A stretch of 64,000 nucleotides of DNA, taken from the sequence record NC_023693.1. The stretch is one strand, 5' to 3'. The DNA is from Escherichia phage phi92. Both the position numbers and the translations under genes were made by a program. The notes beneath the pieces are model-generated. The model worked only from the letters and a program-made list of their open reading frames with translations, was not told the DNA's origin and ran no database searches. Positions 1-64,000 of this stretch are shown here, one piece after another. The number at the start of each line of letters is the position of its first letter. Positions within the stretch are counted from its first letter, which is position 1.

Positions 1-9609: not shown

Positions 9610-10245
9610 ATGGGAATACCATTTGATTTAAAACTTGATGGTTCTAACGATTTAGTAATGGTGGATGGTGATTTAACACTAACCACAACTAAAAGTGAAA
9701 TTGCAGCACAGACGCTTGGAATAACACTTAGAACTTTCCGTGGAGAATGGTTCCTCAACTCTAATTTTGGGGTTCCATATCTGCAAGAGATTATTGGTGT
9801 TGCCAAGAAGAAAGAGATTGTTGATCGCATTTTCTTATCAACTATCGCAAGTAATGTTTATATAGATAATATTAATTCCTACACATCCTCTTATGATAGA
9901 GATGATAGGTATTACTCAATGAACGTTACTGTTACAGTTGGTGAACAAGTTGTTAGTGCTCTATTCAGTACACAGCCGTCTGAAGAATATATCTATCCAG
10001 AAGCTGGTGACGATAATGCAGCAATCACTTGTGAAGCATTTGAAATTGTTGAATCTGCAAACAGACTCTATCGCTTTATTAACATTGTTGGTCTTCCTAG
10101 AGATACTTATTCTACTTGGTGGAATGAGTGGTCTAACGAGGCATTGATTGAAAAATACCTTGTTAACGAAGCCAATAAAGGTCTTGCAACCAATTACAAC
10201 TATGCTATAACAGCAACAATGGGAGCTACAAATAATAATGGCTGA
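9610..10245 (+). CDS. baseplate wedge protein (gp25/GPW-like)
   Basis: N-terminal pattern KSEIAAQTLGITLRTFRGEWFLNSNFGVPYLQE resembles the GPW/gp25 family; position after the spike gene. Confidence 0.45.
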   Translation: MGIPFDLKLDGSNDLVMVDGDLTLTTTKSEIAAQTLGITLRTFRGEWFLNSNFGVPYLQEIIGVAKKKEIVDRIFLSTIASNVYIDNINSYTSSYDRDDRYYSMNVTVTVGEQVVSALFSTQPSEEYIYPEAGDDNAAITCEAFEIVESANRLYRFINIVGLPRDTYSTWWNEWSNEALIEKYLVNEANKGLATNYNYAITATMGATNNNG

Positions 10246-10711
10246 TTTAACTACAATCAAGGTGTCTGATCTACCTGTAACAACATCTGTTTCAGACACA
10301 GATTATTTTGTAACAGATCAATCAGGCATCACTAAGAAAACATCATTACGTGTTCTTCTTGCGGGTGCTGGTGTTACACGAAATCGTCTTTCTGCAAGGG
10401 GTACTGTCACAAATACCCTAGCTTTAGATATTAGCACGGCAGAGTATTTCTCTGCCACTTTATCTAGTCCAACTTGCAGTATTTCATTTAGTAATGTTCC
10501 AGTTACAACTAACATTGTTCAAAACTTTACACTATCCCTACGTCAAGGCAGTGGAGCAAATAAAGTAACGTGGCCTCAATCTGTTAAATGGAGTTTTGGT
10601 CGCGCTCCTGTTTTGAGTTATAAACAGGGAGCTACAGATATTTTTGAATTTGTTAGTTATGATAATGGAGCTACCTGGATAGGTAGTTTAGTGATGGCAG
10701 GAGTGATTTAA
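10238..10711 (+). CDS. hypothetical baseplate protein
   Basis: 157 aa ORF with start overlapping the upstream stop. Confidence 0.4.
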   Translation: MADLTTIKVSDLPVTTSVSDTDYFVTDQSGITKKTSLRVLLAGAGVTRNRLSARGTVTNTLALDISTAEYFSATLSSPTCSISFSNVPVTTNIVQNFTLSLRQGSGANKVTWPQSVKWSFGRAPVLSYKQGATDIFEFVSYDNGATWIGSLVMAGVI

Positions 10712-13587
10712 TGTCAAGAATTAAGCACAGAATTGACAATGTTTTTCAACTGATCGATGGACATATTCAGTTCTTAGATCGTAATACAGGTTTAACTGTA
10801 GATCCTACAGTGCAACACTATGTATTAAACCCACAAAACGTTCTAGCTAATAACAGACACTTTATAAACTGGACTGCTCAAGAAGGGCAACCAAACGGGG
10901 ATGCTACAACAGAAGGTCAATCCGTGCTTATTCTTGGTTGCGCTTATGCATACCTAGCTTCCGGCGATACAAAGTATTTAGACTCTGCTAAAAAATATTG
11001 GCAAGCCTATATAGATTACTTCTTTGGTGGTCAACCTATCCCAGATCCGCCAGCAAAATATCGCCCTAACTGGATTATTAACGGTAAAGAACCACGTCTT
11101 GCACACTATCCTCTTACAGATGATGGCTACCCTACACACGGAGGTTTTAAGGGTAGCTTAATGACGTGGACTAACGGTAGAACAGTTATTCCTCATGGTG
11201 CTCCACATTGGGGAGAATACCTTGATAAAGCATGGTTTGCTTTTAATGGTAATCTAGGATGGAACTCTGTAAACGCTACAGTATATGCTGTTAATGCAGA
11301 TGGTACAACAGATTGGTCTAAGAATGGAGATCAATGGGATGTTGATTGGATCATTGATCGTCTAGGACGTAAAGTTGATTGGGATGGAAATATCTTAGAA
11401 GAAGGTTTTCCAACATCTCAATACGGAACAGTTCAACTAAAAAATACTTCTGTAAACGGTACATATAAATTTAACTACGCGACTTGTAACCCTGTTGAAC
11501 ACGGTGGTTATTTAATGGAGCGTAACACTATGTGGCATAACAGACCAGTTAACGTTCCGGTAGAAATGGGCTTTCAGGATAATGCGTCAGATGCTGAAAC
11601 TTGGTGGTGTGATGCTAATTACCTGATGTACCAAATTACAGGAGAAAGAAAATATTGGCTATGCTGGCAGTCTTCACTGTTAGTGTGTCAAGATTACTCA
11701 AACATTGATATGTTTGATAAATTCTTCCGTAAGTCTACATATGCAACTATCCCGTTTACAGATGGCATCTCTTACGATTATTCGTATCCATCTACAGCAA
11801 TACCTAAATATTCAAGAGATACTTTAGGCTATATTGTTATTAGACAAGATGTTGCTGCTCAAACAACATTAGAACAGCAAGCCATTTGGTTTAAAGTTGA
11901 TCAGAACTCTAAGTTACGAGTCCAGTTTCAAGGTGTAGATGACGCAGGACATGGTATTCTTTTCCGTCCAGAGTTGGAATTAAGTAAGACCAAAGATGAA
12001 AATAACACAGTAACTTACCGCTGTGGCTTACCACTAGGTACAGCTAATATGACAAGCATGGATATTCCACTATCCAGCTTTATGAGAAGTACCCCTCCTA
12101 GTGGTGGAACATATATTATCGCAGATCCGCGAATTATTGTTGACTGGGGTGACAATACTGTGGTACAATATAAGTATGTAACAGGTATTGCTGGAACTAA
12201 TAATGACCAGATTGTTACTGCATCAATGGATACGGATGGTGGTGTTACTGTTGGTTTTTGGTTAACTCCTACATCAAAAGCTAATGTTAAGTCTATTACA
12301 TATAGAACATATGAAGATGACTTTAACATGACTATCACGGATGCTCAAGGTTGGAGATGGTGGGCTATGCTGCCTAAAACGCAAGGGGCATGGAGTACGA
12401 AGACTTTATCAGCCTCTGCTTTTAAGTTAAGTGCTTACCAGCCTAATCATCCAGAAACAGATCCTAAACCTTCAGCAATAAATCTTACTGCTGTAGATCA
12501 GGTAAATTTAGTTCTTGATACGGCTCCTGTCAATGGTTTAACAGGAACAATAGATTTCTATTGTATTAACGATGTACCTGAAAGATATTCGTCATCTTCT
12601 GGTGATGATTATACCATGTACTTCCGTATTACTGTACAGGCTTCAAGTCCTCATACTGCTAAGTTAGGTGATTGTACTATTATTGACTATAAGTTAAATA
12701 GTCTTAATTACACACCAGGAGTAATTCCATTCTCTAATATCAGTGACCCAAACACTGCATTATACGATGGATGGCGTGGTATTCCATACCCAGGATACCA
12801 GTATCCTTCCTTATACTGTTTCGCAGGTAGGGATATTGATTGGACACGTTTAAACAACAGTATTGATTTCTTGTATGATGCTCAAATGTGGTTTTATAAC
12901 ACGTTTGATCCTGTGATGCCTGGGCCTATGGCACAAGCATATGTGTGGGATCGTTGGGATGCAAGAAAATACGGTGAACCTAATACGTTTACAATGAAAC
13001 ACTGGAATGAAAAAGCGTGGGATGGTTATGAAGCTCGTGCATTCTATTGTGCTTGTCATGCTGTATACGAACTTGTACAAAGAGGAGAAACACCTCCTGA
13101 AAAACTAGTAACTGTTTGTAAAAATTGGATCAACTACCTTAAATGGTTCCAAGACAATAATGATGGAAGAACACCAACTATCTTTAATCCAGATGGTACA
13201 GTTCTTGCACCTATAGATGACTTTACTAGTCATATGTCTGCACTGTTTATGGCGGGTTGTTCAATCATGGGCTTGGCAGGTTATGATTCACAAATTCCAA
13301 ACATTGGTATTGTAGCAGACAGATGTTTTGATCTGATTCAGCAAAACTATATTGTGCTTTCCCCTAACCATCCGATGAATGGTTCCTGGAGTGTTGCACC
13401 ACGCCCAGATTCAGATAACGGAATGTTCTTTGGTTTCCATGCTGGAGAACTATTACGTGGTTTTGGTTTATATGCCTTGTATCGTAAACTAAACCCTCAA
13501 AACGCTTTACCAATTTTGGATAATAGTAACATACCAACACTAACTGTTCTAACTATGAATGATATTAGTGTTGATGTAACCAAATAA
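10711..13587 (+). CDS. large tail/baseplate-associated protein (possible receptor-binding or enzymatic)
   Basis: 958 aa, Trp/Tyr/Asn-rich, within the baseplate-fibre block; no recognised motif. Confidence 0.4.
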   Translation: MSRIKHRIDNVFQLIDGHIQFLDRNTGLTVDPTVQHYVLNPQNVLANNRHFINWTAQEGQPNGDATTEGQSVLILGCAYAYLASGDTKYLDSAKKYWQAYIDYFFGGQPIPDPPAKYRPNWIINGKEPRLAHYPLTDDGYPTHGGFKGSLMTWTNGRTVIPHGAPHWGEYLDKAWFAFNGNLGWNSVNATVYAVNADGTTDWSKNGDQWDVDWIIDRLGRKVDWDGNILEEGFPTSQYGTVQLKNTSVNGTYKFNYATCNPVEHGGYLMERNTMWHNRPVNVPVEMGFQDNASDAETWWCDANYLMYQITGERKYWLCWQSSLLVCQDYSNIDMFDKFFRKSTYATIPFTDGISYDYSYPSTAIPKYSRDTLGYIVIRQDVAAQTTLEQQAIWFKVDQNSKLRVQFQGVDDAGHGILFRPELELSKTKDENNTVTYRCGLPLGTANMTSMDIPLSSFMRSTPPSGGTYIIADPRIIVDWGDNTVVQYKYVTGIAGTNNDQIVTASMDTDGGVTVGFWLTPTSKANVKSITYRTYEDDFNMTITDAQGWRWWAMLPKTQGAWSTKTLSASAFKLSAYQPNHPETDPKPSAINLTAVDQVNLVLDTAPVNGLTGTIDFYCINDVPERYSSSSGDDYTMYFRITVQASSPHTAKLGDCTIIDYKLNSLNYTPGVIPFSNISDPNTALYDGWRGIPYPGYQYPSLYCFAGRDIDWTRLNNSIDFLYDAQMWFYNTFDPVMPGPMAQAYVWDRWDARKYGEPNTFTMKHWNEKAWDGYEARAFYCACHAVYELVQRGETPPEKLVTVCKNWINYLKWFQDNNDGRTPTIFNPDGTVLAPIDDFTSHMSALFMAGCSIMGLAGYDSQIPNIGIVADRCFDLIQQNYIVLSPNHPMNGSWSVAPRPDSDNGMFFGFHAGELLRGFGLYALYRKLNPQNALPILDNSNIPTLTVLTMNDISVDVTK

Positions 13588-13595
13588 GGAAAATA

Positions 13596-15755
13596 ATGAA
13601 ACAGGCTATTTTTACTGTAACTCGAAATACGAGAGTAAATGCCAGTTCATTCAGCTATAAGACCGTCGATGGAACGGCGGTCGCTGGTAGAGATTATGTA
13701 GCTAAACAGGGAACAGTAACGTTCCCTTCTGATGCAGATTCTGCTACTGTGGTGGTTGATGTATATGAACGTCCGGCAAACTCTTTAGATCTTTATTTTA
13801 CTCTTGAGATTACTAGCATAAGTCAAAATAACATGATGATCAATGAAGAAATTCGTTGTGTTATTACGACTAATCAATCGAATACAACCCCGCTAACTTG
13901 GCCTGTTGTGAAGTCTAGAATGTTTGATCCTAAGTTTTGGACAATAGATTCTCAATCAACAGAAAGTTGTTCTATTATCTCTAATGGTGATTCTTTCACA
14001 GCAAGAATGGTTAATAGGACAGTGGCTGGTCTTGCTGGGATTATTTGGTCAACTTACGATAAATATGATCACAAAGGATTAGGCTACCAAGAACATTCTG
14101 ACTTAAGTAAAGAGAAACTTTGGTTTAAAATGGAACTTAGTCAAGGTGTTCCTGGATTAAAAGAAGAAAAATTAATACCATCCTTAACAGTGACACTGAA
14201 GGATGAAACAGTTCATTATGTATCTCTAAACTTTTATGCAGAAGAAGTTTCAGAAGATGGTAAGACAGCAACAATCAAACTAGATTTCTCAAATTTAAAA
14301 TCTGGGCCAGAAAATGATATTGTTGTTGACACTACACAGATAGATAATATGTTCTTCTCCTTGATCTCCGCAAGGTATCAAGAAATTGAAGATGTTATAC
14401 CTGTAGACAATATGGATCTTTCCTTTAAGTTTACCATACTAGAGCCTGATACTGGTTACAGTATGATGAATATGGGTAATTTAAATGTTCCGGCGCACAC
14501 CATAAGAATGTGTACATCTTATGATGATATGTATAACCTAACCCCGGAGCGAGTTATTTCTAATACCTATAGATTAGGTTATAGGGATATGATTAACCAT
14601 TATAATGGTATGTCACACTATTATCAATTCAGTTGGGATGCTGGCTCTAATAAATGGGCTTTGAACAGAACAGAATATTTAAACCCAGCAACAGAAGCCT
14701 GGTTTGATAATTTCCACGCTAATGCAAAAGCTATGGGCTACACAGTAATGAACTCCTTAAGTTTTGAACTTATGAGTACAGTGTGTCCTGTAGAATGGGT
14801 ACAACATACTTGGAATGATGATCTGGCTGCTACAGGTTATGAGCCACCAAGTTATGTTTTATCTCCTTCAATTGATGAAGGGATGAATTATTTACAAGGT
14901 GTAATAAATAAGATAGCTTCTATATCCGCTGCTAATGATCTTCCGGTTATTATTCAGGTTGGTGAACCGTGGTGGTGGTATAACACAGCTACCAATCTAC
15001 CGTGTATTTATGATTATACAACCAAAGTTGCATTTAATAATGAAACTGGATTATATGCACAAGATGTTGGTACAGTTAAAAATTATAAAACTGGTACACC
15101 ATATGATGAATATTATGCATTCCTATCTAAAACATTAGGACTGCGTGTTGCTAAATTTGCAACAGATACCAGATTAGCATACCCTGGAGCGAAAGTTACA
15201 TTGTTACCATTTGTACCATCCATCTTAGGTAATGGTATGATGGAGTTTGTTAACTTCCCTAAAGATTATTATATTCCAGAAAACTTTGACTTTTATTGTT
15301 CAGAATGTTATGATTGGTTGTTGGAAGGTAAGATGGAAAGATCTTTTGACGCTATCACAATACCTAATGAGCAACTAGGTTTTAGTTATGATAAGATACA
15401 TTATCTTGCAGGGTTTGTTCCAGATGCAACTCTAGCACCATTATATGGCTTTGATCCTGAATCAAACTATAGGACATATTTGTGGAAAATGATTATAGGT
15501 AATATTGTATTGAATGACCAGAAGTTTGTTGGTTTATATCAATACATATGGGCTTATCCACAAATAATGCATGATTCAATAACTGTTCTTAATTCAAAAT
15601 CCCAAGTTTTTTATATGGGTAATGTGCCTTTGAATTGCTATTTGCAAGATATCACTCTTAAACAGGTAAATGTTACGATTGCTACTATAAGCGGAATTAC
15701 ACTAGCCACTAAATCTGGAGAAGATTTAGTAACAACACAAAAATTTTATATATAG
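13596..15755 (+). CDS. large tail-associated protein
   Basis: 719 aa ORF with RBS; no recognised motif. Confidence 0.4.
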   Translation: MKQAIFTVTRNTRVNASSFSYKTVDGTAVAGRDYVAKQGTVTFPSDADSATVVVDVYERPANSLDLYFTLEITSISQNNMMINEEIRCVITTNQSNTTPLTWPVVKSRMFDPKFWTIDSQSTESCSIISNGDSFTARMVNRTVAGLAGIIWSTYDKYDHKGLGYQEHSDLSKEKLWFKMELSQGVPGLKEEKLIPSLTVTLKDETVHYVSLNFYAEEVSEDGKTATIKLDFSNLKSGPENDIVVDTTQIDNMFFSLISARYQEIEDVIPVDNMDLSFKFTILEPDTGYSMMNMGNLNVPAHTIRMCTSYDDMYNLTPERVISNTYRLGYRDMINHYNGMSHYYQFSWDAGSNKWALNRTEYLNPATEAWFDNFHANAKAMGYTVMNSLSFELMSTVCPVEWVQHTWNDDLAATGYEPPSYVLSPSIDEGMNYLQGVINKIASISAANDLPVIIQVGEPWWWYNTATNLPCIYDYTTKVAFNNETGLYAQDVGTVKNYKTGTPYDEYYAFLSKTLGLRVAKFATDTRLAYPGAKVTLLPFVPSILGNGMMEFVNFPKDYYIPENFDFYCSECYDWLLEGKMERSFDAITIPNEQLGFSYDKIHYLAGFVPDATLAPLYGFDPESNYRTYLWKMIIGNIVLNDQKFVGLYQYIWAYPQIMHDSITVLNSKSQVFYMGNVPLNCYLQDITLKQVNVTIATISGITLATKSGEDLVTTQKFYI

Positions 15756-15763
15756 GAGTAAAA

Positions 15764-18520
15764 ATGTCAACTACAATTACTAATTTACCCGAAACATCAA
15801 AAGTTAATAGTTCTGATTACCTGGTTTTAGACCAGCCTGATAAGACTGTTAAAAGCACAGTTTCCAACTTTCTTGCTGACACTGGGGTGGTTTTAGCCAC
15901 CCAGCTAAAAGATACTTCTGGTGCTACCAAGTATCCAGAACTTCAAATGTCGCGCTGGAGAGATGAAGGTGATCCTAGAGGATGGGGAGCAGTAGGTGAC
16001 GGAGCAACAGACGATACTAATGCTATAACACAGCTTCTTGCTGCTATGCCTGATGGATGGATTATTGATGGGCGTAATCTCACTTTCAAGGTTACAACAC
16101 TACCAGATATAAGCAAGTTTAAAAACGCTGCTTTTGTTTACGAGCGTATTGTTGGACAACCCCTTACTTATGTATCTGAAGGTTTCTTCGATGGAAATCT
16201 GACAAAGATTACGGATACACCATTTTACAATGCTTGGACGCAAGATAAGACGTTTGTTTATGATAATGTTATATATGCACCATTTATGGCTGGCGAACGT
16301 CATGGTGTACAAAACCTCCATGTAGCGTGGGTTAAATCAGGAGATGATGGACAAACTTGGTCTATGCCAGAATGGTTAACTCCAATTCATCCTGATTATA
16401 CAGCAGACAAAGTTAACTATCATTGTATGAGTATGGGTGTATGTGGTAATCGCCTATATGCAGTCATCGAAACCCGTTACTTATCTAACATGCGATTGAA
16501 GAAAGCAGAACTTTGGTCACGTCCAATGCCTTATTATAGAAGGCCAACTGGAGGTATAACAATTAGTTCTGGGTCTACTACGGCGACGATTGTTTTAAAA
16601 AAGCATGGTCTTAAAGTTGGAGATGCTGTTAACTTTTCCAATTCGGGTGCAACTGGTGTATCTGGAAATATGACTGTTGCATCTGTAATTAACAAGGATA
16701 CATTTACGGTTACATTAGCAAGGGCTGCCACATCTAATATAGATAATACAGGAACTACTTGGCATTTTGGAACACGTTTCTGGGATAGCCCTTGGGAAAT
16801 TACAGAATTACCAGATGTTGCCTATTCTACTAATGCAGACTTATGTGTTACAGAAACCCATAGTTTTACAGTTATAGATGATGATAATTACACTTTTGCT
16901 GTGGGTTATCACAATGGTGATATTTCCCCAAGAAGATTAGGTATTTTGTACTTCAATAATGCTTACTCTGACCCAAGTTCTTTTACTCGTAGAACAATTA
17001 GTCAAGAATATGCTGACAATGCAGCAGAACCCTGCATTAAATATTACGATGGAATTTTATATTTAACTACCAGGGGTACTTCAACTTCTGCTGCTGGTTC
17101 TACATTAGCAATGAGTGCTGACCTTGGAGAAAACTGGAATTACTTAAGATTTCCTAACAACGTTCATCATACAAACCTACCATTTGCAAAAGTTGGTGAT
17201 TATCTTTATATCTTTGGTACAGAACGTTCATTTGGAGAGTGGGAAGGGCAAGAACTAGATAATAGATATAAAGGTACGTATCCTCGAACGTTTATGTGCA
17301 AGATTAATGTATCTTCATGGCCTGTATCTTTATCCAATGTTCAATGGTTTAATATCACTGATCAGATATATCAAGGGCATATTGTTAATTCTGCATGTGG
17401 CGTTGGTTCGGTATGTGTTAAAGATGGCTGGTTATATTATATCTTTGGAGGTGAAGATTTCTTATCTCCTTGGTCTATCGGAGATAATAGTAAAAAATTA
17501 TGGTACAAGCATGATGGTCATCCAGCCGATTTATATAGCTATAGACTAAAGATTACCGAACATGATTTTGTATCACGTGACTTCAAATATGGAGCTACGC
17601 CAAACCGTACATTGCCTGTATCTATGGGTACAGATGGGGTAAGGCATGTCTCAGCCCCTGTAACTTTTGATAATGATGTACAGATGTACTCTTTAACAGT
17701 TACTGGTCTTGAGCATGATGGGACACAACAATCTGCCGTTAGAGTAAAATTAGATGGTGATTATGGGGTTATTGCAAAAAATATCCCAATAAAAAATCCT
17801 TCTGAACAGCGACTAATCTTATGTGGAGGAGAAACTCCTTACACTACTGATGGATCGTTATTACAATTGTATGGTTCAAACCATACGTATCCAAACAGAG
17901 CAATTTTATATGCCCCAGGAGGAGCATATACACAAAATAATTTCATGCCGTACTTAGATGGACAAGTTTCATTAGGTGGTGCATCTAATAGATGGTCAGA
18001 AGTGTATGCATCTACAGGAACCATTAATACTTCAGACGGAACATTAAAAACTAAACCTACAGAGATTGAAGATATTTTACTGAAAGCATGGGAAGATATT
18101 CATGTAATCTCTTACCAATGGCTTAGTGCTGTCGCGGAGAAAGGAGATTCTGCGCGTATTCATTTTGGTGTTATCGCTCAAGATGTAAGAGATATTCTGA
18201 TTAATTATGGTTTAATGGATGAAAATAGTACTGATTGTAAGTATGCTTTTCTATGTTATGATGAATACCCTGCTATGTATGATAGTGTTGTTACGGGACA
18301 AAAAGAAATCACTTTACTTGACGATGAAGGAAATAATGTAATTGATGAAGAAGGTAATCCAGTAACAATTGTAGAAGATGTTGTAGAAACTATCGAAGTA
18401 ATTCCAGCAGGATCGCGATGGGGTATCCGCGCTGACCAAATGTTTTTTATTGAGATGGCTTATCAACGTAAAAAGTTAAAAGCTCTTGAAGAAAGACTTG
18501 CAACCCTAGAAAGTAAATAA
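15764..18520 (+). CDS. tailspike/fibre with pectate-lyase-like motif, Asp-box repeats and C-terminal intramolecular chaperone (peptidase S74-like)
   Basis: WGAVGDGATDDTNAITQLL motif; Asp-boxes SGDDGQTWS and SADLGENWN; C-terminal region with NTSDGTLKTK and a coiled-coil tail, as in self-cleaving chaperone domains of endosialidase/T5 pb1-type fibres. Confidence 0.55.
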   Translation: MSTTITNLPETSKVNSSDYLVLDQPDKTVKSTVSNFLADTGVVLATQLKDTSGATKYPELQMSRWRDEGDPRGWGAVGDGATDDTNAITQLLAAMPDGWIIDGRNLTFKVTTLPDISKFKNAAFVYERIVGQPLTYVSEGFFDGNLTKITDTPFYNAWTQDKTFVYDNVIYAPFMAGERHGVQNLHVAWVKSGDDGQTWSMPEWLTPIHPDYTADKVNYHCMSMGVCGNRLYAVIETRYLSNMRLKKAELWSRPMPYYRRPTGGITISSGSTTATIVLKKHGLKVGDAVNFSNSGATGVSGNMTVASVINKDTFTVTLARAATSNIDNTGTTWHFGTRFWDSPWEITELPDVAYSTNADLCVTETHSFTVIDDDNYTFAVGYHNGDISPRRLGILYFNNAYSDPSSFTRRTISQEYADNAAEPCIKYYDGILYLTTRGTSTSAAGSTLAMSADLGENWNYLRFPNNVHHTNLPFAKVGDYLYIFGTERSFGEWEGQELDNRYKGTYPRTFMCKINVSSWPVSLSNVQWFNITDQIYQGHIVNSACGVGSVCVKDGWLYYIFGGEDFLSPWSIGDNSKKLWYKHDGHPADLYSYRLKITEHDFVSRDFKYGATPNRTLPVSMGTDGVRHVSAPVTFDNDVQMYSLTVTGLEHDGTQQSAVRVKLDGDYGVIAKNIPIKNPSEQRLILCGGETPYTTDGSLLQLYGSNHTYPNRAILYAPGGAYTQNNFMPYLDGQVSLGGASNRWSEVYASTGTINTSDGTLKTKPTEIEDILLKAWEDIHVISYQWLSAVAEKGDSARIHFGVIAQDVRDILINYGLMDENSTDCKYAFLCYDEYPAMYDSVVTGQKEITLLDDEGNNVIDEEGNPVTIVEDVVETIEVIPAGSRWGIRADQMFFIEMAYQRKKLKALEERLATLESK

Positions 18521-18548
18521 TACCGCTTCGGCGGTATTTCAATCTTTA
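18521..18548 (+). terminator. intrinsic terminator
   Basis: TACCGC-ttcg-GCGGTA followed by TTTCAATCTTTA. Confidence 0.5.
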
Positions 18549-18568
18549 TATCTCGCTTAGAGGTACTC

Positions 18569-18835
18569 ATGGTTAAAGAGAAAAATGGTTTTAAAAAATT
18601 TATTCGAGGTATGTTTTGTACATATCCTGATAATAAAGTCAGTTCTACTAAAGTTTGGAATGCTATTGGTATGATTGTTATGTCCAGTATGTTTATTTAT
18701 TTGGGAATTGATAAAGAAATTCCTGAATGGATGGGCTGGGCTTTTGTTTTTATGATCACACCATCCAGATTAATGAAGAATTTAATAGATTTACGTTGGG
18801 GCAGATCACCTGCCCCTGATAAGGAGGATAACTAA
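18569..18835 (+). CDS. small membrane protein (two predicted TM helices)
   Basis: 88 aa with hydrophobic stretches VWNAIGMIVMSSMFIYLGI and WMGWAFVFMITPS. Confidence 0.4.
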   Translation: MVKEKNGFKKFIRGMFCTYPDNKVSSTKVWNAIGMIVMSSMFIYLGIDKEIPEWMGWAFVFMITPSRLMKNLIDLRWGRSPAPDKEDN

Positions 18836-20322
18836 TGGCAGATTATGGTTTAACAGATGCTGGTTTTGTCATTCCAACGTTTGATGATATTTTAAATAAT
18901 TATATGACAGCATTGAAAAACACTTTCGGTGCAGATACAGCTACATCCGAAGATACTGTCTTTGGTCAACTGTTTCGTATTATTGCATATACAGATTACA
19001 CCCTTTGGGAAGGTATGCAAGGTGTTTACAATACCCAAACCTTAGATGGTGCAGAAGGTATTTACCTTGATGAAATTTTCTCTAAAAGGGGTTTTTATCG
19101 TAAAGCTGCTTCTGCTGGTAGTGGTTATGCTTATGTTAAATCTAACAATAAGGCAGCTTGGACTTATGAACTAAGCACAGATGTTTATTTTAATGCCGAT
19201 AACGATTTGACATATTATGTCAGTGCACCAACAATGTTGAATGCTAAGATTGGAGCATATACCATTTCTAAAGCAAACGCAACAGCTTCTGGTGAAACTT
19301 CTATTACTTTCTACATTCAAAGTGCTATTGATGGTGGTCTTAACAGTAAAACACTAAGTCCTAGCAATACAAACTTTATTTTAGATCTCACGAATTTCAT
19401 TAAAGCTAACGTATCAACAACAGATCGTGCTTTAGTATGGAATGATGCTAGTAATGTTTACATGGGTTATAATCCAGAAGATAATGTTAATCCAATAGGT
19501 CTAGTAACACCAGTGAAATTTTATGCATCTATTGCAATTGGTACAAAATGGAGTGAAATTCCAGTTACGTGTTCAGACGTTGGTTATAATCCAGTAGGTA
19601 CAGAAAGTATTACAGGTATTTCTTCAACGTTTACAGGCTTTTTAGATACAGGTAACTTCTATCCATTCTCTCCAGGTACAGATGTTGAAACAGATGCAGA
19701 ATTCCGCTCTCGTTTCAATGATAATATGGATGAAGCTAATGCTGCTACTCGTGCTGCTATTGTTAAAGCTCTGCTACTGACAGATGGTGTGACAAAGGTT
19801 AAGATTTATGATAACCCTACATTACATGATCAAGAACATGCTCCAGCTATGACATTCCAGACTATTGTGTATGGTGGTACAGCAGAAGAAGTTGCACAGG
19901 TTATTTATAATACTAAGCCTATTAACACCCTAACCTATGGTACAACAGCAATTACTATTGTAACAGAAGATGGCGGTCAAGAAGTAATTCGTTTTTCTCC
20001 TGGTGACAATGCTGAATATTCACTTAAACTAGTATATCAAACTGGCAATGGTAGTGTGTTAAGTACAACAGAAAGAGAAAATATTGTTTCTGCTCTTTCA
20101 AATCTACAGGCTTATTTTGAGTTAGGGTCAACAGTAACTAACGATCAGATAAAAGGTGTAATTTATTCTGCACTTGCGTTCGGACGCTTGACTTCTCTCC
20201 GTGTTTATGTTAAACTTAATACTGAGGATGACAGTAAATATAATGAGGGAGATATCACTCCAGCGTACAATGTTGTACCATCCTTTGACCTTGATAATAT
20301 TTCCTACGAGTACGGAGTCTAA
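18835..20322 (+). CDS. baseplate J-like wedge protein
   Basis: 495 aa; N-terminal region (FGQLFRIIAYTDYTLWEGMQGVYNTQTLDGAEGIYLDEIFSKRGFYRKAASAGSGYAYV) matches the Baseplate_J pattern as I recall it. Confidence 0.5.
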   Translation: MADYGLTDAGFVIPTFDDILNNYMTALKNTFGADTATSEDTVFGQLFRIIAYTDYTLWEGMQGVYNTQTLDGAEGIYLDEIFSKRGFYRKAASAGSGYAYVKSNNKAAWTYELSTDVYFNADNDLTYYVSAPTMLNAKIGAYTISKANATASGETSITFYIQSAIDGGLNSKTLSPSNTNFILDLTNFIKANVSTTDRALVWNDASNVYMGYNPEDNVNPIGLVTPVKFYASIAIGTKWSEIPVTCSDVGYNPVGTESITGISSTFTGFLDTGNFYPFSPGTDVETDAEFRSRFNDNMDEANAATRAAIVKALLLTDGVTKVKIYDNPTLHDQEHAPAMTFQTIVYGGTAEEVAQVIYNTKPINTLTYGTTAITIVTEDGGQEVIRFSPGDNAEYSLKLVYQTGNGSVLSTTERENIVSALSNLQAYFELGSTVTNDQIKGVIYSALAFGRLTSLRVYVKLNTEDDSKYNEGDITPAYNVVPSFDLDNISYEYGV

Positions 20323-20324
20323 AA

Positions 20325-20954
20325 ATGGCAGTGAGTGTTGACCATGTGACAACGTGGGATAGTATCAATGAAGATGTTAAAGACCTACTGATTGAAGATT
20401 TTAAATCTTCTCCGAACATTGTCAAACTACTCTATATCATTTCTAGCGAAAAACAAAAGATAGATCAGGCAATGATCTATCTTGCCAAACACCGCTTAAT
20501 CTCTACTGCAACTGGTAAGTATTTAGATCTTATTGGTGAAGAGATGGGGATGGAAAGAAATGGTGCTACAGATGAAGAGTATCGTACAATATTAAAAATC
20601 AGGGCTTATCGTGTTGCGTCTTCTGGTACGCGAGATGATATCATTGATATGTTCGCTCGTTTTACAGGAACAGAAAAAGAAACGATCAATACATACGTTG
20701 GATTAAATAAAACATTCGACGTATTCTTTTATAATTTGTGTCTACAATCCGATCAGGCAGTAGCACAGTTACTTAACGTTTTCCCGATCCTAAGTAGTTA
20801 TCGCTTAGGTGCGAAAGCGGGTGCAGCCTTTGGTTTCACTTCCTATTATGCCACAACTCCACCTCATGGTATAGGTGGTTTAGGTTCTCTTTACACAGAG
20901 GCTGAAGGAGATGATACAGGGCGAATGACTATGCTGATAGCTCAAATAGAATAA
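20325..20954 (+). CDS. baseplate wedge protein (gpI-like, by position)
   Basis: 209 aa ORF immediately after the J-like gene. Confidence 0.4.
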   Translation: MAVSVDHVTTWDSINEDVKDLLIEDFKSSPNIVKLLYIISSEKQKIDQAMIYLAKHRLISTATGKYLDLIGEEMGMERNGATDEEYRTILKIRAYRVASSGTRDDIIDMFARFTGTEKETINTYVGLNKTFDVFFYNLCLQSDQAVAQLLNVFPILSSYRLGAKAGAAFGFTSYYATTPPHGIGGLGSLYTEAEGDDTGRMTMLIAQIE

Positions 20955-20967
20955 GGAGTTACTCTTA

Positions 20968-21948
20968 ATGGCAAAGCCACAATACTACCCTGACTGGGCG
21001 ACACAAACAGTAACCCTCCCAGGAACGGGAAACACAAACAAGATTAGACCAAAAGAAACCATCCGTAATGTTGGTATGGACTTTGGTCAGATTATGACTT
21101 GTGAAGAAATGAACTGGATCTTAAACAATATTGGGTCTTGGATTCGCTATATGCAAGATGAATTCTTCCCAACATTGCCTACTACATATCTTCCTATAGT
21201 CGGTACTAAAATTACAATGGCAGGTGATGCTACAGGTGAAGTTACATGGAATGGTAATGCTGCTGTAACATTATCTATTCAAGTAGTAGATAACAGCCAT
21301 AATCACTTATCAGCTAACATTACAGACGCAACATCAAACCAAGTTGTAGGGAATGTCCTTGTTAAGCGTGATAATGGTGGTGCTATCTATGCAGGTGATA
21401 TTTACACTTGTGGTACAGGTGCTACAGATCCTGCAACATTATTCTTTAGAAACTACAACGGACAAACAGTAGGTAATATGTCCTCTGAACCAGGTGCAGG
21501 TGGTCAACTCTATATTTATAGAATAAACCCATCAACTGGAGGAACATCTTGTGCAGTCCGTTTATATGATGCAGGTTATGTTTTAATAGACAATCCTCGT
21601 TCTAATTCTGGTCAAGATACTGGTAATGGTAATGCTCTTGTAAGATTAGATTATCTTAACTCAAGACTAAACTCATTGCAAAGTACACTGCAAAATAATA
21701 TTAACAACGTTAATAGCAACTTGCAAGGCCAAATTAATAACATTAACAATAGAGTTTCTTCTGTTGTGTCTTCTATCCGTCTAGGTACACGTATTAAAGC
21801 TGGTGTGTCTGAGTCTCGTTTCTATGCTGGTCACGTGATCACAGGTTGGGGTTTTGGTGACAAGAAAGAACTTCGTGGTGCTTGGTATTGGTCTGCTCCG
21901 CTACAATATTACATTAATGGTAGGTGGATAACAGTAACCAACGTTTAG
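20968..21948 (+). CDS. tail fibre protein
   Basis: 326 aa with an Asn/Gln-rich coiled-coil heptad segment (NSRLNSLQSTLQNNINNVNSNLQGQINNINNR) and a beta-rich C-terminus. Confidence 0.5.
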   Translation: MAKPQYYPDWATQTVTLPGTGNTNKIRPKETIRNVGMDFGQIMTCEEMNWILNNIGSWIRYMQDEFFPTLPTTYLPIVGTKITMAGDATGEVTWNGNAAVTLSIQVVDNSHNHLSANITDATSNQVVGNVLVKRDNGGAIYAGDIYTCGTGATDPATLFFRNYNGQTVGNMSSEPGAGGQLYIYRINPSTGGTSCAVRLYDAGYVLIDNPRSNSGQDTGNGNALVRLDYLNSRLNSLQSTLQNNINNVNSNLQGQINNINNRVSSVVSSIRLGTRIKAGVSESRFYAGHVITGWGFGDKKELRGAWYWSAPLQYYINGRWITVTNV

Positions 21949-21960
21949 TAAGGAGAACAC

Positions 21961-22512
21961 ATGAAAAAAGATGTTATTTACACTGGCTTTGAACTATATC
22001 AACCAGAATTGACAGAAGAAAATGTCATCTATCTTTCAATAGGTGCTGGTTTTCTTAAAGATAAAGATGGTAATGATTGGTACGAAATTCAGAAATATTT
22101 ATCCAAAAATTACCCTGATGCCTATTTCTTAACTCTAGATCACAACAATGTAGTTGTTGCAGCTACGAAAGATGTTTCTACATATTTTCCCGCTGGTCTT
22201 ACTGTTCTTGTAACATACAATGTTCCAGATAAAATAGAAGAAGAAAGCAACCTAGGGTCGTGGAGATATGACAATGGTAAGTTTATTTCTCATAATGGGT
22301 TTGCAATAGAAGATGCCAACCTTAAGATGGAAAAAGAATTAACTTGGGCCACAAATCAAATATCTGCAATTCAAGATTTAGAGGAATTACAAGGTTTATC
22401 TGAAGAACAAAAAGATTGGTTAGGAAAAGTTAAACTATATCGTGCAACACTGATTCAAATTAACGTTGAAGATGCACCTAATATAACTTGGCCTACAAGA
22501 CCTAAGAAATAG
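21961..22512 (+). CDS. putative tail fibre assembly/chaperone protein
   Basis: 183 aa ORF directly after a fibre gene; size and position only. Confidence 0.3.
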   Translation: MKKDVIYTGFELYQPELTEENVIYLSIGAGFLKDKDGNDWYEIQKYLSKNYPDAYFLTLDHNNVVVAATKDVSTYFPAGLTVLVTYNVPDKIEEESNLGSWRYDNGKFISHNGFAIEDANLKMEKELTWATNQISAIQDLEELQGLSEEQKDWLGKVKLYRATLIQINVEDAPNITWPTRPKK

Positions 22513-22521
22513 GGGTAATGT

Positions 22522-22863
22522 ATGGAGCTAACAGAAGTATGGGATATCGCTAAAGAGGCGATTATCCCTCTTATTGGTGTAATCTGGGTGGTCTTCAAAC
22601 AGAAGATAGATGATATAGCAAGTGATTTGGATAAAATGGAAGACAAATACCGCGAACTAGAAAAGAAGTTGGTGTTTGTTGAATCCACTTATGCTACCAA
22701 AGCAGAACTTGCTCAAATGCTTAACCAGATCAACTCTACATTAATGGCAAATAATACTGCCTTAGAACAGAAGATTGAAAAAATAATGGATTTAAAAAAT
22801 GCTCCTGTTCAATTAATGCTAGAGGAGATTACGAAGCGCACACAAAGTAAGGACAAAAATTAA
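22522..22863 (+). CDS. small protein with N-terminal TM helix and coiled coil
   Basis: 113 aa; AIIPLIGVIWVVF hydrophobic segment followed by a coiled-coil region. Confidence 0.35.
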   Translation: MELTEVWDIAKEAIIPLIGVIWVVFKQKIDDIASDLDKMEDKYRELEKKLVFVESTYATKAELAQMLNQINSTLMANNTALEQKIEKIMDLKNAPVQLMLEEITKRTQSKDKN

Positions 22864-25277
22864 TGGCGAATTTTCCAACATATCCTGCTACGACACTAGA
22901 ACAAGGTGTTGATCTGGTTATATTCTCGTCTAACCAGATGCATGATGTTATTAATGGGGATGCTACAGCAACTGTAGAAACCGAAACAGGTTTAATACCT
23001 ACACTGCGTAAAGCACTTGTTGATAACTTCTTCTTTAAGAGTCCTGTTGCTTGGTCAGCAGGATCAACTGAAACTGTATTTAACCAGTTACGTTATTTTG
23101 AAAACGGTATCTTGAGTGGGTACTATTATGCCCCATCTGCCACTACTGCGAACCCTGTACCTATGCAGGGCACACCTGTAGGGGACAGTAACTGGACTCT
23201 GTACGCTCTTAAAACTGAACAGTTAGCTTCAGATGTGTATCCTTGGTATTTTAAAGGTGCTACAGGATATGAAACAGAAATCAGTCCTCCTTATATCTTT
23301 GATAATGCTATTGTCACCATTAACGGTGTAATTCAGATTCAAGGTGAAGCATTTACTATCAAAGATAGTAAAATTATTCTGGCAGAACCATTAGGTTTAG
23401 ATCCGTCTACTGGTCTACCTAACAAATTGTTTGCTTTTATTGGTAAAACAACAGCCTCTACTTCTTACGTAGAGAAAAACCTTTTGTCATCTACCACTGG
23501 TGCAGCAATGGTTGGTCTTCCATCTGGAGGCAACCTGTTACAAGCTCAATACTTTGTAACGCCTGAGCAGTTTGGTGCAATTGGTGATGGAGTTACCGAT
23601 GATACTCAAGCAATTTTAAAAACTATTACTTTCGCTAACACGAATAACATTCAAGTACGTGCAGATAAGAATTATAGATTCACAAGCTCAATTGCTATGT
23701 CTGGTGTTCGTTGGTATGGTGGTACATTCACTGGTAACGGTGGAACAATGATTTCTACTGTGTCCTGTTGGATGGAAAACGTTCGCTTTGAAAAATGTTA
23801 TGTTAAGATGTTAGGTGGTGATTGCCGATTCTATCGTAATATCTTCTCCAACGCAACATCTACAGCAGCATTCTTAATGCAAGCAATGACAAGTGAAGGT
23901 ACGTTGGACTTCAGTTACAACGAAATGTATGGTTGTAAATATGCGATCCTGCAACAAGGTACTGGAGAAGTAATGACCTATGGGCGTTACTCTAACAACT
24001 ATATTCACGATATCAAAGGTGATGCTATTGAACTTAACGTAGTTCAAAAACACTACACTGAAGGTTTGATTATCGAGAATAACCACATTGCTAACGTAGA
24101 TGCTTCTGGACAAGGTGCAAACTGGGGTATTGGTATTGGTGTAGCAGGTAGTGGCCCATATGGTGTTGATGTTCCTGATTCACAATATGTACGTAACTTC
24201 AGTATCGTTGGGAATAGGGTTTACAATTGCCGTCAATGTCTACACGTTGAAATGGGTAAAAACTTCACGATACGTGATAATGAAGTTTATCCTAACACAG
24301 CAGTTTCAACAGGTACAGGTTTAACTACTTGTGGTGTTGCATTATACGGATGCCAAGATTTTGAAGTTGATGGTTTAACTGGTTATCTGCTTAATGATCC
24401 ATCTGTTTCAACACGCATGGTCTTTATTGACTGGGGTGTTAACAATGGTAGATATGCGGGGCCACCAATTAACTTTACAATTAAGAATTTGGATATTCCA
24501 GAATCTTCAATTGAGATTGCAACATCTGGATCAGATGCCTGGGAAAACTCTACAATTGTTAGTAATATCAATTGTAATGTTTTTAAATGGCGTGGGCTAC
24601 CATCTAGCTCTACCTTTAATAATATTCGTTGCCGTAGTATTGACTTTATTGGTCAACACGGAAGCGGAGAAGGAAGTGGTGGCGGTTTCTATACTCGCAG
24701 CCAATTCACGTATATGAAGTGGGTAGGATGTACAGCACTTAGCGGAGATGAAACAACAGTTTCTTTTGCTAAAATCTACACTGATCGTTGCGATCAGGTT
24801 GGAAATAACTTTGGTGTTCCAACTGCTGTTGATGGTACAGGTCATCGTGGGCCAGTTTTAACTACTATTTCTGAACAATATTTTACAGCTTATGATGAAT
24901 TCCCAGGTGGGCGTGAATTCCCTACTGGAACAGTTATTCATTGTGCAAGCGGTAAAAAACATGTTGTTACAGTAGGTGGTGCTTTCTTTAGTGACAACGA
25001 GAAAATAAAAGCAACTGTTACAGGTCAAACCTATCTACAGTCTAATGCTTTAAACTGGGCTAGTAATGGCTACGCTAAAGCAGCAGGTACTAAGATTGTT
25101 ATTCCAGGTGCAGGTGCAAATGGCGGCGATCTTGTGACAACTATAGCACGTGCTACATACGTGACAAATAGTTTGTACACAATAGATATTGCAGATCCAA
25201 TTGTAACACCTACAGCAGAGAATACACAAATTAAAGCTCTGAATCCTGTTACTTTTGTTACTGTCAATAATGCTTAA
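22863..25277 (+). CDS. tailspike protein with right-handed beta-helix (pectate lyase-like), putative polysaccharide depolymerase
   Basis: FGAIGDGVTDDTQAILKTI motif typical of Pectate_lyase_3-type tailspikes; 804 aa; Asn/Gly-rich beta-strand repeats. Confidence 0.55.
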   Translation: MANFPTYPATTLEQGVDLVIFSSNQMHDVINGDATATVETETGLIPTLRKALVDNFFFKSPVAWSAGSTETVFNQLRYFENGILSGYYYAPSATTANPVPMQGTPVGDSNWTLYALKTEQLASDVYPWYFKGATGYETEISPPYIFDNAIVTINGVIQIQGEAFTIKDSKIILAEPLGLDPSTGLPNKLFAFIGKTTASTSYVEKNLLSSTTGAAMVGLPSGGNLLQAQYFVTPEQFGAIGDGVTDDTQAILKTITFANTNNIQVRADKNYRFTSSIAMSGVRWYGGTFTGNGGTMISTVSCWMENVRFEKCYVKMLGGDCRFYRNIFSNATSTAAFLMQAMTSEGTLDFSYNEMYGCKYAILQQGTGEVMTYGRYSNNYIHDIKGDAIELNVVQKHYTEGLIIENNHIANVDASGQGANWGIGIGVAGSGPYGVDVPDSQYVRNFSIVGNRVYNCRQCLHVEMGKNFTIRDNEVYPNTAVSTGTGLTTCGVALYGCQDFEVDGLTGYLLNDPSVSTRMVFIDWGVNNGRYAGPPINFTIKNLDIPESSIEIATSGSDAWENSTIVSNINCNVFKWRGLPSSSTFNNIRCRSIDFIGQHGSGEGSGGGFYTRSQFTYMKWVGCTALSGDETTVSFAKIYTDRCDQVGNNFGVPTAVDGTGHRGPVLTTISEQYFTAYDEFPGGREFPTGTVIHCASGKKHVVTVGGAFFSDNEKIKATVTGQTYLQSNALNWASNGYAKAAGTKIVIPGAGANGGDLVTTIARATYVTNSLYTIDIADPIVTPTAENTQIKALNPVTFVTVNNA

Positions 25278-25281
25278 TTAA

Positions 25282-25304
25282 AAAGGGGCGAAAGCCCCTT
25301 TATA
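25282..25304 (+). terminator. intrinsic terminator
   Basis: AAAGGGGC-gaaa-GCCCCTTT followed by AT-rich sequence. Confidence 0.6.
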
Positions 25305-25318
25305 AAAGGAGTAGTAAA

Positions 25319-27280
25319 GTGATTTTAACACGTCCAAATAGTGCCATTGCAGACATGGTAGAGTCTCGCTATAGAAAGCGTAGAAGTTTTGCAAGTGGTT
25401 TTACCTTAAGAGATGCTCGTGAAGCATTGCTCTTTGAAACTGACGGTAACTACTATCAGTGGAAAGGTTCTCTACCTAAAGTTGTACCTGCTAACTCTAC
25501 TCCTACATCTACTGGAGGGATTTCAGATACAGCTTGGAAAAATGTGGGTAATGCAGATGACATTGCTCAAATAGAATCAGAATTAGATGCTATTGAAGCT
25601 GAAATTGAAGATCTTAGAGAATCCATCCCAGAAGCTGGTAAATCAGCTTACCAAATTGCCGTAGACAATGGTTTCCAAGGTACTGAGACACAGTGGTTGG
25701 CTTCTTTAAAAGGTGATCCAGGTGCTCCATTAAAGCTACTAGGGACGCTATCTAATACCAACCAATTACCTACAACTGGAAACAATGCAGGGGATGCATG
25801 GATTGTAGGCGAGAATATGTATGCTTGGGATGGTACTGCTTGGAGAAAAGTAAACTCACAGGGGCCAGAAGGTAAATCTGCTTATGAAGTATGGCTTGCA
25901 GCAGGAAACGAAGGTACAGAACTAGATTATCTTGCCGCAATTAAAGGTGATAAAGGGGAGCCTGGCCCAGAGGGGCCACAAGGTGTGCCAGGTAATAATG
26001 CTAATGGTTTTGATTACCAAGGCGCAGCTAATTCCGTTTCAGATCTTCCTTCTGCATCTCCTGGAAACACATCTCAAGCATGGAGTATTGGTACATATCT
26101 ATACGTGTCAAACGGTGTAGAATGGATCAATATGGGCGCTATAGTGGGGCCAAAAGGAGATAAAGGCGACAAAGGAGATAAGGGTAACACTGGTGATTCA
26201 GCTTATCAAGTCTGGTTAAATGCTGGTAACGTTGGTACTATTGACGAATATATTGCCTCTCTGAAAGGAGAAAAAGGTGATAAGGGAGACAAGGGTGATC
26301 AAGGTGCACAGGGTATACAAGGCTTGACGGGGCCAACTGGTGCAGGGTTGACCATTATTGACATTCTGACTAGCACTTCTGAACTACCACAAACTGGAGA
26401 AGATGGTGATGGTTATCTGATCAATAATGAACTTTGGGTCTGGTTGCAAGGAGCCACAGAGTGGACAAATGTTGGTCGTTTAGCTGGTACTCCAATCACT
26501 GCAAAAGGATACGTTGCGTCTGCAAGTGCACTTCCTCCTACAGCCAATTACGGTGATGCTTATCTGACGGAAGATACAGGTCATCTTTACATTTACACCT
26601 ATGATGAACAAACTCAAACTGCTGAATATGTAGATATGGGTAGTTTGAAAGGTGATAAGGGTGAAAAAGGTGACGCTGGTACTAACGGTACAGACGGTGC
26701 AACTTGGATTGTTAAAACAACAGATCCAATCTCTAGTGATGGTAAACAAGGTGATTATGCCTTTAATATCTCCACTGGCGAGGTGTTCTTAAAAACATCT
26801 GCAACTATCTGGACTTCTCAAGGTACACTACCTAGTATCACAGATGCACCTAGTGATGGTAAGACTTATGCTCGTAAAGATGGAGCATGGGAAGAACTCA
26901 CTAATTCTGTAGATGGTCAAGATATAGTTCCAACAAAAGTAACAACTAATTTTATAGAGGTTACAGCATATACTAACAATTCTGTTACAGGGGACTGGAC
27001 ACCTCCAGGAACACATAACATGAATGTGTTGAATCTTACTGGTAACTCTACTATAAAAGCATGGCCTGGTGTCGAAGATAGCACAAAACCTAAACCATTC
27101 TCTGCAATAGTTTATCTTATCCAAGATGCCACTGGAGGTCGTACTGTTACTTTAGATCCATCTTACAAAGTAATTGGTTCCAGTGATATTAATACAGATC
27201 CTAACGGAGTAACAATACTACAACTAACATATTGTGGTGTTGGCGATTACGTGGATGCTATTGTTGCTAAACGCACATAA
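25319..27280 (+). CDS. tail fibre protein with collagen-like Gly-X-Y repeats
   Basis: GTG start with RBS; Gly-X-Y runs GPKGDKGDKGDKGNTGD, GEKGDKGDKGDQGAQGIQGLTGPTGAG, GEPGPEGPQGVPG and KGDKGEKGDAGTNGTDG. Confidence 0.6.
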   Translation: MILTRPNSAIADMVESRYRKRRSFASGFTLRDAREALLFETDGNYYQWKGSLPKVVPANSTPTSTGGISDTAWKNVGNADDIAQIESELDAIEAEIEDLRESIPEAGKSAYQIAVDNGFQGTETQWLASLKGDPGAPLKLLGTLSNTNQLPTTGNNAGDAWIVGENMYAWDGTAWRKVNSQGPEGKSAYEVWLAAGNEGTELDYLAAIKGDKGEPGPEGPQGVPGNNANGFDYQGAANSVSDLPSASPGNTSQAWSIGTYLYVSNGVEWINMGAIVGPKGDKGDKGDKGNTGDSAYQVWLNAGNVGTIDEYIASLKGEKGDKGDKGDQGAQGIQGLTGPTGAGLTIIDILTSTSELPQTGEDGDGYLINNELWVWLQGATEWTNVGRLAGTPITAKGYVASASALPPTANYGDAYLTEDTGHLYIYTYDEQTQTAEYVDMGSLKGDKGEKGDAGTNGTDGATWIVKTTDPISSDGKQGDYAFNISTGEVFLKTSATIWTSQGTLPSITDAPSDGKTYARKDGAWEELTNSVDGQDIVPTKVTTNFIEVTAYTNNSVTGDWTPPGTHNMNVLNLTGNSTIKAWPGVEDSTKPKPFSAIVYLIQDATGGRTVTLDPSYKVIGSSDINTDPNGVTILQLTYCGVGDYVDAIVAKRT

Positions 27281-27283
27281 TCA

Positions 27284-27308
27284 AAGCCCCTTCGGGGGCT
27301 TATTATTT
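27284..27308 (+). terminator. intrinsic terminator
   Basis: AAGCCCC-ttcg-GGGGCTT followed by ATTATTT. Confidence 0.6.
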
Positions 27309-27319
27309 AAGGAGATTAA

Positions 27320-27928
27320 ATGTATCCTATTCCTTTATTTATGTCAACAACATCAGCTTCAGTAGTAACAGCTACATCTATAACTACTTCCTCTATTGGT
27401 ATTGCAATAGTTGGTGGTAAAAAACAACTGACATACACAGTTACACCGGAAGATGGTGCATTATTTGATATAGCTTTTTCATCTTCAGATAATACCAAAA
27501 TGGTTATAGATAATAGTGGTATGATGGAGTTTGTTGCCGAAGGTGGTTTTGATGCAATAATGACAGCTAAAAATAATTTAGGTGCTGTCTTAACTGATCA
27601 ATCTGGTGGCTATGCTTCAGAATTAAGTGTGTACACTGAAAGTCTATCGGCTATGGATGTAGGCACTACTCAACAGTTGGTTGCTACAATCAGTCCAGAA
27701 GGTGCTAAAGACCTTCCAGATATGGTAATTACATACACCACAACAGATCCAGAAGTAGCTACTGTAAGCCCTACAGGGTTAATAACTGCTCTTAAAGATG
27801 GCGGTTGCCGTATAGGTTGTACTGCAACGTATCAAGGAACAGTTGTGGCCTCTGATAGGTCTTATTTAGGTGTTAATGCTATTCCTGTTATTTCTAATGT
27901 AACAGCCGTATCTTTAATAACTCAATAG
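27320..27928 (+). CDS. bacterial Ig-like (Big_2-type) domain protein
   Basis: Pattern GTTQQLVATISPEGA...VATVSPTGLITALKDGGCRIGCTATYQG resembles Big_2 domains; 202 aa. Confidence 0.45.
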   Translation: MYPIPLFMSTTSASVVTATSITTSSIGIAIVGGKKQLTYTVTPEDGALFDIAFSSSDNTKMVIDNSGMMEFVAEGGFDAIMTAKNNLGAVLTDQSGGYASELSVYTESLSAMDVGTTQQLVATISPEGAKDLPDMVITYTTTDPEVATVSPTGLITALKDGGCRIGCTATYQGTVVASDRSYLGVNAIPVISNVTAVSLITQ

Positions 27929-28094
27929 CTACAGATGATTCGTTCATTAAAGAAGTTATTGTCTTTGCTGGACAAGATAACGTAAATGCACACTTTACAG
28001 AACTATCTGGTGCAAATAAAGCAGCAATGAGTAGCACAACAGCCCGTAATGCATATGCTACGCAACGTGGTTTAGCAAATGCTGAAGTTCTTCC

Positions 28095-28982
28095 GTGTTA
28101 AATACAGCTTCTGGATCATCAGCAGCAGATAAATATGCTGACGATAAAGCTGGAACAGGTACACCAGATAACTACTGGTATGATCTGGATAACACAGCAG
28201 ATGGGCCATGCTTAACTAACTTTATCACTAAAGTCACACCTTATGCAAGTAAGGTTAAAGCAATTATTTGGGGACAAGGTGAAAATGATGCTGTATCAGC
28301 ATCTTCGACTGTTGCAGGTAGGTACAGTAACACTACACGTTACCATGATGCTACGATAGCTATCTTTGATAAGATGCGTACAATAGTTCCTGCTTCTCAA
28401 GCAAAAATTGTTTGGCAGATCCTAGGACGTTCTTATTTATATGGTGTAGAAGTTAATGGTGTGGATTGGCAGAAGTACAGAAATGTACAAAGAACCATCT
28501 CTACAGCACGTGATGATGTTATCATTGGTTCTTGGGTAGATGGTGCTGAACGTTACAGTGGTTATGTTTATGAAGAAGGTATTGATGGTCGTATCCATTA
28601 TATTTCTTCTGTATACCAAACAGCAGCTACAAAACTTGCTAAATCAGCAGCAGACGGTACAGATTTAACATCAACGTCACCTGTTTGGGTTGATATGTCT
28701 GTTCCAACAGGAGGAGCCGCTGTAAGACAAGCTAACCAAGATGTAATTATCTCTTGGGAACCAGCAGGATATACTAAACATTACTTCCGAAATGTAAACG
28801 TCCTCACAGCAGCAATTCTTACAGAACAAACCCTGGATACTAACACTTACACATTTACTTATGCAGATCAGGTTGAACAATATGGATTTGCAGCAGGTAC
28901 AACAGTGTTTGATGTTGCACACTATGATGCTGATAATGACGTGTTATCACCTCTTGTCAGATTTACAGTCAATGTTACATAA
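28095..28982 (+). CDS. hypothetical protein, possible SGNH-like carbohydrate esterase
   Basis: GTG start; motifs WGQGENDA (GxND-like) and DVAHYD (DxxH-like); an upstream open frame in another reading frame contains VIVFAGQDN. Confidence 0.3.
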   Translation: MLNTASGSSAADKYADDKAGTGTPDNYWYDLDNTADGPCLTNFITKVTPYASKVKAIIWGQGENDAVSASSTVAGRYSNTTRYHDATIAIFDKMRTIVPASQAKIVWQILGRSYLYGVEVNGVDWQKYRNVQRTISTARDDVIIGSWVDGAERYSGYVYEEGIDGRIHYISSVYQTAATKLAKSAADGTDLTSTSPVWVDMSVPTGGAAVRQANQDVIISWEPAGYTKHYFRNVNVLTAAILTEQTLDTNTYTFTYADQVEQYGFAAGTTVFDVAHYDADNDVLSPLVRFTVNVT

Positions 28983-28986
28983 ACAA

Positions 28987-29015
28987 AAAGGAGCCATTAG
29001 GCTCCTTTTCTTTTA
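28987..29015. terminator. bidirectional terminator between the convergent modules
   Basis: AAAGGAGCC-atta-GGCTCCTTT flanked by T-runs on both strands; lies between the + strand stop at 28982 and the - strand stop at 29018. Confidence 0.6.
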
Positions 29016-29017
29016 TC

Positions 29018-29449
29018 TTAATCAGTGAAAATTACGCTTACATCTTCTTTAGAGAAGAGTTTATGATCTTCACCTTTTGTCTCAAGAGTTTCATACAGAT
29101 TAAGAAGTTCTGAAACGTCTTTCTCTACCAGTTTCTTCAATGTTGCAATTTTCTGTTTGCGACTCTTAATACGTTCAGCTACAACCTTACGCTGGTATCC
29201 GGCAGTACGATAACCTGAGAAAGTTACACCAGTGAGACTTGCAGTTACAGGATCGTAGTGACGTTCAATCTGAAATTTATTAAAAGGTACAGCGTCATCA
29301 CGAATAATCTTACCGCCATTACTTACTTGACGAAGACCAGTAACTTGCTCCAGTCGTGCCATAGAAATCTTTGGAGACAGACCAGAGTCTAGGTTCATAC
29401 CATTGTTAATCAGTGCTTTCAGGGTGATTTTGCTGTTCAGTGTACTCAT
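29018..29449 (-). CDS. hypothetical protein
   Basis: 143 aa ORF overlapping the 3' end of the methyltransferase gene by 44 nt. Confidence 0.4.
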   Translation of the reverse strand: MSTLNSKITLKALINNGMNLDSGLSPKISMARLEQVTGLRQVSNGGKIIRDDAVPFNKFQIERHYDPVTASLTGVTFSGYRTAGYQRKVVAERIKSRKQKIATLKKLVEKDVSELLNLYETLETKGEDHKLFSKEDVSVIFTD

Positions 29450-30137
29450 TTAGTCGTTCCTCCGCTTGCTTAAAAATATTTACATCGGCTTCACAGCCAA
29501 AGTATTCTCTACCTGTTAAAAGTGCCGCAACTTGTGTTGTTGCACTTCCAGAGAAGAAGTCTAAGACTACATCTCCTTCGTTGGTGTGTATATTAATAAG
29601 GTCACAAAACAAAGTCAAGTGTTTTTGTGTTGGATGAAAACGATCTGCTCCTTGATAGATAGGATACTCAAACACACCCTTATGGTAGGAAGCATTGAAG
29701 GTTGGCTTCGAACCTTTAACACAAACAATAGCCATCTCTTTAGCGTTACTAAGATAGTTAACACCACTGTTGATGGGTACAGGGTTTGTTTTAATCCATT
29801 CAATAGTACGGAACATACGAAAACCAAGCGGTTCAAGGATTTCACGTAGCTCCTGGATCTTCCAGATATCATACCAAACTATGCAAGTACCACCTTTTCT
29901 AAGCACCCTGTAGGCTTCTTTGAATACTTCTTTAAAGTAAGGAATATCTACAACATCCCAATCACCAAAGTTGTAAGATACACGGAATCTATCCGTATCT
30001 TTTCCAGTCGGCTCTCCAGATTGAAAATTTGTGTCACGAGAAATAGCATATGGTGGGTCAGTAAGAATCAAATCTACACTATTGCTTTCGAGGGTTTGCA
30101 GGTAGTTTAATGCGGTGTTGTTTACAAATTCGCTCAT
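29406..30137 (-). CDS. DNA methyltransferase, beta-class (N6-adenine or N4-cytosine)
   Basis: DPPY catalytic motif (LILTDPPYA) lies N-terminal to the AdoMet-binding motif FFSGSATT; RBS GAAGGAG. Confidence 0.7.
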   Translation of the reverse strand: MSEFVNNTALNYLQTLESNSVDLILTDPPYAISRDTNFQSGEPTGKDTDRFRVSYNFGDWDVVDIPYFKEVFKEAYRVLRKGGTCIVWYDIWKIQELREILEPLGFRMFRTIEWIKTNPVPINSGVNYLSNAKEMAIVCVKGSKPTFNASYHKGVFEYPIYQGADRFHPTQKHLTLFCDLINIHTNEGDVVLDFFSGSATTQVAALLTGREYFGCEADVNIFKQAEERLNEYTEQQNHPESTD

Positions 30138-30149
30138 TATATCTCCTTC

Positions 30150-30176
30150 AAAGAAAAGGAGCCGTTAGGCTCCTTA
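30150..30176 (-). terminator. intrinsic terminator downstream of ssb
   Basis: On the - strand, AAGGAGCC-taac-GGCTCCTT followed by TTCTTT. Confidence 0.5.
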
Positions 30177-30197
30177 TATTCACACAATACTTAACTA

Positions 30198-31145
30198 TTA
30201 GAAACAGTGCAGGAAGTTTCGACCATACTGCAAACCAATAGGAGCAAATGGGATATCATCATCGAAATCTTGAACAACAGGTTCTGATTCTTTCGGTGCT
30301 GGCTCTTTCTTCTCTACTTTTTTAGTTTCTTTCTTAACTTCTTGTACTGAGGTAGACATTCCACGGATAGCAGCAGCTACTTTATCAGACAAAGCAAGAA
30401 CTTCACGAGCAGCTTCAATAATCTCTTCTGCCGTTACAGTTTTACCTGTATGATCACGACAAGCGTTAAGAATTGCGTGTCCAACTGAAGCACCAAGATC
30501 ATAGTCAGTCGCAGCAGCGCCACGATCTTTAGCAATTTCTGCTTTCAGAGTAACAGTTGCAGATTGTACCACACCAGCCAAGTCGAAAGCATCACCTTTC
30601 ACACCAGCACGTAGAAGCTCCAGAGCGCCGTTTACAGCGTGTCCTGTTTCAATCCCTACGGTATCACGTTTTTTGTAGTTAGGCTTGCTACCTTCGTTAT
30701 TAGATGGCTTATTTCCACCTTTTGAAGAAGATTGTGCTTGCTGAACACCTTCTGTTGAAAGAACAGTGATTTTACCTTTAGAGGAGTTGTAGTATGTTTT
30801 GCCATTCCATTCGGAAGGTTTAACATCTATAGTTACTTCTACACCTTTTTCGATAGTAATCCACTTATCACCATCTTTAACTTGCAGGTTTTCATGTTCT
30901 GGGTGCAGTTTAACTTCACCTAGGCTAACCCAAACACCTTTATCATCAGCACCAGCACCTTTCTCTTTAATAAGCAGAGATGCTTTGTGAGTTGATTCAA
31001 TTTTCTTATCTGGCTGACCTGCAACCTTAATATAAGAGACTTTCATTTCATCAAACTTATCCAGTTTGACATATTCAACGATACCTTCAGCCCAGAATGC
31101 TTCTTTTTTAGTACGACGGTCGATTTCAGAATTAATTACTGGCAT
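30198..31145 (-). CDS. ssb: single-stranded DNA-binding protein
   Basis: C-terminal acidic tail ...DFDDDIPF, the canonical SSB client-interaction tip; Gly/Ser-rich linker. Confidence 0.65.
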   Translation of the reverse strand: MPVINSEIDRRTKKEAFWAEGIVEYVKLDKFDEMKVSYIKVAGQPDKKIESTHKASLLIKEKGAGADDKGVWVSLGEVKLHPEHENLQVKDGDKWITIEKGVEVTIDVKPSEWNGKTYYNSSKGKITVLSTEGVQQAQSSSKGGNKPSNNEGSKPNYKKRDTVGIETGHAVNGALELLRAGVKGDAFDLAGVVQSATVTLKAEIAKDRGAAATDYDLGASVGHAILNACRDHTGKTVTAEEIIEAAREVLALSDKVAAAIRGMSTSVQEVKKETKKVEKKEPAPKESEPVVQDFDDDIPFAPIGLQYGRNFLHCF

Positions 31146-31161
31146 AAATTCTCCTCTATAA

Positions 31162-31560
31162 TTACATTACTTTAACACAAAACTCTCGTAAAAGAGTAGC
31201 GTCAGTTTCTTCCAACAGGTATTTACCAAGACCAATACCAAATCCTATTTCACCACTTTCGAAATGGAGGATTTGTATCTTTTCTCCACCAAGGTTAATT
31301 ACTTTTGCTTTTCCAGGATTATCCAAAACATCTCGTATTGTATCCTGTAGTAGCATTAGTTCACGTTTTGTGATAGTGGTTTCAGATATCTCTTTGTTTT
31401 CTACTCTCACTGTTAAACGGTTGTATCCACCAAAGAGACATAGTATTTGAATAAAAAAGGTATTATCTTGAGGTTCAACATCTTTTTTAGTTAGCTCAAG
31501 ACGATTAGTTTCTCTACTGTAGAACGTCTCGACTAAGATTTTAGAACGATTATCTGTCAT
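31162..31560 (-). CDS. hypothetical protein
   Basis: 132 aa ORF. Confidence 0.4.
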   Translation of the reverse strand: MTDNRSKILVETFYSRETNRLELTKKDVEPQDNTFFIQILCLFGGYNRLTVRVENKEISETTITKRELMLLQDTIRDVLDNPGKAKVINLGGEKIQILHFESGEIGFGIGLGKYLLEETDATLLREFCVKVM

Positions 31561-31603
31561 TCAAGTCCTCATAATAACACATAATTACAATGTTTGTCAA
31601 CAC

Positions 31604-32197
31604 TTAAATTTTAAATTCTTCATTGTTAAATGAATCCAGTGTACGTACTTCTGGTTCTTTGGGAATGAAAACGTCTTTTACAAAGCGGAACATAGGGAAA
31701 CGTTCTGCCATTTTACGGACGTGTGCTTCTTTACCTGTGTATCGGTGATTAATAGTGCAAATATTAGTTTTCAATGCAAATTCAAAATCTGGATGATATA
31801 CATAATTTTGACCATCCCAGTAACACAAGCAAATAGCTACATCAAAGTTCCATACGATTTCACTGCGTACACCTTCTTCCATGATCATAAAGTTAAACTT
31901 AAGATCTTTATAGTATGCTTCAAATACCCATTTCAAATGTGGTAGTTCGGCATAAGTGTGTTCTGTTTGCTTAGTAAGTTGTTTAACATTACGTGCACCA
32001 ACACCCAACATCAAAAATTTCTCTACTAATACGAGTGTATTGTGGTTAGGCATACGCAAGTAAATATCAATATCTTGCGCAGGTTTCTCTAATCGCCAAT
32101 CACGTACAGCGCCGCCAGCTACAATTGCAAACGGATCTACCAGTTGGCACATACGTAATACTTCTAAAGCTCGTACTTTTTGATCTTCAATATTCAT
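31604..32197 (-). CDS. minimal nucleotidyltransferase, CCA-adding enzyme/poly(A) polymerase head-domain-like
   Basis: FAIVAGGAVRDWRLEKPAQDIDIYL matches the GGAVRD...DxD signature of class II tRNA nucleotidyltransferases; only 197 aa. Confidence 0.5.
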   Translation of the reverse strand: MNIEDQKVRALEVLRMCQLVDPFAIVAGGAVRDWRLEKPAQDIDIYLRMPNHNTLVLVEKFLMLGVGARNVKQLTKQTEHTYAELPHLKWVFEAYYKDLKFNFMIMEEGVRSEIVWNFDVAICLCYWDGQNYVYHPDFEFALKTNICTINHRYTGKEAHVRKMAERFPMFRFVKDVFIPKEPEVRTLDSFNNEEFKI

Positions 32198-32232
32198 ATT
32201 TTCTCCTATCTCTTATGGTCTTTGCGTTATTC

Positions 32233-32250
32233 TAGATGTTCAAACATCTA
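32233..32250. repeat. 18 bp palindrome TAGATGTT-ca-AACATCTA (candidate operator), next to a hairpin at 32274-32303
   Basis: Perfect 8 bp inverted-repeat arms in the intergenic region between the DNA polymerase and nucleotidyltransferase genes. Confidence 0.4.
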
Positions 32251-32334
32251 ATTATGAAATGGTTTAAAAGTGCGGAACAACCTTGGCAATAACAGATTGT
32301 TCCACATAAAAACTCCTTTAAAATCAAAGAGTTG

Positions 32335-35300
32335 TCAGTGACAAGTTGACCATGAACTACCAACATCGTAACCAGCAGTGAGAGGTACATTAAGATTGTA
32401 ATACTCACCAGCTTTATTAACAGCGATAGATGCTAATTCTCCAGCACGACTGTAGGCTGTAAACCAACCACCTTTCGGAGATTCATGTACGTTAGCCCAA
32501 ATCTTGCCAGTACGTTTCTCTTCCTCTTCTTTCCAGGCATTAACTTTATCCAAACATTCTTTATCAATTTTCTTTTGTTCCTCTGGATCATCAACTTGAG
32601 TCCAACCTAAAGATTCTTTAGAGAACCATTTAAAATGCACCAGATCACGAGTTACTTCAAGCTGTGCTTCATCGTGATATGCAATCATTTGTTGAACGAA
32701 TGACTTATTTTTCCAGTCATCAACAAAAAAGTCAACAGCTAATCCTTCTTCTTCGATAAGATCGTCGTAGATAACCATTGCTCTTTTTGCACAAATAACA
32801 CCACCACTCTGGAACAGAGAGTTAAGTATTGCGTGTGCAGATCGTGTAGGTACTTTCCTACCATCAATACCAAGAATGTATTTCTTACCTGTTTTAACCC
32901 AAAAATCATGCAGACGTTCTTTAAGAAGCGCAAGAGGTTTTGCAGCTTCCCAGAAAGCATCGTATACAAGCTGTCCTGTATACATATCACTACCTATAGT
33001 TTTTGCTACTTTTGCAGCTTGAGCACCATAAGTAATACCATACTTAACAGATTTAGCAGGGCTTCGTTCAAACTTACGACCAATAGTGTCAGAAATACGT
33101 CGAGCCATCATTGTATGAACATCATTAGGTTTTTCCAATAATAGAGCATTACAATATTCGTGTGGTTCCTGCTCGTACCGCCAACAATTCCCTGTAATCG
33201 TGATGCAGTCTTTCTGACGCATAACCCATGTACCGAGTTCTGTTTGTGGACACCAAACATCTTCTACACCCCATTCTTCAATAGTCAGACTTTGAACAGG
33301 GATGTGAGAGCGGTTAGCCAACGTTGCCACTTTTACTTTCTGGTCTTTCGTATTGAAGGCTACAGAAATATTACCCCCATGAACCAGGTATGAGGCAGTT
33401 AAGGCTGCTTCAAAAAGTTCTCCTGGGTTCTGCGCCCAGCGCCAAACAGGTTTTTGTTTATGTTTGTGCCAGTAACCATCCGCAATCAAAAAACCTTCCA
33501 AGAAAGCCACACGCTCGGCATGAGACATATTAACTACACGTTCTACCCACGGAACATCCCATTTACCTTGTTGAACAGAAGTTAAACTATTTACTTGATC
33601 TTGTTCCATGTTAAATGGAGCATTACAAATAATGTTATCTCCTGTGCAAAGCTCGGCAGTTGTTCTGACTTTAGGCACATAAGTATTCCCTGTACTACGA
33701 GTATTAACATACCAACGGTGATCTGCTGTTGCACGATAAGTATGGGATTTTCCTTTAATCTCAAACGTCTTACTATTTTTATAGAAGACCTTACCTTTTA
33801 CTTTAGTCCATTCTTTAAGTCCTGTTTCTGGGTTATATCCTAAGATTTCATCCCCTTCTTGTAGATCGTGATAACCAACCCAACCTTTACGGGTTAGTGC
33901 TTGTGCATCCATAGGTACACAGTAGTGTGATTCTATTTTTGCCTCAAGAGAATCAAAGTCATAACCAATTTGGAAGTATTTTGGAACTTCTACACCAAAT
34001 AAGTTACGCATTTCATATCCGTACAGAGATGTTACACGTGGGATATTTGCTACTAACCTATGTTTCATACGAGACGTAGCTGCATCACACGTTGCAGCAG
34101 GAGTTGGTATACGACCATCAGCCCTTACTGCTGCCAGATAACCTTTATCGTAATCCTCTTCATCTTCTTCCCAATCAGCACCACCTCCTAGAATAGAGTT
34201 CCTACGGTGTTTATACGTAAGATACTGCACAATCTGCGTAGCATAAGGAAACTTTTCACCTAGTGCTTCCAAGTTAGGACAAATATCTTTCTCTTGCCCT
34301 TTTGTAAAGGAAGGGTTAGTAAGCACTTTAACACCACGACCTTTAGCTTTAGCAATACGATCTCTTAGTTTCCATTCCAAAGTTTCTGGTGTGCACTCCA
34401 GATGATCACATCTGTCCTGGCAGAAGTTAGATGCCAATGTTTGATCAACATAGTCACGAATAGCTTTCTCCATTTGTGCTTCATCTTTCTTAATCTTAGT
34501 GCCAGATTTAAGAGTGATATCTTTATCTTTATATTCAGATGGACTCCAACCTAAACCAACTAACCAGTTTTTAATATGTGTCGTGTCGTCTAAAGTAGCA
34601 GGTACTGTAGGATCACAAATAGGTTCTTCTGCTGGAATAGGTAGTTTAAACTCTTTACCTAAAGCAAATAACCACCAACCATCTTCTTTTTGTACAAGTT
34701 CACCAGAATGTTTCTCTGCAAACTTTATCATGTTACTTGAAGGTTCACCATTCTTTTTAAACTGTAGTTTAGGTGGAATGAATGATTTCAAATAACCTTT
34801 AGTAGCAGGTTTAGGAGGTAGCACAGGTTCTGCCTCTAAACGACATGCTTCCATTCGAGCATCCAGATCACGAATATTATCTTCTGCTTGTTTCATATTG
34901 AAAGCAAAGCCACGGTGCTCTTGACGTGTAATAATATCCGCTACACGTTGTTCTAAGTTAAATGGTTCAGACCACTTATTATAATCACCCCACTCTTCCA
35001 TCAAATAACGGAACACTGCGGTGTTAGCTTTGTTATCGTAAATACAGTAATACAGCATATCTGCTGCAAATGTTTTAAATCTTTCAGTTTCAGGGATATT
35101 TTTTCTAAAATCAATTTTAACATCCCCTCCAGCTTTCTTAGATAACTCTGCCAGACTATGACCACCGAAGCGATCAGGGTTTAGTGTCTTACTTAAGATC
35201 ATAGTATCACAAATTTCAATGTTACTATTACCCCAAGTATTGTACTTAATACTGTAGTTGAGTTTAAAAAATAATTTAATTGCCAGTAAGTCAAAGTTAA

Positions 35301-35649
35301 TGATGTTATGTCCAACTACTTTGGTAATTTTATAGTTTGAATTACCTTTAAATTTACCTGTTCCATTTACAAAATCAGGAAAATCTTTAAGAGGGAAATG
35401 GGTATATTCTAAATGCTCATATTCCTCCAGTCGGTATTCATACTTTCCGTCAGTCTCAACATACGGACGACCATCGAAAAGATATTTATCACCATCATGG
35501 AAAGCAATAATCTCTCCAGTATCATGACTTTCGCACACAATACAGTGCATTGCAAAACTATCTTTTAAACGATATGGACTTGCCAAGTAATCTACACTTT
35601 CGTCATTAAGCAAGTTGTTACTTTCAATGTCGAAAGTAAAAGCTCCCAT
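32335..35649 (-). CDS. DNA polymerase, family A (T7-like) with 3'-5' exonuclease domain; intein-containing
   Basis: Exo I motif FDIES near the N-terminus; motif A-like GYDFDSLEAKIESHY; motif B-like RKFERSPAKSVKYGITYGAQAAK; NDVHT; a ~245 aa insertion between motif A and the following conserved segment. Confidence 0.75.
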   Translation of the reverse strand: MGAFTFDIESNNLLNDESVDYLASPYRLKDSFAMHCIVCESHDTGEIIAFHDGDKYLFDGRPYVETDGKYEYRLEEYEHLEYTHFPLKDFPDFVNGTGKFKGNSNYKITKVVGHNIINFDLLAIKLFFKLNYSIKYNTWGNSNIEICDTMILSKTLNPDRFGGHSLAELSKKAGGDVKIDFRKNIPETERFKTFAADMLYYCIYDNKANTAVFRYLMEEWGDYNKWSEPFNLEQRVADIITRQEHRGFAFNMKQAEDNIRDLDARMEACRLEAEPVLPPKPATKGYLKSFIPPKLQFKKNGEPSSNMIKFAEKHSGELVQKEDGWWLFALGKEFKLPIPAEEPICDPTVPATLDDTTHIKNWLVGLGWSPSEYKDKDITLKSGTKIKKDEAQMEKAIRDYVDQTLASNFCQDRCDHLECTPETLEWKLRDRIAKAKGRGVKVLTNPSFTKGQEKDICPNLEALGEKFPYATQIVQYLTYKHRRNSILGGGADWEEDEEDYDKGYLAAVRADGRIPTPAATCDAATSRMKHRLVANIPRVTSLYGYEMRNLFGVEVPKYFQIGYDFDSLEAKIESHYCVPMDAQALTRKGWVGYHDLQEGDEILGYNPETGLKEWTKVKGKVFYKNSKTFEIKGKSHTYRATADHRWYVNTRSTGNTYVPKVRTTAELCTGDNIICNAPFNMEQDQVNSLTSVQQGKWDVPWVERVVNMSHAERVAFLEGFLIADGYWHKHKQKPVWRWAQNPGELFEAALTASYLVHGGNISVAFNTKDQKVKVATLANRSHIPVQSLTIEEWGVEDVWCPQTELGTWVMRQKDCITITGNCWRYEQEPHEYCNALLLEKPNDVHTMMARRISDTIGRKFERSPAKSVKYGITYGAQAAKVAKTIGSDMYTGQLVYDAFWEAAKPLALLKERLHDFWVKTGKKYILGIDGRKVPTRSAHAILNSLFQSGGVICAKRAMVIYDDLIEEEGLAVDFFVDDWKNKSFVQQMIAYHDEAQLEVTRDLVHFKWFSKESLGWTQVDDPEEQKKIDKECLDKVNAWKEEEEKRTGKIWANVHESPKGGWFTAYSRAGELASIAVNKAGEYYNLNVPLTAGYDVGSSWSTCH
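33187..33921 (-). mobile_element. intein (aa 577-821 of the polymerase ORF) with one LAGLIDADG-like motif
   Basis: Starts with Cys (CVPMD...), TxxH block (TADHRW), LAGLIDADG-like FLEGFLIADGY, ends ...ITGN with +1 Cys (CWRY); removing it restores a contiguous motif A segment. Confidence 0.6.
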
Positions 35650-35690
35650 TCTCCCTCCTTAAAATATTTCTAAAGTCTTAATTTGTTAAT

Positions 35691-35718
35691 ACTGTACCAC
35701 AAATTAATTGTTTTGTAA
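35691..35718 (-). promoter_or_regulatory. possible sigma70-like promoter upstream of the DNA polymerase gene (-35 TTTACA, -10 TACAGT)
   Basis: On the - strand, TTTACA, 16 nt spacer, TACAGT, about 40 nt upstream of the start; overlaps a GC hairpin (35716-35734) that follows the upstream gene. Confidence 0.3.
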
Positions 35719-35739
35719 AGGGGCTTTCGCCCCTTCTTG

Positions 35740-36135
35740 TTATTTATTGTCAGCACTTAGTTGTACTTTAATAAGGCAATTAGGGACACCATTGGTATTT
35801 CTCAAGCCTACACGTTCAATTTTAACAGTGCCTGTCAAACCATTAAAAGTGGAAACAATGTTATTAATGTTTTCATCCTTACTAGTGATATCAAGAATAA
35901 CTTTATCACTGACATTTTTCAACATACGATCTACAAGCTCTCCCACAAAACCACTGGTAGTTTGAATGAGAAGGTATAGACAACCATCCTCAAACCACAA
36001 ATGTTCACCATAAGCATAACCGTATGGTTCTAATTCTGATCCGTCTTGAAATTTAAACTTAGCAATAGTTTTCGTATAATCATACGCTAAAGCAGAAGGG
36101 CATACCCCATAGAGGATGTTTTCGTTGTCTTTCAT
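35740..36135 (-). CDS. hypothetical protein
   Basis: The ORF track gives 35740-36264; the internal ATG at 36135 (MKDNEN...) has AAGGAG RBS and avoids overlap with the primase-helicase gene. Confidence 0.45.
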   Translation of the reverse strand: MKDNENILYGVCPSALAYDYTKTIAKFKFQDGSELEPYGYAYGEHLWFEDGCLYLLIQTTSGFVGELVDRMLKNVSDKVILDITSKDENINNIVSTFNGLTGTVKIERVGLRNTNGVPNCLIKVQLSADNK

Positions 36136-36145
36136 ATTTTTCTCC

Positions 36146-37918
36146 TTAATAAGAACCAGCAGAAATATTTTCTGGGTTACTTGTGTATTGATCGTAATCG
36201 TGAAGTGTAGCTGTTTTAATCTCATAGAAGAAACTACCTGCTGCACCAGTCTCTGAGAACTCACGGTTCTTTAGAATGTAGCAATATGTGCGGTTACGTT
36301 CCATAGGATCTTCAGCTTGTTTATCACGCTCCAGCGCAATTGTGATACCAGCACCTTTAGCAAGGAAGCTACTACCCATTGCATCATCTTCTACAATATG
36401 TTCATTACTATTGTTAGAAGACTTTTTAACGTGTGAAATTACAACAATGGTTATTGCATACTCTTTCATAATGCGTTTGAGCCACGTCGCAAGTTCCTCT
36501 TGTTGTGACACGTCCATACCAGAAAGCAAATCAGAATAAGGGTCGATAACAAGAATGGTTACTCCGAAATAAATAATCATTTCCAGAACCTTCTCTTTAA
36601 TCACATCTACGTTAGCTCCACGATCATCACAAACATAGAAACGTGGTGTTCCATCTTCTCGTTCGTAAAAATCACGAATCTTTTCCTCATTATCTTTTAA
36701 AATCTTTTCCTTCTCTTCTTTCGTTTTACGGTGAAGAGGGATATGCAAGAATGAAGACAGTAAGTTACGAGAATACTTCTTATACGTTGCCTCCAAAGAT
36801 AAAATACCAAGAGTATGTTCTGGATGTGCAAGAATAATGTGCTTCGTAATCTCGTTAACCAACAGTGTCTTACCGATACTTGTTTTTGCAAGTATAACAG
36901 TAATTTCTTCTTCTACCAAGCCTCCACCTAACATATTTGAAGCAACACGCATGAATGGAGGAAGGGTGATCATTTTAGCTTCCAGGCATTCCAAGGCTGC
37001 TTCATACAGTACGTTAGAAGCGTAAACACCAGCAGGTGTGTACAGTTTAGCTTTGAAAAAGCGATCAATAAAATGATCAATTTTTCCTTCTACTAGCGCC
37101 TGGTTAGGATCTTTAACATCCGTTAGTTCCATCACGTAAACTTTATTACGTGGTAAGATTTTAACACATTTCTCAACTGCTGCACGTCCAGCTTCATCAT
37201 TATCCATACATAGAACAATCTTTTTAAATTGATCTAAGAATTTATAACGATGTTGAAGCTGCTTATGCAGAGATGTTTCGCCACAAGTACCAGATACTAC
37301 AGCAGGAACAGGATATTTACCACCCTTGTTATAATCTTTTAGCATCTGTGTTGCAGCCAGCATATCGTGTTCACCACCAACGATTAGAATAGTACCGCTG
37401 TGGTTACGATATTTAAACTCCCCAAAAAGATCACAATCCTTTCCTGTTTCACCGATAGGATGTGAGAAATCTTTTGGATCGATACGTTGTTTATACCCAG
37501 CAATATTGTAATCTTTAGTTGTAGGGTACAGTGTTGAAATTACTTCGCCAGTAGCTTCATCGTACATATAACGTACACCGAAAGGCTTAGAGATATCTTC
37601 ACGAATACCTCGATAACCTTTTGGATTAGTTCCAGTGCTGGCTTTTAGTTTATCATGTACTTCTGGATTAAACTCACTACCCAAGATATCCTCCTCTTCA
37701 ATTTCTTCGCCGTGTGCATTTAACCATTTTTGATCAGGGATAGTAAAGCCACAAGAAAAACAATGTGCGCCTCGATGGTCTTCATCGGCATCTAAGCCAT
37801 ATACCATCAAATTGTTTTGTGATCGATCACGCCCTCCTTTCATACAACGAGGACACCCAGTATGTCCTTCTTGACTTAGATCAATGTTATACCCATATTT
37901 ATTTACAACATAAGACAC
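36146..37918 (-). CDS. bifunctional DNA primase/helicase (T7 gp4-like)
   Basis: N-terminal zinc ribbon (CPRC...CFSCG), TOPRIM-like ILIVGGEHD, DnaB-like helicase Walker A (AKTSIGKT) and downstream helicase motifs. Confidence 0.7.
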   Translation of the reverse strand: MSYVVNKYGYNIDLSQEGHTGCPRCMKGGRDRSQNNLMVYGLDADEDHRGAHCFSCGFTIPDQKWLNAHGEEIEEEDILGSEFNPEVHDKLKASTGTNPKGYRGIREDISKPFGVRYMYDEATGEVISTLYPTTKDYNIAGYKQRIDPKDFSHPIGETGKDCDLFGEFKYRNHSGTILIVGGEHDMLAATQMLKDYNKGGKYPVPAVVSGTCGETSLHKQLQHRYKFLDQFKKIVLCMDNDEAGRAAVEKCVKILPRNKVYVMELTDVKDPNQALVEGKIDHFIDRFFKAKLYTPAGVYASNVLYEAALECLEAKMITLPPFMRVASNMLGGGLVEEEITVILAKTSIGKTLLVNEITKHIILAHPEHTLGILSLEATYKKYSRNLLSSFLHIPLHRKTKEEKEKILKDNEEKIRDFYEREDGTPRFYVCDDRGANVDVIKEKVLEMIIYFGVTILVIDPYSDLLSGMDVSQQEELATWLKRIMKEYAITIVVISHVKKSSNNSNEHIVEDDAMGSSFLAKGAGITIALERDKQAEDPMERNRTYCYILKNREFSETGAAGSFFYEIKTATLHDYDQYTSNPENISAGSY

Positions 37919-37930
37919 ATGATTCTCCTA

Positions 37931-38200
37931 CTAAAATGATTCGTTTGTCTCCATAATATATTGCATTTCCAAATCTTCCATATGTTTCTTAAATTGGTAA
38001 ACAATTTCCGATGGGGAAATATCTATATCAAAAAGTTCTTTTGTACCAGAATAAAATCTAATACCATCAACAATAAGACCACCATAATAATCCCAATCAC
38101 TTTCTCGTGAGAAAGGATTAGGTTCTTCATAATAGTAATCTACTTCAACAATAATAGGTTCTTTATTATCTTGTTTATACTCAAAATCAAAAGTGTTCAT
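37931..38200 (-). CDS. hypothetical protein
   Basis: 89 aa acidic ORF. Confidence 0.4.
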   Translation of the reverse strand: MNTFDFEYKQDNKEPIIVEVDYYYEEPNPFSRESDWDYYGGLIVDGIRFYSGTKELFDIDISPSEIVYQFKKHMEDLEMQYIMETNESF

Positions 38201-39144
38201 TATAAATCCTCGATAAGCAGTCTGCGGGTTTCATTTAAATCATCAATATTGTAGTTATCTCTTACATACTTAGCAAGAGCCAATCCTTTCTCAATACAAA
38301 CATCAGGAGATTCGATTAAGTATTCTACAATATCTTTCCACTCTTTAACTGAATCAGCAAAGAAGATTAGATCTTTAAATTCTTCAGTATAGTAGTTCTC
38401 TCGTGGTGAACAAACGAGTGGCAAACCTTTAGCACCAGCTTCAAGAATTTTTAAATTACTTTTGGCATTATTAAAATGATTATTTACTAATGGAGCTATG
38501 GAGATTTGATGACCATCGTATGCTTCCATATAACACTCATAAGGACGAATACCTTCATAAACACAACCTGGTTGAATATCTTCTTTAATTTGCAACCATT
38601 GAGCACTACTTAACTCTTCGTGATCTCTACGAAATCCACATAAAGTTAAATCTTTACCAAAATCAGGAAGAATTGCTAAATCATGTTTATGTGTTTCACT
38701 TCCCGCCCAAACTAGTGGACTTTTAGAATAACGGTCTTTAGTAAGAACAAACTGTCCTTCATCAAAAGGTAATCCGTTAGGCACAATATGTACATTATCA
38801 TTGTATTGGCTTAATTCAACCTTTAATGCCGGAGTTGTTGTGGTTACAAGATCGCTTCTTTCAAGGAACCATTTTAGGTCATCTCGGATTTGATTTTCAA
38901 ATAGTCCTTCAAGCATATGCCCTTCAGGAATAATTAAAGAATCATCCAGATCCATTACCAATTTAAACCCAATTTGTTTAAGAGCCAGGAAACCTGGCTT
39001 TCCACGTGTTGGTACTCCATTGAACACAAAAATATTATGCTTAGGATTAATGGTCAGTTTGCGTTTATATGGCAAAATGATTCTATGAAAATCACATACA
39101 CTATACTTTTCATTTCCGCGTGTGTCAAGAATAATATTAGGCAT
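38200..39144 (-). CDS. putative glycosyltransferase, GT-B fold-like (paralog 1)
   Basis: C-terminal KSNLKILEAGAKGLPLVCSP resembles the nucleotide-sugar-binding helix of GT-B enzymes; clear paralogy with the adjacent gene (CDFHRI.., WAGSETH.., LKILEAGAKGLP). Confidence 0.4.
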   Translation of the reverse strand: MPNIILDTRGNEKYSVCDFHRIILPYKRKLTINPKHNIFVFNGVPTRGKPGFLALKQIGFKLVMDLDDSLIIPEGHMLEGLFENQIRDDLKWFLERSDLVTTTTPALKVELSQYNDNVHIVPNGLPFDEGQFVLTKDRYSKSPLVWAGSETHKHDLAILPDFGKDLTLCGFRRDHEELSSAQWLQIKEDIQPGCVYEGIRPYECYMEAYDGHQISIAPLVNNHFNNAKSNLKILEAGAKGLPLVCSPRENYYTEEFKDLIFFADSVKEWKDIVEYLIESPDVCIEKGLALAKYVRDNYNIDDLNETRRLLIEDL

Positions 39145-39155
39145 ATAACTCCTTG

Positions 39156-40169
39156 TTAAAGACTTTCAATAACTTGACGACGCAGTTCATTGGCATCTGC
39201 AAGATTATAATTAAGACGAACGTGTTCTGCAAGCATCATACCACGATCTTCTGTGTATCTAGGATTCCTAATTAGCTTGACAACTTCATAGTGCCAAGAT
39301 GCTTTAGAGTCTGCATAGATAACAGCCTTTGCATCTACCGGATTGAAGTACGGCAGCACAGGAGAACAGATAATAGGAAGACCCTTTGCACCTGCTTCCA
39401 AAATCTTCAAATTGCTTTTACAGTTGTTGAAGTCATTATCTACCAGAGGAGCAATTGCAATACTATGACCGTCATACACAGACATATACTCACCTAAATT
39501 TTTAATAGCTGGTTTATACTGTGCATTTGGAATTTTACGTTTTATTTTAACCCACTCCGCAGTAGTTAGATACTGACTATTATTTCCAACAGGTGCAGAA
39601 GGATACACTTCATACCCTGCAATTGTCAATAGTGTATCATCAAATGTATTAGCTACAAGAGATAAATCAGGCTCATGGCTTGCTCCTCCAGCCCAGATAA
39701 TAGGTGTGTCAGAACTACGGTCTTTTGTCAAAGTAAATTGACCTTCGTCGTAAGGTAGTGCGTTTCTAATTACGACAACATTACGATTTAAATGACGAAT
39801 TTTGTAAGCTAGGTATTCTGTTGTTACAGTAACAACATCTGCTAACTTAACCATCTCTACAATAGTCTTTGAATGATTAGTAAATACGCCAGCCATATAA
39901 TGTTCAGGATTAAGTGAATAAAAGTCATCTAAATCAACAATAATCTTAACACCTTGTGCCTTCAGGCGTTTAACCTCGTCTGCTCCACGAGAATACACTC
40001 TATTAAAAACTAAAACGTCTTTCTTAGGTTTAAATGTATTTCCAGCAAATGGCATTACAATACGATGGTAATCACAACCACTGCCTAACTTATTATCACA
40101 CTTAAGTACAGGAGTATTAGGATTTACCATATTTTTGAGCCTCCTCATAAGAGATAAAAGTTTTACCAT
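39156..40169 (-). CDS. putative glycosyltransferase, GT-B fold-like (paralog 2; start uncertain)
   Basis: Shares CDYHRI, IWAGGASHEPDL and LKILEAGAKGLPIICSP blocks with 38200-39144; an internal ATG at 40130 aligns better with the paralog N-terminus. Confidence 0.4.
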   Translation of the reverse strand: MVKLLSLMRRLKNMVNPNTPVLKCDNKLGSGCDYHRIVMPFAGNTFKPKKDVLVFNRVYSRGADEVKRLKAQGVKIIVDLDDFYSLNPEHYMAGVFTNHSKTIVEMVKLADVVTVTTEYLAYKIRHLNRNVVVIRNALPYDEGQFTLTKDRSSDTPIIWAGGASHEPDLSLVANTFDDTLLTIAGYEVYPSAPVGNNSQYLTTAEWVKIKRKIPNAQYKPAIKNLGEYMSVYDGHSIAIAPLVDNDFNNCKSNLKILEAGAKGLPIICSPVLPYFNPVDAKAVIYADSKASWHYEVVKLIRNPRYTEDRGMMLAEHVRLNYNLADANELRRQVIESL

Positions 40170-40803
40170 TGCGAAGATCCTCCAGAGATTGTTTATATTG
40201 TTCCCAGTTTACACCAATCCCCTGTTCTTTCTCTTCTTTTGACAGATTCGCAAAAGGTAAAGGATTGTCTCCAAACACATCATCAGGATGGATAAACGCC
40301 ATAATTCGAATAGGACATGGCACGCCTTGAATACCTCGGTTCAAACCTGCCAGTGGAACGCGATGAATCCACTCTGCATCTTCATATCCATAACCGTGGG
40401 TGTATGAGCGGAAATAGCCAGCTTTCTCAATAACTGCACGGGAATACATACCAAACTGGCACATACCTAGTTCCCAAATAACCACTTCCCCTTCAATACC
40501 TTTTACTTTATCTTTAAAGTATTCAGGCATACCAAAGAAATCCCAACCATTTTCCTTCGCCTGTTTTACAAAATATGTTTCCCAACCTGGAACAACAGGA
40601 TAACAATCATCATCAAAAATAAACCAGTAGTCATACCCTTCATCATAAAACTTTTTCATCAGTTCATTACGGGCATATGCAACACCTTTTCGTTCACGAT
40701 CATACTGTACAACAAAAGTAGCATTAGGATCAGTTACAAGATAATCTTTAAGAGGACGCTTACCTACAGTAATAACACCAACACCAATTTTTGTATTTTC
40801 CAA
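40117..40803 (-). CDS. glycosyltransferase, GT-A fold-like (DxD)
   Basis: YWFIFDDDCYP (DxD motif) and HGYGYEDAEW; TTG start with AAGGAG RBS. Confidence 0.5.
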   Translation of the reverse strand: MENTKIGVGVITVGKRPLKDYLVTDPNATFVVQYDRERKGVAYARNELMKKFYDEGYDYWFIFDDDCYPVVPGWETYFVKQAKENGWDFFGMPEYFKDKVKGIEGEVVIWELGMCQFGMYSRAVIEKAGYFRSYTHGYGYEDAEWIHRVPLAGLNRGIQGVPCPIRIMAFIHPDDVFGDNPLPFANLSKEEKEQGIGVNWEQYKQSLEDLRNGKTFISYEEAQKYGKS

Positions 40804-40812
40804 AATAACTCC

Positions 40813-41376
40813 TTAAATAATTTTATTCATGTCTTGACAATGTAAAAGGTGTGAAACAGCTTTTCTAGGATCATCATTACCTAAACGGTATGTGTGAAAT
40901 AAATATAACCCACGTAGTAAACCTAGCCTTTTATTGTTAGCGTGCAATGCTTTAGAGAAAATTATATCAAACTGTATTGATCTTTCCTCAAAAGGAATTT
41001 CATTCCACAGACTCTTACGAAAGAGAAGAAAGAATCCTGCTAAGATAGCATCTGTAGGTACTTCCTCTATTGAGTTTCCCCATTCTAGATGTGCTCTTTT
41101 TGCAATCTCAATGTGGTGTAATATATTCGGATCTTCACTTCTTTCATTATTAAATAATTGATATGTTGATCCCAATCTGTTACAAGATGCACCAAGAACA
41201 TCAAAATCAGGATTTGAACGGACAATTGATTCCAGCCAAGCAGGTTGTTCTGGAAGAAGAAACATTGTATCAATGTCTCTTAGGCAAATCCAACTATCTT
41301 CTGGTAAGACACTTATTGTGTCATTGATACCTTTTCCAATATCTCCAGAAAGATAGGGAGTTATGTGAAATATCAT
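40813..41376 (-). CDS. hypothetical protein, possible glycosyltransferase-like
   Basis: 187 aa; contains CLRDIDTMF (DxD-like); weak evidence. Confidence 0.3.
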   Translation of the reverse strand: MIFHITPYLSGDIGKGINDTISVLPEDSWICLRDIDTMFLLPEQPAWLESIVRSNPDFDVLGASCNRLGSTYQLFNNERSEDPNILHHIEIAKRAHLEWGNSIEEVPTDAILAGFFLLFRKSLWNEIPFEERSIQFDIIFSKALHANNKRLGLLRGLYLFHTYRLGNDDPRKAVSHLLHCQDMNKII

Positions 41377-41433
41377 ACTCCCTCCGTATTATTACTTTAG
41401 CATTTTTAGACTAAAAAGTCCAAATGGTTTTAC

Positions 41434-41628
41434 CTATTGATTACGTTTTGCGAGTTCCATTTGGATAGCTAAACTGTGATCTCGTGCTTCCATATATTCT
41501 TTATATGTTTCATTAAGATGATCACGACAAACATCACGCAGTTTAATCAGTTTATCTGTAGGGATACCACTAAGATCATCCCAAGATTTTACAACTTCAC
41601 CAGTATCATTGATCCCAATGGTTTTCAT
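41434..41628 (-). CDS. hypothetical protein
   Basis: 64 aa ORF. Confidence 0.35.
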   Translation of the reverse strand: MKTIGINDTGEVVKSWDDLSGIPTDKLIKLRDVCRDHLNETYKEYMEARDHSLAIQMELAKRNQ

Positions 41629-41884
41629 CTACAACCTCCTTAATTGCTACAGCACAGTTTTTGCAGATACACTGCCCTTTACCTTTAGAAATCTGGATGT
41701 AAGGTTCATTTTCATTTTCGCCCTTACGTGAGTCATATATTACAGAATTGAAGCACACAACGCAAATATTTTTTAAGATTGTATACTTATCAACTTTCTT
41801 TTTTGTTTTAAAGTTAACTTCAATAACATCAGCCATCAGTGTAACACTCCCAGTATGTTGCTTTGTGACATAACCATAGAACAT
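41606..41884 (-). CDS. zinc-ribbon protein
   Basis: 92 aa with CVVCFN...CICKNC cysteine pairs. Confidence 0.4.
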   Translation of the reverse strand: MFYGYVTKQHTGSVTLMADVIEVNFKTKKKVDKYTILKNICVVCFNSVIYDSRKGENENEPYIQISKGKGQCICKNCAVAIKEVVDENHWDQ

Positions 41885-42114
41885 TCAACATTATCGTGAC
41901 TACGTGAAAAACGTTCCCAAACATCTTCATCGACTCGTAAAGCTATACAAGGATAGACGTTATCATTGATCATTTCAATTGAATAAACATCCACATTGTC
42001 TTCGTCTTCGATGAACATCATTGCAAACTGTTCTAAATGTTTCCTAATGTAATGTACATCCTCTTCTGTAAGACCAATAACAAGATAACTTGCAACGATA
42101 ACGCCATCTTTCAT
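41836..42114 (-). CDS. hypothetical protein
   Basis: 92 aa acidic ORF. Confidence 0.4.
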   Translation of the reverse strand: MKDGVIVASYLVIGLTEEDVHYIRKHLEQFAMMFIEDEDNVDVYSIEMINDNVYPCIALRVDEDVWERFSRSHDNVECSMVMSQSNILGVLH

Positions 42115-42124
42115 CTATATCTCC

Positions 42125-42634
42125 TTAGCGATAGAATTGATGTTCTTTGTAGCGGTACACTAGAACCATATCTTTTTCCCAGTGTGCTCTTATTGTAGAT
42201 TTTTTAAAGTATAATGCTCCTTTTGTAATATCTAATGCAATTCGTAATTCTGGAAAATGCGTATCGAGATAAAGTAGACGTTCTGCTATAGCCTTAGCTT
42301 CCTTCCACTTATCACGTTCCATAACGTTGAATGTCTTTGTGTAAGAGAATTGTCCTTTTTGAAACAAAACTTCTTTTATAGTATCAGGGAAATATGAATC
42401 TCTAGCCCTATTCAATACTACATTACCAACAGCAGACATACCGCGCTTTCCTTGATTACGACTTTCTGCATAGATTGCACAAGCTAATAGATTTTCTTTA
42501 CTATCACGCTTTGTACACTTGTGAACTACTTTAGCAGTTTTTACGTTTGCAGCTTCGGCTTGCGCCACAACAGGTGTAAATGTAAAAGCAGTTAAGGATA
42601 GTAACGCAATTGCGACAAAGGTTTTTATTGACAA
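42125..42634 (-). CDS. secreted cell wall hydrolase, SleB/Hydrolase_2-like
   Basis: N-terminal signal peptide (MSIKTFVAIALLSLTAFTFTPVVAQA) and LLACAIYAESRNQGKRGMSAVGNVVLNRA, which matches the SleB-type hydrolase motif. Confidence 0.55.
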   Translation of the reverse strand: MSIKTFVAIALLSLTAFTFTPVVAQAEAANVKTAKVVHKCTKRDSKENLLACAIYAESRNQGKRGMSAVGNVVLNRARDSYFPDTIKEVLFQKGQFSYTKTFNVMERDKWKEAKAIAERLLYLDTHFPELRIALDITKGALYFKKSTIRAHWEKDMVLVYRYKEHQFYR

Positions 42635-42665
42635 ACTTGCCTCCTATTTTGTTAAACGAACTTTT

Positions 42666-42694
42666 ATTGTAACACAGAAGAGGCTGTTTTGCAA
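42666..42694 (-). promoter_or_regulatory. sigma70-like promoter (-35 TTGCAA, 17 nt spacer, -10 TACAAT)
   Basis: On the - strand, TTGCAA (42689-42694) and TACAAT (42666-42671); RBS GGAGG and start at 42634. Confidence 0.55.
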
Positions 42695-42697
42695 GTG

Positions 42698-42716
42698 GAG
42701 GGGGATTATCCCCCTC
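42698..42716 (-). terminator. GC-rich hairpin, possible terminator downstream of 42727-43329
   Basis: GAGGGGGA-tta-TCCCCCTC; no clear T-run on the - strand, so termination is uncertain. Confidence 0.35.
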
Positions 42717-42726
42717 TTACACTCTG

Positions 42727-43329
42727 TTAGATATTGTAAACCTTTGTATGAGTTACTACACCATCTTCTACAAAATCAATACGTTCTTGATCCGTAACTA
42801 GTGCAGACAACACTTTAAATTTAATTTTTACACGTTCAAAAGCTGGTTGACCATCTTTAAGATAATTATGTTCAGTTGTCACTGTCTTGTTTACAAAATC
42901 AATTTTTGCTTTACCGTTTTCGCGTAGGTGGAATGTTTTTCCTGCTTTGTACACAATTTCAACATTACCTTCGAGAATAATTCCTTCAAAAAGTTCACCA
43001 TCTTCTTCATTTTCTTCACTTTTGAACAGACGACGAAACTCTTCCATATCAAGATAAACAACATCTTCAGGATGACTATCAGTAAGGTATGTCCTACCAT
43101 CCATTAACCCGAAATATTGCCAGACTGCAGAATAAACATCACAATTTGATCCTGCGGTTTCCTTTAGTTTAGTTCCACGGATTACTTCATAAACTTCAAA
43201 ATTAAAACCAGACTGCAAAGCATTAAACAGTACATCACTAACTTCTAAAGCATAATCTTCATTGTTGTCAATATCCACAAGAAAATTACCGCTACGAATA
43301 AGTTTTTGACCTACTAAAGTAATACCCAT
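42727..43329 (-). CDS. hypothetical protein
   Basis: 200 aa ORF with GAGGAG RBS, adjacent to terD. Confidence 0.4.
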   Translation of the reverse strand: MGITLVGQKLIRSGNFLVDIDNNEDYALEVSDVLFNALQSGFNFEVYEVIRGTKLKETAGSNCDVYSAVWQYFGLMDGRTYLTDSHPEDVVYLDMEEFRRLFKSEENEEDGELFEGIILEGNVEIVYKAGKTFHLRENGKAKIDFVNKTVTTEHNYLKDGQPAFERVKIKFKVLSALVTDQERIDFVEDGVVTHTKVYNI

Positions 43330-43348
43330 TGTTTTCTCCTCTTCTATT

Positions 43349-43372
43349 TAAAATATGCGCCCCGAAGGGCGC
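43349..43372 (-). terminator. intrinsic terminator downstream of terD
   Basis: GCGCCC-ttcg-GGGCGC followed on the - strand by ATATTTT. Confidence 0.5.
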
Positions 43373-43381
43373 TATGATTTA

Positions 43382-43978
43382 TTACTCGAACCAATCGTCG
43401 CCAGCGCCAAACGCTTTAACTACATCGTAAATATCAAGCCCAGCTTTACCCACACCATACGCTTTCAGTTTCCATTCGCTATCTTCTCGCACCAGGGAGG
43501 CAACGTGGCAAATGGTGTTACCTGCAAGTTCTGGAGCCAAGAAGTCAAAGTCCAGCAGTTCAACATTACGTTCATCATCGAAGATTTTAAGGAAACCTTC
43601 GGTAGCGTGACCAAGGCGTTTCTTACCCGTTTCGTCATCAATAGTAATTACGAATGCAATTTCCTGTGCTTCAGCAGAGATATTATCCAGTGTAACATCA
43701 ATCTGCTCCATTTGTCCTACACCGTCACGAACATCTTCACCTGCAAAAGTAGAACGTTCAGGATCAAATTTCTGTGCGTAGCATACCAGGTGGCGAGGAG
43801 ACAACAGTTCCGGCAGACCAGATGCATTGTGTCGGCAAATCAGAGCACTAACATCCAGATCCAGTTTTTCGTTAGATTTCCAAGAGAATTCCAGACGAAT
43901 GCGTTTCAGTGCTGGTGCGATCTTTTTCAGGGAAACTTTTTCGCTAGAACCTTTTTTCAGGGAAATTTTCTGAGTCAT
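43382..43978 (-). CDS. terD: TerD-family stress protein
   Basis: N-terminal ISLKKG...VSLKK, DLDVSA, FVITIDD and EWKLKAYG blocks match the TerD domain as I recall it; AAGGAG RBS. Confidence 0.6.
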   Translation of the reverse strand: MTQKISLKKGSSEKVSLKKIAPALKRIRLEFSWKSNEKLDLDVSALICRHNASGLPELLSPRHLVCYAQKFDPERSTFAGEDVRDGVGQMEQIDVTLDNISAEAQEIAFVITIDDETGKKRLGHATEGFLKIFDDERNVELLDFDFLAPELAGNTICHVASLVREDSEWKLKAYGVGKAGLDIYDVVKAFGAGDDWFE

Positions 43979-44015
43979 AATTTATTATCTCCTTTGTTGT
44001 TAATTTACGTTGTCT

Positions 44016-44043
44016 ATTTTACTAATCTTTTCTACAAAGTCAA
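44016..44043 (-). promoter_or_regulatory. sigma70-like promoter (-35 TTGACT, 16 nt spacer, -10 TAAAAT)
   Basis: On the - strand upstream of terD; TTGACT is the complement of 44038-44043 and TAAAAT of 44016-44021. Confidence 0.5.
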
Positions 44044-44050
44044 GCGTTTT

Positions 44051-44845
44051 TTACGCTTTTGCTCCGAATTTTTTAACCCACTCACCAAACTCTTCGGATA
44101 ACAGTTTATCGTAAAGTTCTTCGTCAGACAAGGACAAATCTGCAATACCGATAAAATCAACATTATCGTATTCTTTTGCCAAGTCTTTCAGGAATTTAAA
44201 GTTTGCATTACCTACACCAACCATAAACCAGTAAACAGGAGTGTTGCGGTGTTTGTTCAGCAAACTACGTACTGCTGAAGTATCCATGTTCTCCCCGTCA
44301 GTTTGGAAGAAAATCATTGCAGGAGTACGATCAACTTGTGCATCAGTATCTACAACCTGTTCTACAACAGTACGTGTAACTTCTACACGTTCTTTTTTAC
44401 CAGTTAGTTTAGCAAGGAAACCCTTAGCCGGAACTTCTTCATACTCAACGACTTCGCGTGTAATATTTTTCATAGGTACACTACCGAAGTATGTATCATA
44501 GATCTCTTGCATTACTGGGGCATAAGCTGTACCACCATTGATGCAAACATTAGACATACAAGAGCCGACATAATCATCATATACATCAGCCGTTGCGGGA
44601 GGCAGTTCAAAAGAAGAACTATTGAAAGCCCACATGTCAATCTGTGCATTATCATCAAATTTCATACCAAACGGCAGCAGCTTACCTACAAAATCACTAA
44701 CAGTGCCATCACGATACAGCTCACACATACTACCCGAAATATCTAAGGCGCTACCGACACGAAGAACAACATCGTTAATCTTTTTCTTACGCAGAGATAC
44801 GGTAAGAGTTTCTTGACGTTTTTTAAGACTGATTTTATTGGACAT
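44051..44845 (-). CDS. von Willebrand factor A domain protein (TerY-like)
   Basis: MIDAS motif DISGSM, downstream GGT and FQTDGE; TerD-like N-terminal ISLKK...VSLRK segment. Confidence 0.55.
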   Translation of the reverse strand: MSNKISLKKRQETLTVSLRKKKINDVVLRVGSALDISGSMCELYRDGTVSDFVGKLLPFGMKFDDNAQIDMWAFNSSSFELPPATADVYDDYVGSCMSNVCINGGTAYAPVMQEIYDTYFGSVPMKNITREVVEYEEVPAKGFLAKLTGKKERVEVTRTVVEQVVDTDAQVDRTPAMIFFQTDGENMDTSAVRSLLNKHRNTPVYWFMVGVGNANFKFLKDLAKEYDNVDFIGIADLSLSDEELYDKLLSEEFGEWVKKFGAKA

Positions 44846-44846
44846 A

Positions 44847-45116
44847 TTATTTCTCCTTTCTGAGTGTAATGTTAGTAACTTCTAAATCCACTTCTACCAT
44901 TTCTGTATCATATGAAATACAGCTAAGTTGACCTCTTTGTGAACCGTTCAGACACATTGCTTGGTTTGTATTAACCTTAATAAACACTAAGTTTCTGAAC
45001 GTATCTAAACCAGCATCTTGATAGGCAACATAATATACAAATGTATCACCTGCGTCAAGTTCTCCAAAACATTTAGGTTCATCTGATTCGTCGTCTTTGA
45101 TATTAAATTTAAGCAC
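44847..45116 (-). CDS. hypothetical protein
   Basis: 89 aa ORF. Confidence 0.4.
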   Translation of the reverse strand: MLKFNIKDDESDEPKCFGELDAGDTFVYYVAYQDAGLDTFRNLVFIKVNTNQAMCLNGSQRGQLSCISYDTEMVEVDLEVTNITLRKEK

Positions 45117-45672
45117 TATCTTCTCCTTTACCTACTTTCAAGCCTAAATAGAAAGCCTCTCTAGTGATTTTTTGCAACTCGTTTAAAGAGATAGTTACAA
45201 CTAAATCATCTTCAATTTCTAGTTTTGAGTCTTCTTCTGTCTCAATGCAAGTATTATGCACTTTGTGGTAAGGATTGTCAACACGTTTAAATTTATTATT
45301 TTCAGTGCTGAAGAAGCAATCTGGATCTTCTTCCCCATCACCCCAACCCTGGTTAGGATCTTCTTCAGATCTTTCTGTTGGGATCTCACCTGTAAAGTGT
45401 TCTTCTAATACCAGAGCAATCCCATCTCCAAGATCGGAAGAGAACATCAAATTACAAACTTCTTCCCAAGGCATAGACCACTTAAATCTTTTACGATTGC
45501 CATGTTTATCTTCTTCGTTAGAGAAAACACTACCATAGCTATCATAATTCCCATACATCTCTTCGACAACCTTACCACCTTTCAAAAGAAATAGGTAGCA
45601 AGGAGAGCCATCGAAAGAGGTAGAGAGAGCAGCATTACCAGACTCTTTGCACAAGAAACTAAAACACCCCAT
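45109..45672 (-). CDS. hypothetical protein
   Basis: 187 aa acidic ORF. Confidence 0.4.
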   Translation of the reverse strand: MGCFSFLCKESGNAALSTSFDGSPCYLFLLKGGKVVEEMYGNYDSYGSVFSNEEDKHGNRKRFKWSMPWEEVCNLMFSSDLGDGIALVLEEHFTGEIPTERSEEDPNQGWGDGEEDPDCFFSTENNKFKRVDNPYHKVHNTCIETEEDSKLEIEDDLVVTISLNELQKITREAFYLGLKVGKGEDSA

Positions 45673-45872
45673 TATACACCAGCCTTAAGATCAATTAAAG
45701 CCAAAGTTGTTTCAGAGTGTGTTTGCTCGTCTACAGGCGCAGTCATATGATAATACAAAAAATCTTCGGCATCATACCAATCTGATTCTTGACCTTGTTT
45801 CCAACCATCAATGAAAGCATCTTCCATAATGGTTTGCAATTCTTCACGAGTTAAGTGAATATCTTTACTCAT
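45672..45872 (-). CDS. hypothetical protein
   Basis: 66 aa ORF with start/stop coupled to neighbours. Confidence 0.35.
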   Translation of the reverse strand: MSKDIHLTREELQTIMEDAFIDGWKQGQESDWYDAEDFLYYHMTAPVDEQTHSETTLALIDLKAGV

Positions 45873-46105
45873 TACACATTCTCCTCTTTTACCAATTCCA
45901 TCGTTGAATTGTCAAAACCATCTTTAGAAGAATAGGTATAGACAGAACGTAGTTCTCGCAGGACAGTGAATACATTAGGATCATCTAACCAAGCATCCTG
46001 GAGGAGAACATAACGATCTTCATTGTCATACTGAACAGCAATCATAGAACCAGACAGTTTGTAAATTTTAATATTCATAATATATTTCTCCTTAAAGTAG
46101 ACCAC
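45872..46105 (-). CDS. hypothetical protein
   Basis: 77 aa ORF. Confidence 0.35.
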   Translation of the reverse strand: MVYFKEKYIMNIKIYKLSGSMIAVQYDNEDRYVLLQDAWLDDPNVFTVLRELRSVYTYSSKDGFDNSTMELVKEENV

Positions 46106-47195
46106 GTTTAACAGTTTGAATCATACCATCTTCAAGAGATTGCACTTCTTGAATGTAATCAATACGGGCAGCACGGGCTTCAGTGTTGATTCGGTTAGTT
46201 TCTTCCAACATTTTAACTAAGTTTTCTTGATCACGACGTAATGTTTCAATATCCAATACTTGACGATTAGCAAGTTGTGTAGCTTCAATTTGGTTTTGTG
46301 CAGCCAGATCACTACCCATTGCAATAGCAGCATTAAATTCATTCAGTACATTGTTCTGTGTATCGGCTGCTTTCTTCTGGCGTAGACTTTCAATATACAT
46401 AGAAAAGTTTGCAGAGTAAGCAGGGATAACATTATTCACAATATTACGGGCTGATCGCATCAAACTTGCAGATACTTTCTGCATACTTTGTACACGTGGC
46501 CCCATCTGAACACACAGTAAGCGTAAGGCTTTCAGGTCTGCAATACGAATTTCAAGCAGATCCATAGTATCACGAGTACGCTGACGCTCTTCTACGTCAT
46601 TTTCAGGCAGTGTATTAAGGCGAATTTCTTCTTTTTCATAAGTAGCTGTTAGAAGCTCTATATCTCTGTTTAAGCTAAGAGCATATTTTGCAATAGCCTC
46701 TTCTAAACGTTGCAGATATCGTAAAGAATCTTCTTCTTTTTTCAAGTCTGTTTGGAGTGTCTTTACCAAACCTTCAATACGGTTATTAATGGTGTCAAAT
46801 TCTCCAAACAAATCTTCTTTCATACCTAAAACTTTTTTAACTAGTTTACCTAAACCTTTAGATTGTTTAATAGAGTTAGGATCAAGTTGCTTTGCTTGCT
46901 TAATAAGTGCAGTTAAACGTTCACTCATTTCATCTCCCTGAGATGAACGCTGGTGTTTAAGCACTTCAGCATTAAGGTTACGAAGAGTAAGTCCTGCATC
47001 AGCACCAACCTGTTCAATCTCTTCACGCGACATTGGAGGCAGCATTTGTACAGGTCGTGCAACAGCAGGGGCATATACAGGGCTTGCATCCATAGCACTT
47101 GGAGCAAACAAAGACTTACTTTTTTCTGTTGTTGCCGTGAATACACTCATTTCAGACGGTTTGCTTTTTACGGCACTGATAAAAGGACTGGACAT
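46092..47195 (-). CDS. telA: TelA-like (toxic anion resistance) protein
   Basis: 367 aa, highly alpha-helical; C-terminal VLDIETLRRDQENLVKMLEETNRINTEARAARI resembles the conserved TelA/YceH C-terminal block; GGAGGA RBS. Confidence 0.5.
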   Translation of the reverse strand: MSSPFISAVKSKPSEMSVFTATTEKSKSLFAPSAMDASPVYAPAVARPVQMLPPMSREEIEQVGADAGLTLRNLNAEVLKHQRSSQGDEMSERLTALIKQAKQLDPNSIKQSKGLGKLVKKVLGMKEDLFGEFDTINNRIEGLVKTLQTDLKKEEDSLRYLQRLEEAIAKYALSLNRDIELLTATYEKEEIRLNTLPENDVEERQRTRDTMDLLEIRIADLKALRLLCVQMGPRVQSMQKVSASLMRSARNIVNNVIPAYSANFSMYIESLRQKKAADTQNNVLNEFNAAIAMGSDLAAQNQIEATQLANRQVLDIETLRRDQENLVKMLEETNRINTEARAARIDYIQEVQSLEDGMIQTVKRGLL

Positions 47196-47263
47196 TCAAT
47201 TTCCTCCATATTCTTTAGTAAATGGTGATACCTCTGTACCACCATCATAACACAAATTAAGTA

Positions 47264-48133
47264 TTAAACAAACATATCTAAATAATTTGTAGTAATAAAT
47301 GCTCCATCTGCTTCCAGATTAACATAACCAGTAGCATTAGTGGTTAAGAAATCCAGATCGAAGGACTCTTTAACACCCCGTACCTCAACACGAGAGATAT
47401 CGAATACAGGTAGTGTAACAGCCTCTTCGTGCAATACCGTACCTTTGTAGGTTGCCTTAATGATAAACTTGATATTACCTGTTCCAGCATCATATAAAAC
47501 ACTTTCAAACCCTTTGAGAGTATATTTATCACCAGAGGTGAAGTGCAAAGTTGCTTTGTTTACAGTACGGTTCTTACGAGGAGTTCCTTTCACACGTTTA
47601 TGATCACTACGTCTTTTGCATTTAGGAATGAATACAAACGATACACTCTCAAGAAAGGTATCAACATCAAGGATTTTAATATCCTCTGTTGCAGCAAATT
47701 TTGAAGTAGTTGCATCAAAATGCTTTTCCCTGCGATCATACATAAAGATATCAAACCGATCTTCTAAATCAAACCGATCTTCTAAATCAAACAAATTATG
47801 CAGTTTAATTTCAGAATGCTTGCACATTGCAGCAACCTTAAACTCTTCAAAACGTGGGTGTTCTACAAGTTCTTCAAGTTTTACACCAAAGACAGTATAT
47901 TGTTTCGAAGTTTTTTCTGGTGTTGGCATTACAGAAGCATAATCACCGATTGCGCTCTTAAAGCAAAATTGTTCTTGACCTGTATTTTTACCAACGAATT
48001 TACAGTATTCGTCATCGTGCATACTTTCCTGGGTAGTACCAACAAACTCAAAACCATCTTTATTCTTCTCAAGGATTTCTTGATTAAAGATCCAACCTTC
48101 CAGGCGATATACTTTACCAACTTCTAGTTTCAT
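47264..48133 (-). CDS. hypothetical protein (contains an 18 bp tandem duplication)
   Basis: 289 aa; internal DLEDRFDLEDRF encoded by the tandem repeat at 47751-47786. Confidence 0.4.
   Translation of the reverse strand: MKLEVGKVYRLEGWIFNQEILEKNKDGFEFVGTTQESMHDDEYCKFVGKNTGQEQFCFKSAIGDYASVMPTPEKTSKQYTVFGVKLEELVEHPRFEEFKVAAMCKHSEIKLHNLFDLEDRFDLEDRFDIFMYDRREKHFDATTSKFAATEDIKILDVDTFLESVSFVFIPKCKRRSDHKRVKGTPRKNRTVNKATLHFTSGDKYTLKGFESVLYDAGTGNIKFIIKATYKGTVLHEEAVTLPVFDISRVEVRGVKESFDLDFLTTNATGYVNLEADGAFITTNYLDMFV
47751..47786. repeat. perfect 18 bp tandem duplication (TCAAACCGATCTTCTAAA x2, plus a partial third copy)
   Basis: Positions 47751-47768 and 47769-47786 are identical; in frame within the CDS. 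Confidence 0.8.
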
Positions 48134-48168
48134 CTGTTTCTCCTTCTTATTTAATCTGTATTAAATTA

Positions 48169-48774
48169 TTAACGACGACGTGAGCTACTAAAACTACGTT
48201 TCGACGAAGAATAACTTTTCGAAGACTTACTATAAGAGCTAATAGGGCTTGAGTAAGACTTACGAGCAGAGTAATCACTATTCACTTTCGTTGTTGATGG
48301 GCGTGAATACGTTTGTACACTTTGCTGCTTAATTGTGTTTTGTTTAGTGGTTGTATATGTATTTCCTTGTTTATCATAAAAACTATGCTTTTGTGTTGTA
48401 TATGCTTTACTGTTAGTTGTAGGAGCAGCGTTGTTATTAATAATTGTTGTGTTGCTACCACCATCTCTATAACCGCCACCGCCACTATTACCACTCAACA
48501 TATGACCAAGAAGCATACCTGTAGCAAACTCACCTACACCAGAAGAACCACTGCCGCCTCCTTGCACAACAACTGTTGAAGGTTGTGCAGGTGCTGCTTG
48601 AACAACTTGAGGTGCAGGCTGATTTACATATTGTTCATCTACCATCTGATTTGGTGTTTGTTGGTAACGTTGATTTTGTACATTTTCAGAATCATCACAA
48701 CCTACCAGCAATGCACTACCTAAAACAACTGCAACAATAAAAGATTTAATGTTTTTCATTTGTAACCCTCTCAT
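48169..48774 (-). CDS. putative lipoprotein with low-complexity Ser/Tyr-rich C-terminus
   Basis: Signal peptide with lipobox-like LLVGC; Gly-rich stretch; C-terminal SYSSPISSYSKSSKSYSSSKRSFSSSRRR. Confidence 0.45.
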   Translation of the reverse strand: MRGLQMKNIKSFIVAVVLGSALLVGCDDSENVQNQRYQQTPNQMVDEQYVNQPAPQVVQAAPAQPSTVVVQGGGSGSSGVGEFATGMLLGHMLSGNSGGGGYRDGGSNTTIINNNAAPTTNSKAYTTQKHSFYDKQGNTYTTTKQNTIKQQSVQTYSRPSTTKVNSDYSARKSYSSPISSYSKSSKSYSSSKRSFSSSRRR

Positions 48775-48952
48775 TTAAAGTCTCAACACAATTTTTAAAA
48801 TCCCTAGAGAAACAATACATCTGTTCTCCGTTCCTGTTGATAGTAATTGTATGGTTATCAATATATGTTGTCAAGATAAAAATCAAACAAAACAACCCTA
48901 GAGCAAAACAAATATTTTCAAACAGAATCCAAAGAACACGTAAAACCACCAT
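48746..48952 (-). CDS. small membrane protein
   Basis: 68 aa with an N-terminal hydrophobic helix. Confidence 0.35.
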   Translation of the reverse strand: MVVLRVLWILFENICFALGLFCLIFILTTYIDNHTITINRNGEQMYCFSRDFKNCVETLNERVTNEKH

Positions 48953-48967
48953 CAGATCACCTCAACA

Positions 48968-48985
48968 AAGCCCCCGAAGGGGCTT
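48968..48985 (-). terminator. GC hairpin, possible terminator downstream of terC
   Basis: AAGCCCC-cgaa-GGGGCTT, weak T-tract. Confidence 0.4.
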
Positions 48986-48991
48986 AATGAA

Positions 48992-49969
48992 TTAAGCAAC
49001 AGTCTGGTCTTCTTTTTCAGGGAAGATTAAACTTGCAACAACACCCAACCCAAGAGTACCTAACACAATATACATACTGATCGTCGGATCAATGTGTGCT
49101 GGCAGGAAACTGGCTTTTGCGTGCAGAGTTTCTGCAAACGGGTGATACATCAGTTTTACACCCACAAACACCAGGACTACGATAACTGCTTTCTCCAGAT
49201 GAACCAAATATTTCAGTGCAACACTAAGGACAAAGAACAGAGCACGTAGACCTAAGATTGCACAGAGCATCGAAGAGAACACTAGCAGAGGTTCTTGTGT
49301 CACTGCAATCACTGCTGGAACAGAGTCTACTGCAAAGATTACGTCAACCATTTCCATTACAAACACACAAACCAGAGCCGGAGTTGCTACACGAACACCA
49401 TTTTTGATTGTGAAGAACTTCTCACCATCCATCTGATCAGATACAGGGAACAGCTTACGAACAATGCGAGTAGCCCAGTGTTTAGAGTAATCAACTTCTG
49501 CATCATTATCTCCAGCGAATACCATTTTAGCCGCACAGAAAAGGATGACAGCACCGAAGAAGATATTAACATACCAGCCCAAACTCAACAAGTAAGTACC
49601 TACTGCTACAAACACACCTCGGAAGACAATCGCACCTGCAATACCCCAAAGTAGAATCTTGTGCTGCAAGTGTGTGCTTTTAATACCAAAACTTGCGAAT
49701 ACTGCTACAAATACTACTAAGTTATCTACAGAAAGAGATTTCTCCAACACATACCCACTCAAGAACAAGCTCGCAAAATCAGCACCGTGTTGGAAGTATA
49801 CAAAACCATAGTAGGCTAATGATACCCCAATCCAGAAAATTGACCAGCCAATTGCAGATTTAAATGAAATTTCTTTGTTTTCTCTGTGTCCAAAGAAATC
49901 AATACAAATCGACAAGACTAAAATACCCACTAAAACAACCACATCAATAATTGGGAAACCCAGTTGCAT
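48992..49969 (-). CDS. terC: TerC-family integral membrane protein
   Basis: Multiple TM helices and the characteristic EKSLSVDNL segment. Confidence 0.6.
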   Translation of the reverse strand: MQLGFPIIDVVVLVGILVLSICIDFFGHRENKEISFKSAIGWSIFWIGVSLAYYGFVYFQHGADFASLFLSGYVLEKSLSVDNLVVFVAVFASFGIKSTHLQHKILLWGIAGAIVFRGVFVAVGTYLLSLGWYVNIFFGAVILFCAAKMVFAGDNDAEVDYSKHWATRIVRKLFPVSDQMDGEKFFTIKNGVRVATPALVCVFVMEMVDVIFAVDSVPAVIAVTQEPLLVFSSMLCAILGLRALFFVLSVALKYLVHLEKAVIVVLVFVGVKLMYHPFAETLHAKASFLPAHIDPTISMYIVLGTLGLGVVASLIFPEKEDQTVA

Positions 49970-50046
49970 TCTTTTCTCCTCTTTAATGCGGAGGACAATC
50001 CTCCGCTCTATGTCGTATACTATAAACTGTTTTTAAAGAAAGTCAA

Positions 50047-50295
50047 CTAGTTCAGTTCTGTAATTTTAAGTTTATCTTCTTTGTTAATGATAGGGAAAGC
50101 TACAGCATCACCTACATCATCAATAAAGCAAATAGCAAGACCACCTTCCACTTTGCTAACCTGACCATTAAAGGCGTGATACGGGGCAGGAACAATATCT
50201 CCATCTTCAAGGAGAATAGCCTCATAAACCTTACCAATAGTACAATCACGAGTGTTTTTAAATTTTTCAAGCACTTCAACATTTACTTTACGCAT
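50047..50295 (-). CDS. hypothetical protein
   Basis: 82 aa ORF. Confidence 0.4.
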   Translation of the reverse strand: MRKVNVEVLEKFKNTRDCTIGKVYEAILLEDGDIVPAPYHAFNGQVSKVEGGLAICFIDDVGDAVAFPIINKEDKLKITELN

Positions 50296-50309
50296 ATAAA
50301 GATCCTCTC

Positions 50310-50516
50310 TTATTTGTTAGATTGAAAGATACCACGAAGTACCGCAAGAATGAACGTCACACAGACTACACTCCAAAACGTTACAGGAACATGATGCCAG
50401 TCTAAACCGATAATGTCAATCATATAGTTGTATGCTAAAAGCAGTAGCCAACTAGGGATTAACACAATCAAGAACACAACAATAAAACAACCTAATACTG
50501 CTAAAACACCTGCCAT
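50310..50516 (-). CDS. small membrane protein
   Basis: 68 aa, two hydrophobic helices. Confidence 0.4.
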   Translation of the reverse strand: MAGVLAVLGCFIVVFLIVLIPSWLLLLAYNYMIDIIGLDWHHVPVTFWSVVCVTFILAVLRGIFQSNK

Positions 50517-50525
50517 ACTTTCTCC

Positions 50526-51242
50526 TTATTTCAGTTTGTAAACAATTACATTTAAACCTTTGTTCACTAGAGTTTCTTCGATCATAAGTTTTACAATATT
50601 CCAAGAACCTCCAGCCAAACCACAACCAAGCATTGGTAAACCTACAATTTTACCGCCTGAAGATACAACATCGTCTCCCATACTATCTAACGCATTGTAG
50701 ATAGCTTCATAATTCAGGTCACGCTTACCTTCCTCACGACGACTATAACCATATTGTCCATATAAATTATAAATTGTCAAATTGTTTTCTGTATACTTAG
50801 TAAACGTACCTAATTTTTTATAATCACCACGTTTAGTGGCACAATCTGCTTTAAACGCACCAGGCCACTTGCTTTTAATTTTTGGTGCAATACCACTACC
50901 CATAGTGCAAAAACAGTTACAGCAGTGTGCTATAGCGTCTATATCGCCTCTCTCGGCTGCTGCTAAAAGATCACCGTATACCTCAATGATACCTGCTGGA
51001 TAACTTGTTACAATTTCATCTTCCCAGTACATTTGCTCTACACCACCGATCAGTGCAAAGTTTTGTGTAATGCGATCATCAATATAATTAAGACCTGAAA
51101 CATACACAGCATATTCATCCTGTGCTGTAATACCTTGTACACGAATTCTTAAGACACCATCTTTATCTGTTGCTACACGCCCAAAATCTTTTTCTGTAAT
51201 ATTGGTGATAGGATCTCCGAAAGTCGTCACTTTATTAGACAT
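50526..51242 (-). CDS. macro domain protein (ADP-ribose binding/processing)
   Basis: IDAIAHCCNCFCTMGSGIA and LGCGLAGG resemble macro-domain Gly-rich loops; start taken at the internal ATG (MSNKV...) that overlaps the upstream stop (ATGTCTAA); the ORF track extends to 51359. Confidence 0.45.
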   Translation of the reverse strand: MSNKVTTFGDPITNITEKDFGRVATDKDGVLRIRVQGITAQDEYAVYVSGLNYIDDRITQNFALIGGVEQMYWEDEIVTSYPAGIIEVYGDLLAAAERGDIDAIAHCCNCFCTMGSGIAPKIKSKWPGAFKADCATKRGDYKKLGTFTKYTENNLTIYNLYGQYGYSRREEGKRDLNYEAIYNALDSMGDDVVSSGGKIVGLPMLGCGLAGGSWNIVKLMIEETLVNKGLNVIVYKLK

Positions 51243-52092
51243 AATAATCCCCTTTAACATTAGATTTGTTGATAATGTTGCTTTCAAAAAATTGACGCAG
51301 GAAATCAAAGTTCTCTTTGTATTTTTCAATATTATTGTAACCTTCTGCAAGGCAACCAAAGAACAGTTGTTCTACATAATACAAAGGAAGTTGTGAAAGT
51401 GCAATTTTAAAATCAACTTCGCTTTGACTCATTAGATACTTAATAGGACGAACCAAACATTTAGCATCAGTTTCTTGCTTAATCATTTTAATAAAAGCTG
51501 CCAGGTTATTGATATAGTTGAAGTTAAGTGCAGCTTCGGTGTTGGCTTCTGTACCTTCATACTTTGCAAAGTACAGGAAAAACGTATCGTTTTCAACACC
51601 TTCTTTGTCTAAAATTTCAATAAGTTTTTCTTCGTGTGTACCTGTAATATTAACATCATCAATGAAAATCAGATTTTTATCGCCCCAAAAATCACGATTG
51701 ATAGAGAAAGTATCACCATCGATCAAAGCCTTACGATCTTCTTTGCTAAGAAATCCATAATCATTGATATAGCTCACTTTACGATGAACGATATCCCACT
51801 CTACTGCTTTACCTCCTTTGATAGAGATTAGGTAGTTGAGGTGATCTACAAAATGTTCAGATAACACTGTAGCTGCATTTTTAACATAGTTATATGGAGA
51901 TGGAATAACAACAAAACTTTCATTTACCAGTCGTTCTTCATATTTAGAAAAGAAACTTTCAGCCAGAATGCGTCCCATTCTTTTTGCTGCCTGGTTGCTG
52001 CCAAACTTTAGTTTGGAATAATCTGCAATGTTAAATTTTGCTTCCTTCAGGTTAGTAAAAGTATTAGCAAAATGTTGAATTTGATTACGCAT
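51235..52092 (-). CDS. phosphoribosyltransferase (type I PRTase fold)
   Basis: NLIFIDDVNITGTHEEKL matches the PRPP-binding motif (hydrophobic strand, DD, then TG-T). Confidence 0.5.
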   Translation of the reverse strand: MRNQIQHFANTFTNLKEAKFNIADYSKLKFGSNQAAKRMGRILAESFFSKYEERLVNESFVVIPSPYNYVKNAATVLSEHFVDHLNYLISIKGGKAVEWDIVHRKVSYINDYGFLSKEDRKALIDGDTFSINRDFWGDKNLIFIDDVNITGTHEEKLIEILDKEGVENDTFFLYFAKYEGTEANTEAALNFNYINNLAAFIKMIKQETDAKCLVRPIKYLMSQSEVDFKIALSQLPLYYVEQLFFGCLAEGYNNIEKYKENFDFLRQFFESNIINKSNVKGDYYV

Positions 52093-52741
52093 TAATAAGT
52101 TCCTCTTTTTTAAGTTTAGCCAACAAGTCTTCTGGATTAATAATATGACAGAACTTCATCCCTATGTCAACAGCTTTTCCATCATAAATCAAACTATCTC
52201 CAACGTGTAAAATCTCCTCTGGTGCGAGATCAAACGTTACCATTTCATCAAAAGAGAGTTTAAAAAACCTAGGATCTGGTTTACACAAGCAAAACTCATC
52301 AGAAAAATGCATAAAGTCAAATGGTAATTTTGTCAAGCCAGAATATACAGCTAAGAAACTACCAGGTACAAAATTAGTATTGCTCTTAATACTCAAAGAG
52401 TAGGTTGAACTTAGCTCTTCCAACTTCTTGCAAAGTTCAGGATTCAAGGTTGGAGGATGTTTTATAAACATTGCTAAACAGTCTCTTTTTAACCCATCCA
52501 CTTTATCAAGATCAATGTTCAAACGAGTAGAAAGTGTTACCCAAGCATCCTTAGACGTTCCACAAATGCCTTTTTCTGCTTTTAAATCCAAGAGAGTTTT
52601 TACCTCTTTATATACGGTAGCTGCTTCTACCTCAGAACAAGAGGCATACTCGGCAATAACCTTGTTGCGCTCTTCTGCATACAAAGGGTTAGCAGTAATA
52701 AGAGTATTCCATACATCAAAAGAAATATGCTTAACAGTCAT
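52085..52741 (-). CDS. HAD-superfamily hydrolase
   Basis: N-terminal HISFDVWNTL (motif I-like) and C-terminal HVGDSLIYDGKA (motif IV-like); start taken at ATG 52741 with GGAGGA RBS (the ORF track starts at TTG 52759). Confidence 0.45.
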   Translation of the reverse strand: MTVKHISFDVWNTLITANPLYAEERNKVIAEYASCSEVEAATVYKEVKTLLDLKAEKGICGTSKDAWVTLSTRLNIDLDKVDGLKRDCLAMFIKHPPTLNPELCKKLEELSSTYSLSIKSNTNFVPGSFLAVYSGLTKLPFDFMHFSDEFCLCKPDPRFFKLSFDEMVTFDLAPEEILHVGDSLIYDGKAVDIGMKFCHIINPEDLLAKLKKEELINA

Positions 52742-52910
52742 TTTTAATCCTCCGTCCAAAAGAATATCATCTGCTTAATTTTATTGATTTCTTGATGTAG
52801 TAACTTTCCAGCATGTGATTGATCTTTAATATTGACAGCAAGAATTTCAAGTTCCGTTAGTTTTTCTTGGATAGCTTTATATTCATCATCTGTAAGCATT
52901 TTCTTCCCCT

Positions 52911-53102
52911 TTAGAATGGTAATCTTTGTATGTCACTTATCCCCACACCAAGAAGTCTAGCAATATCCTTATCTAAAAGCAACTCTTTTTGTTCTAAAAT
53001 GTTAATCAGATCTCCTAATACTTCTTTAATGTCACGATCATTTTTAGCAACGTGACCACCTGCCGTATCAACTTTATCTTTAAAAACAAAGTAATGATCC
53101 AT
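52911..53102 (-). CDS. hypothetical protein
   Basis: Start taken at the second ATG (MDHYF...), which has GGAGGG RBS; the ORF track extends to 53114. Confidence 0.35.
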   Translation of the reverse strand: MDHYFVFKDKVDTAGGHVAKNDRDIKEVLGDLINILEQKELLLDKDIARLLGVGISDIQRLPF

Positions 53103-53111
53103 AATACCCTC

Positions 53112-53142
53112 CATATAAATAAAGGAGGCTTTCGCCTCCTTT
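53112..53142 (-). terminator. intrinsic terminator downstream of the AAA+ ATPase gene
   Basis: AAAGGAGGC-gaaa-GCCTCCTTT followed on the - strand by ATTTATAT. Confidence 0.5.
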
Positions 53143-53148
53143 TATCAC

Positions 53149-54309
53149 TTAGTAAGAACGAGCACCAAACACATACTCTGTGTAGTTTTTACGTTCTTTG
53201 TTTTTAATAACAACTTCAATGTTGTTGCCTTTATCATCGGTGAACACAAAGTGATAACCGTCACCACCCATTGTACGGATGTGTTTTTCATCATACGTCA
53301 GCAAGATACGGTCTACACCCCAGTAGTAGTCACCTTCTTCATCTTTGTCTTCTACTGTAACGACCCCTTCCATTTCAGGAAGATGTTCTTCTCCTAGCTT
53401 ATGGTCTACAGCTACAACATAACGATTACCGCTAAACAAACCCTGTGCTGTCATACCGTCAATATCGGTATCTGCCGAAACATCTCCTGTACGATCTACA
53501 CCGTTGACTTTCAGAAGTTTAACTTCTTTTGCAGCATAGCGGTGTTCAGTAATACTGATACCCATTAATGCAAGTGCATCAGAGAATTTGTCATTAGGGT
53601 AACGGTTAAGTTCTTCTACTAATGACTGAACAATATCAAAGTTCAAGTCCACGGAAAGATTATAAAGCGTTTCAAAATCTGGTAAAAAGGCTTTGTTCTC
53701 CAGATTTTTAGCCAGATAGTCATCCATAGTAGCTTTAGGTAGTTTCTTATAGCTAAAGCTGTAGAAAATACGGCTAGGACGATTACGCAAAAATTCTGAT
53801 ACATAACCATCGTTTTTAGTCAATACAAACAGCTTGTCGTAGCCACCTACACCATCCAGCAGGGTAAGCAAGCCATCCTGTGCATCTTTTTCAGCATACA
53901 GTTTATCAAATTCATCGATCATAATCATCACAGGTTGTGTGATTTTAGACATAAAATTGATAAAGCCTTCGCCATTAAAAGCACTACCGATAGGAATAGT
54001 AGGAATACCCATTTCACGAAGAGCAGAAGACAGCATTTTAGCTTGCAAAGTTTTACCGCTACCCTTCGTACCCTCAAGGAGAACACCTGTGTTTTTACCT
54101 TTGCGGCTAAGGAACGTCTTGATAATACGTTCTGATTTATCATCAGTATCACCGTATGTTACTGAAGGGACTTCCATATCGTTTTTAGGATACAGGAAGA
54201 ACTCACCACTTTGAGTAACACCTACACCAAAAGTTCCTGCTGGAATTTCTTCAATATCTGTACCAGACTTCTGACGCAGGAAGATTTGATTGCCGAATAC
54301 TGTAAACAT
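53149..54309 (-). CDS. AAA+ ATPase
   Basis: Walker A GTKGSGKT and Walker B VMIMIDEFD. Confidence 0.55.
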   Translation of the reverse strand: MFTVFGNQIFLRQKSGTDIEEIPAGTFGVGVTQSGEFFLYPKNDMEVPSVTYGDTDDKSERIIKTFLSRKGKNTGVLLEGTKGSGKTLQAKMLSSALREMGIPTIPIGSAFNGEGFINFMSKITQPVMIMIDEFDKLYAEKDAQDGLLTLLDGVGGYDKLFVLTKNDGYVSEFLRNRPSRIFYSFSYKKLPKATMDDYLAKNLENKAFLPDFETLYNLSVDLNFDIVQSLVEELNRYPNDKFSDALALMGISITEHRYAAKEVKLLKVNGVDRTGDVSADTDIDGMTAQGLFSGNRYVVAVDHKLGEEHLPEMEGVVTVEDKDEEGDYYWGVDRILLTYDEKHIRTMGGDGYHFVFTDDKGNNIEVVIKNKERKNYTEYVFGARSY

Positions 54310-54329
54310 AGTTTTCTCCTCTATTTAAT

Positions 54330-54800
54330 TTAGTCAGATTCCCAAATGTTGTCTTTCTTAATCCACATTCGTTGATTATCTGAACCTCTATAACGTTTCG
54401 TTGTTGGTTGATTCATATCATACTTACCATCTATCACTATGTCAACCAGTTTTTTAATTTTTTCTGGAATTTCCTCAAAAAGATATCCTGTATATAAGAC
54501 AATATCTTTTTTGTTTCCAAAACAATCTCTTACCTTCTCAAGAACATACTCTACAGTGTCAATGTTCTCTTTGTCAAGAGGTTCACCACCTAAAACTGTT
54601 AATCCTTTAATGAAAGGTCGAGATAAATCTTTCAAGATAAGATCTAATGTTTCAGTAGTGAACTCTTGTCCGTAGTTATACGACCAGGCTTTCTGGTTAA
54701 AGCAGCCACGGCAACCGTGGCTACAACCGCTCACCCACAAAGAGCATCTTACACCGTCACCGTTGAGCATGTCAACAGGTTCATATCCGGCGTAATTCAA
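54330..54800 (-). CDS. nrdG: anaerobic ribonucleoside-triphosphate reductase activating protein (radical SAM)
   Basis: Cys cluster CSHGCRGC (CxxxCxxC), 156 aa, immediately downstream of nrdD with ATGA overlap. Confidence 0.7.
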   Translation of the reverse strand: MNYAGYEPVDMLNGDGVRCSLWVSGCSHGCRGCFNQKAWSYNYGQEFTTETLDLILKDLSRPFIKGLTVLGGEPLDKENIDTVEYVLEKVRDCFGNKKDIVLYTGYLFEEIPEKIKKLVDIVIDGKYDMNQPTTKRYRGSDNQRMWIKKDNIWESD

Positions 54801-55738
54801 AAATGTTTCTCCCTTTCTAGTACCTCTTGCATTTTACCTTTATTATAAGGGCGAGAGTTAGGGGCAGAAAGGTATCCTGACACTCTTCTGATCACAGATA
54901 TGGATTCTTCTTCATGATTACCGCAACTTGGACACTCGAAGCCTTTAGCCGTTGCTTTAAATTCACCATGAAAACCACATTTGAAACACTGATCTACAGG
55001 TTGGTTCACGCCAAAATAAGGAATTTTATTGTAGGCATAATCTACAAGAGTTTCCAGTGCTTGCAAGTTATTTTTAAGGTTTGGTGTTTCTACATAACCT
55101 ATGTTCCCACCATTACTAATTTGTGCAAAACCTTCCTCATAATCCCACTTTTGGAACGGGGTAGTGTGCATCCATACAGGTTGATGGAAAGAGTTTGTCA
55201 AGTAGTCACGATCAATAGAACCAGGATAGCGATCATTTAACGCTTTGGCAAATTTATAGCACAAGGATTCTGCTGGTGTTCCATACAAACTAAAAGCTAA
55301 ACCAGAACGTTCTTTAAATGTGCCACAGATATCCTTCATATATTGAAGGATGTTTTTACCCATTGCTTTTGGATTGGTGTTACCTGGGTATAAAATCTCC
55401 ATAGCTTCTGCTAAACCTACATAACCGATACTAATAGAGGCATAACCACCTTCGAATAGTTTACCAATCTCTTCATTAGCTTCTAATCGAGCTAAAGCCC
55501 CTTCCATAAACAATGTAGGGTTTTGAGATGCTTTGGTATGTCTAATACGGTTAACACGTAGCATATGTGCCTTATACGCCATCTCCATATGTTGTTCCAA
55601 CAGTTCAGTAAATAAGATGCCCTTTTCACGGGACTCTGCTGCAATGATAGGTAAGTTTAAAGAAACTACGCCTAAGTTGAAACGACCATCATATTTTTCA
55701 CCTTGCTCTGTTGCATAGTATGACAAGAAACTTCTACA
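54797..55738 (-). CDS. nrdD: anaerobic ribonucleoside-triphosphate reductase, exon 2
   Basis: Begins CRSFLS... in continuity with exon 1; C-terminal zinc ribbon (CFKCG...CPSCG) and glycyl-radical region RRVSGYL. Confidence 0.7.
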   Translation of the reverse strand, partial: CRSFLSYYATEQGEKYDGRFNLGVVSLNLPIIAAESREKGILFTELLEQHMEMAYKAHMLRVNRIRHTKASQNPTLFMEGALARLEANEEIGKLFEGGYASISIGYVGLAEAMEILYPGNTNPKAMGKNILQYMKDICGTFKERSGLAFSLYGTPAESLCYKFAKALNDRYPGSIDRDYLTNSFHQPVWMHTTPFQKWDYEEGFAQISNGGNIGYVETPNLKNNLQALETLVDYAYNKIPYFGVNQPVDQCFKCGFHGEFKATAKGFECPSCGNHEEESISVIRRVSGYLSAPNSRPYNKGKMQEVLEREKHF

Positions 55739-56017
55739 CATTATGTTCAAAGTGGCTCGCAAGGCCACTCCCGCACCATTACGTGCTGCTGCATGTCACC
55801 ATGCAGATCAGACTATATCTTCATGCTTAAAGCATGTCTACCATTTGGGGTGTCATAGGCTTACACCCTACGCTGCTACATTCATCACAGCTAGTCGTTA
55901 GGCATTTCGTAACAGTACCCCCTTCTTCTGTGTTGGGAGTTCTGTTACGTTTAGCACGGGATTGTCTCGTTGAGAGTTCCCCCGTTTAGGCAGATTTTAC
56001 ATGAGCAGTTATAGTTT
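55739..56017 (-). ncRNA. group I self-splicing intron (ORF-less) interrupting nrdD
   Basis: 279 nt with no ORF separating two in-frame nrdD halves; exon 1 ends in U and the intron ends in G; paired elements present (ACGACTA/TAGTC P7-like, CTGCATG-GTGA-CATGCAG hairpin with GNRA loop, CATGC-TTTAA-GCATG hairpin); resembles my recollection of the T4 nrdD (sunY) intron core. Confidence 0.65.
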
Positions 56018-56875
56018 ACCCATGCTTGTGACGCGACCATCTGAAGATCCTGTAACTTCTTTGTTTAAAGGTACAGAGATAAAATCAGGATAAATGCGTT
56101 CAGCACAACACTCCATTGCCAGTTGCTTCAAATCATAGTTTGGATCGCCAGCTTTCATGTTAACACCATCTTCCAAGAAGAAGATAACTTTAGGAAACAC
56201 AGGAGTTACCCTATCTTTTCCTAATCCTTGTTTGTGCACCATTAGGTAGTTTTTAGTGATCATTCTACCAAAAGCAGAGGTATCCAAACCTAAACTAATT
56301 GTTATAAAAGGTGACTGACCATTTACACTCATTAGAGTGTTCACCTGGTAGATTAAAGTTTGCATTGCATCATAGACCTGTTTATCTACCATACGCATAG
56401 CAATATCATAATCGCCAACATCGGCATATATTTTATTAAAACTTGCTTTAACGTATTGACTAAGCCCAGTATCAACATGTGCACAAGTTTGTCCACCATA
56501 TTGGCTAGAAGCTACTGCTTGAATAATTTGAGTTAGGACAGTAGTCGCTACACCGATAGATTTTGGTTTTTCAATATGTGCATTACCAATACGGAAACCG
56601 TTCTCAAGCATATCTTGGTAATTTACCAGGCAACAATTAGTTAAAGGTGAGAGTAAATAATCTAAATCGTGAATGTGACCATACCCACTTTTATGCCATT
56701 CTGCCAGATCTTCCGGTAAAATATGGGTCATTGCCATGTGCTTGCTTAGGATACCTGCTAGTAAATCTCGGTGAGTATTAACAATCATTGCAGGTTTGTT
56801 TGCATTTTCACGAGTAAATTCTTCGGATGTTTGTTCGAGGAATCCGATTACATCCTCATATAGTTTTTGGGTCAT
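56018..56875 (-). CDS. nrdD: anaerobic ribonucleoside-triphosphate reductase, exon 1
   Basis: N-terminal NrdD-like sequence (RDLLAGILSKH, HIHDLDY, TNCCLV, IEKPKSIGVAT); the ORF track runs two codons (KL) into the intron before the stop. Confidence 0.7.
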
Positions 56876-56884
56876 TAATCCTCC

Positions 56885-56917
56885 GTGGAAAATAAAAGCC
56901 AGCTTAATGCTGGCTTT
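56885..56917 (-). terminator. intrinsic terminator upstream of nrdD
   Basis: AAAGCCAGC-ttaat-GCTGGCTTT followed on the - strand by TTATTTTCC. Confidence 0.55.
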
Positions 56918-56964
56918 AGGGTGGATCTTTATTTTAAATCTTTTTCGTAAGATTGTCCTTGATC

Positions 56965-57915
56965 TTAGTCAAGGTTTTTGGTAATACGTGTACAACCGTC
57001 AGAAGTCAAACCGTCAAATTGAGTTTCCCAAGTGCCATGAATATTTCGGAACAATGTTGTTACACCTTTTGGTTCATTAATAATGATTGCCATAACAAGT
57101 TTAGGATCGATAACAGACATAATCTTTTCCTCAATACCCTCTGTAATAACATTATTGCGCACAATATTAATTGCATCTTCTTGTACAGTAAGAACACTTA
57201 CGTTCTTAAGAGTATATACCTGCTGTGTAGTGTAAATGATACGAACATAACTTACAGAACGAGTAGGCACAGGTTTACGCGGTCGGCGAAAACGTGGTTT
57301 TGGTGAAGATTCAGTCTTACTTTCATTTTTTGAATAATACTCCTCAAACAGTTTAGTAAATGTTTTTACATCAACTACAAACCGATCTTTCCGATATGGA
57401 GAATTCTTATGTGCACCATTAATACCACTGTTTTCATCGAAGAAAGTAATGTTTTCTTCAGTTGAATACATTAGATAATGATCTGCATTTTTCCAATGTG
57501 GTTGTGGACAACGAGGATTACAAACGGAAAGCAGATAACTAATATCTTCTTCCGTGGCATCAGTATCCAGGAAACACGTATTATGCACAGTCAGTTGTAC
57601 TTTTTCAGCCATATCTTTTTCTTTATCCTCTTTAGCAAGATATTCAGTACGAATAATCTCCAGAAAATTTTCAGGTGTTACTTCCATAAATGTATATTCA
57701 GGATGAAGTTCCATATATTCAAATCCACAACCATCTAATTGCTGTAGAAAGTTAGGGTAGAAGAACAAATCATTAACACTGTGAATCAGATCATTGATTT
57801 CTGCTTCAGTTGTGTAACCAAAACTCTTGTGAATTGCTTCGTTAAGAATATGCAGGATACCCATCTCTTCTGCTGCTTTTTTAACTTCCAGTTTATTAGC
57901 GTAAAATGCAATCAT
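56965..57915 (-). CDS. hypothetical protein
   Basis: 316 aa ORF; no motif recognised. Confidence 0.45.
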   Translation of the reverse strand: MIAFYANKLEVKKAAEEMGILHILNEAIHKSFGYTTEAEINDLIHSVNDLFFYPNFLQQLDGCGFEYMELHPEYTFMEVTPENFLEIIRTEYLAKEDKEKDMAEKVQLTVHNTCFLDTDATEEDISYLLSVCNPRCPQPHWKNADHYLMYSTEENITFFDENSGINGAHKNSPYRKDRFVVDVKTFTKLFEEYYSKNESKTESSPKPRFRRPRKPVPTRSVSYVRIIYTTQQVYTLKNVSVLTVQEDAINIVRNNVITEGIEEKIMSVIDPKLVMAIIINEPKGVTTLFRNIHGTWETQFDGLTSDGCTRITKNLD

Positions 57916-57932
57916 TATGTTCTCCTTCTAAA

Positions 57933-58367
57933 TTAGTTTAAAATTTCTTTTGCAATGGTAGAAGCAAGTTTTCCATCATATTGGTTCGGATACTCTGCTT
58001 TAAGGTGTTTCATCATATCTGGCATTTTCTTGCCTGTCAAGGCAAATTCTTCGGCAATAGCTCGAAGATCATCTTCAGATAGCATTTCTGGTAAATATTT
58101 TTCCAGGGTGGTGATATCACGCATAGCTCGCTCACATTTGCTAATGGAGGCATTAACTTTCTTAAGCGAGTCTAGTTCCTCTTTAGCGTGTGCAATACCA
58201 ATCTTAACAATGTTAATCATAATATCATCTTCTGATTTATTCAGATTTGCCTTTTGAGTACGAGCAAGGTCAAACTCACCAATAATATTAGTTAACAAAG
58301 CAAAAGCACCCTTATCGGTTGTACGTGCTAAGATACGATCTGCTTTCATTTGTGTCACAATAGACAT
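57933..58367 (-). CDS. GatB/YqeY domain protein
   Basis: 144 aa helical protein whose size and sequence pattern (IVKIGIAHAKEEL...EEFALTGKKMPDMMKHLKAEYP) resemble the YqeY family. Confidence 0.4.
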   Translation of the reverse strand: MSIVTQMKADRILARTTDKGAFALLTNIIGEFDLARTQKANLNKSEDDIMINIVKIGIAHAKEELDSLKKVNASISKCERAMRDITTLEKYLPEMLSEDDLRAIAEEFALTGKKMPDMMKHLKAEYPNQYDGKLASTIAKEILN

Positions 58368-58379
58368 TCTATTCTCCTC

Positions 58380-58952
58380 TTATTTGCTAATGATTTGAAT
58401 CTTATTTACAACACGGTTTATTGCCAGTGAAGCCCTAGGCTCCGCAATACCTGTTGCATAGATATAAGGATGACCTTTTGGAGACTCCCTCATACCGAAT
58501 GAACCTAATTCTAAACCATATTCATCCTCTACGTCAACCCCAATATTAGTGGGTACTAAATATGTTTTAACTCCATAATAAGTAGAGAAGAAACAGCGCA
58601 TAGAGTTAGCATACTCTTCAATTGTAGCATCAGGGTAGAACTCAATCAACTCCAATTTCAAGAAAATATTAAAATGGGTATCATCTAAATTTTCTTCTGT
58701 GCGGTAACATGGTGTTAGTGCCATATACGGATTACCTGCTGCAAATTCAAAACCATCCTTCTCCATTTGCAGGAAAGATTGTTCTGCACTAGCTACATAG
58801 TATTTACCGTTAGGATGCCCTAATGGGCGATCCTCTTTATTTTCTGGTAGTGTATACGCCAGTATATCAGCATCCACGAGATATGGAACTTCTAACATTT
58901 GTGCAAATCGACCATAGTAATCAATAGCTTGAGCTATTACTGCAACATTCAT
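58380..58952 (-). CDS. class II aminoacyl-tRNA synthetase-like minimal catalytic domain (AsnA/EpmA-like)
   Basis: CYRTEENLDDTHFNIFLKLELIEFY resembles class II motif 2 (FRNE...H.PEFT..E.Y); VASAEQSFLQMEKDGFE resembles the motif 1 region; Gly-rich C-terminal region. Confidence 0.35.
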   Translation of the reverse strand: MNVAVIAQAIDYYGRFAQMLEVPYLVDADILAYTLPENKEDRPLGHPNGKYYVASAEQSFLQMEKDGFEFAAGNPYMALTPCYRTEENLDDTHFNIFLKLELIEFYPDATIEEYANSMRCFFSTYYGVKTYLVPTNIGVDVEDEYGLELGSFGMRESPKGHPYIYATGIAEPRASLAINRVVNKIQIISK

Positions 58953-59200
58953 GATCGACCTCCATTGCGGAATGCACGTTTAGTAATGTTTGACATAGTG
59001 ATCAAATCTTGAAGCGTCATACCAGGAAAATGCTGTTCAAGAACACCTTCAACAGCGCCTACAATATCTGATAACTCAATAAGTTGCATCAGCTTGCAAT
59101 CTTGATCAATAGCATCTTGAAGTTCATAAAGCTCTTCTTGAATCTTAGCAATAGAACCGTATTTCTCTTTGCTAATCTCCTTCAAATGATACCCTGCCAC
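58949..59200 (-). CDS. hypothetical protein, possible MazG-like nucleotide pyrophosphohydrolase
   Basis: 83 aa helical protein with EELYELQDA...ELSD acidic pattern; weak. Confidence 0.3.
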   Translation of the reverse strand: MAGYHLKEISKEKYGSIAKIQEELYELQDAIDQDCKLMQLIELSDIVGAVEGVLEQHFPGMTLQDLITMSNITKRAFRNGGRS

Positions 59201-59210
59201 TTTAACCCCC

Positions 59211-61985
59211 TTAGTTTACCAGTTTATTTATATCGGGTAAAAGATTTATTTCACCTAAAAAATCACCTTCACCTTCCTCTAACCAACTCTCATATGCTTG
59301 TGCATGATTATAGTTACCATCAAAAGAATCTGCAACAAATTTTTCTACAGTTTTTCGAGATGTGCCAGCGCCAAATACACCAAGTTTAATACCATTGATC
59401 GGTAAAGTGGTGCTTGTTGGTACTTTCTCTGTTGCAACACGGTTGATATCTATAATCTCCTGTACGGTTGTGTTCCATTGTAAGCATTTAACACAACGGG
59501 TATGCGCTACATACAGTAGGTTTCGCTCTGCCTCTTCCAGTCCTACCCATTCACCAGTCTTTTTATCATAGTTGGAAGGAAAATCATTAGCAACAATAAC
59601 CTGATCCCACTCCAAACCTTTAGACTTGTGTGCTGTAGTCAGTGTGACTTTTGCTGTAGGAGAATTTCTATGCGTTCTAAGTGTATGTGCTATAGTGTTC
59701 GCCTTACCAGAAACTACGATGTTTAACAAGCGTTTAGCATCTGGATCAGCCTCTGCACACTCAACAAATTCATTCCAATCTGCGTAAGGTAATACAGTTT
59801 CATGTTTTACTTTCTCAATATCTCCTCTCCGAAGAGCATTAACACTATCTACCATAGAGATAAAATCCCTGGTATCTACGTTAATAATAATTTCTTCCCC
59901 ATTTGCAATACGATCCATTGCCTCCATAAGCAAGGTTAAATTCTTGCGAAAGATGATAGTGTAAGGTTTTGTATAGTCTACAACATCTGATTTGTAGCTA
60001 CCTACTACAGTATCAAAGCCTTTACCAACCAAAGGATGACGCAAAGGTTCTTTATCGCTTAAAATCATATTGGCAATGTTTGCCACTTTGGGGCCAAAAC
60101 GGAAGCAAGCAGTTAATGGAAGCTCTGCCCCATACTTAGCTGTTTCAATCATCATATTAGAGCTACCTCTAAATTGATAAATGCAGTTGTGGCTAAGAAT
60201 TTCATTGCCAAAGAAGTTAGCAGTATCCTCTACTTCAATATCATAATAGATACCCTCACTATCTACAATGTCCACAATCTCTTCTGCCGTTACAGTATCA
60301 CCATCTTTTACCAACACAGACATGCCTTTAAACAAACCCGCTGCCGGAATTAAGTTATATTTGGCAGTGTCTACAGAGGACATGCATTCTTTTAAAGATG
60401 CAAACGGAACTATTTCAAGGATCTTTTGTGCAAAACTCAATGCTTCACGATAAGAATTGAAATACTTACGTACACGGTAACGACCTTCCAATTTAGCAAC
60501 ACTTACGCTTACACCTGCTTTAATGAGTGAAGCATAGATCGGCATTTCACTTTCTGTCCACTCAAAACTGACTTGTGTTCCTTTACAACCTTGTGCTCGC
60601 AAAGTCACTGTTAACATTTTTCTTTCATCTACTGCACAATTGATGCTGTGCCAATGTGGATAAGCAAAATGATAGTCTTTATCCTCTAAAAGTTTAAAAC
60701 CATTCTGTCCGAATTGTTCAAAGATGTTATTGATCCTTTCTTGATTAATGCCGCGTGAACTTGCTTCAAATACACAAGTAGGAATGCCATATTGTAAACT
60801 GTATGCCATTTCTTTTTCCATAGCAGCTTCGCGATTTTCAACAATGTCCAACACCCATAATTTCTGTGCTTTTTCAGAACGTGTACGTTGCCCCAGTTTA
60901 GAAAAACCTTCTTTATCATCGAATTTGTTAGTGATCCCTACTCGGAAACCTAAATCTTTCCTCCACATTAGGTATACCACCATCTGGTCATCTTTCAGAA
61001 CATAGGATGAAGCCCAAATACGATGGTTATGTGTCATATCTAAAGTTTTACCTGTAGCAGTAATAATATTCCTACCTTTTGTACGTGTAGATAAAGTTTT
61101 ATTTGTTACTTTTCTAAATGTAACTTTACCATTAGAATAAGACTCTACCTTATCACCGATTTGCAGGTCTTTCATTGTAACCTGACCATTCTCGGTGTTA
61201 AGTACCGTGTTTTCCGACACACATTGGAATTCATCGCCCACTACCACAATTTGTTTTGCAGATTTAGCATTTCGCAGAATAGACAAGAATGCAGGGTTAA
61301 CATCCTGGAATTCATCACCAAAAATAATATCATAACCAAGATCAGCACCAGACAATTCAAACAATTTTACATAGGTGTCATGCGTCATCAAAGTATCTGT
61401 ATTAGGATCAATGCGCTCTCGCCACAATTGTTTTGCATACTTAACTACTTCTGTAATTAGTTTGTGTTCGTTAATACCTTTTCTTTTAATATCTGCAAGA
61501 TGTACACTAGGAAAATGTTTACGGCTGATAAAAGGATCATCCGAAAATTCAAACTTACCTACGGTTTGCTTGATCATTAAACCGATCATAGCACGAGTTA
61601 AAAGTGTTTTCCCTCGTTTATCAATAAGATTATTAATCTTAAATTTCTTTGCTATCTCGCTACCTGTACCTGCAACGTTAACATACTGTCCTTCTGGTCG
61701 TGACAGTTTTGCACGTAAACGATGATCCAGGAATTGATAGCAAATAGAATGCAATGTACGGCATTCTACATTTAGTGGCATCTTACGTCGTGCTTCTTCT
61801 GCCATGCTTTTATTGAAAGCTAAGTAAAGAATGCGATCTTCTGTACTGTTAGCCAGCAAATAAAGTGTTGACGTTTTGCCTGATCCAGATTTAGCTTGGA
61901 TAGTTAAAAAGCGATGGTCTGGAAAAGCCTCCTTAATAGCTGTTTGCTCTTCTGTTGGAGTGAAGCTCAAATCTTTCTTAGCCAT
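59211..61985 (-). CDS. SF1 DNA helicase (UvrD/Rep-like), intein-containing
   Basis: Walker A AKSGSGKT, motif II IFGDEFQD; motif III split as VVGDEFQ / CIYQFRGS by a 346 aa insertion; start taken at ATG 61985 (MAKKD...) next to the upstream stop (the ORF track starts at 62024). Confidence 0.65.
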   Translation of the reverse strand: MAKKDLSFTPTEEQTAIKEAFPDHRFLTIQAKSGSGKTSTLYLLANSTEDRILYLAFNKSMAEEARRKMPLNVECRTLHSICYQFLDHRLRAKLSRPEGQYVNVAGTGSEIAKKFKINNLIDKRGKTLLTRAMIGLMIKQTVGKFEFSDDPFISRKHFPSVHLADIKRKGINEHKLITEVVKYAKQLWRERIDPNTDTLMTHDTYVKLFELSGADLGYDIIFGDEFQDVNPAFLSILRNAKSAKQIVVVGDEFQCVSENTVLNTENGQVTMKDLQIGDKVESYSNGKVTFRKVTNKTLSTRTKGRNIITATGKTLDMTHNHRIWASSYVLKDDQMVVYLMWRKDLGFRVGITNKFDDKEGFSKLGQRTRSEKAQKLWVLDIVENREAAMEKEMAYSLQYGIPTCVFEASSRGINQERINNIFEQFGQNGFKLLEDKDYHFAYPHWHSINCAVDERKMLTVTLRAQGCKGTQVSFEWTESEMPIYASLIKAGVSVSVAKLEGRYRVRKYFNSYREALSFAQKILEIVPFASLKECMSSVDTAKYNLIPAAGLFKGMSVLVKDGDTVTAEEIVDIVDSEGIYYDIEVEDTANFFGNEILSHNCIYQFRGSSNMMIETAKYGAELPLTACFRFGPKVANIANMILSDKEPLRHPLVGKGFDTVVGSYKSDVVDYTKPYTIIFRKNLTLLMEAMDRIANGEEIIINVDTRDFISMVDSVNALRRGDIEKVKHETVLPYADWNEFVECAEADPDAKRLLNIVVSGKANTIAHTLRTHRNSPTAKVTLTTAHKSKGLEWDQVIVANDFPSNYDKKTGEWVGLEEAERNLLYVAHTRCVKCLQWNTTVQEIIDINRVATEKVPTSTTLPINGIKLGVFGAGTSRKTVEKFVADSFDGNYNHAQAYESWLEEGEGDFLGEINLLPDINKLVN
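60186..61223 (-). mobile_element. intein (aa 268-613 of the helicase ORF)
   Basis: Begins with Cys (CVSENTVL), TxxH block (DMTHNHRIW), ends ...ILSHN with +1 Cys (CIYQFRG); it sits inside helicase motif III, which excision would restore. Confidence 0.65.
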
Positions 61986-61986
61986 T

Positions 61987-62463
61987 TCAACCTCTCTTAA
62001 TTTGTTTAACAAGCATAGGAACAAAATCTCGTTTTAAAATTTGTTCAATAATATGATCAGGTAGCTGTTGGAAATTATAATTAAAAGCTACTGTCTCACC
62101 TTTAGGTGTTTCTACCCGCACATATAACATGTTACGAAGTTTATCCACTTGTGCTGTATATTCTAAACCATGTAATTGATGTATTGCAAACATCAAATCG
62201 TCAGTTTCAGTTTGGAATCTATCACTTCCTTGCATCAAGGACAAGGTAAAAGGTAGATTTTCCCTAAGAGCCACCTTCTTAGGCACTAGTGAAGGGAAAT
62301 ACTCCCCAATAACTTCCTGTGTAAGCTGAATACACTCTTTTTCAAGCTGGTTTTGTTCCTTGAGTTCACAAACACTTTTTTGTAAAGTGTTAACCTCTTT
62401 TTGCAAAGCTGCTAGTTGAGCACTTAACTTTCTTTTTTGATTACGACCAAAACGTTTAGACAT
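61987..62463 (-). CDS. hypothetical protein
   Basis: 158 aa basic N-terminus with coiled coil. Confidence 0.4.
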   Translation of the reverse strand: MSKRFGRNQKRKLSAQLAALQKEVNTLQKSVCELKEQNQLEKECIQLTQEVIGEYFPSLVPKKVALRENLPFTLSLMQGSDRFQTETDDLMFAIHQLHGLEYTAQVDKLRNMLYVRVETPKGETVAFNYNFQQLPDHIIEQILKRDFVPMLVKQIKRG

Positions 62464-62471
62464 ATTTCCCC

Positions 62472-62987
62472 CTAGTAAAACCCCTTAACAATTTGTATTA
62501 ACTCGGCACAACGGTTGACCAACTTTTCCTCATACAATACACGTTGTGGCATATGTTGTATAATATACTCCATTTGCTCATGCCATGTCCACTTTTCTTT
62601 TTTGTCTGGGATAACATCACTAGCACGAGAATTATCTTTTAATGTTTGTATAATCCAATTGCTTGGAAAGTGCTCTCCACCTTTCTTAAATGGTTTATAG
62701 TGGCCTAGAGTAAATTGAGAATCCCCTGTTAGAGCACCCAATTTATTTAGATGGATAATCAAACTACGAAACACGTAGTATTCATAGATGTTATCCACCG
62801 TATAGCAAGCATAATATTTCAAGATGCCCTTATCTCGCGGATACTTACCAACATCCAGATTGCACCAGTTGACATTTTCTGGATCATAGTGGTGTTCCTT
62901 AAGCCATATTTCTCTTTCATCAAAGTCTGGATATATTACCGCCCTGCTTACAGAGTCAACAAGTGGAGATTGAGCATCAAAAAACAT
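62472..62987 (-). CDS. hypothetical protein
   Basis: 171 aa ORF. Confidence 0.4.
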   Translation of the reverse strand: MFFDAQSPLVDSVSRAVIYPDFDEREIWLKEHHYDPENVNWCNLDVGKYPRDKGILKYYACYTVDNIYEYYVFRSLIIHLNKLGALTGDSQFTLGHYKPFKKGGEHFPSNWIIQTLKDNSRASDVIPDKKEKWTWHEQMEYIIQHMPQRVLYEEKLVNRCAELIQIVKGFY

Positions 62988-63009
62988 TATATTTTTCCTT
63001 ATTGGTTTA

Positions 63010-63375
63010 TTAAACGTTTTCTAAATCTTTTAAGGCATTACCCAACGTTAGAACAATAACATCGTTTGCTGCCTCTTCCCCATTGATATTGGTGAAATTT
63101 GGTGTGACAAAAGTAACCATATAAAACTCGTCCACCTGGAAGACAGCAATAACACCATCCATCTTAACATCTTGACGAAAGGAAAAACCAATCATCTTCT
63201 CTTGCAAAGGCATATCCCCTTCCTTCATTACTGCCAGGGAGTCTTCAGGAATGTTATATTTATCTGCTCCGATGTAGATGTATGTAATGTTATCTTTATC
63301 GTGATGATACAGGGTTGCTTTTTCCATATCTAAACCTGACAGATCAAATACGTTAATTTCTTGTATAGTCTTCAT
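63010..63375 (-). CDS. hypothetical protein
   Basis: Start taken at ATG 63375 (MKTIQ...) with GGGAGGA RBS; the ORF track extends to 63450. Confidence 0.4.
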   Translation of the reverse strand: MKTIQEINVFDLSGLDMEKATLYHHDKDNITYIYIGADKYNIPEDSLAVMKEGDMPLQEKMIGFSFRQDVKMDGVIAVFQVDEFYMVTFVTPNFTNINGEEAANDVIVLTLGNALKDLENV

Positions 63376-63739
63376 AAATATCCTCCCAAATCCAATAATC
63401 ATCTGTGTAAGTAGGATGCCTTTTATCCCACTCTGTTCTAGCCCAAGCAACCGCTGCTACCAACACATCACCATGACAAGGTTGAGGTGCGCAGAAGCAA
63501 ACTAAGTCTTTCCCTTCTAATTCTAACAAATCCTCAAGAGTGATTTTACCACAACGAATTTGCTCCCACAACCACTCTTTATATCTTTGTATAGTTGATC
63601 CTCGTGGTTCATCATCCTTTAACTTAAAAGGATTTGCAAACTTTGAGGCTTTTAACCCCATATGAGGCATAGCTCTGCCAATGTACACTGCACCTTCAGG
63701 TATTACTTTACCTAAGTGGTAAAAATTTAATACTTTCAT
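63353..63739 (-). CDS. DUF4326-like protein
   Basis: VYIGRAMP...NPF...CFCAPQPCHGD pattern; start taken at ATG 63739 immediately after the upstream stop (the ORF track starts at TTG 63763). Confidence 0.4.
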   Translation of the reverse strand: MKVLNFYHLGKVIPEGAVYIGRAMPHMGLKASKFANPFKLKDDEPRGSTIQRYKEWLWEQIRCGKITLEDLLELEGKDLVCFCAPQPCHGDVLVAAVAWARTEWDKRHPTYTDDYWIWEDIYEDYTRN

Positions 63740-63740
63740 A

Positions 63741-64000
63741 TTAACCCAAACACATCTGTGCAATCAAGCCTTGTATAAATTTATTAGCTTCTTTACTGTC
63801 GTAGTCAGTCTCTTCTGGATATCCATCTTCATCGTACACAACTGTACCTTCAATATACCCTGCCTCAATTAAGGCGCGGATCATATCAAATTGCCAGCAT
63901 GAATTACCAAATGGACGTTTACCATTAAAACACTCTTCTTCTCTCCATAACGTAGAGAGTAGTTGTCGGAAATATTCCCGTACAGTGACAGTACCAAGAT
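63741..64000 (-). CDS. hypothetical protein, 3' portion of a gene that begins beyond the window
   Basis: Open frame on the - strand from the window edge to TAA at 63741-63743 (...KFIQGLIAQMCLG*). Confidence 0.4.
   Translation of the reverse strand, partial: LGTVTVREYFRQLLSTLWREEECFNGKRPFGNSCWQFDMIRALIEAGYIEGTVVYDEDGYPEETDYDSKEANKFIQGLIAQMCLG

Follow-up and report, generated by a model that had tools for sequence, protein, structure and literature searches.

The phage phi92 protein gp180, a predicted lipoprotein encoded between TelA and TerC, belongs to a widespread and unannotated phage family

Lipoproteins of the bacterial envelope are encoded by hosts and phages alike. Glycine-zipper lipoproteins such as SlyB/Pcp, YfgH and OsmB are stress-related envelope proteins of the outer membrane, whose helix is thought to act in a membrane or at its surface. 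On the phage side, the Ltp lipoprotein of the Gram-positive phage TP-J34 has its anchor in the cytoplasmic membrane, on the external side, a location also predicted here for the phage protein gp180. In E. coli, lipoproteins that carry Asp directly behind the lipidated Cys (position +2) classically avoid the Lol pathway and stay in the inner membrane, all the more so when the residue at +3 is Asp, Glu, Asn or Gln. The E. coli genes of YgiB and YjfM are found beside tolC and in a PspA-paralog operon, next to peptide-spermidine ligases with no known substrate. For YgiB, which is predicted to be a lipoprotein, the AlphaFold model is of low confidence and no function is known (PMC11762307); large lytic phages often encode YgiB-like proteins (PMC4319498). 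Phages also carry Ter genes, which have been proposed to counter superinfecting phages (PMC7824862).

The gene described here lies in a window of 64,000 nucleotides of Escherichia phage phi92 (NC_023693.1). The minus-strand ORF at 48169..48774, which encodes 201 aa from its outermost ATG, is the ortholog of Phi92_gp180 in Justusliebigvirus (phi92-like E. coli phage). The sequence-only reading of this DNA had taken the ORF over that full extent; the ORF is indeed present, but a start at 48759 is better founded than one at 48774. The likelier initiation codon is the ATG at 48757-48759 (M6 of the longer version), giving a CDS of 196 aa plus stop at 48169..48759 on the minus strand. It is preferred because a Shine-Dalgarno sequence, GAGAGGG, stands 6 nt 5′ of it (48766..48772, minus strand), because phrog_21570 and the Paula/phi92 gp180 annotation have M6 as first residue, and because all homologs start at the equivalent Met. 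The upstream ATG (48772-48774) overlaps this Shine-Dalgarno sequence. The mature lipoprotein is identical whichever of the two starts is used.

gp180 is a real and conserved gene, orthologous to phrog_21570. Its reading frame is kept across lineages at 40-50% identity, and codon differences between close relatives are mostly synonymous (6-10, versus 1-2 non-synonymous), so that the gene is under purifying selection. No DNA tandem repeat was found inside the gene, which indicates that its repetitive-looking tail reflects compositional low complexity rather than a recent repeat expansion. As had been stated from the letters alone, the gene is flanked by TelA and TerC genes, all on the minus strand: TerC (Alx-type, 48992..49969) is the upstream neighbour, and TelA (46092..47195) lies two genes downstream, with gp179 (47264-48133) in between. 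Joint action of TerC and the lipoprotein is only putative.

A profile search retrieved about 250 relatives (cluster representatives) with the same layout as gp180, and the family spans three PHROGs without assigned function. Comparison of gp180 with Pfam, NCBIfam and PADLOC gave nothing above threshold; the PADLOC defence models matched neither gp180 nor gp181, and the Pfam glycine-zipper HMMs (Gly-zipper_Omp, Gly-zipper_YMGG and Rick_17kDa_Anti) did not match gp180 even at E <= 10. Against PDB sequences, the gp180 profile matched only a lipoprotein signal peptide. Matches to DUF2076, YjbE and Lpp/entericidin were discarded, as they stem from low complexity or from the signal peptide only. All members with the stand-alone layout whose context was inspected lie on phage-like contigs, and narrow-alignment patterns run over 185,579 bacterial and archaeal genomes recovered stand-alone homologs in only two phage-derived contigs. 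Literature searches found no study on gp180 or its family. The gp180 family is widespread, sizeable and unannotated, with a clear shared architecture.

The first element of this architecture is the lipoprotein signal. The signal peptide (residues 1-20, 48700..48759, minus strand) comprises an n-region, MKNIK, with charges at K2 and K5, and an h-region, SFIVAVVLGSALL; it is followed on the same strand by the lipobox L-V-G-C (48697-48708), with Cys21 at 48697-48699. The lipobox, MKNIKSFIVAVVLGSALLVGC, agrees with the pattern [LVI][ASTVI][GAS]C with Cys at position 15-35 and satisfies the PROSITE PS51257-type rule, as do those of 146 of 170 family members. Taken alone the rule discriminates poorly: 11 of the 1366 start/ORF combinations of the window satisfy it. 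A stricter lipoprotein scan leaves the gp180 ORF as the sole convincing lipoprotein ORF of the window. The lipobox Cys is conserved at 99% (170 of 171 aligned family members), and AF2 places a helix over residues 4-19 of the signal peptide at pLDDT 85-88. The signal-prediction check that had been proposed thus came out in favor of a lipoprotein, and of the envelope association that follows from it. That gp180 is a real lipoprotein is very probable on these grounds.

The final location of gp180 is predicted from the residues that follow Cys21. The mature protein begins C-D-D-S, with the Asp at +2 that marks inner-membrane retention and, at +3, a second Asp of the kind that strengthens it; Asp+2, accompanied by Asp+3, is found in 29 of 29 members of the close clade. 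The Asp at +2 predicts inner-membrane retention rather than surface exposure, and the earlier suggestion of a surface-exposed component is not supported for this protein or its close relatives. Retention in the inner membrane is somewhat more probable than another destination. In the wider family the +2 residue is variable: Asp occurs in 73 of the 153 fetched matches in which a lipobox was located, Glu in the sister genus Phapecoctavirus, and Ser, Gly or Asn in other members. Membrane sorting may therefore differ between family members or may not matter.

The mature chain is of unusual composition (Q/N/S/Y/G/T, 60%) and is divided into segments that recur throughout the family. An acidic Gln/Pro/Val-rich linker of net charge -4, predicted to be disordered (residues 22-66, 48562..48696, minus strand), closes with a conserved P-x-V-(I/V)-V-Q. 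It is followed by the Gly-rich segment (residues 67-103, 48451..48561, minus strand), which holds the family's most conserved element, SGVGEFATGMLLGHMLSG. A helix is predicted by AF2 over residues 75-89 (48493-48537, minus strand; pLDDT about 64-77), and on it lies a GxxxGxxxS motif formed by G81, G85 and S89, of the glycine-zipper type GxxxGxxx[GST]. Conservation in the family reaches 97% for G81 and 96% for G85, while 87% of members carry S, G or A at position 89. Next comes a conserved TTIINNN motif (48430..48450, minus strand), of TVVNKT type in distant members, which is possibly a beta-strand. The remainder is a basic, disordered tail rich in Thr, Ser, Tyr, Lys and Arg (residues 113-196, 48172..48423, minus strand), recognized by composition and family conservation. 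Its last, most extreme S/Y/K/R part (48172-48309, minus strand) ends in SSSRRR, a terminus conserved across the family. The sequence-only reading had pointed out both a Gly-rich segment and an extreme S/Y/K-rich C-terminus, and the figures bear it out: Gly makes up 30% of residues 69-112, and the last 46 residues contain 43% Ser, 13% Arg, 11% Tyr and 11% Lys, with a net charge of +10 and a Shannon entropy of 2.72 bits.

Family tails have a mean charge of +11 and at least two basic residues at their end in 158 of 178 members, while linkers have a mean charge of -3; this charge asymmetry is seen in 98% of the family. It raised the possibility that the glycine-zipper spans the membrane and leaves the basic tail in the cytoplasm. 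This was rejected, as the hydrophobic run covers only 11-15 residues and the insertion energy is poor. No transmembrane segment was found in mature gp180, where the best 19-residue window sums to +9.1 kcal/mol on a Hessa-type scale, the values of which reportedly come from Hessa et al. 2005; on the same measure, all of 146 relatives reach at least +2.9 kcal/mol. One relative of 352 aa (P0087) has the core placed after a true transmembrane helix. AF2 yields no structure with 29 sequences (pLDDT 45), and with 143 sequences (pLDDT 55.5) only the signal-peptide helix and helix 75-89. By these models gp180 is mostly disordered apart from its lipid anchor and one short helix.

The gene has its closest neighbour in gp181 (48746..48952, minus strand), a single-pass membrane protein of 68 aa whose gene overlaps the lipoprotein start by 14 nt. 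gp181 is predicted to be N-in/C-out, with about 38 periplasmic residues after the transmembrane helix, two conserved Cys in its C-terminal part and no coiled coil. It is a conserved partner gene of gp180 in Stephanstirmvirinae-like phages, and the translational coupling and ribosome-binding site of gp180 are maintained in relatives. Inside the gp181 ORF, 86 nt 5′ of the lipoprotein ATG, lies a sigma70-like site, TTGACA-17-TACAAT (48846..48874, minus strand), with 11 of 12 matching positions. It is one of the two best in 10.5 kb, in a region where promoter-like matches show no overall excess (37 found versus 31 expected). Its TTGAC and TAnnnT elements recur, identically placed, in three divergent lineages, the promoter-like site as such being conserved in four, and gp180 appears, from this candidate site, to have a sigma70-like promoter of its own. 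The site lies in a coding region, and codon constraint could explain part of its conservation. A cUUCGg stem-loop (48968..48985, minus strand; -15 kcal/mol, z -1.9), located after the stop of TerC and before gp181 begins, separates the gp181-gp180 pair from TerC, and might perhaps serve as transcript boundary or stabilizer. The gene is located among genes of early/middle type.

Taken together, these features are best explained by an envelope-conditioning phage lipoprotein, expressed from its own promoter and anchored in the inner membrane, that is not an obligatory Ter subunit; this overall explanation is held with slightly less than even confidence. After export by Sec, the precursor would receive its lipid at Cys21 and be processed by signal peptidase II; the Asp behind the Cys would keep it in the inner membrane, on the periplasmic side. 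The mature chain of 175 residues would then present an acidic Gln/Pro spacer, helix 75-89, the TTIINNN motif and a polycationic tail ending in RRR. The helix, which is uniformly hydrophobic and of glycine-zipper type, likely self-associates at or in the membrane leaflet, and the Ser/Tyr/Lys/Arg tail likely binds anionic components of the envelope. Expressed early from a host-type promoter, gp180 would condition the envelope of the infected cell, whether through superinfection exclusion or through the buffering of membrane stress, and in phi92-like phages it would probably work with gp181. The more specific proposal of an early factor for superinfection exclusion or membrane-stress management, drawn from sequence features, is tentative and rather doubtful.

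The location of the gene between TerC and TelA had suggested a component of a Ter system. One form of this proposal is a periplasmic accessory subunit, in which gp180 and gp181 would dock on TerC, reach TelA and the vWA/TerD proteins through the membrane, and tune or anchor the complex. The synteny is real: every Stephanstirmvirinae-like lineage examined shows the order TerC-gp181-gp180-gp179-TelA, even at identities as low as 40%, and in all three isolate groups where tblastn detected a homolog, TerC is also present; Yersinia phage P778, with a distant homolog, encodes TerC and two TerD proteins. Yet this order is kept only in Stephanstirmvirinae-like lineages. Co-location with TerC, TelA and TerD is not seen for the family members at L008, L009, L011, L014, L015 and L023, and no Ter gene was found within 7-10 kb of the members at L008, L009, L014, L015 and L023. 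In P778 the homolog lies 59 kb from the phage's own TerC/TerD; in L002 it has been relocated away from TerC and gp181; distant members are found between RNR and ThyX genes, and on a high-GC contig the homolog adjoins a tailspike gene. The adjacency is also broken by inserted ORFs, among them a methylase and SprT. The promoter-like site proper to gp180 and the hairpin after TerC also argue against a common unit, as does the lack of a stand-alone homolog in any bacterial ter operon among the 185,579 genomes searched with narrow patterns. The proposal of a Ter component is doubtful, and an accessory subunit of the kind described appears unlikely. On present sequence comparisons, gp180 probably does not belong to the neighbouring Ter gene set as a dedicated member. 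The TerC/TelA synteny at 40-50% identity and the TerC/TerD genes of P778 are, for their part, compatible with some functional tie to Ter.

It is quite improbable that gp180 acts at the outer membrane or cell surface as a receptor-masking lipoprotein like T5 Llp or Cor, which would correspond to the earlier surface-exposed reading. Phage lipoproteins of the Llp kind are well known, the Glu at +2 in Phapecoctavirus and the Ser or Gly of many distant members would permit Lol transport, and two family members weakly match a Cor PHROG. These points are opposed by Asp+2 and Asp+3 in every one of the 29 close relatives, by the AF2 models, which show no folded domain for receptor binding, and by the sequence comparison, in which only the signal peptide resembles Llp or Cor.

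A module of gp180 recurs in host lipoproteins of the DUF1190 type. The core helix is common to gp180 and the C-terminal half of Pseudomonas-type DUF1190 (YgiB/YjfM-like) lipoproteins, and gp180 has the C-terminal module of DUF1190, a Gly-rich hydrophobic core followed by a Ser-rich tail. Alignment A1 against the DUF1190 protein P0102 gives hhalign 97% and E 9e-11 over 33 columns, a glycine-rich core on which the link rests and which is reached via intermediate Pseudomonas-type sequences. BLASTP gives E 1e-8 for the shared core, the core motif is found in most of 53 DUF1190 proteins, and the gp180 family HMM scores 25-43 bits on many DUF1190 proteins. When the family alignment A3 was compared by hhalign with five enterobacterial and phage YgiB-like sequences, only the signal peptide aligned; gp180 has no match to PF06693 and lacks the Cys-rich N-terminal DUF1190 domain, its C-terminus is not of the RGGFG...FGG type, and its neighbourhood contains no gene for a GSP_synth-type peptide-spermidine ligase. 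A YgiB-like gene is present in 145 phage records. In bacteria, the two Pseudomonas-type DUF1190 contexts inspected both lie in PspA-family envelope-stress operons, in the order DUF2170-PspA-DUF2491-DUF350-DUF1190-GSP_synth. A further reading, quite improbable, is that the gp180 family is a phage-captured, stand-alone version of the C-terminal module (glycine-zipper helix and Ser-rich tail) of YjfM/YgiB-type envelope-stress lipoproteins, in which a hard-wired polycationic RRR end would replace whatever the host proteins may gain from their linked ligase at a Gly-Gly terminus; at the inner membrane, together with gp181 and perhaps TerC/TelA, this mimic would hijack or pre-empt a PspA-like membrane-stress pathway or exclude superinfecting phages.

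A part in lysis is very unlikely, either as an o- or u-spanin-like lipoprotein with gp181 as i-spanin or as a regulator of the nearby putative holin or of a secreted SleB-like hydrolase. A small type-II membrane protein overlapping a lipoprotein recalls Rz/Rz1, a few family members weakly match Rz-like spanin PHROGs, and a 2-TM ORF that lies 1.5 kb upstream bears the annotation holin in phage BME3. However, the PHROG matches are accounted for by signal-peptide similarity, and the two hallmarks of an o-spanin, sorting to the outer membrane and a partner with a long periplasmic coiled coil, are not found in gp180/gp181: Asp+2 opposes the former, and the short periplasmic part of gp181 the latter. 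The C-terminal transmembrane helix of u-spanins (T1 gp11 type) is likewise missing from gp180, the tail of which has no hydrophobic segment. The authors of the BME3 study sited its spanin pair elsewhere (PMC12210895), the o-spanin of P778 is annotated separately, beside the endolysin, and the early/middle-type setting and host-type promoter of gp180 also disagree with lysis. Finally, a drifting and functionless low-complexity ORF, which the lack of a fold and of an annotated domain might evoke, is hardly credible given the excess of synonymous changes, the maintained coupling and ribosome-binding site, and the retention of Cys21, P50, P57, G81, G85, P113 and the RRR terminus across about 250 relatives.

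Considered alone, gp180 would be one more hypothetical phage protein. Its comparison with DUF1190 ties together two obscure families, the gp180 family and the YgiB/YjfM proteins, and a phenotype on the phage side (exclusion, envelope stress, or tellurite/Ter dependence) could give a first functional handle on both. Such a phenotype would, in addition, show if envelope lipoproteins are working partners of the Ter sets in large lytic phages.

With regard to known systems, the envelope-conditioning lipoprotein proposed here has partial counterparts. The Rz/Rz1 spanins share with gp180/gp181 an arrangement in which the lipoprotein gene starts before the gene of a small N-in/C-out membrane protein has ended. 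They differ by outer-membrane sorting, by a reversed size relationship between the two proteins and by a coiled coil or intermolecular Cys; spanins of T1 gp11 type have a C-terminal transmembrane segment that gp180 lacks, the gp180 region is not late, and related phages have spanins annotated elsewhere. The superinfection-exclusion lipoproteins T5 Llp, Cor and TP-J34 Ltp are phage-encoded and change the envelope of the infected or lysogenic cell. Unlike gp180, they are folded and have defined targets: Llp and Cor act on FhuA, Ltp on the tape-measure protein. With the glycine-zipper lipoproteins SlyB/Pcp, YfgH and OsmB, gp180 shares a lipobox and a conserved GxxxGxxx(G/S) helix. Those proteins form a two-helix hairpin with several GxxxG turns, sometimes have a folded domain, and reside in the outer membrane, whereas gp180 has one helix of 15 residues, Asp+2, long disordered flanks and no Pfam match. 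The DUF1190 proteins (YgiB, YjfM, Pseudomonas-type YjfM-like proteins, and those of large virulent phages, namely Moon, Merlin, Vequintavirinae and jumbo Erwinia phages) differ by a Cys-rich N-terminal domain, by an invariant ...RGGFG...FGG end in place of RRR and by a linked peptide-spermidine ligase gene. Like gp180, they have a lipoprotein-type N-terminus and low-confidence or disordered models, and in both a Gln/Ala/Pro-rich stretch precedes the Gly-rich hydrophobic core (GDFLTGMLLGNMMSGGG in the Pseudomonas type, GEFATGMLLGHMLSG in gp180), which is followed by a Ser-rich tail.

The minus-strand ORF at 48169..48774 is the ortholog of Phi92_gp180 and lies in a region ~98% identical to the genomes of Justusliebigvirus, a group of Stephanstirmvirinae myoviruses that infect E. 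coli and resemble phi92. Catalogues already list it, as a 'hypothetical protein' in all annotated relatives inspected; the definition of its family, its predicted topology and a link to the C-terminal module of DUF1190 lipoproteins are new. The ORF described in the sequence-only reading exists, but ATG 48757-48759 is a better start than the upstream ATG, since a ribosome-binding site (GAGAGGG) precedes the former by 6 nt and is overlapped by the latter, the match to phrog_21570 begins at its Met, and the annotation of phage Paula and all homologs start at the equivalent Met. The product has 196 aa, and the gene start overlaps the 3′ end of gp181 (68 aa) by 14 nt. Five 'Campylobacter phage' records (A150, A145, C3, A110a and B15; MG065639, MG065645, MG065656, MG065689 and MG065650) match E. 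coli Justusliebigvirus and Phapecoctavirus genomes at ~98-99% identity across the lipoprotein region, and their host label looks doubtful.

Searching 1.84 billion representative proteins with a profile returned 250 hits at E <= 1e-3. The family sequences read (100-230 aa) have one common layout, with an acidic linker rich in Gln and Pro (mean charge -3), a core in which G81 and G85 are conserved at 97% and 96%, a TVVNKT-like motif, and a basic tail rich in Ser (mean charge +11) that carries at least two Arg/Lys among its last three residues in 158 of 178 members. The lipoprotein signal is conserved, its rule being passed by 146/170 members. Stand-alone sequences, which lack the Cys-rich DUF1190 domain, contain no Pfam domain in any case read; PHROG assignments (phrog_21570, phrog_32479, phrog_13808) are all of unknown function, and a profile search of PDB sequences matched the signal peptide alone. 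A metagenomic protein of 352 aa (P0087) joins a signal peptide, a TPR domain and a true transmembrane helix to the family core; its tail is His-rich and strongly acidic (Ser/Asp) instead of basic, and its topology is at odds with the rest of the family.

The position between the TelA (46092-47195) and TerC (48992-49969) genes is confirmed, other genes around it encoding a vWA-TerF-like protein, TerD, a Macro domain, a ComF-like PRTase and a HAD hydrolase. Together these form a Ter-type module that is nearly complete (43382-52759, minus strand), including an Alx-type TerC (TIGR03718, 324 bits) and PRTase_3; it covers both the membrane part known from bacterial Ter systems and the part predicted there to make nucleoside derivatives. 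The proposal that the lipoprotein belongs to the Ter system draws on the order TerC-(inserts)-gp181-gp180-gp179-(SprT)-TelA, retained in Stephanstirmvirinae-like phages (Justusliebigvirus and Phapecoctavirus, plus three metagenomic lineages at 40-50% identity). Beyond these phages the association is lost in the contexts inspected, leaving a Ter component doubtful and an accessory subunit unlikely. The family is indeed not confined to Ter neighbourhoods: homologs are flanked by ribonucleotide reductase and ThyX in three contigs and lie between nrdD and nrdG in Yersinia phage P778, with TerC and TerD genes 59 kb off. In a high-GC IMG/VR contig of 41.9 kb (L023), apparently from a different and possibly temperate phage type, a 169-aa member (10010-10519; CDD after the lipobox, YRRR end) is preceded by recombination, SSB and XRE-type regulator genes and followed by a convergent 775-aa tailspike-like gene, which looks like a typical 'moron'-like position. 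All contexts inspected for stand-alone members are phage-like, and two narrow motifs returned just two contigs, both phage-derived, from 185,579 bacterial and archaeal genomes. The neighbouring gp179 gene (47264-48133, minus strand) contains at 47750-47792 a perfect 18-bp tandem repeat (2.4 copies) encoding a DLEDRF duplication; being 18 nt longer than in Paula, it points to a recent in-frame expansion.

Immediately 5′ of the lipoprotein gene, overlapping or abutting it in all Stephanstirmvirinae-like phages examined, gp181 (48746-48952, minus strand) encodes a protein that has one transmembrane helix near its N-terminus and a pair of conserved Cys within its last 40 residues, with a weak, sub-threshold match to DUF6693; it is absent beside distant family members, and in another contig (L002) the lipoprotein gene stands apart from both gp181 and TerC. 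Inside gp181, 86 nt 5′ of the lipoprotein gene, a near-consensus sigma70-like sequence (TTGACA-17-TACAAT; 48846-48874, minus strand) is among the best such matches in 10.5 kb. TTGAC and TAnnnT elements occupy the same position in three divergent lineages although the gp181 proteins are there only 44-56% identical, which suggests a candidate internal promoter for the lipoprotein gene. GC-rich stem-loops occur between TerC and gp181 (cUUCGg; 48968-48985) and after TerD (UUCG/GAAG tetraloop class; 43357-43372, flagged as a bidirectional terminator), and could mark the customary ends of the phage's transcripts or stabilise its RNA. From the lineage-limited Ter linkage, the promoter-like site and the hairpin between TerC and gp181, the conclusion drawn is of a mobile envelope module that settled beside Ter genes in one phage lineage, where a functional tie to them is possible.

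The lipobox, Gly-rich segment and extreme S/Y/K-rich C-terminus noticed earlier are all borne out. The N-terminus MKNIKSFIVAVVLGSALLVGC comprises an n-region, an h-region and a lipobox; an acidic spacer rich in Gln, Pro and Val (net charge -4), with PxV(I/V)VQ at its end, precedes the Gly-rich stretch (30% Gly over residues 69-112), which holds the most conserved element of the family, SGVG(D/E)FATGM(I/L)LGHM(M/L)SGG. A TTIINNN motif separates this stretch from a basic Thr/Ser/Tyr/Lys/Arg-rich tail of 84 residues ending in SSSRRR, whose final 46 residues contain 43% Ser, 13% Arg and 11% each of Tyr and Lys (net charge +10). Modelling shows a mature chain predicted to be disordered except for one conserved helix: AlphaFold2 gave no fold with 29 sequences (pLDDT 45) and, with 143 (pLDDT 55.5), solely the signal-peptide helix and helix 75-89. 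The latter is hydrophobic throughout (Eisenberg scale, mean 0.49 and moment 0.05) and bears a glycine zipper, G81-x3-G85-x3-S89. As a membrane-spanning segment it was ruled out, being too short and too polar: the insertion free energy summed over the best 19-residue window is +9.1 kcal/mol, and all of 146 relatives stay at or above +2.9, on the scale of Hessa et al. 2005. The entire mature chain is therefore assigned to the periplasm, with the inner membrane as its anchor. In E. coli, Asp at +2 is the classical inner-membrane retention signal of lipoproteins; Cys21 is directly followed by Asp-Asp, and Asp occupies +2 in 29/29 close-clade members. Envelope association is supported and surface exposure is not, and an outer-membrane lipoprotein that masks receptors is improbable. 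A role in lysis is more improbable still, given Asp+2, the short ectodomain of gp181 and the spanins annotated elsewhere in related phages. A SleB-like cell-wall hydrolase (42125-42634, minus strand; Phi92 gp170 ortholog) has an apparent cleavable Sec signal peptide, MSIKTFVAIALLSLTAFTFTPVVAQA, and may for this reason be exported independently of a holin; a 68-aa ORF with two hydrophobic segments (50310-50516, minus strand), annotated 'holin' in phage BME3, sits amid early/middle-type genes, a long way from the structural lysozyme. That the lipoprotein ORF is junk is barely conceivable: the gene is real, because its frame and motifs are preserved in 29 relatives down to about 40% identity, codon differences among close relatives are 6-10 synonymous versus 1-2 non-synonymous, and no DNA tandem repeat was found beneath the Ser/Tyr-rich tail.

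The reading preferred, as a tentative guess, is that the lipoprotein conditions the infected-cell envelope, by superinfection exclusion or membrane-stress buffering. The protein is probably expressed early from the putative host-type promoter and retained in the inner membrane via Asp+2; its glycine-zipper helix is likely to self-associate at the membrane and its polycationic tail to bind anionic envelope material. The guessed role agrees with a suggestion that the Ter genes of phages counter superinfecting phages (PMC7824862).

Sequence comparison shows a module in common with lipoproteins of a stress operon. P0102 and P0167, two longer hits, are genuine DUF1190 (YgiB/YjfM-like) lipoproteins (PF06693, E 3e-24 and 1e-21) in which the Cys-rich DUF1190 domain is followed by the family core (TTIINNTT...GSGDFLTGMLLGNMMSGGG) and a Ser-rich tail. 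The window protein matches P0102 by BLASTP (E 1e-8), as does the clade profile by hhalign (97% probability, E 9e-11, 33 columns), and the core is present in most of 53 P0102 relatives, named Pseudomonas proteins among them. Since E. coli YgiB without its signal peptide reaches no more than 12 bits with the family model, and a profile comparison with five YgiB-like proteins aligned the signal peptide alone, the relation is, as judged from these alignments, a shared C-terminal module and not DUF1190 membership. YgiB-like proteins are common in large lytic phages (PMC4319498), and such a gene occurs in 145 phage records; YgiB itself, predicted to be a lipoprotein, has a low-confidence model and no known function, while YgiC and YjfC are peptide-spermidine ligases of unknown substrate (PMC11762307). 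Pseudomonas-type DUF1190 proteins (L029, 6001-6906; L030, 1313-2158; P0179-P0229) have the core GDFLTGMLxGNMMSGG...RYY and a seemingly invariant ...FGG C-terminus, and the genes on the two contigs adjoin that of a GSP_synth-type peptide-spermidine ligase; that this Gly-Gly end is the ligase's unknown protein substrate would be pure speculation. The P0102 and P0167 genes are bacterial chromosomal and belong to an operon, DUF2170-PspA_IM30-DUF2491-DUF350-DUF1190-GSP_synth, that corresponds to E. coli yjfIJKLMC; P0102 relatives end in ...FGG, whereas the window lipoprotein ends in RRR.

Follow-up and report, generated by a model that had tools for sequence, protein, structure and literature searches.

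Tellurite-resistance-type (Ter) systems include biosynthetic modules, made up of either two or five enzymes, in which a phosphoribosyltransferase (PRTase) and a HAD protein are always present and which TerB is said usually to accompany (Anantharaman 2012, as summarised in PMC11994780). Known Ter modules lie on chromosomes, on plasmids or in jumbo phages, and jumbo and "related smaller" phages have been described as carrying Ter systems with a PRTase and a HAD protein (Iyer 2021, PMC7824862). We found no literature on experiments with phage Ter clusters or with the Stephanstirmvirinae trio of genes described here. Other phage loci with genes for ribose-phosphate chemistry, a phosphoribosyltransferase included, are NARP1, which recycles ADP-ribose, NARP2, which leads from nicotinamide to NAD+ via NMN, and NARP3, which consists of PnuC and NadR (PMC13464706). 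Macrodomains occur in 40-56% of medium and jumbo phages (PMC9503650), the phage macrodomain AdfM is an experimentally shown anti-DarT2 factor (PMC13309987), and in the macrodomain protein SCO6735 residues N27 and Q85 are both needed for thymidine de-ADP-ribosylation (PMC9411070).

The window, that is the whole stretch of 64,000 nucleotides analysed here, is from a Justusliebigvirus (a phi92/phAPEC8-like E. coli myophage). An earlier note on this DNA had described three overlapping genes for a macrodomain, a type I PRTase and a HAD-like hydrolase, and had read them as a possible ADP-ribose/NAD-related salvage pathway. All three minus-strand ORFs were found (Table 1) and the three domain assignments proved right, with matches in Pfam, NCBIfam and PDB. 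Public annotations start the macrodomain gene at an ATG 18 nt further upstream, at 51260, giving 244 aa. The genes do all overlap, and the PRTase/macrodomain junction is ATGTCTAA, an 8-nt overlap, as had been described, but the HAD/PRTase junction is ATGCGTAA, likewise an 8-nt overlap, and not of the ATGA type given for it. Overlaps were counted by hand at about 17 of the 56 same-strand junctions of an annotated twin genome, and because they are so common there, the coupling of these genes is weak evidence of a shared function.

The HAD and PRTase genes head a minus-strand block of about 9.7 kb (43382-53114), which also contains genes for TerC/Alx, TelA, vWA-TerF and TerD (Table 1). We think it probable that the trio makes up the enzymatic end of a Ter stress/conflict cluster carried by the phage, with the macrodomain acting independently of the other two enzymes. 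The same genes as in the block are present in Bas61 of the BASEL collection, and the 67-aa ORF upstream of the HAD gene is kept in Phapecoctavirus-like relatives too. A public genome that is 98.7% identical labels the vWA-TerF and TerD genes "HNH endonuclease", while other records annotate the TerD protein as "TerD", "general stress protein" or "tellurium resistance protein". The hairpins at the two ends of the block are only suggestive of an upstream and a downstream boundary of its transcription; 10 terminator-like sites were found in the region against 6.5 expected, and the promoter and terminator scans overall were not above shuffled expectation. An AAA ATPase gene was considered as part of the block and rejected, since the Phapecoctavirus-like loci L002 and L028 lack it and the upstream hairpin stands between it and the block.

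Table 1. Genes of the Ter block and hairpins at its ends, listed from the upstream end (positions of the window).
Feature	Position	Strand	Remarks
Terminator-like hairpin	53121-53142	-	9-bp stem and T-rich tail, after AAA ATPase gene; pattern match only
Two small ORFs	52744-53114	-	51 and 67 aa, between upstream hairpin and HAD gene
HAD-IA-like hydrolase	52085-52741	-	First enzyme gene of block; 218 aa from ATG; GGAGGA Shine-Dalgarno upstream
Type I PRTase	51235-52092	-	285 aa; PF15610 (PRTase_3, ComF-like)
Macrodomain protein	50526-51242	-	238 aa from ATG; AAGGGG before ATG
Small hydrophobic protein	50310-50516	-	68 aa; beside macrodomain gene in most relatives carrying the latter
Small protein	50047-50295	-	82 aa; ORF
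TerC/Alx-family integral membrane protein	48992-49969	-	PF03741 1e-38; TIGR03718 1e-96, 323.8 bits against 246.4-bit cut-off
Small hydrophobic protein	48746-48952	-	68 aa; weak DUF6693 match, below cut-off
Ser/Gly/Gln-rich putative lipoprotein	48169-48774	-	Signal peptide, LVGC lipobox; phrog_21570; conserved in cluster
Conserved protein	47264-48133	-	289 aa; position kept in relatives
TelA (toxic anion resistance) family protein	46092-47195	-	PF05816 2.6e-34
Four small/medium ORFs	44847-46105	-	Between TelA and vWA genes
vWA-TerF-like protein	44051-44845	-	PF10138 7e-39; "HNH endonuclease" in phage Eryne
TerD-domain protein	43382-43978	-	PF02342 5e-28; "HNH endonuclease" in phage Eryne
Terminator-like GC hairpin	43357-43372	-	Directly after TerD gene; pattern match only

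The PRTase matched PF15610 at 6.1e-41 (141 bits against a cut-off of 28.7 bits), its only significant Pfam match, one other lying far below its own cut-off. The motif IFIDDVNITGT occupies residues 141-151, the PRPP loop is IFIDDVNITGTHE, and D145, D146, T150, G151 and T152 are invariant; residues ~185-280 form a C-terminal helical extension. A search of the PDB with the sequence gave no significant match, but the AF2 model (pLDDT 92.9) had 47 significant structure matches in the PDB, every one a type I PRTase (HGPRT, ComF, PyrR and OPRT folds), so that the PRPP-binding fold, on which the earlier note had made its reading depend, is upheld. ComF ranked with the best of these structures (TM 0.41, rmsd 4.2) and gave the best compact superposition. 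ComFC, which has an N-terminal zinc finger, is found in the context of ComFA and DprA, whereas the window PRTase stands with a HAD protein and Ter genes. Beyond that superposition the likeness to ComFC (PDB 7p0h) lies in the Pfam name of the PRTase family, "ComF-like", and PRTase_3 differs in having a distinct C-terminal helical domain.

The HAD protein fell just below the Pfam cut-off for PF00702 (1.2e-5; 26.2 bits against 26.4), and eight HAD-IA models of NCBIfam back the assignment, as does PDB 2om6 (5e-8). Its motif I is FDVWNTL (D-x-W-x-T, as also in 2om6) and motifs II (SNT), III (KP) and IV (GDxxxxD) are present, but the acid/base Asp at D+2 of HAD phosphatases (D-x-D-x-T) was absent from the window protein and from essentially every homologue examined. 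Without this canonical residue the dephosphorylation step is not assured, and the label "phosphatase" may, judging by the motif, be wrong for the family.

The HAD gene and the PRTase_3 gene form a tightly conserved two-gene unit: of the 48 fetched loci with a PRTase_3 homologue, 47 (all but L015) have a HAD ORF as the next gene upstream of the PRTase, as has the window. Both families have the same narrow plasmid range (Rhizobium, Sinorhizobium and Hymenobacter), and the PRTases and HAD proteins of enterobacterial ter plasmids showed no detectable similarity to the window pair. Genes for TerD, TerC, TelA, vWA-TerF, PP2C or a kinase adjoin the pair in Bacteroidota, Actinomycetota, Peribacteria and many large phages. 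A Hymenobacter plasmid carries three TerD, two vWA, PP2C, kinase and TerC-like protein genes beside its HAD-PRTase pair, which has the same gene order and the same D-x-W-x-T motif as that of the window; Ter-type neighbours are also found at Bacteroidales, Peribacteria and Pedococcus loci (L017-L022) and at the viral loci L027, L029, L033, L035, L036 and L039, and in KP13-16 Alx, two TerD and TelA genes lie upstream of the pair. In all, this association covers four bacterial phyla and, outside the Stephanstirmvirinae, no fewer than six separate viral loci.

The pair corresponds to the two-enzyme module for a "nucleoside-like metabolite" that has been predicted for Ter systems. Like that module (Anantharaman 2012, as summarised in PMC11994780), the window has the same PF15610 PRTase with an adjacent HAD gene, and TerD, TerC, TelA and vWA-TerF in the block. 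A Pfam scan covering ORFs in 43.3-53.1 kb gave no TerB match, though TerB is an accessory feature and not strictly defining, and neither PP2C nor a kinase was found in the window's Ter block. The window differs from known modules also in the carrier, a 146-kb lytic E. coli myophage, and in having a macrodomain gene (in relatives a MazG-like gene too) between the PRTase and TerC genes. No PADLOC model matched the Ter proteins or the pair, the macrodomain being the only protein matched.

On the model put forward by Anantharaman, Iyer and Aravind, the window PRTase is predicted to join PRPP to a base-like acceptor, giving an analogue of a ribonucleoside 5'-monophosphate, which the HAD protein would then process, nominally by dephosphorylation, although this is uncertain given D-x-W-x-T in place of D-x-D-x-T. 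The outcome would be a diffusible nucleoside-like metabolite working with the Ca2+-binding TerD and with TerC/Alx, TelA and the vWA protein. We conjecture that such a cluster may help the infected cell to keep its envelope and ion homeostasis stable, or may keep competing phages out.

The pair could instead be independent of Ter, serving in the nucleotide pool or in DNA modification, or with the PRTase acting on a macromolecule as proposed for ComFC, and its adjacency to Ter genes would then reflect the clustering of accessory genes. No Ter gene lies within 10 kb of the pair on the rhizobial plasmids, where it stands alone beside repA, or at the phage loci L030-32, L034, L037, L038, L040-42 and L047, and in several phage lineages it stands alone amid adenylosuccinate synthetase, NT5C-like, RNA ligase and Nudix genes; the structural match to ComF and a HAD motif that is not that of a classical phosphatase are also in keeping with such a role. 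However, phages that carry the pair apart from Ter genes still have TerD elsewhere in the genome (CcrColossus, CcrPW, Gurke and XaC1), PRTase_3 occurs in 155 and TerD in 146 of 50,697 phage records, the two lists of taxa being almost the same, and the pair's association with TerD, vWA, PP2C and kinase genes recurs across the phyla and viral loci given above, so that we consider independence from Ter unlikely and the Ter reading of the pair the better one.

The third gene is of a different kind. Pfam Macro matched residues 106-217 only (2.2e-7, above the gathering score), and the ORF matched solved macrodomains over the whole domain at ~3e-15 to 4e-15 (5e3b and 2fg1); these alignments support the macro fold predicted in the earlier note, while a single-sequence AF2 model was unusable (pLDDT 37.7). 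The closest solved structures are SCO6735, BT1257, TARG1 and DarG, DarG also matching best in NCBIfam and in PADLOC, and residues ~89-238 are an ALC1-like macrodomain of the SCO6735/BT1257/T4 Tk.4 type, T4 Tk.4 being homologous. N109, Q163 and GCGLAGG are invariant in the family, and N109 and Q163 correspond to N27 and Q85 of SCO6735. The window macrodomain shares with the SCO6735 type this Asn and the GCGLAGG motif, Gln at the position of TARG1-K84/DarG-K80, Ala at that of TARG1-D125 and a long basic "mobile loop" (SRREEGKRD); it has Cys for Val25 of SCO6735 and Ser at the equivalent of Lys89, and it lacks the catalytic Lys of AdfM and DarG. It also differs from SCO6735, Tk.4 and AdfM in an extra N-terminal domain of 88 residues (50979-51242), a lineage-specific extension confined to Justusliebigvirus and a single further lineage (P0123).

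The macrodomain gene is outside the conserved HAD-PRTase unit. Its family was found in 2907 phage records (70 with the N-terminal extension) and is thus some 20 times as widespread among phages as the pair, with its 155 records, and the gene adjoins the pair only in most Stephanstirmvirinae, where other genes sometimes lie between it and the PRTase gene. These residues and this distribution suggest that the macrodomain is most likely an independent de-ADP-ribosylase and possibly an anti-DarT2 factor, which on its own would reverse, for example, DarT2-type thymidine ADP-ribosylation of phage DNA or the ADP-ribosylation of proteins.

Because the macrodomain gene keeps its place between the PRTase and TerC genes in Justusliebigvirus, in Phapecoctavirus and in Klebsiella relatives (PRTase identity 65-82%), a lineage-specific functional link between macrodomain and Ter is conceivable. 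The Stephanstirmvirinae macrodomain would then have been recruited to the Ter module and would bind or hydrolyse a ribose-linked derivative of the PRTase/HAD product, or act on an ADP-ribosylated Ter component, thereby regulating the metabolite signal. This would suit the gene order of HAD, PRTase, an insert in some genomes, macrodomain, small ORFs and TerC that is retained across genera, and SCO6735-type macrodomains cleave the base-N-ribose bond, which is the type of bond that a PRTase forms. The insert, found between the PRTase and macrodomain genes of Klebsiella-type relatives, matches the PHROG MazG-like pyrophosphatase family (it had no Pfam or PDB match), and the N-terminal domain of this protein is fused to the macrodomain in the window. 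Against recruitment, no macrodomain was found within 10 kb of the pair at any bacterial Ter locus fetched, in KP13-16 or at L029, and at L027 the macrodomain gene is 6 kb away; a family so much commoner in phages than the pair, and with a member in about half of medium and jumbo phages as cited above, also argues against it, and we regard recruitment as improbable. A little more doubtful still is an extended Ter module in phi92/phAPEC8-like phages, in which the PRTase would build an N-ribosyl-5'-phosphate, the atypical HAD protein, the macrodomain and the MazG-like enzyme of relatives would process it, and the resulting new nucleotide-like signal or antimetabolite would control TerD, TerC and TelA in the course of infection.

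The salvage reading fared worst of all. NARP1 is made up of Adps and Namat, and NARP2 of Nampt and Nmnat. None of the enzyme families that define NARP1, NARP2 or NARP3 was found, and nothing similar to Adps, Namat or NAMPT, the comparisons put forward in the earlier note, was found among the ORFs of the block; the PRTase is type I and ComF-like, not of the type II NAMPT/Namat kind or the Prs/Adps kind. NMNAT, NadR and PnuC were not found in the block or among the annotated genes of the window, where the only "nucleotidyltransferase" is a weak PolyA_pol-head match, and NARP3 was rejected as a match since it consists of PnuC and NadR. That the trio forms one ADP-ribose/NAD salvage pathway countering NAD-depleting defences, with the macrodomain processing or releasing ADP-ribose, the PRTase transferring phosphoribose and the HAD protein dephosphorylating, is therefore very unlikely, even though the three genes are contiguous and overlapping, all three domains handle ribose-phosphate chemistry and Rhizobium phage RHph_TM2_3B has a Nudix gene annotated "NMN adenylyltransferase/NUDIX" after the pair, for only HAD and PRTase are a conserved unit, the pair is embedded in a Ter cluster and has Ter proteins as its conserved partners, and the macrodomain gene is missing beside it in most lineages.

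The trio thus shows no new NAD pathway; its HAD-PRTase pair probably belongs with a known, previously predicted kind of Ter module, already recorded in phages (Iyer 2021, PMC7824862), and the analysis corrects the public annotations "Zot-like toxin", "orotate PRTase" and "HNH endonuclease". The Gln-type macrodomain, as a homologue of T4 Tk.4, is a candidate for counter-defence against ADP-ribosylation. The product of the Ter PRTase and HAD enzymes and the mode of action of Ter systems have been questions since 2012, and this block is a compact, complete version of Ter in easily manipulated lytic E. coli phages, so that the predicted metabolite, what the odd HAD motif does and what the phage gains, be it superinfection exclusion, envelope protection or neither, could be tested directly.

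The window shares 98-99% identity with Justusliebigvirus phages (E. coli myophages of about 146 kb related to phi92 and phAPEC8), phage Eryne being the top match at 98.7%. Its HAD-like, PRTase and macrodomain ORFs follow one another in head-to-tail orientation on the minus strand. The domain assignments of the earlier note were borne out, as Pfam gave Macro for the macro ORF (2.2e-7, residues 106-217; top NCBIfam match DarG), the "ComF-like" family PRTase_3 for the PRTase ORF (PF15610, 6e-41) and HAD for the HAD ORF (PF00702, 1.2e-5, marginally under the cut-off), the last being backed as a HAD-IA hydrolase by NCBIfam. An AlphaFold2 model of the PRTase (pLDDT 92.9, alignment of 76 sequences) matched 47 PDB structures significantly in Foldseek, every one of them a type I PRTase (HGPRT, ComF, PyrR, OPRT), upholding the PRPP-type fold as modelled, and the sequence matches of the macro ORF favour a macro domain; both fold-based refutation tests set by the earlier note thus turned out in favour of its assignments. 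The ORFs overlap by 8 nt at both junctions, with ATGCGTAA between HAD and PRTase, which had been described as an "ATGA-type" coupling, and ATGTCTAA between PRTase and macro; about 30% of same-strand junctions overlap in the annotated twin genome Eryne (hand count), so overlap by itself is a weak guide to function. The PRTase is mislabelled "Zot-like toxin" in Eryne and "orotate phosphoribosyltransferase" in other records.

Coordinates of features in the window and in other phage loci (L numbers)
Feature	Sequence	Position	Strand	Remark
HAD-like ORF	window	52085-52741	-	
HAD motif I	window	52715-52735		residues 8-14
PRTase ORF	window	51235-52092	-	
Macrodomain protein ORF	window	50526-51242	-	public records: start ATG 18 nt further upstream
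N-terminal extension of macrodomain protein	window	50979-51242		88 residues
TerC/Alx	window	48992-49969	-	TIGR03718, 1e-96, exceeds cut-off
TelA	window	46092-47195	-	
vWA-TerF-like	window	44051-44845	-	7e-39
TerD	window	43382-43978	-	5e-28
Terminator-like hairpins	window	53121-53142; 43357-43372	-	both intergenic
nrdD ORF parts	window	54797-55768; 56009-56875	-	
nrdD group I intron	window	55789-56063	-	
Family A DNA polymerase ORF	window	32335-35649	-	1104 aa
N-domain + MazG-like gene	L025	9424-10068		
N-domain + MazG-like gene	L026	4027-4587		
Adenylosuccinate synthetase (PurA/PurZ-like)	L041	16-612		
Adenylosuccinate synthetase (PurA/PurZ-like)	L042	423-1640		
Adenylosuccinate synthetase (PurA/PurZ-like)	L047	10615-11865		

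The conserved unit is the HAD-PRTase pair, not the trio. Loci with a PRTase_3 homologue were taken from species-representative genomes (21 loci), IMG/VR (16), exact-protein look-ups (4) and annotated phage and plasmid records (7), and the proteins of the window, plus Ter (tellurite-resistance-type) proteins from two of these loci, served as queries against their six-frame ORFs. A HAD ORF lies directly upstream of the PRTase in 47 of the 48 fetched loci, the exception being L015, a second PRTase_3 copy on a Rhizobium ruizarguesonis plasmid, where the PRTase match is split across two ORFs and no HAD ORF was detected beside it, so this copy is possibly decaying (the plasmid, CP171850, carries two PRTase_3 loci, L012 and L015). 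The HAD and PRTase_3 families share the same narrow plasmid range (Rhizobium, Sinorhizobium and Hymenobacter). The macro gene is downstream of the PRTase in Justusliebigvirus, Phapecoctavirus and their Klebsiella relatives, with 0.5-0.9 kb of other coding sequence between the two in L025 and L026, and does not follow it in KP13-16 and L029, which are more divergent Stephanstirmvirinae; elsewhere among the fetched loci it occurs once, 6 kb off (L027). By tblastn the macrodomain is present in 2907 phage records compared to 155 for the PRTase, and phages bearing it include T4 (Tk.4) and rV5-, FelixO1-, Pakpuna- and Vi1-like phages.

The gene context of the trio is a Ter cluster. Genes for TerC/Alx, TelA, vWA-TerF and TerD all lie downstream of it on the same strand, interspersed with a putative lipoprotein gene and several small ORFs that are hydrophobic or unassigned. 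Of the terminator-like hairpins on the minus strand in the region, the two strongest flank the block exactly, from a 67-aa ORF to TerD, an arrangement that is only suggestive of block boundaries. Eryne labels TerD and vWA-TerF "HNH endonuclease", which are annotation errors. Elsewhere, on a Hymenobacter plasmid, HAD-PRTase is divergent from three TerD, two vWA, PP2C, kinase and TerC-like genes; in Bacteroidales, Peribacteria and Pedococcus loci TerD lies near the pair, sometimes accompanied by vWA, PP2C and kinase genes; six viral loci (L027, L029, L033, L035, L036 and L039) have TerD, vWA-TerF, TelA or TerC within 10 kb; and in KP13-16 the pair is preceded by Alx, two TerD and TelA, and a macro gene is absent within 10 kb. 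TerD was found in only 146 and PRTase_3 in only 155 of 50,697 phage records, with nearly identical taxon lists, and in CcrColossus, CcrPW, Gurke and XaC1 the pair does not adjoin Ter genes, yet TerD is present elsewhere in the genome. No Ter genes lie within 10 kb of the pair in rhizobial plasmids and several phage lineages, where its neighbours are nucleotide-metabolism genes. Three phage loci, L041, L042 and L047, have an adenylosuccinate-synthetase gene 4-9 kb from HAD-PRTase and no Ter genes within 10 kb of the pair.

The earlier note had read the three domains as an ADP-ribose/NAD-related salvage pathway, and this part of its interpretation was not supported, given the Ter context, a conserved pair rather than a trio, and the lack of NAD enzyme families: nothing resembling NAMPT/Namat, Prs/Adps, NMNAT, NadR or PnuC turned up in the block or among the annotated genes of Eryne. 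The sole hint in its favour comes from Rhizobium phage RHph_TM2_3B, where the pair is followed by a Nudix gene, and we consider such a pathway very improbable. The phage NAD+ reconstitution pathway NARP3 was rejected as a match, as it consists of PnuC and NadR.

A biosynthetic module made up of either two or five enzymes has been predicted as part of Ter systems (Anantharaman, Iyer and Aravind 2012, as relayed in PMC11994780; PMC8115787; PMC5512222), and, according to the account in PMC11994780, this module has a PRTase and a HAD in every case and a nucleoside-like, probably pyrimidine-derived, predicted product. Family memberships, conserved pairing and Ter association are observed for the window genes; in the mechanism that we infer, the PRTase would join PRPP to a base-like acceptor, the HAD enzyme would process its product and the resulting metabolite would work with TerD, TerC, TelA and vWA. 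Motif I of the HAD is D-x-W-x-T in place of D-x-D-x-T, as in essentially every bacterial and viral HAD homologue of the fetched loci L001-L048 (Tyr once) and in PDB 2om6, an uncharacterised archaeal protein. This HAD family retains the nucleophile Asp and motifs II-IV but lacks the D+2 acid/base Asp typical of HAD phosphatases; dehalogenases, phosphonatases and P-type ATPases are distinguished by other residues at D+2. The "dephosphorylation" proposed earlier is therefore an assumption.

The closest solved structures to the macrodomain are SCO6735 (5e3b), BT1257, TARG1 and DarG. Where TARG1 and DarG have a catalytic Lys the window macrodomain has Gln (GQYG), and Ala replaces Asp125 of TARG1; N109, Q163 and the GCGLAGG loop are invariant in 27 family members. 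SCO6735 requires an Asn and a Gln to strip ADP-ribose from DarT-modified thymidine, and is active on proteins too (PMC9411070); judged by alignment, exactly these residues are kept in the window macrodomain. AdfM, a phage macrodomain, was demonstrated in 2026 to counter DarTG2 (PMC13309987), and 40-56% of medium and jumbo phages encode macrodomains (PMC9503650). Together these suggest that the macro gene encodes an independent de-ADP-ribosylase which happens to lie in the Ter block of the phi92-type lineage. In Klebsiella-type relatives a separate gene between PRTase and macro gene encodes an N-domain, homologous to the N-terminal extension of the window macro protein, and a MazG-like pyrophosphatase (phrog_1247, 2e-22); only the N-domain remains in the window, joined to the macrodomain, suggesting that a deletion fused the two genes. 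P0123 (230 aa), from another lineage, is also a fused N-domain/macrodomain form.

Elsewhere in the window, a group I intron (Rfam RF00028; 70.6 bits, gathering score 50; E 8e-18) interrupts nrdD (anaerobic ribonucleotide reductase), whereas in Eryne nrdD is unbroken (1800 nt). The DNA polymerase ORF is longer than the 860 aa annotated in Eryne and genes downstream of it are offset by 753 nt, suggesting an in-frame insertion of ~250 aa, perhaps an intein or homing element; Pfam gave no intein family at E<=0.001. Four "Campylobacter phage" records (MG065639, MG065645, MG065656 and MG065689, host C. jejuni) match this E. coli Justusliebigvirus at 98.4% identity across the query region, and probably their host is wrongly labelled or they represent contaminants.

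PRTase- and HAD-containing Ter systems have been reported in a jumbo phage and in "certain other related smaller tailed phages", with the proposal that they act against superinfecting phages (Iyer et al. 2021, PMC7824862); our literature search found no experimental work on Ter PRTase/HAD enzymes or phage Ter clusters. In the annotation of the BASEL collection phage Bas61 the three genes are named HAD-like, PRTase and macrodomain, and the Ter genes appear as hypothetical. The two-enzyme Ter module of the window, from a mid-sized coliphage and adjoined by a lineage-specific macrodomain of the Tk.4/SCO6735 type, adds a further member to a known but biochemically uncharacterised kind of module. 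The value of the finding lies not in a new NAD pathway but in the atypical HAD motif and in making the predicted Ter metabolite testable in BASEL-type phages.

Follow-up and report, generated by a model that had tools for sequence, protein, structure and literature searches.

In Escherichia phage phi92 (NC_023693.1), two adjacent minus-strand ORFs correspond to the two halves of the anaerobic ribonucleotide reductase (RNR) NrdD, which raises the question of whether they are separate genes or a single gene interrupted by an intervening sequence. This locus was analyzed within a stretch of 64,000 nucleotides of the phage genome (hereinafter referred to as the window), and all features described below lie on the minus strand with coordinates of the window. 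The upstream ORF (56009-56875) ended in ...VTSMGKL*, the downstream ORF (54797-55768) was open from 55768, and no meaningful ORF was found between them on the minus strand. As detailed below, the 279-nt element that separates them is very probably a group I intron that lost its homing-endonuclease gene and interrupts nrdD.

The window belongs to a phAPEC8-like coliphage (Stephanstirmvirinae, Justusliebigvirus), and it shared 98-99% identity over 4 kb with many database phages. In the GenBank/RefSeq records inspected (arall, KKP_3264, PD06, SYGMH1, and JSE), nrdD was annotated as two separate CDSs, sometimes with a "hypothetical protein" between them; nrdD in these records ought to have a joined CDS and an intron feature. 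No published description of an intron at the nrdD cysteine site was found in the open-access literature, which was covered for T4 mobile elements, phage RNR surveys, rV5, Felix O1, Certrevirus, and Justusliebigvirus/Phapecoctavirus; an earlier description elsewhere is possible. Directly downstream of nrdD, the ORF list and the annotations of relatives placed the activase gene nrdG (54330..54800). This mechanically predicted ORF encodes 156 aa and starts at a TTG overlapping the nrdD stop codon, and a 441-nt version is annotated in some related records, which makes its true start uncertain. The 316-aa ORF directly upstream of nrdD (56965-57915) was annotated as "ribonucleotide reductase" or "hypothetical protein" depending on the related record. 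In addition, four unannotated records of ~146 kb labeled as "Campylobacter phage" A150, A145, C3, and A110a (MG065639, MG065645, MG065656, and MG065689) were 99-100% identical to window positions 54000-58000, a coliphage-type region. It looks as if their host labels are wrong or the preparations were contaminated.

The ends of the element were obtained from an intron-free allele. Phage VivaForever, a sister phage with 98-99% identity, harbors an uninterrupted nrdD that reads ...AGCATGGGT|TGCCGTAGCTTC..., with nothing inserted at the exact junction in the alignment, and it lacks exactly the 279 nt in question (55739..56017). At the nucleotide level, the intron-free junction was ATGGGT|TGCCGTAGC and the spliced-type junction was ATGGGT|TGTAGAAGT. 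Exon 1 (56018..56875) contained codons 1-286 and ended in ...Met-Gly (AGC AUG GGU at 56018), and exon 2 (54797..55738) contained codons 287-599 and the stop codon, beginning with UGU AGA AGU UUC. The insertion site therefore lies between the codons of Gly286 and Cys287. The element ended in G, and this terminal G (omega-G; 55739..55739) at the 3' splice site was identified from the sequence and the intron-free allele, the 3' end also aligning with that of the T4 intron. The first-pass annotation had placed splicing after the U at 56018 and after the G at 55739 to give VTSMG|CRSFLS, which matched the intron-free allele to the base.

Splicing the two ORFs in silico yielded a 599-aa protein that was 100% identical to VivaForever NrdD and contained one Pfam NRDD domain (residues 23-598, E = 3e-166) spanning the junction, which confirmed the earlier assignment of the two ORFs as NrdD halves. 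The coding sequences of the window and VivaForever (1800 nt) differed at 22 positions, all synonymous and none non-synonymous, indicating that purifying selection continues to act on the two exons as a single gene. The exons of KKP_3264 likewise showed eight synonymous and no non-synonymous differences from those of the window. This selection, seen in both comparisons, is the strongest indirect evidence that splicing occurs.

Residue equivalences were taken from an alignment to the solved structure of T4 NrdD (1H78). Cys287, whose UGU codon (55736-55738) is the first of exon 2, aligned with T4 Cys290, and the glycine of the glycyl-radical motif RVSGYL matched T4 position 580. We take T4 Cys290 to be the critical cysteine of the finger loop, and its equivalence to Cys287 places the intron directly 5' of the codon for the catalytic cysteine. 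Homing elements typically target conserved sites of this kind. The finger loop holds a critical conserved cysteine and a nearby methionine (PMC4493059).

The identity of the element was examined with Rfam covariance models, a check that the first-pass annotation had named for its proposed group I core. RF00028 (group I intron) matched positions 56063-55789 at 70.6 bits (E = 6.6e-16) against a gathering threshold of 50, and no other Rfam family reached its threshold anywhere in the 64-kb window. This match was offset from the true intron, since P1 was misplaced within exon 1 and the model, which ends at P9, missed the last 50 nt; the Rfam coordinates were thus rejected as intron ends in favor of those given by the intron-free allele. 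Two additional helices, P7.1 and P7.2, lie between P7 and P3' and assign the intron to subgroup IA (phage-type). The finer class is presumably IA2, that of the T4 introns.

At the 5' splice site, the end of exon 1 (CAUGGGU; 56018..56024) forms P1 with the internal guide sequence GCUCAUG (56000..56006), with 7/7 positions paired and the U at 56018 in a U.G wobble. The exon base at position -7 covaried with the last guide base in JSE and in two of the viral contigs, L012 and L044, the combinations among relatives being C/G, G/C, and U/A. An in-frame UAA was located at intron nt 7-9 (56009..56011), where the exon-1 ORF ends at 56009. In-frame stop codons within intron nt 1-9 were found in 9 of the 12 tabulated homologs, and those of L044, L053, and L081 were located at nt 4, 19, and 31. 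In the T4-like contig L081 (L081:2656-3453), which has its intron at the same cysteine site, the 5' exon seems to end in AUGGGA, not in U, with the guide CCCCAUU.

A candidate P10 was also identified, in which CUAUA at intron nt 4-8 (56010..56014) pairs with UGUAG, the first 5 nt of exon 2 (55734-55738). The guide and exon strands were UCUAUA/UGUAGA in the Felix-O1-like contig L012 and UUGGCA/UGCCGA in Vibrio phage F97, and since F97 differs in both strands, P10 guide and exon covary. P10-type pairing was not found in JSE, L053, L099, L044, or L081. As a conserved pairing P10 was rejected, since only 6 of the 12 tabulated introns have it, including F97 with its different guide and exon; at 5 bp it stays a candidate.

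In the first half of the core, the 5' strand of P3 (UCUGCC; 55989..55994) pairs with GGUAGA (55837-55842) and forms a pseudoknot with P7. P4 (ACGGGG/UCCCGU) encloses P5 (UCUC/GAGA) at 55956..55985, and P6 (CGUAACAG/CUGUUACG, 8 bp; 55908..55949) encloses P6a; these helices were supported by the homolog alignment and the minimum free energy (MFE) fold. Compensatory changes in P6 included CAUAGC/GCUAUG in JSE, CAAAGUA/UACUUUG in F97, and CAGC/GCUG in T4. The P6a hairpin (ACUCCC-12 nt-GGGGGU; 55917..55940) was identical in phage arall. In Serratia phage KKP_3264 (L004:1600-1625), whose ORF-less intron is 99.6% identical, a G-to-A change in the 3' strand of P6 (CUAUUACG) creates a C.A mismatch.

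The 3' catalytic core (55811..55896) scored 122.8 bits with a covariance model built for this region (R1). It consists of the P7 5' strand GACUA (55892-55896), P7.1 (GCUGU/GCAGC; 55872-55891) and P7.2 (GGGUGU/ACACCC; 55848-55868), both with compensatory changes, the P3 3' strand GGUAGA (55837-55842), P8 (55822-55836), J8/7 AAGAUA (55816-55821), and the P7 3' strand UAGUC (55811-55815). The P9 hairpin (CUGCAUG-GUGA-CAUGCAG; 55789..55806) was recovered in both homolog alignments. Further, P9.1 (GCAC/GUGC) and P9.2 (GGAGUGGC.../...GCCACUUU, with the conserved loop motif GCGA) were found at 55749..55786 from the alignment and the MFE fold.

These helices were assigned by hand and then tested on homologs. 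Viral contigs were scanned for a shared P7-P7.1 motif, giving 120 loci, and model R1 for the 3' core (P7, P7.1, P7.2, P8, and P9) gave 149 matches, 125 of them distinct. Across the 125 distinct homologs, 97.6% of cells paired, compared with 66% after column shuffling and at most 43% when the partners were slid, and 24 of 26 pairs showed compensatory changes; this alignment was fitted to the model structure, which favors pairing, and the margin over the controls was large. A second, structure-blind alignment was therefore made with MAFFT from 12 full-length introns with ORFs removed, covering 65 pairs in 14 helices with P3 written as a pseudoknot. Here 93.9% of cells paired (75.8% shuffled, at most 42% slid), 48 of the 65 pairs had compensatory changes, and all cells of P3 and P4 were paired; five of the six P3 pairs had compensatory changes. 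P7 was invariant across homologs, so that covariation is uninformative for it. The MFE fold of the native 279 nt (-91.4 kcal/mol, z = -4.05) independently gave P3, P4, P5, P6, P6a, P7.1, P7.2, P8, P9, P9.1, and P9.2, the absence of P7 being explained by its pseudoknot. The R1 scores of the T4 intron (133 bits) and the window intron (123 bits) are those of seed sequences of the model. In all, the paired elements that the first-pass annotation had read as a group I core were borne out as P1 and P3 to P9.2 in alignments of 12 to 125 introns. Two viral contigs (L115:800-6200 and L090:900-5300) contained eight and seven matches to the 3'-core model, respectively, within a few kb, an unusually dense arrangement.

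Group I introns are spliced by two standard transesterifications. In the window intron, P1 would result from pairing between the guide GCUCAUG and the end of exon 1 (CAUGGGU), its U.G wobble lying at the splice site, and free guanosine bound in P7 would attack after U56018. The terminal G55739 would then occupy the guanosine site while the freed 3'-OH of exon 1 attacks after G55739, and the 5-bp P10 (CUAUA/UGUAG) may help to align exon 2. The Gly286 codon would thereby be joined to the Cys287 codon, restoring one 599-aa NrdD. On unspliced RNA, the early UAA is expected to halt ribosomes before they reach the guide sequence and the core.

The earlier reading of the 279-nt spacer as non-coding, with no homing-endonuclease ORF, held, and the closest relatives of the intron suggested how this state arose. 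Phages arall, phiWec187, SD2, and VEcB had the same intron at 98-99% identity with a 490-nt insert containing a 169-aa ORF in P6, whose product is an HNH_3 and I-HmuI NUMOD-like protein. Compared with arall, the window lacked 490 nt comprising nearly all of this HNH ORF, with a CUG microhomology at the deletion junction (55913..55915): arall reads ...GGGGGTACTG-GTATGAGA...GAGTTCTG-TTACG and the window ...GGGGGTACTGTTACG, or, in a longer reading, ...GAAGAAGGGGGTACTG-GTATGAGA...GAGTTCTG-TTACGAAATG and ...GAAGAAGGGGGTACTGTTACGAAATG, respectively. The ORF remnant in the window was its last eight codons (55894-55917), kept only because they double as the P6 3' strand, J6/7, and P7. The 3' strand of P6a corresponded to the Shine-Dalgarno sequence of the endonuclease ORF, which in arall is followed by AUG 7 nt later; judged from this correspondence, P6a of the window is what remains of the hairpin upstream of the endonuclease gene that was lost. 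Analogous hairpins of different sequence cover the Shine-Dalgarno in the introns of rV5-like phages and JSE. There is precedent in the T4 td and nrdB introns, where the ribosome-binding site of the endonuclease is hidden in a hairpin and the 3' end of the reading frame extends into the core (PMC2988022).

Endonuclease ORFs were also lost elsewhere. A second ORF-less form of 290 nt (PD06, ECGD1, AMO3598, and others) reads ...GAAGAAGGG-TTATGATTATGAGTTCTGTTACG and keeps the last ~17 nt of the ORF, which indicates a separate deletion. Felix-O1-like contigs showed a third deletion, in-frame and internal, leaving a 13-codon mini-ORF. Moreover, the rV5-like viral contigs L015, L053, and L103 had ORF-less introns at the same site, with lengths of 251, 253, and 263 nt among them and a simple hairpin as P6. 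The description of the window intron as unusually compact in the first-pass annotation was not upheld, since these same-site relatives of 251-263 nt show that 279 nt is not unusually small. A free-standing paralogous endonuclease that mobilizes the intron was considered and rejected, as tblastn with the endonucleases of four relatives revealed no paralog in the 64-kb window (best E = 0.25) but only the 8-codon C-terminal remnant.

The ORF-less state of the window intron is most probably a recent loss and not an original feature. The intron would formerly have been mobile, descending directly from a form whose P6 loop encoded the 169-aa homing endonuclease of the I-HmuI-like HNH type. A 490-nt deletion at the CUG microhomology would have removed the endonuclease while sparing the hairpin over its ribosome-binding site, now P6a. 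Without its endonuclease the intron cannot home alone; its persistence is presumably due to splicing that is efficient enough to do no harm, and possibly also to its splitting of the endonuclease target site.

The opposite order of events, in which the 279-nt state came first and the arall/VEcB lineage later gained the endonuclease gene by insertion, concerns only the history of the intron. A single clean indel of 490 nt separates the two forms, so that one event suffices either way, and ORF-less introns do occur at the cysteine site. However, JSE, Vibrio F97, and rV5-like phages carry homologous HNH ORFs (~50% amino acid identity) at this same place in P6, which indicates that the ORF-bearing state is old. 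P6a is exactly the Shine-Dalgarno hairpin of the ORF and has no counterpart in the compact P6 of L015, L053, L103, or T4, and the sister 290-nt form with its ORF 3' codons proves deletion in its own lineage. For the 279-nt form, the direction follows by parsimony from the leftover hairpin, the ORF-bearing sister at 99% identity, and the compact hairpins that make up P6 in truly ORF-less relatives, and not from a retained ORF fragment. An ancestral 279-nt form is thus possible, but it is less parsimonious than deletion and we consider it improbable.

Two further explanations bear on whether nrdD is spliced at all. The two CDSs annotated in GenBank records would be compatible with a truly split gene, in which the NrdD fragments are translated separately and assemble into an active enzyme; the last three intron bases form an in-frame AUG, an in-frame GUG is present at 55768, and the NrdA gene of phage Aeh1, split by mobE, sets a precedent for an RNR that functions in pieces without being spliced (cited in PMC7344957 and PMC3653736). 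The spacer is nevertheless a complete, covariation-supported ribozyme with a correct P1, a U.G wobble, and a terminal G, and intron-free alleles lack precisely this stretch, to the base. In addition, direct reading of the sequence revealed no usefully placed Shine-Dalgarno before either candidate start, and the break would fall inside the finger-loop motif MG|C, which leaves separate translation highly improbable. It is equally hard to credit that the intron is a dead relic that stopped splicing after the endonuclease deletion, with nrdD a pseudogene. ORF deletions can harm intron folding, this deletion touches the P6 region, and the sister phage KKP_3264 has the C.A mismatch in P6; yet the window retains a P6 of 8 bp that stacks on a P6a of 6 bp, with all core helices intact, and the same ORF-less form was present in 11 database records. 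Loss of splicing is also contradicted by the exclusively synonymous exon differences, both from the intron-free allele (22 to 0) and from KKP_3264 (8 to 0).

With nrdD taken as a single gene with an endonuclease-deleted group I intron, the distribution of its alleles can be described. Among records with exons 98-100% identical to those of the window, ~30 were intron-free, 16-17 contained ORF-less introns (11 of 279-280 nt and 5-6 of 290 nt), and 4-5 contained ORF-bearing introns, counts that include RefSeq/GenBank duplicates. The intron-free phages include alia (MN850632) besides VivaForever. Intron state differed even among records of one species name, such as alia and VEcB. The same G|C site was also occupied in Phapecoctavirus, Vequintavirus, Krischvirus (JSE), Felix-O1-like, T4-like, and Vibrio phages. 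The nrdD of Vibrio phage F97 (L009:1-3200) is apparently interrupted more than once: besides the cysteine-site intron, an HNH endonuclease CDS lies ahead of a short initial piece of NrdD, and the CDS is broken again at 2788/2789.

The window intron was 90% identical to that of the rV5-like phage SYGMH1, whereas the exons were 71-73% identical, and it was 98% identical to the intron of Phapecoctavirus, with exons at ~80%. An intron far better conserved than its host gene points to lateral transfer. Four Phapecoctavirus records (MN850571, MN850598, OZ035728, and OZ035771) carried an ORF-bearing intron of 98% identity next to an exon 2 of ~80% identity. These identities mark a clear instance of an intron passing from one genus to another. 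Further, of the 22 synonymous differences that separate the window from the intron-free allele, four lie within the initial 9 nt of exon 2 (TGT AGA AGT in the window and TGC CGT AGC in the intron-free allele), and the probability of at least four differences in 9 of 1800 positions was ~5e-6 by a binomial estimate. Exon 2 started with TGTAGA in the window, rV5-like phages, JSE, Felix-O1-like phages, the T4-like contig L081, L044, and L099, but not in Vibrio F97. This patch looks like a co-conversion tract that would also suit the candidate P10. One phage genus thus holds intron-free, endonuclease-bearing, and two independent endonuclease-deleted forms of an intron that has also moved between phage subfamilies, and the Justusliebigvirus alleles provide a compact natural illustration of the proposed cycle of homing elements: invasion, endonuclease decay, and loss.

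Among the closest known systems are the ORF-bearing alleles in Justusliebigvirus (arall, VEcB, SD2, and phiWec187), Phapecoctavirus (nepoznato and nieznany), and Vequintavirus (SYGMH1 and JEP1), which share the insertion site, the 3' exon start TGTAGAAGTTTC, and a ribozyme of 90-99% identity. They carry the 169-aa I-HmuI-like HNH endonuclease in P6, whereas the window retains only its 5' hairpin and last eight codons. The introns of the rV5-like contigs L015, L053, and L103 have the same site and guide and are 83-93% identical, L053 being the closest (93%); their P6 is a short hairpin without any trace of an ORF, for instance CGGU-GUAA-ACCG.

The likeness to the T4 nrdD (sunY) intron that had been noted earlier held for the ribozyme but not for the insertion site. 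Both introns reside in the same host gene and have homologous ribozyme cores, nt 12-230 of the window intron showing 155/220 identities in blastn (E = 1e-26); over the full ORF-deleted alignment the identity was 73%, and introns at the same site as that of the window range from 58 to 93%. The guide GCUCAUG is identical in the two, as noted for P1 above, and they share the P7.1/P7.2/P9.1/P9.2 architecture, an early in-frame stop, and the 3' tail ...GCGA...UGAACA..UG, with 3' ends of ...GAACAUAAUG in the window and ...GAACACAUUG in T4. The T4 intron is located within codon 180 after the 5' exon UAUGAGU, whereas the window intron lies between the equivalents of T4 G289 and C290; the T4 site is ~110 codons upstream and leaves the PMG-CRSFL motif uninterrupted. 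That the two represent the same insertion was therefore rejected on the location of the T4 splice sites. T4 sunY is 1033 nt long and has the I-TevII (GIY-YIG) ORF after P9, whereas the window lineage has an HNH ORF in P6, absent from the window copy.

It is conceivable, although rather unlikely, that the T4 sunY and window introns are one ribozyme that moved between two nrdD sites ~110 codons apart, each copy then gaining a different endonuclease. The 5' exon ends UAUGAGU in T4 and CAUGGGU in the window are described as differing in one base while still pairing with the guide, and identical guides with still-pairing exon ends are expected from site selection by RNA pairing (reverse splicing). 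If such a move occurred, the two introns would document, in nature, the ectopic transposition of a phage group I intron, and together with the intron-free, ORF-bearing, and ORF-less alleles coexisting within single Justusliebigvirus species, this would offer a tractable test system for the homing cycle.

Similarity to the T4 td-type introns at the DNA level was confined to the P8-P9 segment (nt 172-230). The T4 td and nrdB introns, with I-TevI and I-TevIII, belong to the same general class of phage group I introns in nucleotide-metabolism genes. The window intron is a routine member of this well-known class, and the understanding of how group I introns work is unchanged by it. The nrdA gene of Aeromonas phage Aeh1, split by mobE, is likewise a phage RNR gene annotated as two ORFs; there, however, a free-standing endonuclease without a ribozyme separates halves that are translated separately, whereas the spacer in the window is a complete ribozyme.

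Follow-up and report, generated by a model that had tools for sequence, protein, structure and literature searches.

The bacterial and eukaryotic type of SerRS is a class II aaRS of ~430 amino acids, and its N-terminal coiled-coil arm recognizes the variable arm of tRNASer. Truncated SerRS homologs of ~300 amino acids are known as amino acid:[carrier protein] ligases (Bll0957, PDB 3mey), which derive from the methanogen-type SerRS and have a phosphopantetheinylated carrier as partner. The class IIb core paralogs EpmA/PoxA (GenX) and AsnA pass aminoacyl-adenylates to an acceptor other than tRNA, i.e., the EF-P lysine and ammonia, and HisZ is regulatory and depends on HisG. Heavily truncated class II cores, namely engineered urzymes and the mini-aaRSs of viruses, can still adenylate and, to some extent, acylate. 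MazG/HisE-type domains, for their part, are found fused or linked to the enzyme for the adjacent step on the same nucleotide, as in HisIE and MazZ–PurZ. The partners there are a cyclohydrolase and a homolog of adenylosuccinate synthetase; a class II aaRS core is not known in that place.

A locus of Escherichia phage phi92 appears to bring the two protein types together. The analyzed stretch of 64,000 nucleotides (NC_023693.1, hereafter the window) encodes gp196, a class II core of 190 amino acids that lacks the SerRS arm and every one of the SerRS core insertions, and p83 (gp197), its putative MazG/HisE-like partner. SerRS does without a partner of this type, whereas gp196 is all but obligately tied to one. 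The partner also sets gp196 apart from the carrier protein ligases, since p83 has a MazG/HisE acidic motif. Unlike HisZ, gp196 retains all of a predicted catalytic adenylate site, and its sequence is nearer to that of SerRS. gp196 also amounts to little more than a bare class II core, but it belongs to a natural viral family with its own partner, whereas urzymes are made in the laboratory. To our knowledge, at 190 amino acids it is the smallest natural protein of the class II aaRS type. In the literature, the partnership or fusion of an aaRS core with a MazG/HisE-like pyrophosphohydrolase was not found as a described system, nor was a functional study of any gp196-family or p83-family member.

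The gp196 core and its active site

Read from its letters alone, gp196 had been described as a 190-residue protein with segments resembling class II aaRS motifs 1 and 2. That observation is confirmed by alignments with SerRS, by the conservation of P23 and R84, and by the structure prediction that the sequence-only reading had proposed as a check: the AF2 model of gp196 has the class II antiparallel β-sheet fold. The SerRS domain score is 24.4 bits (i-E 1.9e-4), and 185 of the 190 residues can be superimposed on the SerRS core. Identity is 15–19% with SerRS and 9–11% with HisZ/HisRS. A likeness to class II paralogs such as AsnA and EpmA had also been suggested; what they share with the present proposal is the concept of a class II core that serves an acceptor other than tRNA. 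Both a tRNA-binding arm and an anticodon-binding domain are absent. The segments that carry the comparison are as follows.

58380..58952, minus strand: gp196, aaRS-like protein of 190 amino acids, a stand-alone class II catalytic core of the SerRS type
58872..58913, minus strand: motif 1 region, gp196 residues 14–27 (GRFAQMLEVPYLVD), which aligns with SerRS GY..i.PP.LV
58773..58799, minus strand: 'TxE' loop, gp196 residues 52–60 (YVASAEQSF)
58650..58715, minus strand: motif 2, gp196 residues 80–101 (TPCYRTEENLDDTHFNIFLKLE), with R84, E86, H93, F97, K99, and E101
58488..58511, minus strand: strand E148-L-G-S151-F-G-M-R155 of gp196, the probable positional counterpart of SerRS 'rEisScSn'
58428..58460, minus strand: motif 3, gp196 residues 165–175 (YATGIAEPRAS), with T167 and R173

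Conservation was counted over 258 diverse family sequences. The motif 1 proline, P23, is kept in 248 of them. In the loop, S55-A56-E57-Q58 aligns with T-A-E of bacterial and T-S-E-Q of human SerRS; S55 and E57 are found in all 258 sequences and Q58 in 254. Motif 2 aligns with SerRS TPC(F/Y)R.E...R.HQF.K.E across a six-residue gap, the loop being six residues shorter than in SerRS, and R84, F97, K99, and E101 are each invariant (258/258), with E or D at position 86 in 242/258. The E148–S151 strand was paired manually with SerRS 'rEisScSn', using the sequence of the E. coli enzyme and the order of strands in the AF2 model; E148, G150, and S151 are each present in 257/258 sequences, as is D140. 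For motif 3, hhalign pairs GTGlAEPR with GSGLAVGR of E. coli SerRS, a pairing that is not significant alone, and the residues T167 and R173 (257/258 each) and P172 (256/258) are nearly invariant.

A SerRS-type active-site signature can be followed through the protein in this way: the TxE loop, TPCFRxE, F.K.E, the E..S strand, and GT/SGLA..R. We take T225, E227, E279, and T380 of T. thermophilus SerRS to be the serine-binding residues, and the predicted specificity of gp196 rests on motif correspondence to them. The motif 2 arginine, the glutamate at +2, and the motif 3 arginine have documented roles as 'arginine tweezers' that grasp the adenylate (PMC5919687). The arginines that class II enzymes require are present in gp196 as R84 and R173. 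The invariant active-site residues show that the family keeps a complete adenylate site, and catalytic competence is predicted for it.

In GenBank, the family goes under contradictory names ('histidyl', 'seryl', or plain 'tRNA synthetase'), all of them computational, and the seryl and histidyl names both fail membership tests. In Pfam, NCBIfam, and PADLOC, neither gp196 nor p83 reached the threshold of any family, and no defense system was matched. NCBIfam returned no match for gp196, the Pfam model tRNA-synt_2b was hit by 1 of 39 family members (E=0.21), and tRNA-synt_2 and 2d were reached only below threshold. A canonical SerRS was rejected on the failure to pass these curated aaRS models, the short motif 2 loop, and the missing N-terminal coiled-coil arm, with hhalign mapping gp196 residue 14 onto residue 186 of E. 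coli SerRS. The HisRS/HisZ label found in PHROG and RefSeq was rejected as well: gp196 has neither the C-terminal anticodon-binding domain nor a HisG partner, and the neighborhood of the cassette holds no HisG-like gene. Some gp196-family cores have Zn-ribbon-like C-terminal tails, for which Pfam gave no identification.

Linkage of gp196 to p83

Upstream of gp196 lies a short open reading frame that overlaps its start.

58949..59200, minus strand: p83 (gp197), 83 amino acids, with a GTG start and a GGGGG RBS
59066..59146, minus strand: p83 residues 19–45, with K19, E22-E23-x-x-E26, 15 residues, and E42-x-x-D45, a putative Mg2+/triphosphate-binding motif
58949..58963, minus strand: probable coupling junction, with a GGAGG RBS (58959..58963) within the end of p83 and a 4-nt ATGA overlap

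Read from the sequence, the p83 stop codon (58949..58951) overlaps the gp196 start codon (58950..58952) as ATGA, and the junction probably serves translational coupling. This −4 overlap is the commonest geometry of the two genes across loci. An HMM places p83 next to the aaRS-like gene, or in one fused gene with it, in 62 of the 64 viral loci, with one remnant in addition (61/64 by phmmer). The same arrangement is found in 13 of 15 genome loci, and the reciprocal test starting from p83 found an adjacent or fused aaRS-like gene in 22/22 loci. Direct fusions recur (L057–L059; L094, L096, and L101; 8 of the best 150 cluster representatives), with the aaRS core N-terminal, p83 C-terminal, and no linker, and in the fusions inspected the catalytic residues of both parts are intact. 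The two genes also show co-inheritance (Mantel r=0.52, 0/2000 permutations). Besides p83, no conserved neighbor of the aaRS-like gene was found in the cassette neighborhoods. In both directions, p83 is the near-obligate partner of the gp196-type core.

The partner is a putative all-α protein with a MazG/HisE-like NTP-pyrophosphohydrolase fold. It matches phrog_6408 (E=1.8e-43). Its homologs reach Pfam models below threshold, PRA-PH in 25/35 cases (best E=2.2e-4) and MazG in 5/35; phi92 p83 itself scores 14.7 bits against PRA-PH, where the cut-off is 21.3. The best matches of the p83 profile to the PDB are HisE 2a7w (E=0.03) and MazG-like 1vmg. The AF2 model (pLDDT 91.2) consists of three helices, with no counterpart of the first HisE helix, and the five best Foldseek matches of this model are all HisE/MazG with probabilities up to 0.94, but with E≥0.67 and individually nonsignificant. 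By analogy with MazG/HisE, the EExxE...ExxD pattern is a putative metal-binding motif. It aligns with the helices that carry EExxE/ExxD in HisE 2a7w and SSO3215 1vmg, and K19, E22, E23, E26, E42, and D45, together with Y4, H5, and F77, are each conserved in 189/189 sequences.

An acyl or peptidyl carrier protein was considered for p83 and rejected: Ser44 lies mid-helix (36–57) and is Ala, Cys, or Thr in 20/189 homologs, and the profiles lead to HisE/MazG. In ~168-kb phages, p83 has a C-terminal extension of ~120 amino acids with no Pfam identification.

Proposed chemistry

The reading that we prefer, at a probability of about 0.55, is that p83 and gp196 are a conserved two-gene or fused unit in which a pyrophosphohydrolase-fold protein and a SerRS-derived adenylate-forming core act in consecutive steps on an adenine nucleotide. 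Judged from the sequences, the most likely chemistry would be aminoacyl-adenylate formation coupled to nucleotide pyrophosphohydrolysis. The logic of this mechanism comes from its likeness to HisIE and MazZ–PurZ.

Linkage and fusion suggest that gp196 and p83 assemble, probably as a dimer of heterodimers. In it, ATP would be held by the gp196 arginines of motifs 2 and 3, and gp196 would convert serine, or another amino acid of comparably small size, to the aminoacyl-adenylate; p83 would bind a Mg-nucleoside triphosphate and cleave its α–β bond. More speculatively, these activities could be consecutive steps on one substrate of the adenine-nucleotide type, as in fused HisIE. The gp196 core might place the aminoacyl group on a hydroxyl of the ribose in an ATP-like acceptor; synthetases carry out the equivalent aminoacyl transfer on A76 of tRNA. 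p83 might then strip pyrophosphate, as HisE does from phosphoribosyl-ATP, which could leave an aminoacylated adenine nucleotide; alternatively, this chemistry might be carried out on the 3' end of tRNA. That gp197 and gp196 make up an undescribed two-component enzyme of this kind, one that either yields an aminoacylated adenine nucleotide or aminoacylates or repairs the tRNA 3' end without a canonical tRNA-recognition domain, is a tentative proposal to which we give somewhat less than even odds.

Genomic surroundings and alternative explanations

The cassette of aaRS-like gene and p83 is almost entirely viral and spans roughly 1,600 clusters and 271 phage genomes. It occurs in phages of Proteobacteria and Cyanobacteria, and contigs that bin with giant viruses, CPR bacteria, or Nanoarchaeota carry it as well. 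Such a spread over diverse viruses and contigs suggests a target common to all cells, i.e., tRNA or adenine nucleotides. Of the two, the surroundings favor tRNA over a free nucleotide as the acceptor. tRNA genes lie within 4 kb of the cassette in 13/64 loci (a count without a genome-wide baseline), and in several unrelated phage lineages the cassette sits inside tRNA gene arrays. A Saccharibacteria contig has it within the str translation cluster, a Magnetococcales contig has it near pth and tRNA-Gln, and in phi92 a YqeY gene follows. Cellular contexts are limited to 15 loci, most of them on MAG contigs that are probably viral, and two chromosomal-looking loci with translation-gene neighbors are suggestive but anecdotal.

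The same surroundings, from the tRNA arrays to the YqeY domain of phi92, would fit gp196 as a minimalist SerRS that charges tRNASer of the host or phage, or tRNAs in general, solely through acceptor-end contacts, with p83 (and YqeY in phi92) as an accessory, e.g., for proofreading of the adenylate or for binding tRNA in trans. The fully conserved SerRS-type active site and the Zn-ribbon-like tails on some members agree with such a role, which we regard as possible but unlikely. gp196 lacks the coiled-coil arm, the motif 2 loop that it has shortened is an acceptor-stem contact in SerRS, YqeY is not kept with the cassette, and p83 has an intact NTP-pyrophosphohydrolase motif with no obvious part in tRNA charging. 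gp196 and p83 are also acidic, with no basic domain appended, yet net charge and pI were discarded as uninformative discriminators of tRNA binding because E. coli SerRS is equally acidic.

The sequence-only reading had instead joined the aaRS-like protein, its GatB/YqeY-like neighbor, and a CCA-enzyme-like protein into a tRNA-directed module. Two further features of phi92 bear on it.

57933..58367, minus strand: gp195, YqeY/GatB-tail domain protein of 144 amino acids, 12 nt downstream of gp196 and with its own GAGGAG RBS
56895..56917, minus strand: terminator-like hairpin, a 9-bp stem followed by TATTTT, closing the array from the helicase to the 316-aa ORF; a pattern match only, from a consensus scan

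The identification of gp195 as GatB/YqeY-like holds. It passes the Pfam YqeY model PF09424 (30.3 bits against a gathering score of 27, E=5.3e-7, residues 38–143) and matches phrog_1460 (E=1.5e-36); the HMM search that had been proposed thus bore out YqeY and left tRNA-synt_2 below threshold for gp196. Both GatB and D. radiodurans GlnRS bind tRNA through domains of the YqeY type, and both domain types of the supposed module have tRNA-related relatives. The genes form a co-directional array (helicase, p83, aaRS-like gene, YqeY, 316-aa ORF), the consensus scan found no terminator-like site on the minus strand from 59200 to 56965, and gp195 is apparently cotranscribed with gp196. As a conserved module, however, the combination is already largely refuted, and we consider it improbable. 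YqeY adjoins the cassette in only 2/64 loci (L002 and L003), both ~98% identical to the window, and ~150 phage records contain YqeY-like genes, in most cases with no cassette nearby (~44 kb apart in CcrBL9). With this independent distribution, YqeY was rejected as a conserved partner, the place that p83 holds, in favor of a lineage-specific neighbor. No CCA-adding enzyme was found between 44 and 54.8 kb of the window, the part scanned for it. As a whole, the earlier interpretation is partly supported.

It is similarly doubtful that gp196 is a noncatalytic regulator of p83, as HisZ is of HisG, acting as a sensor of ATP, uncharged tRNA, or an amino acid and adjusting the hydrolysis by p83 of a nucleotide such as an alarmone or noncanonical NTP. 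With both ATP-grasping arginines and the adenylate site conserved at close to 100% across the 258 diverse sequences, catalysis is to be expected rather than ligand sensing alone, and gp196 is less similar to HisZ/HisRS than to SerRS. In Z-genome phages, a MazG-like enzyme feeds an ATP-dependent amino-acid ligase, and the phi92 cassette lies amid nucleotide-metabolism genes (NrdD/NrdG, helicase), both in keeping with a hypermodification pathway in which p83 converts (d)NTP to (d)NMP and gp196 joins the (d)NMP to an amino acid so that it can be built into phage DNA. This last explanation is very improbable: no other modification genes are conserved beside the cassette, the SerRS-type pocket suits an α-amino acid adenylate and not base chemistry, and phi92-like phages are reported to be 'exceptionally susceptible' to restriction-modification systems (PMC8594841), which speaks against a DNA modification with a protective role.

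A gene present in ~270 phage genomes should be read together with an overlooked 83-aa ORF. gp196 is a natural test case for the minimum protein needed for class II aminoacyl-adenylate, and perhaps acyl-transfer, chemistry, and its minimal form bears on urzyme models of synthetase origins. The cassette is also cheap to test, with two small soluble proteins and a culturable coliphage (phi92; BASEL Bas60–62). If the tentatively proposed two-component enzyme of gp197 and gp196 is real, it would represent a new branch of aaRS-derived chemistry in phages of very different hosts, and possibly in archaeal and giant viruses.

The gene array and its class II core

The window DNA is 98–99% identical to many coliphages, and three of its products exactly match Phi92_gp195, gp196 and gp197; it comes from phi92 itself or from a Justusliebigvirus nearly identical to it. 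Their genes lie on the minus strand in a tightly packed co-directional array that runs from a helicase gene to a hairpin.

Gene array in the window
59211..62024, minus strand: UvrD-type helicase
58949..59200, minus strand: p83, 83-aa ORF (gp197); GTG start, GGGGG ribosome-binding site (RBS)
58380..58952, minus strand: aaRS-like ORF, 190 aa (gp196); its ATG overlaps the p83 stop (ATGA), with a GGAGG RBS within the end of p83
57933..58367, minus strand: YqeY-like ORF, 144 aa (gp195); 12-nt gap after the aaRS-like ORF, GAGGAG RBS
56965..57915, minus strand: 316-aa ORF, closing the p83/aaRS-like/YqeY transcription unit
56917..56895, minus strand: strong terminator-like hairpin, end of the array

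The two ORFs on which the sequence-only reading had built a tRNA module are real and lie as listed. The GatB/YqeY identity it gave the 144-aa protein is upheld by a Pfam YqeY match (30.3 bits vs. a gathering score of 27, E=5e-7) and membership of phrog_1460. PHROGs gives the 316-aa ORF the label 'ribonucleotide reductase' (phrog_15930, E=4e-185), but Pfam, NCBIfam and PADLOC return no match, leaving the label unsupported by curated models.

The 190-aa protein reaches threshold with no curated model in Pfam or NCBIfam; its PHROG family, phrog_4806, bears the label 'histidyl tRNA synthetase'. A 39-sequence family profile searched against the PDB matches class II synthetases exclusively. The top match is Aquifex SerRS (E=1.1e-4, domain score 24.4 bits), in an alignment spanning motif 1 through motif 2. 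Compared by hhalign, the family and E. coli SerRS match at 88% probability (E=2.9e-6), with residues 14–148 placed on SerRS 186–344. The AF2 model (pLDDT 94.6, pTM 0.88) retrieves SerRS and PylRS catalytic domains in Foldseek with probability 1.00. From these results, the class II fold proposed earlier is right, and its closest kin are SerRS cores, not AsnA/EpmA. Almost the whole length of the protein is a SerRS-type class II core, with neither the N-terminal coiled-coil arm nor any appended domain. Both the profile and the hhalign alignments show a motif 2 loop with six residues fewer than in SerRS.

AspRS, the runner-up in the PDB search, owes an inflated score to a chance match in its OB-fold domain; its catalytic domain scores just 12.9 bits. 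On several aaRS-like cores there is a Cys-rich C-terminal tail resembling a Zn ribbon, for which Pfam gave no identification (loci and proteins with added domains: L020/L032/L087/L088, L036; P0190, P0200, P0201, P0253).

Active-site segments of the phage family and of SerRS
S55-A-E57-Q58: SerRS T-A-E (bacterial), T-S-E-Q (human)
TPCYR84-x-E86: SerRS TPCFRSE
H93...F97-x-K99-x-E101: SerRS R...F-D-K-V-E
E148-x-x-S151: SerRS rE-i-s-S (matched by hand)
G-T167-G-I-A-x-P-R173: SerRS G-S/T-G-L-A-x-x-R

Across 258 diverse homologs S55, E57, R84, F97, K99 and E101 are invariant, as are D140, E148, G150, S151, T167 and R173 in all but one sequence, which has a column gap. R84 and R173 form the pair of 'arginine tweezers' with which class II enzymes hold the adenylate, and the conserved Glu at +2 is E86 (PMC5919687). 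With the loss of six residues from the motif 2 loop taken into account, the spacings R+19=F, R+23=E, T+6=R and E+3=S agree, F97 being R84+13 and E101 R84+17 in the phage family. The remaining core residues presumably correspond to T225, E227, E279, E345, S348 and T380 of T. thermophilus SerRS, which hold the seryl moiety and Mg2+. The peptide previously taken for motif 1 is instead the TxE loop; the true motif 1 is at residues ~14–27, with P23.

p83 as the conserved partner

Neighbours were surveyed in 64 IMG/VR loci encoding a relative of the core. A p83 homolog is found by phmmer in 61 and by profile search in 62, plus one N-terminal remnant. A YqeY homolog adjoins the core in only two loci, both ~98% identical to the window, and YqeY-like genes have a distribution of their own (~150 phage records). 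A conserved partnership with YqeY is therefore not borne out (2/64 loci vs. 62/64 for p83), and the unit is the cassette of p83 and core, not the YqeY neighbour. No other conserved neighbour family was found beside the cassette across the viral loci surveyed.

Most often p83 lies directly upstream of the core and overlaps it by 4 nt; a few loci have it directly downstream, and in L057–L059 it is fused to the core C terminus without a linker. Of the core family's top 150 cluster representatives, 8 are fusions. A reciprocal survey from p83 homologs finds the core adjacent or fused in 22/22 loci, and p83 is adjacent or fused in 13 of 15 loci of species-representative genomes. Between the two families, pairwise distances correlate (Mantel r=0.52; 0/2000 permutations). 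The single-ORF form, in which p83 follows the core, occurs chiefly on contigs binned as archaeal (L094, L096 and L101, from MAGs labelled Nanoarchaeota/archaeon) or as giant viruses (L057 and L059, in IMG/VR GVMAG bins). These contigs may be real archaeal or eukaryotic viruses, or may be mis-binned phages.

p83 belongs to phrog_6408, 'unknown function'. Y4, H5, K19, E22, E23, E26, E42, D45 and F77 are invariant over 189 sequences, and R82 is kept in 188, giving the motif K-x-x-EE-x-x-E, 15 residues, E-x-x-D. Sub-threshold Pfam matches among 35 members are to PRA-PH (HisE) in 25 and MazG in 5. The best PDB profile matches, HisE (2a7w, E=0.03) and MazG-like SSO3215, cover exactly the acidic helices. 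The AF2 model (pLDDT 91.2) has an extended N-terminal segment and three helices, and HisE/MazG structures are all top five Foldseek matches, individually not significant. With moderate confidence, p83 is assigned to the all-alpha NTP pyrophosphohydrolase superfamily, as a short member whose putative metal site looks intact. In some lineages (~168-kb phage contigs L020/L032/L087/L088) it has a ~120-aa uncharacterised C-terminal extension that Pfam did not identify.

Other elements of the region

A group I intron at 55789..56063 (minus strand) splits nrdD, the gene for class III ribonucleotide reductase (exons 56009..56875 and 54797..55768, minus strand); the intron is a full-length match to Rfam RF00028 (70.6 bits vs. 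a gathering score of 50, E=1e-17). No endonuclease ORF is present in the ~275-nt intron. nrdD is uninterrupted in the relative PaulScherrer, and comparison with it shows a few differing positions in the exon just 3' of the insertion (TGTAGAAGT vs. TGCCGTAGT), which look like co-conversion. The 937-aa UvrD/Rep-type helicase (59211..62024, minus strand) has a PaulScherrer homolog annotated as containing an intein of ~347 aa; the VivaForever homolog, at just 1737 nt, lacks an intein. The PaulScherrer DNA polymerase is likewise annotated with one. Counting the nrdD intron, the lineage thus has several self-splicing elements among its genes for replication and nucleotide metabolism.

A Ter-type cluster occupies 44051..54309 (minus strand), and we take it to resemble those Ter-associated neighbourhoods for which synthesis of a nucleoside-like metabolite is predicted.

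Ter-type gene cluster
44051..44845, minus strand: vWA-TerF-like
46092..47195, minus strand: TelA
48992..49969, minus strand: TerC
50526..51359, minus strand: macro domain
51235..52092, minus strand: ComF-like PRTase_3
52085..52759, minus strand: HAD hydrolase
53149..54309, minus strand: AAA ATPase

Four unannotated 'Campylobacter phage' records with C. jejuni as host (MG065639, MG065645, MG065656, MG065689) match this E. coli phage region at 98.6% identity along the whole 2 kb, suggesting mislabelled hosts or contaminating coliphages.

Distribution and candidate function of the cassette

The core family comprises 1,594 clusters (50% identity, E<=1e-3), and since 1,425 of these reach E<=1e-10 it is sharply separated from cellular SerRS; p83 has 2,635 database proteins. 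The core is present in 271 GenBank phage records, including phi92/phAPEC8-like and phiTE-like myoviruses, Acinetobacter T4-like phages, Caulobacter and Brevundimonas jumbo phages, and Microcystis phages. It occurs in just 15 of ~185,000 species genomes, mostly on MAG contigs.

Linkage, translational coupling and linker-less fusions suggest that p83 and the core would form a complex. We prefer a reading in which both activities would act on one adenine-nucleotide-type substrate, because fused enzymes usually catalyse adjacent steps and the nearest relatives of p83 act on modified ATP.

The main rival is that the core is a true minimalist seryl-tRNA synthetase, and genomic context favours it. 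tRNA genes lie within 4 kb of the cassette in 13/64 viral loci (a raw count, without a genome-wide null), and several loci embed it in arrays of 3–16 tRNA genes. Two cellular occurrences look chromosomal. On a Magnetococcales 871-kb contig the cassette is near pth, a HIT protein and tRNA-Gln. On a Saccharibacteria MAG contig (L100, JAXLZU010000001.1, 797 kb; locus positions 7684..8489) it is flanked by rpoC/rpsL/rpsG and by fusA, its neighbours including a NUDIX protein and an AAA_28 NTPase, and the surroundings look like a true str cluster of the chromosome; such a cellular case, here among translation genes, is rare for an otherwise viral cassette. The core's lack of an arm, its shortened motif 2 loop and the kind of partner it has speak against a synthetase. 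The perfect conservation of the catalytic residues disfavours a regulatory role like that of HisZ. A part in DNA hypermodification is disfavoured by the absence of other conserved neighbours and the reported restriction–modification sensitivity of phi92-like phages (PMC8594841).

Databases already hold the gene family, and a SerRS or MazG resemblance had been noticed by some annotators, so the bare observation is not new. The existing names do not hold in membership tests for SerRS or HisRS, and a literature search found no functional study of the family. Not found described anywhere are the near-obligate pairing or fusion of the core with a MazG/HisE-like protein, the cassette rather than the YqeY neighbour as the unit, and the extreme minimality of a core that retains a complete active site. 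The cassette belongs with class II aaRS-core paralog systems such as HisZ, EpmA, AsnA and the aa:CP ligases. It is widespread and cheap to test, and it bears on minimal-synthetase questions.
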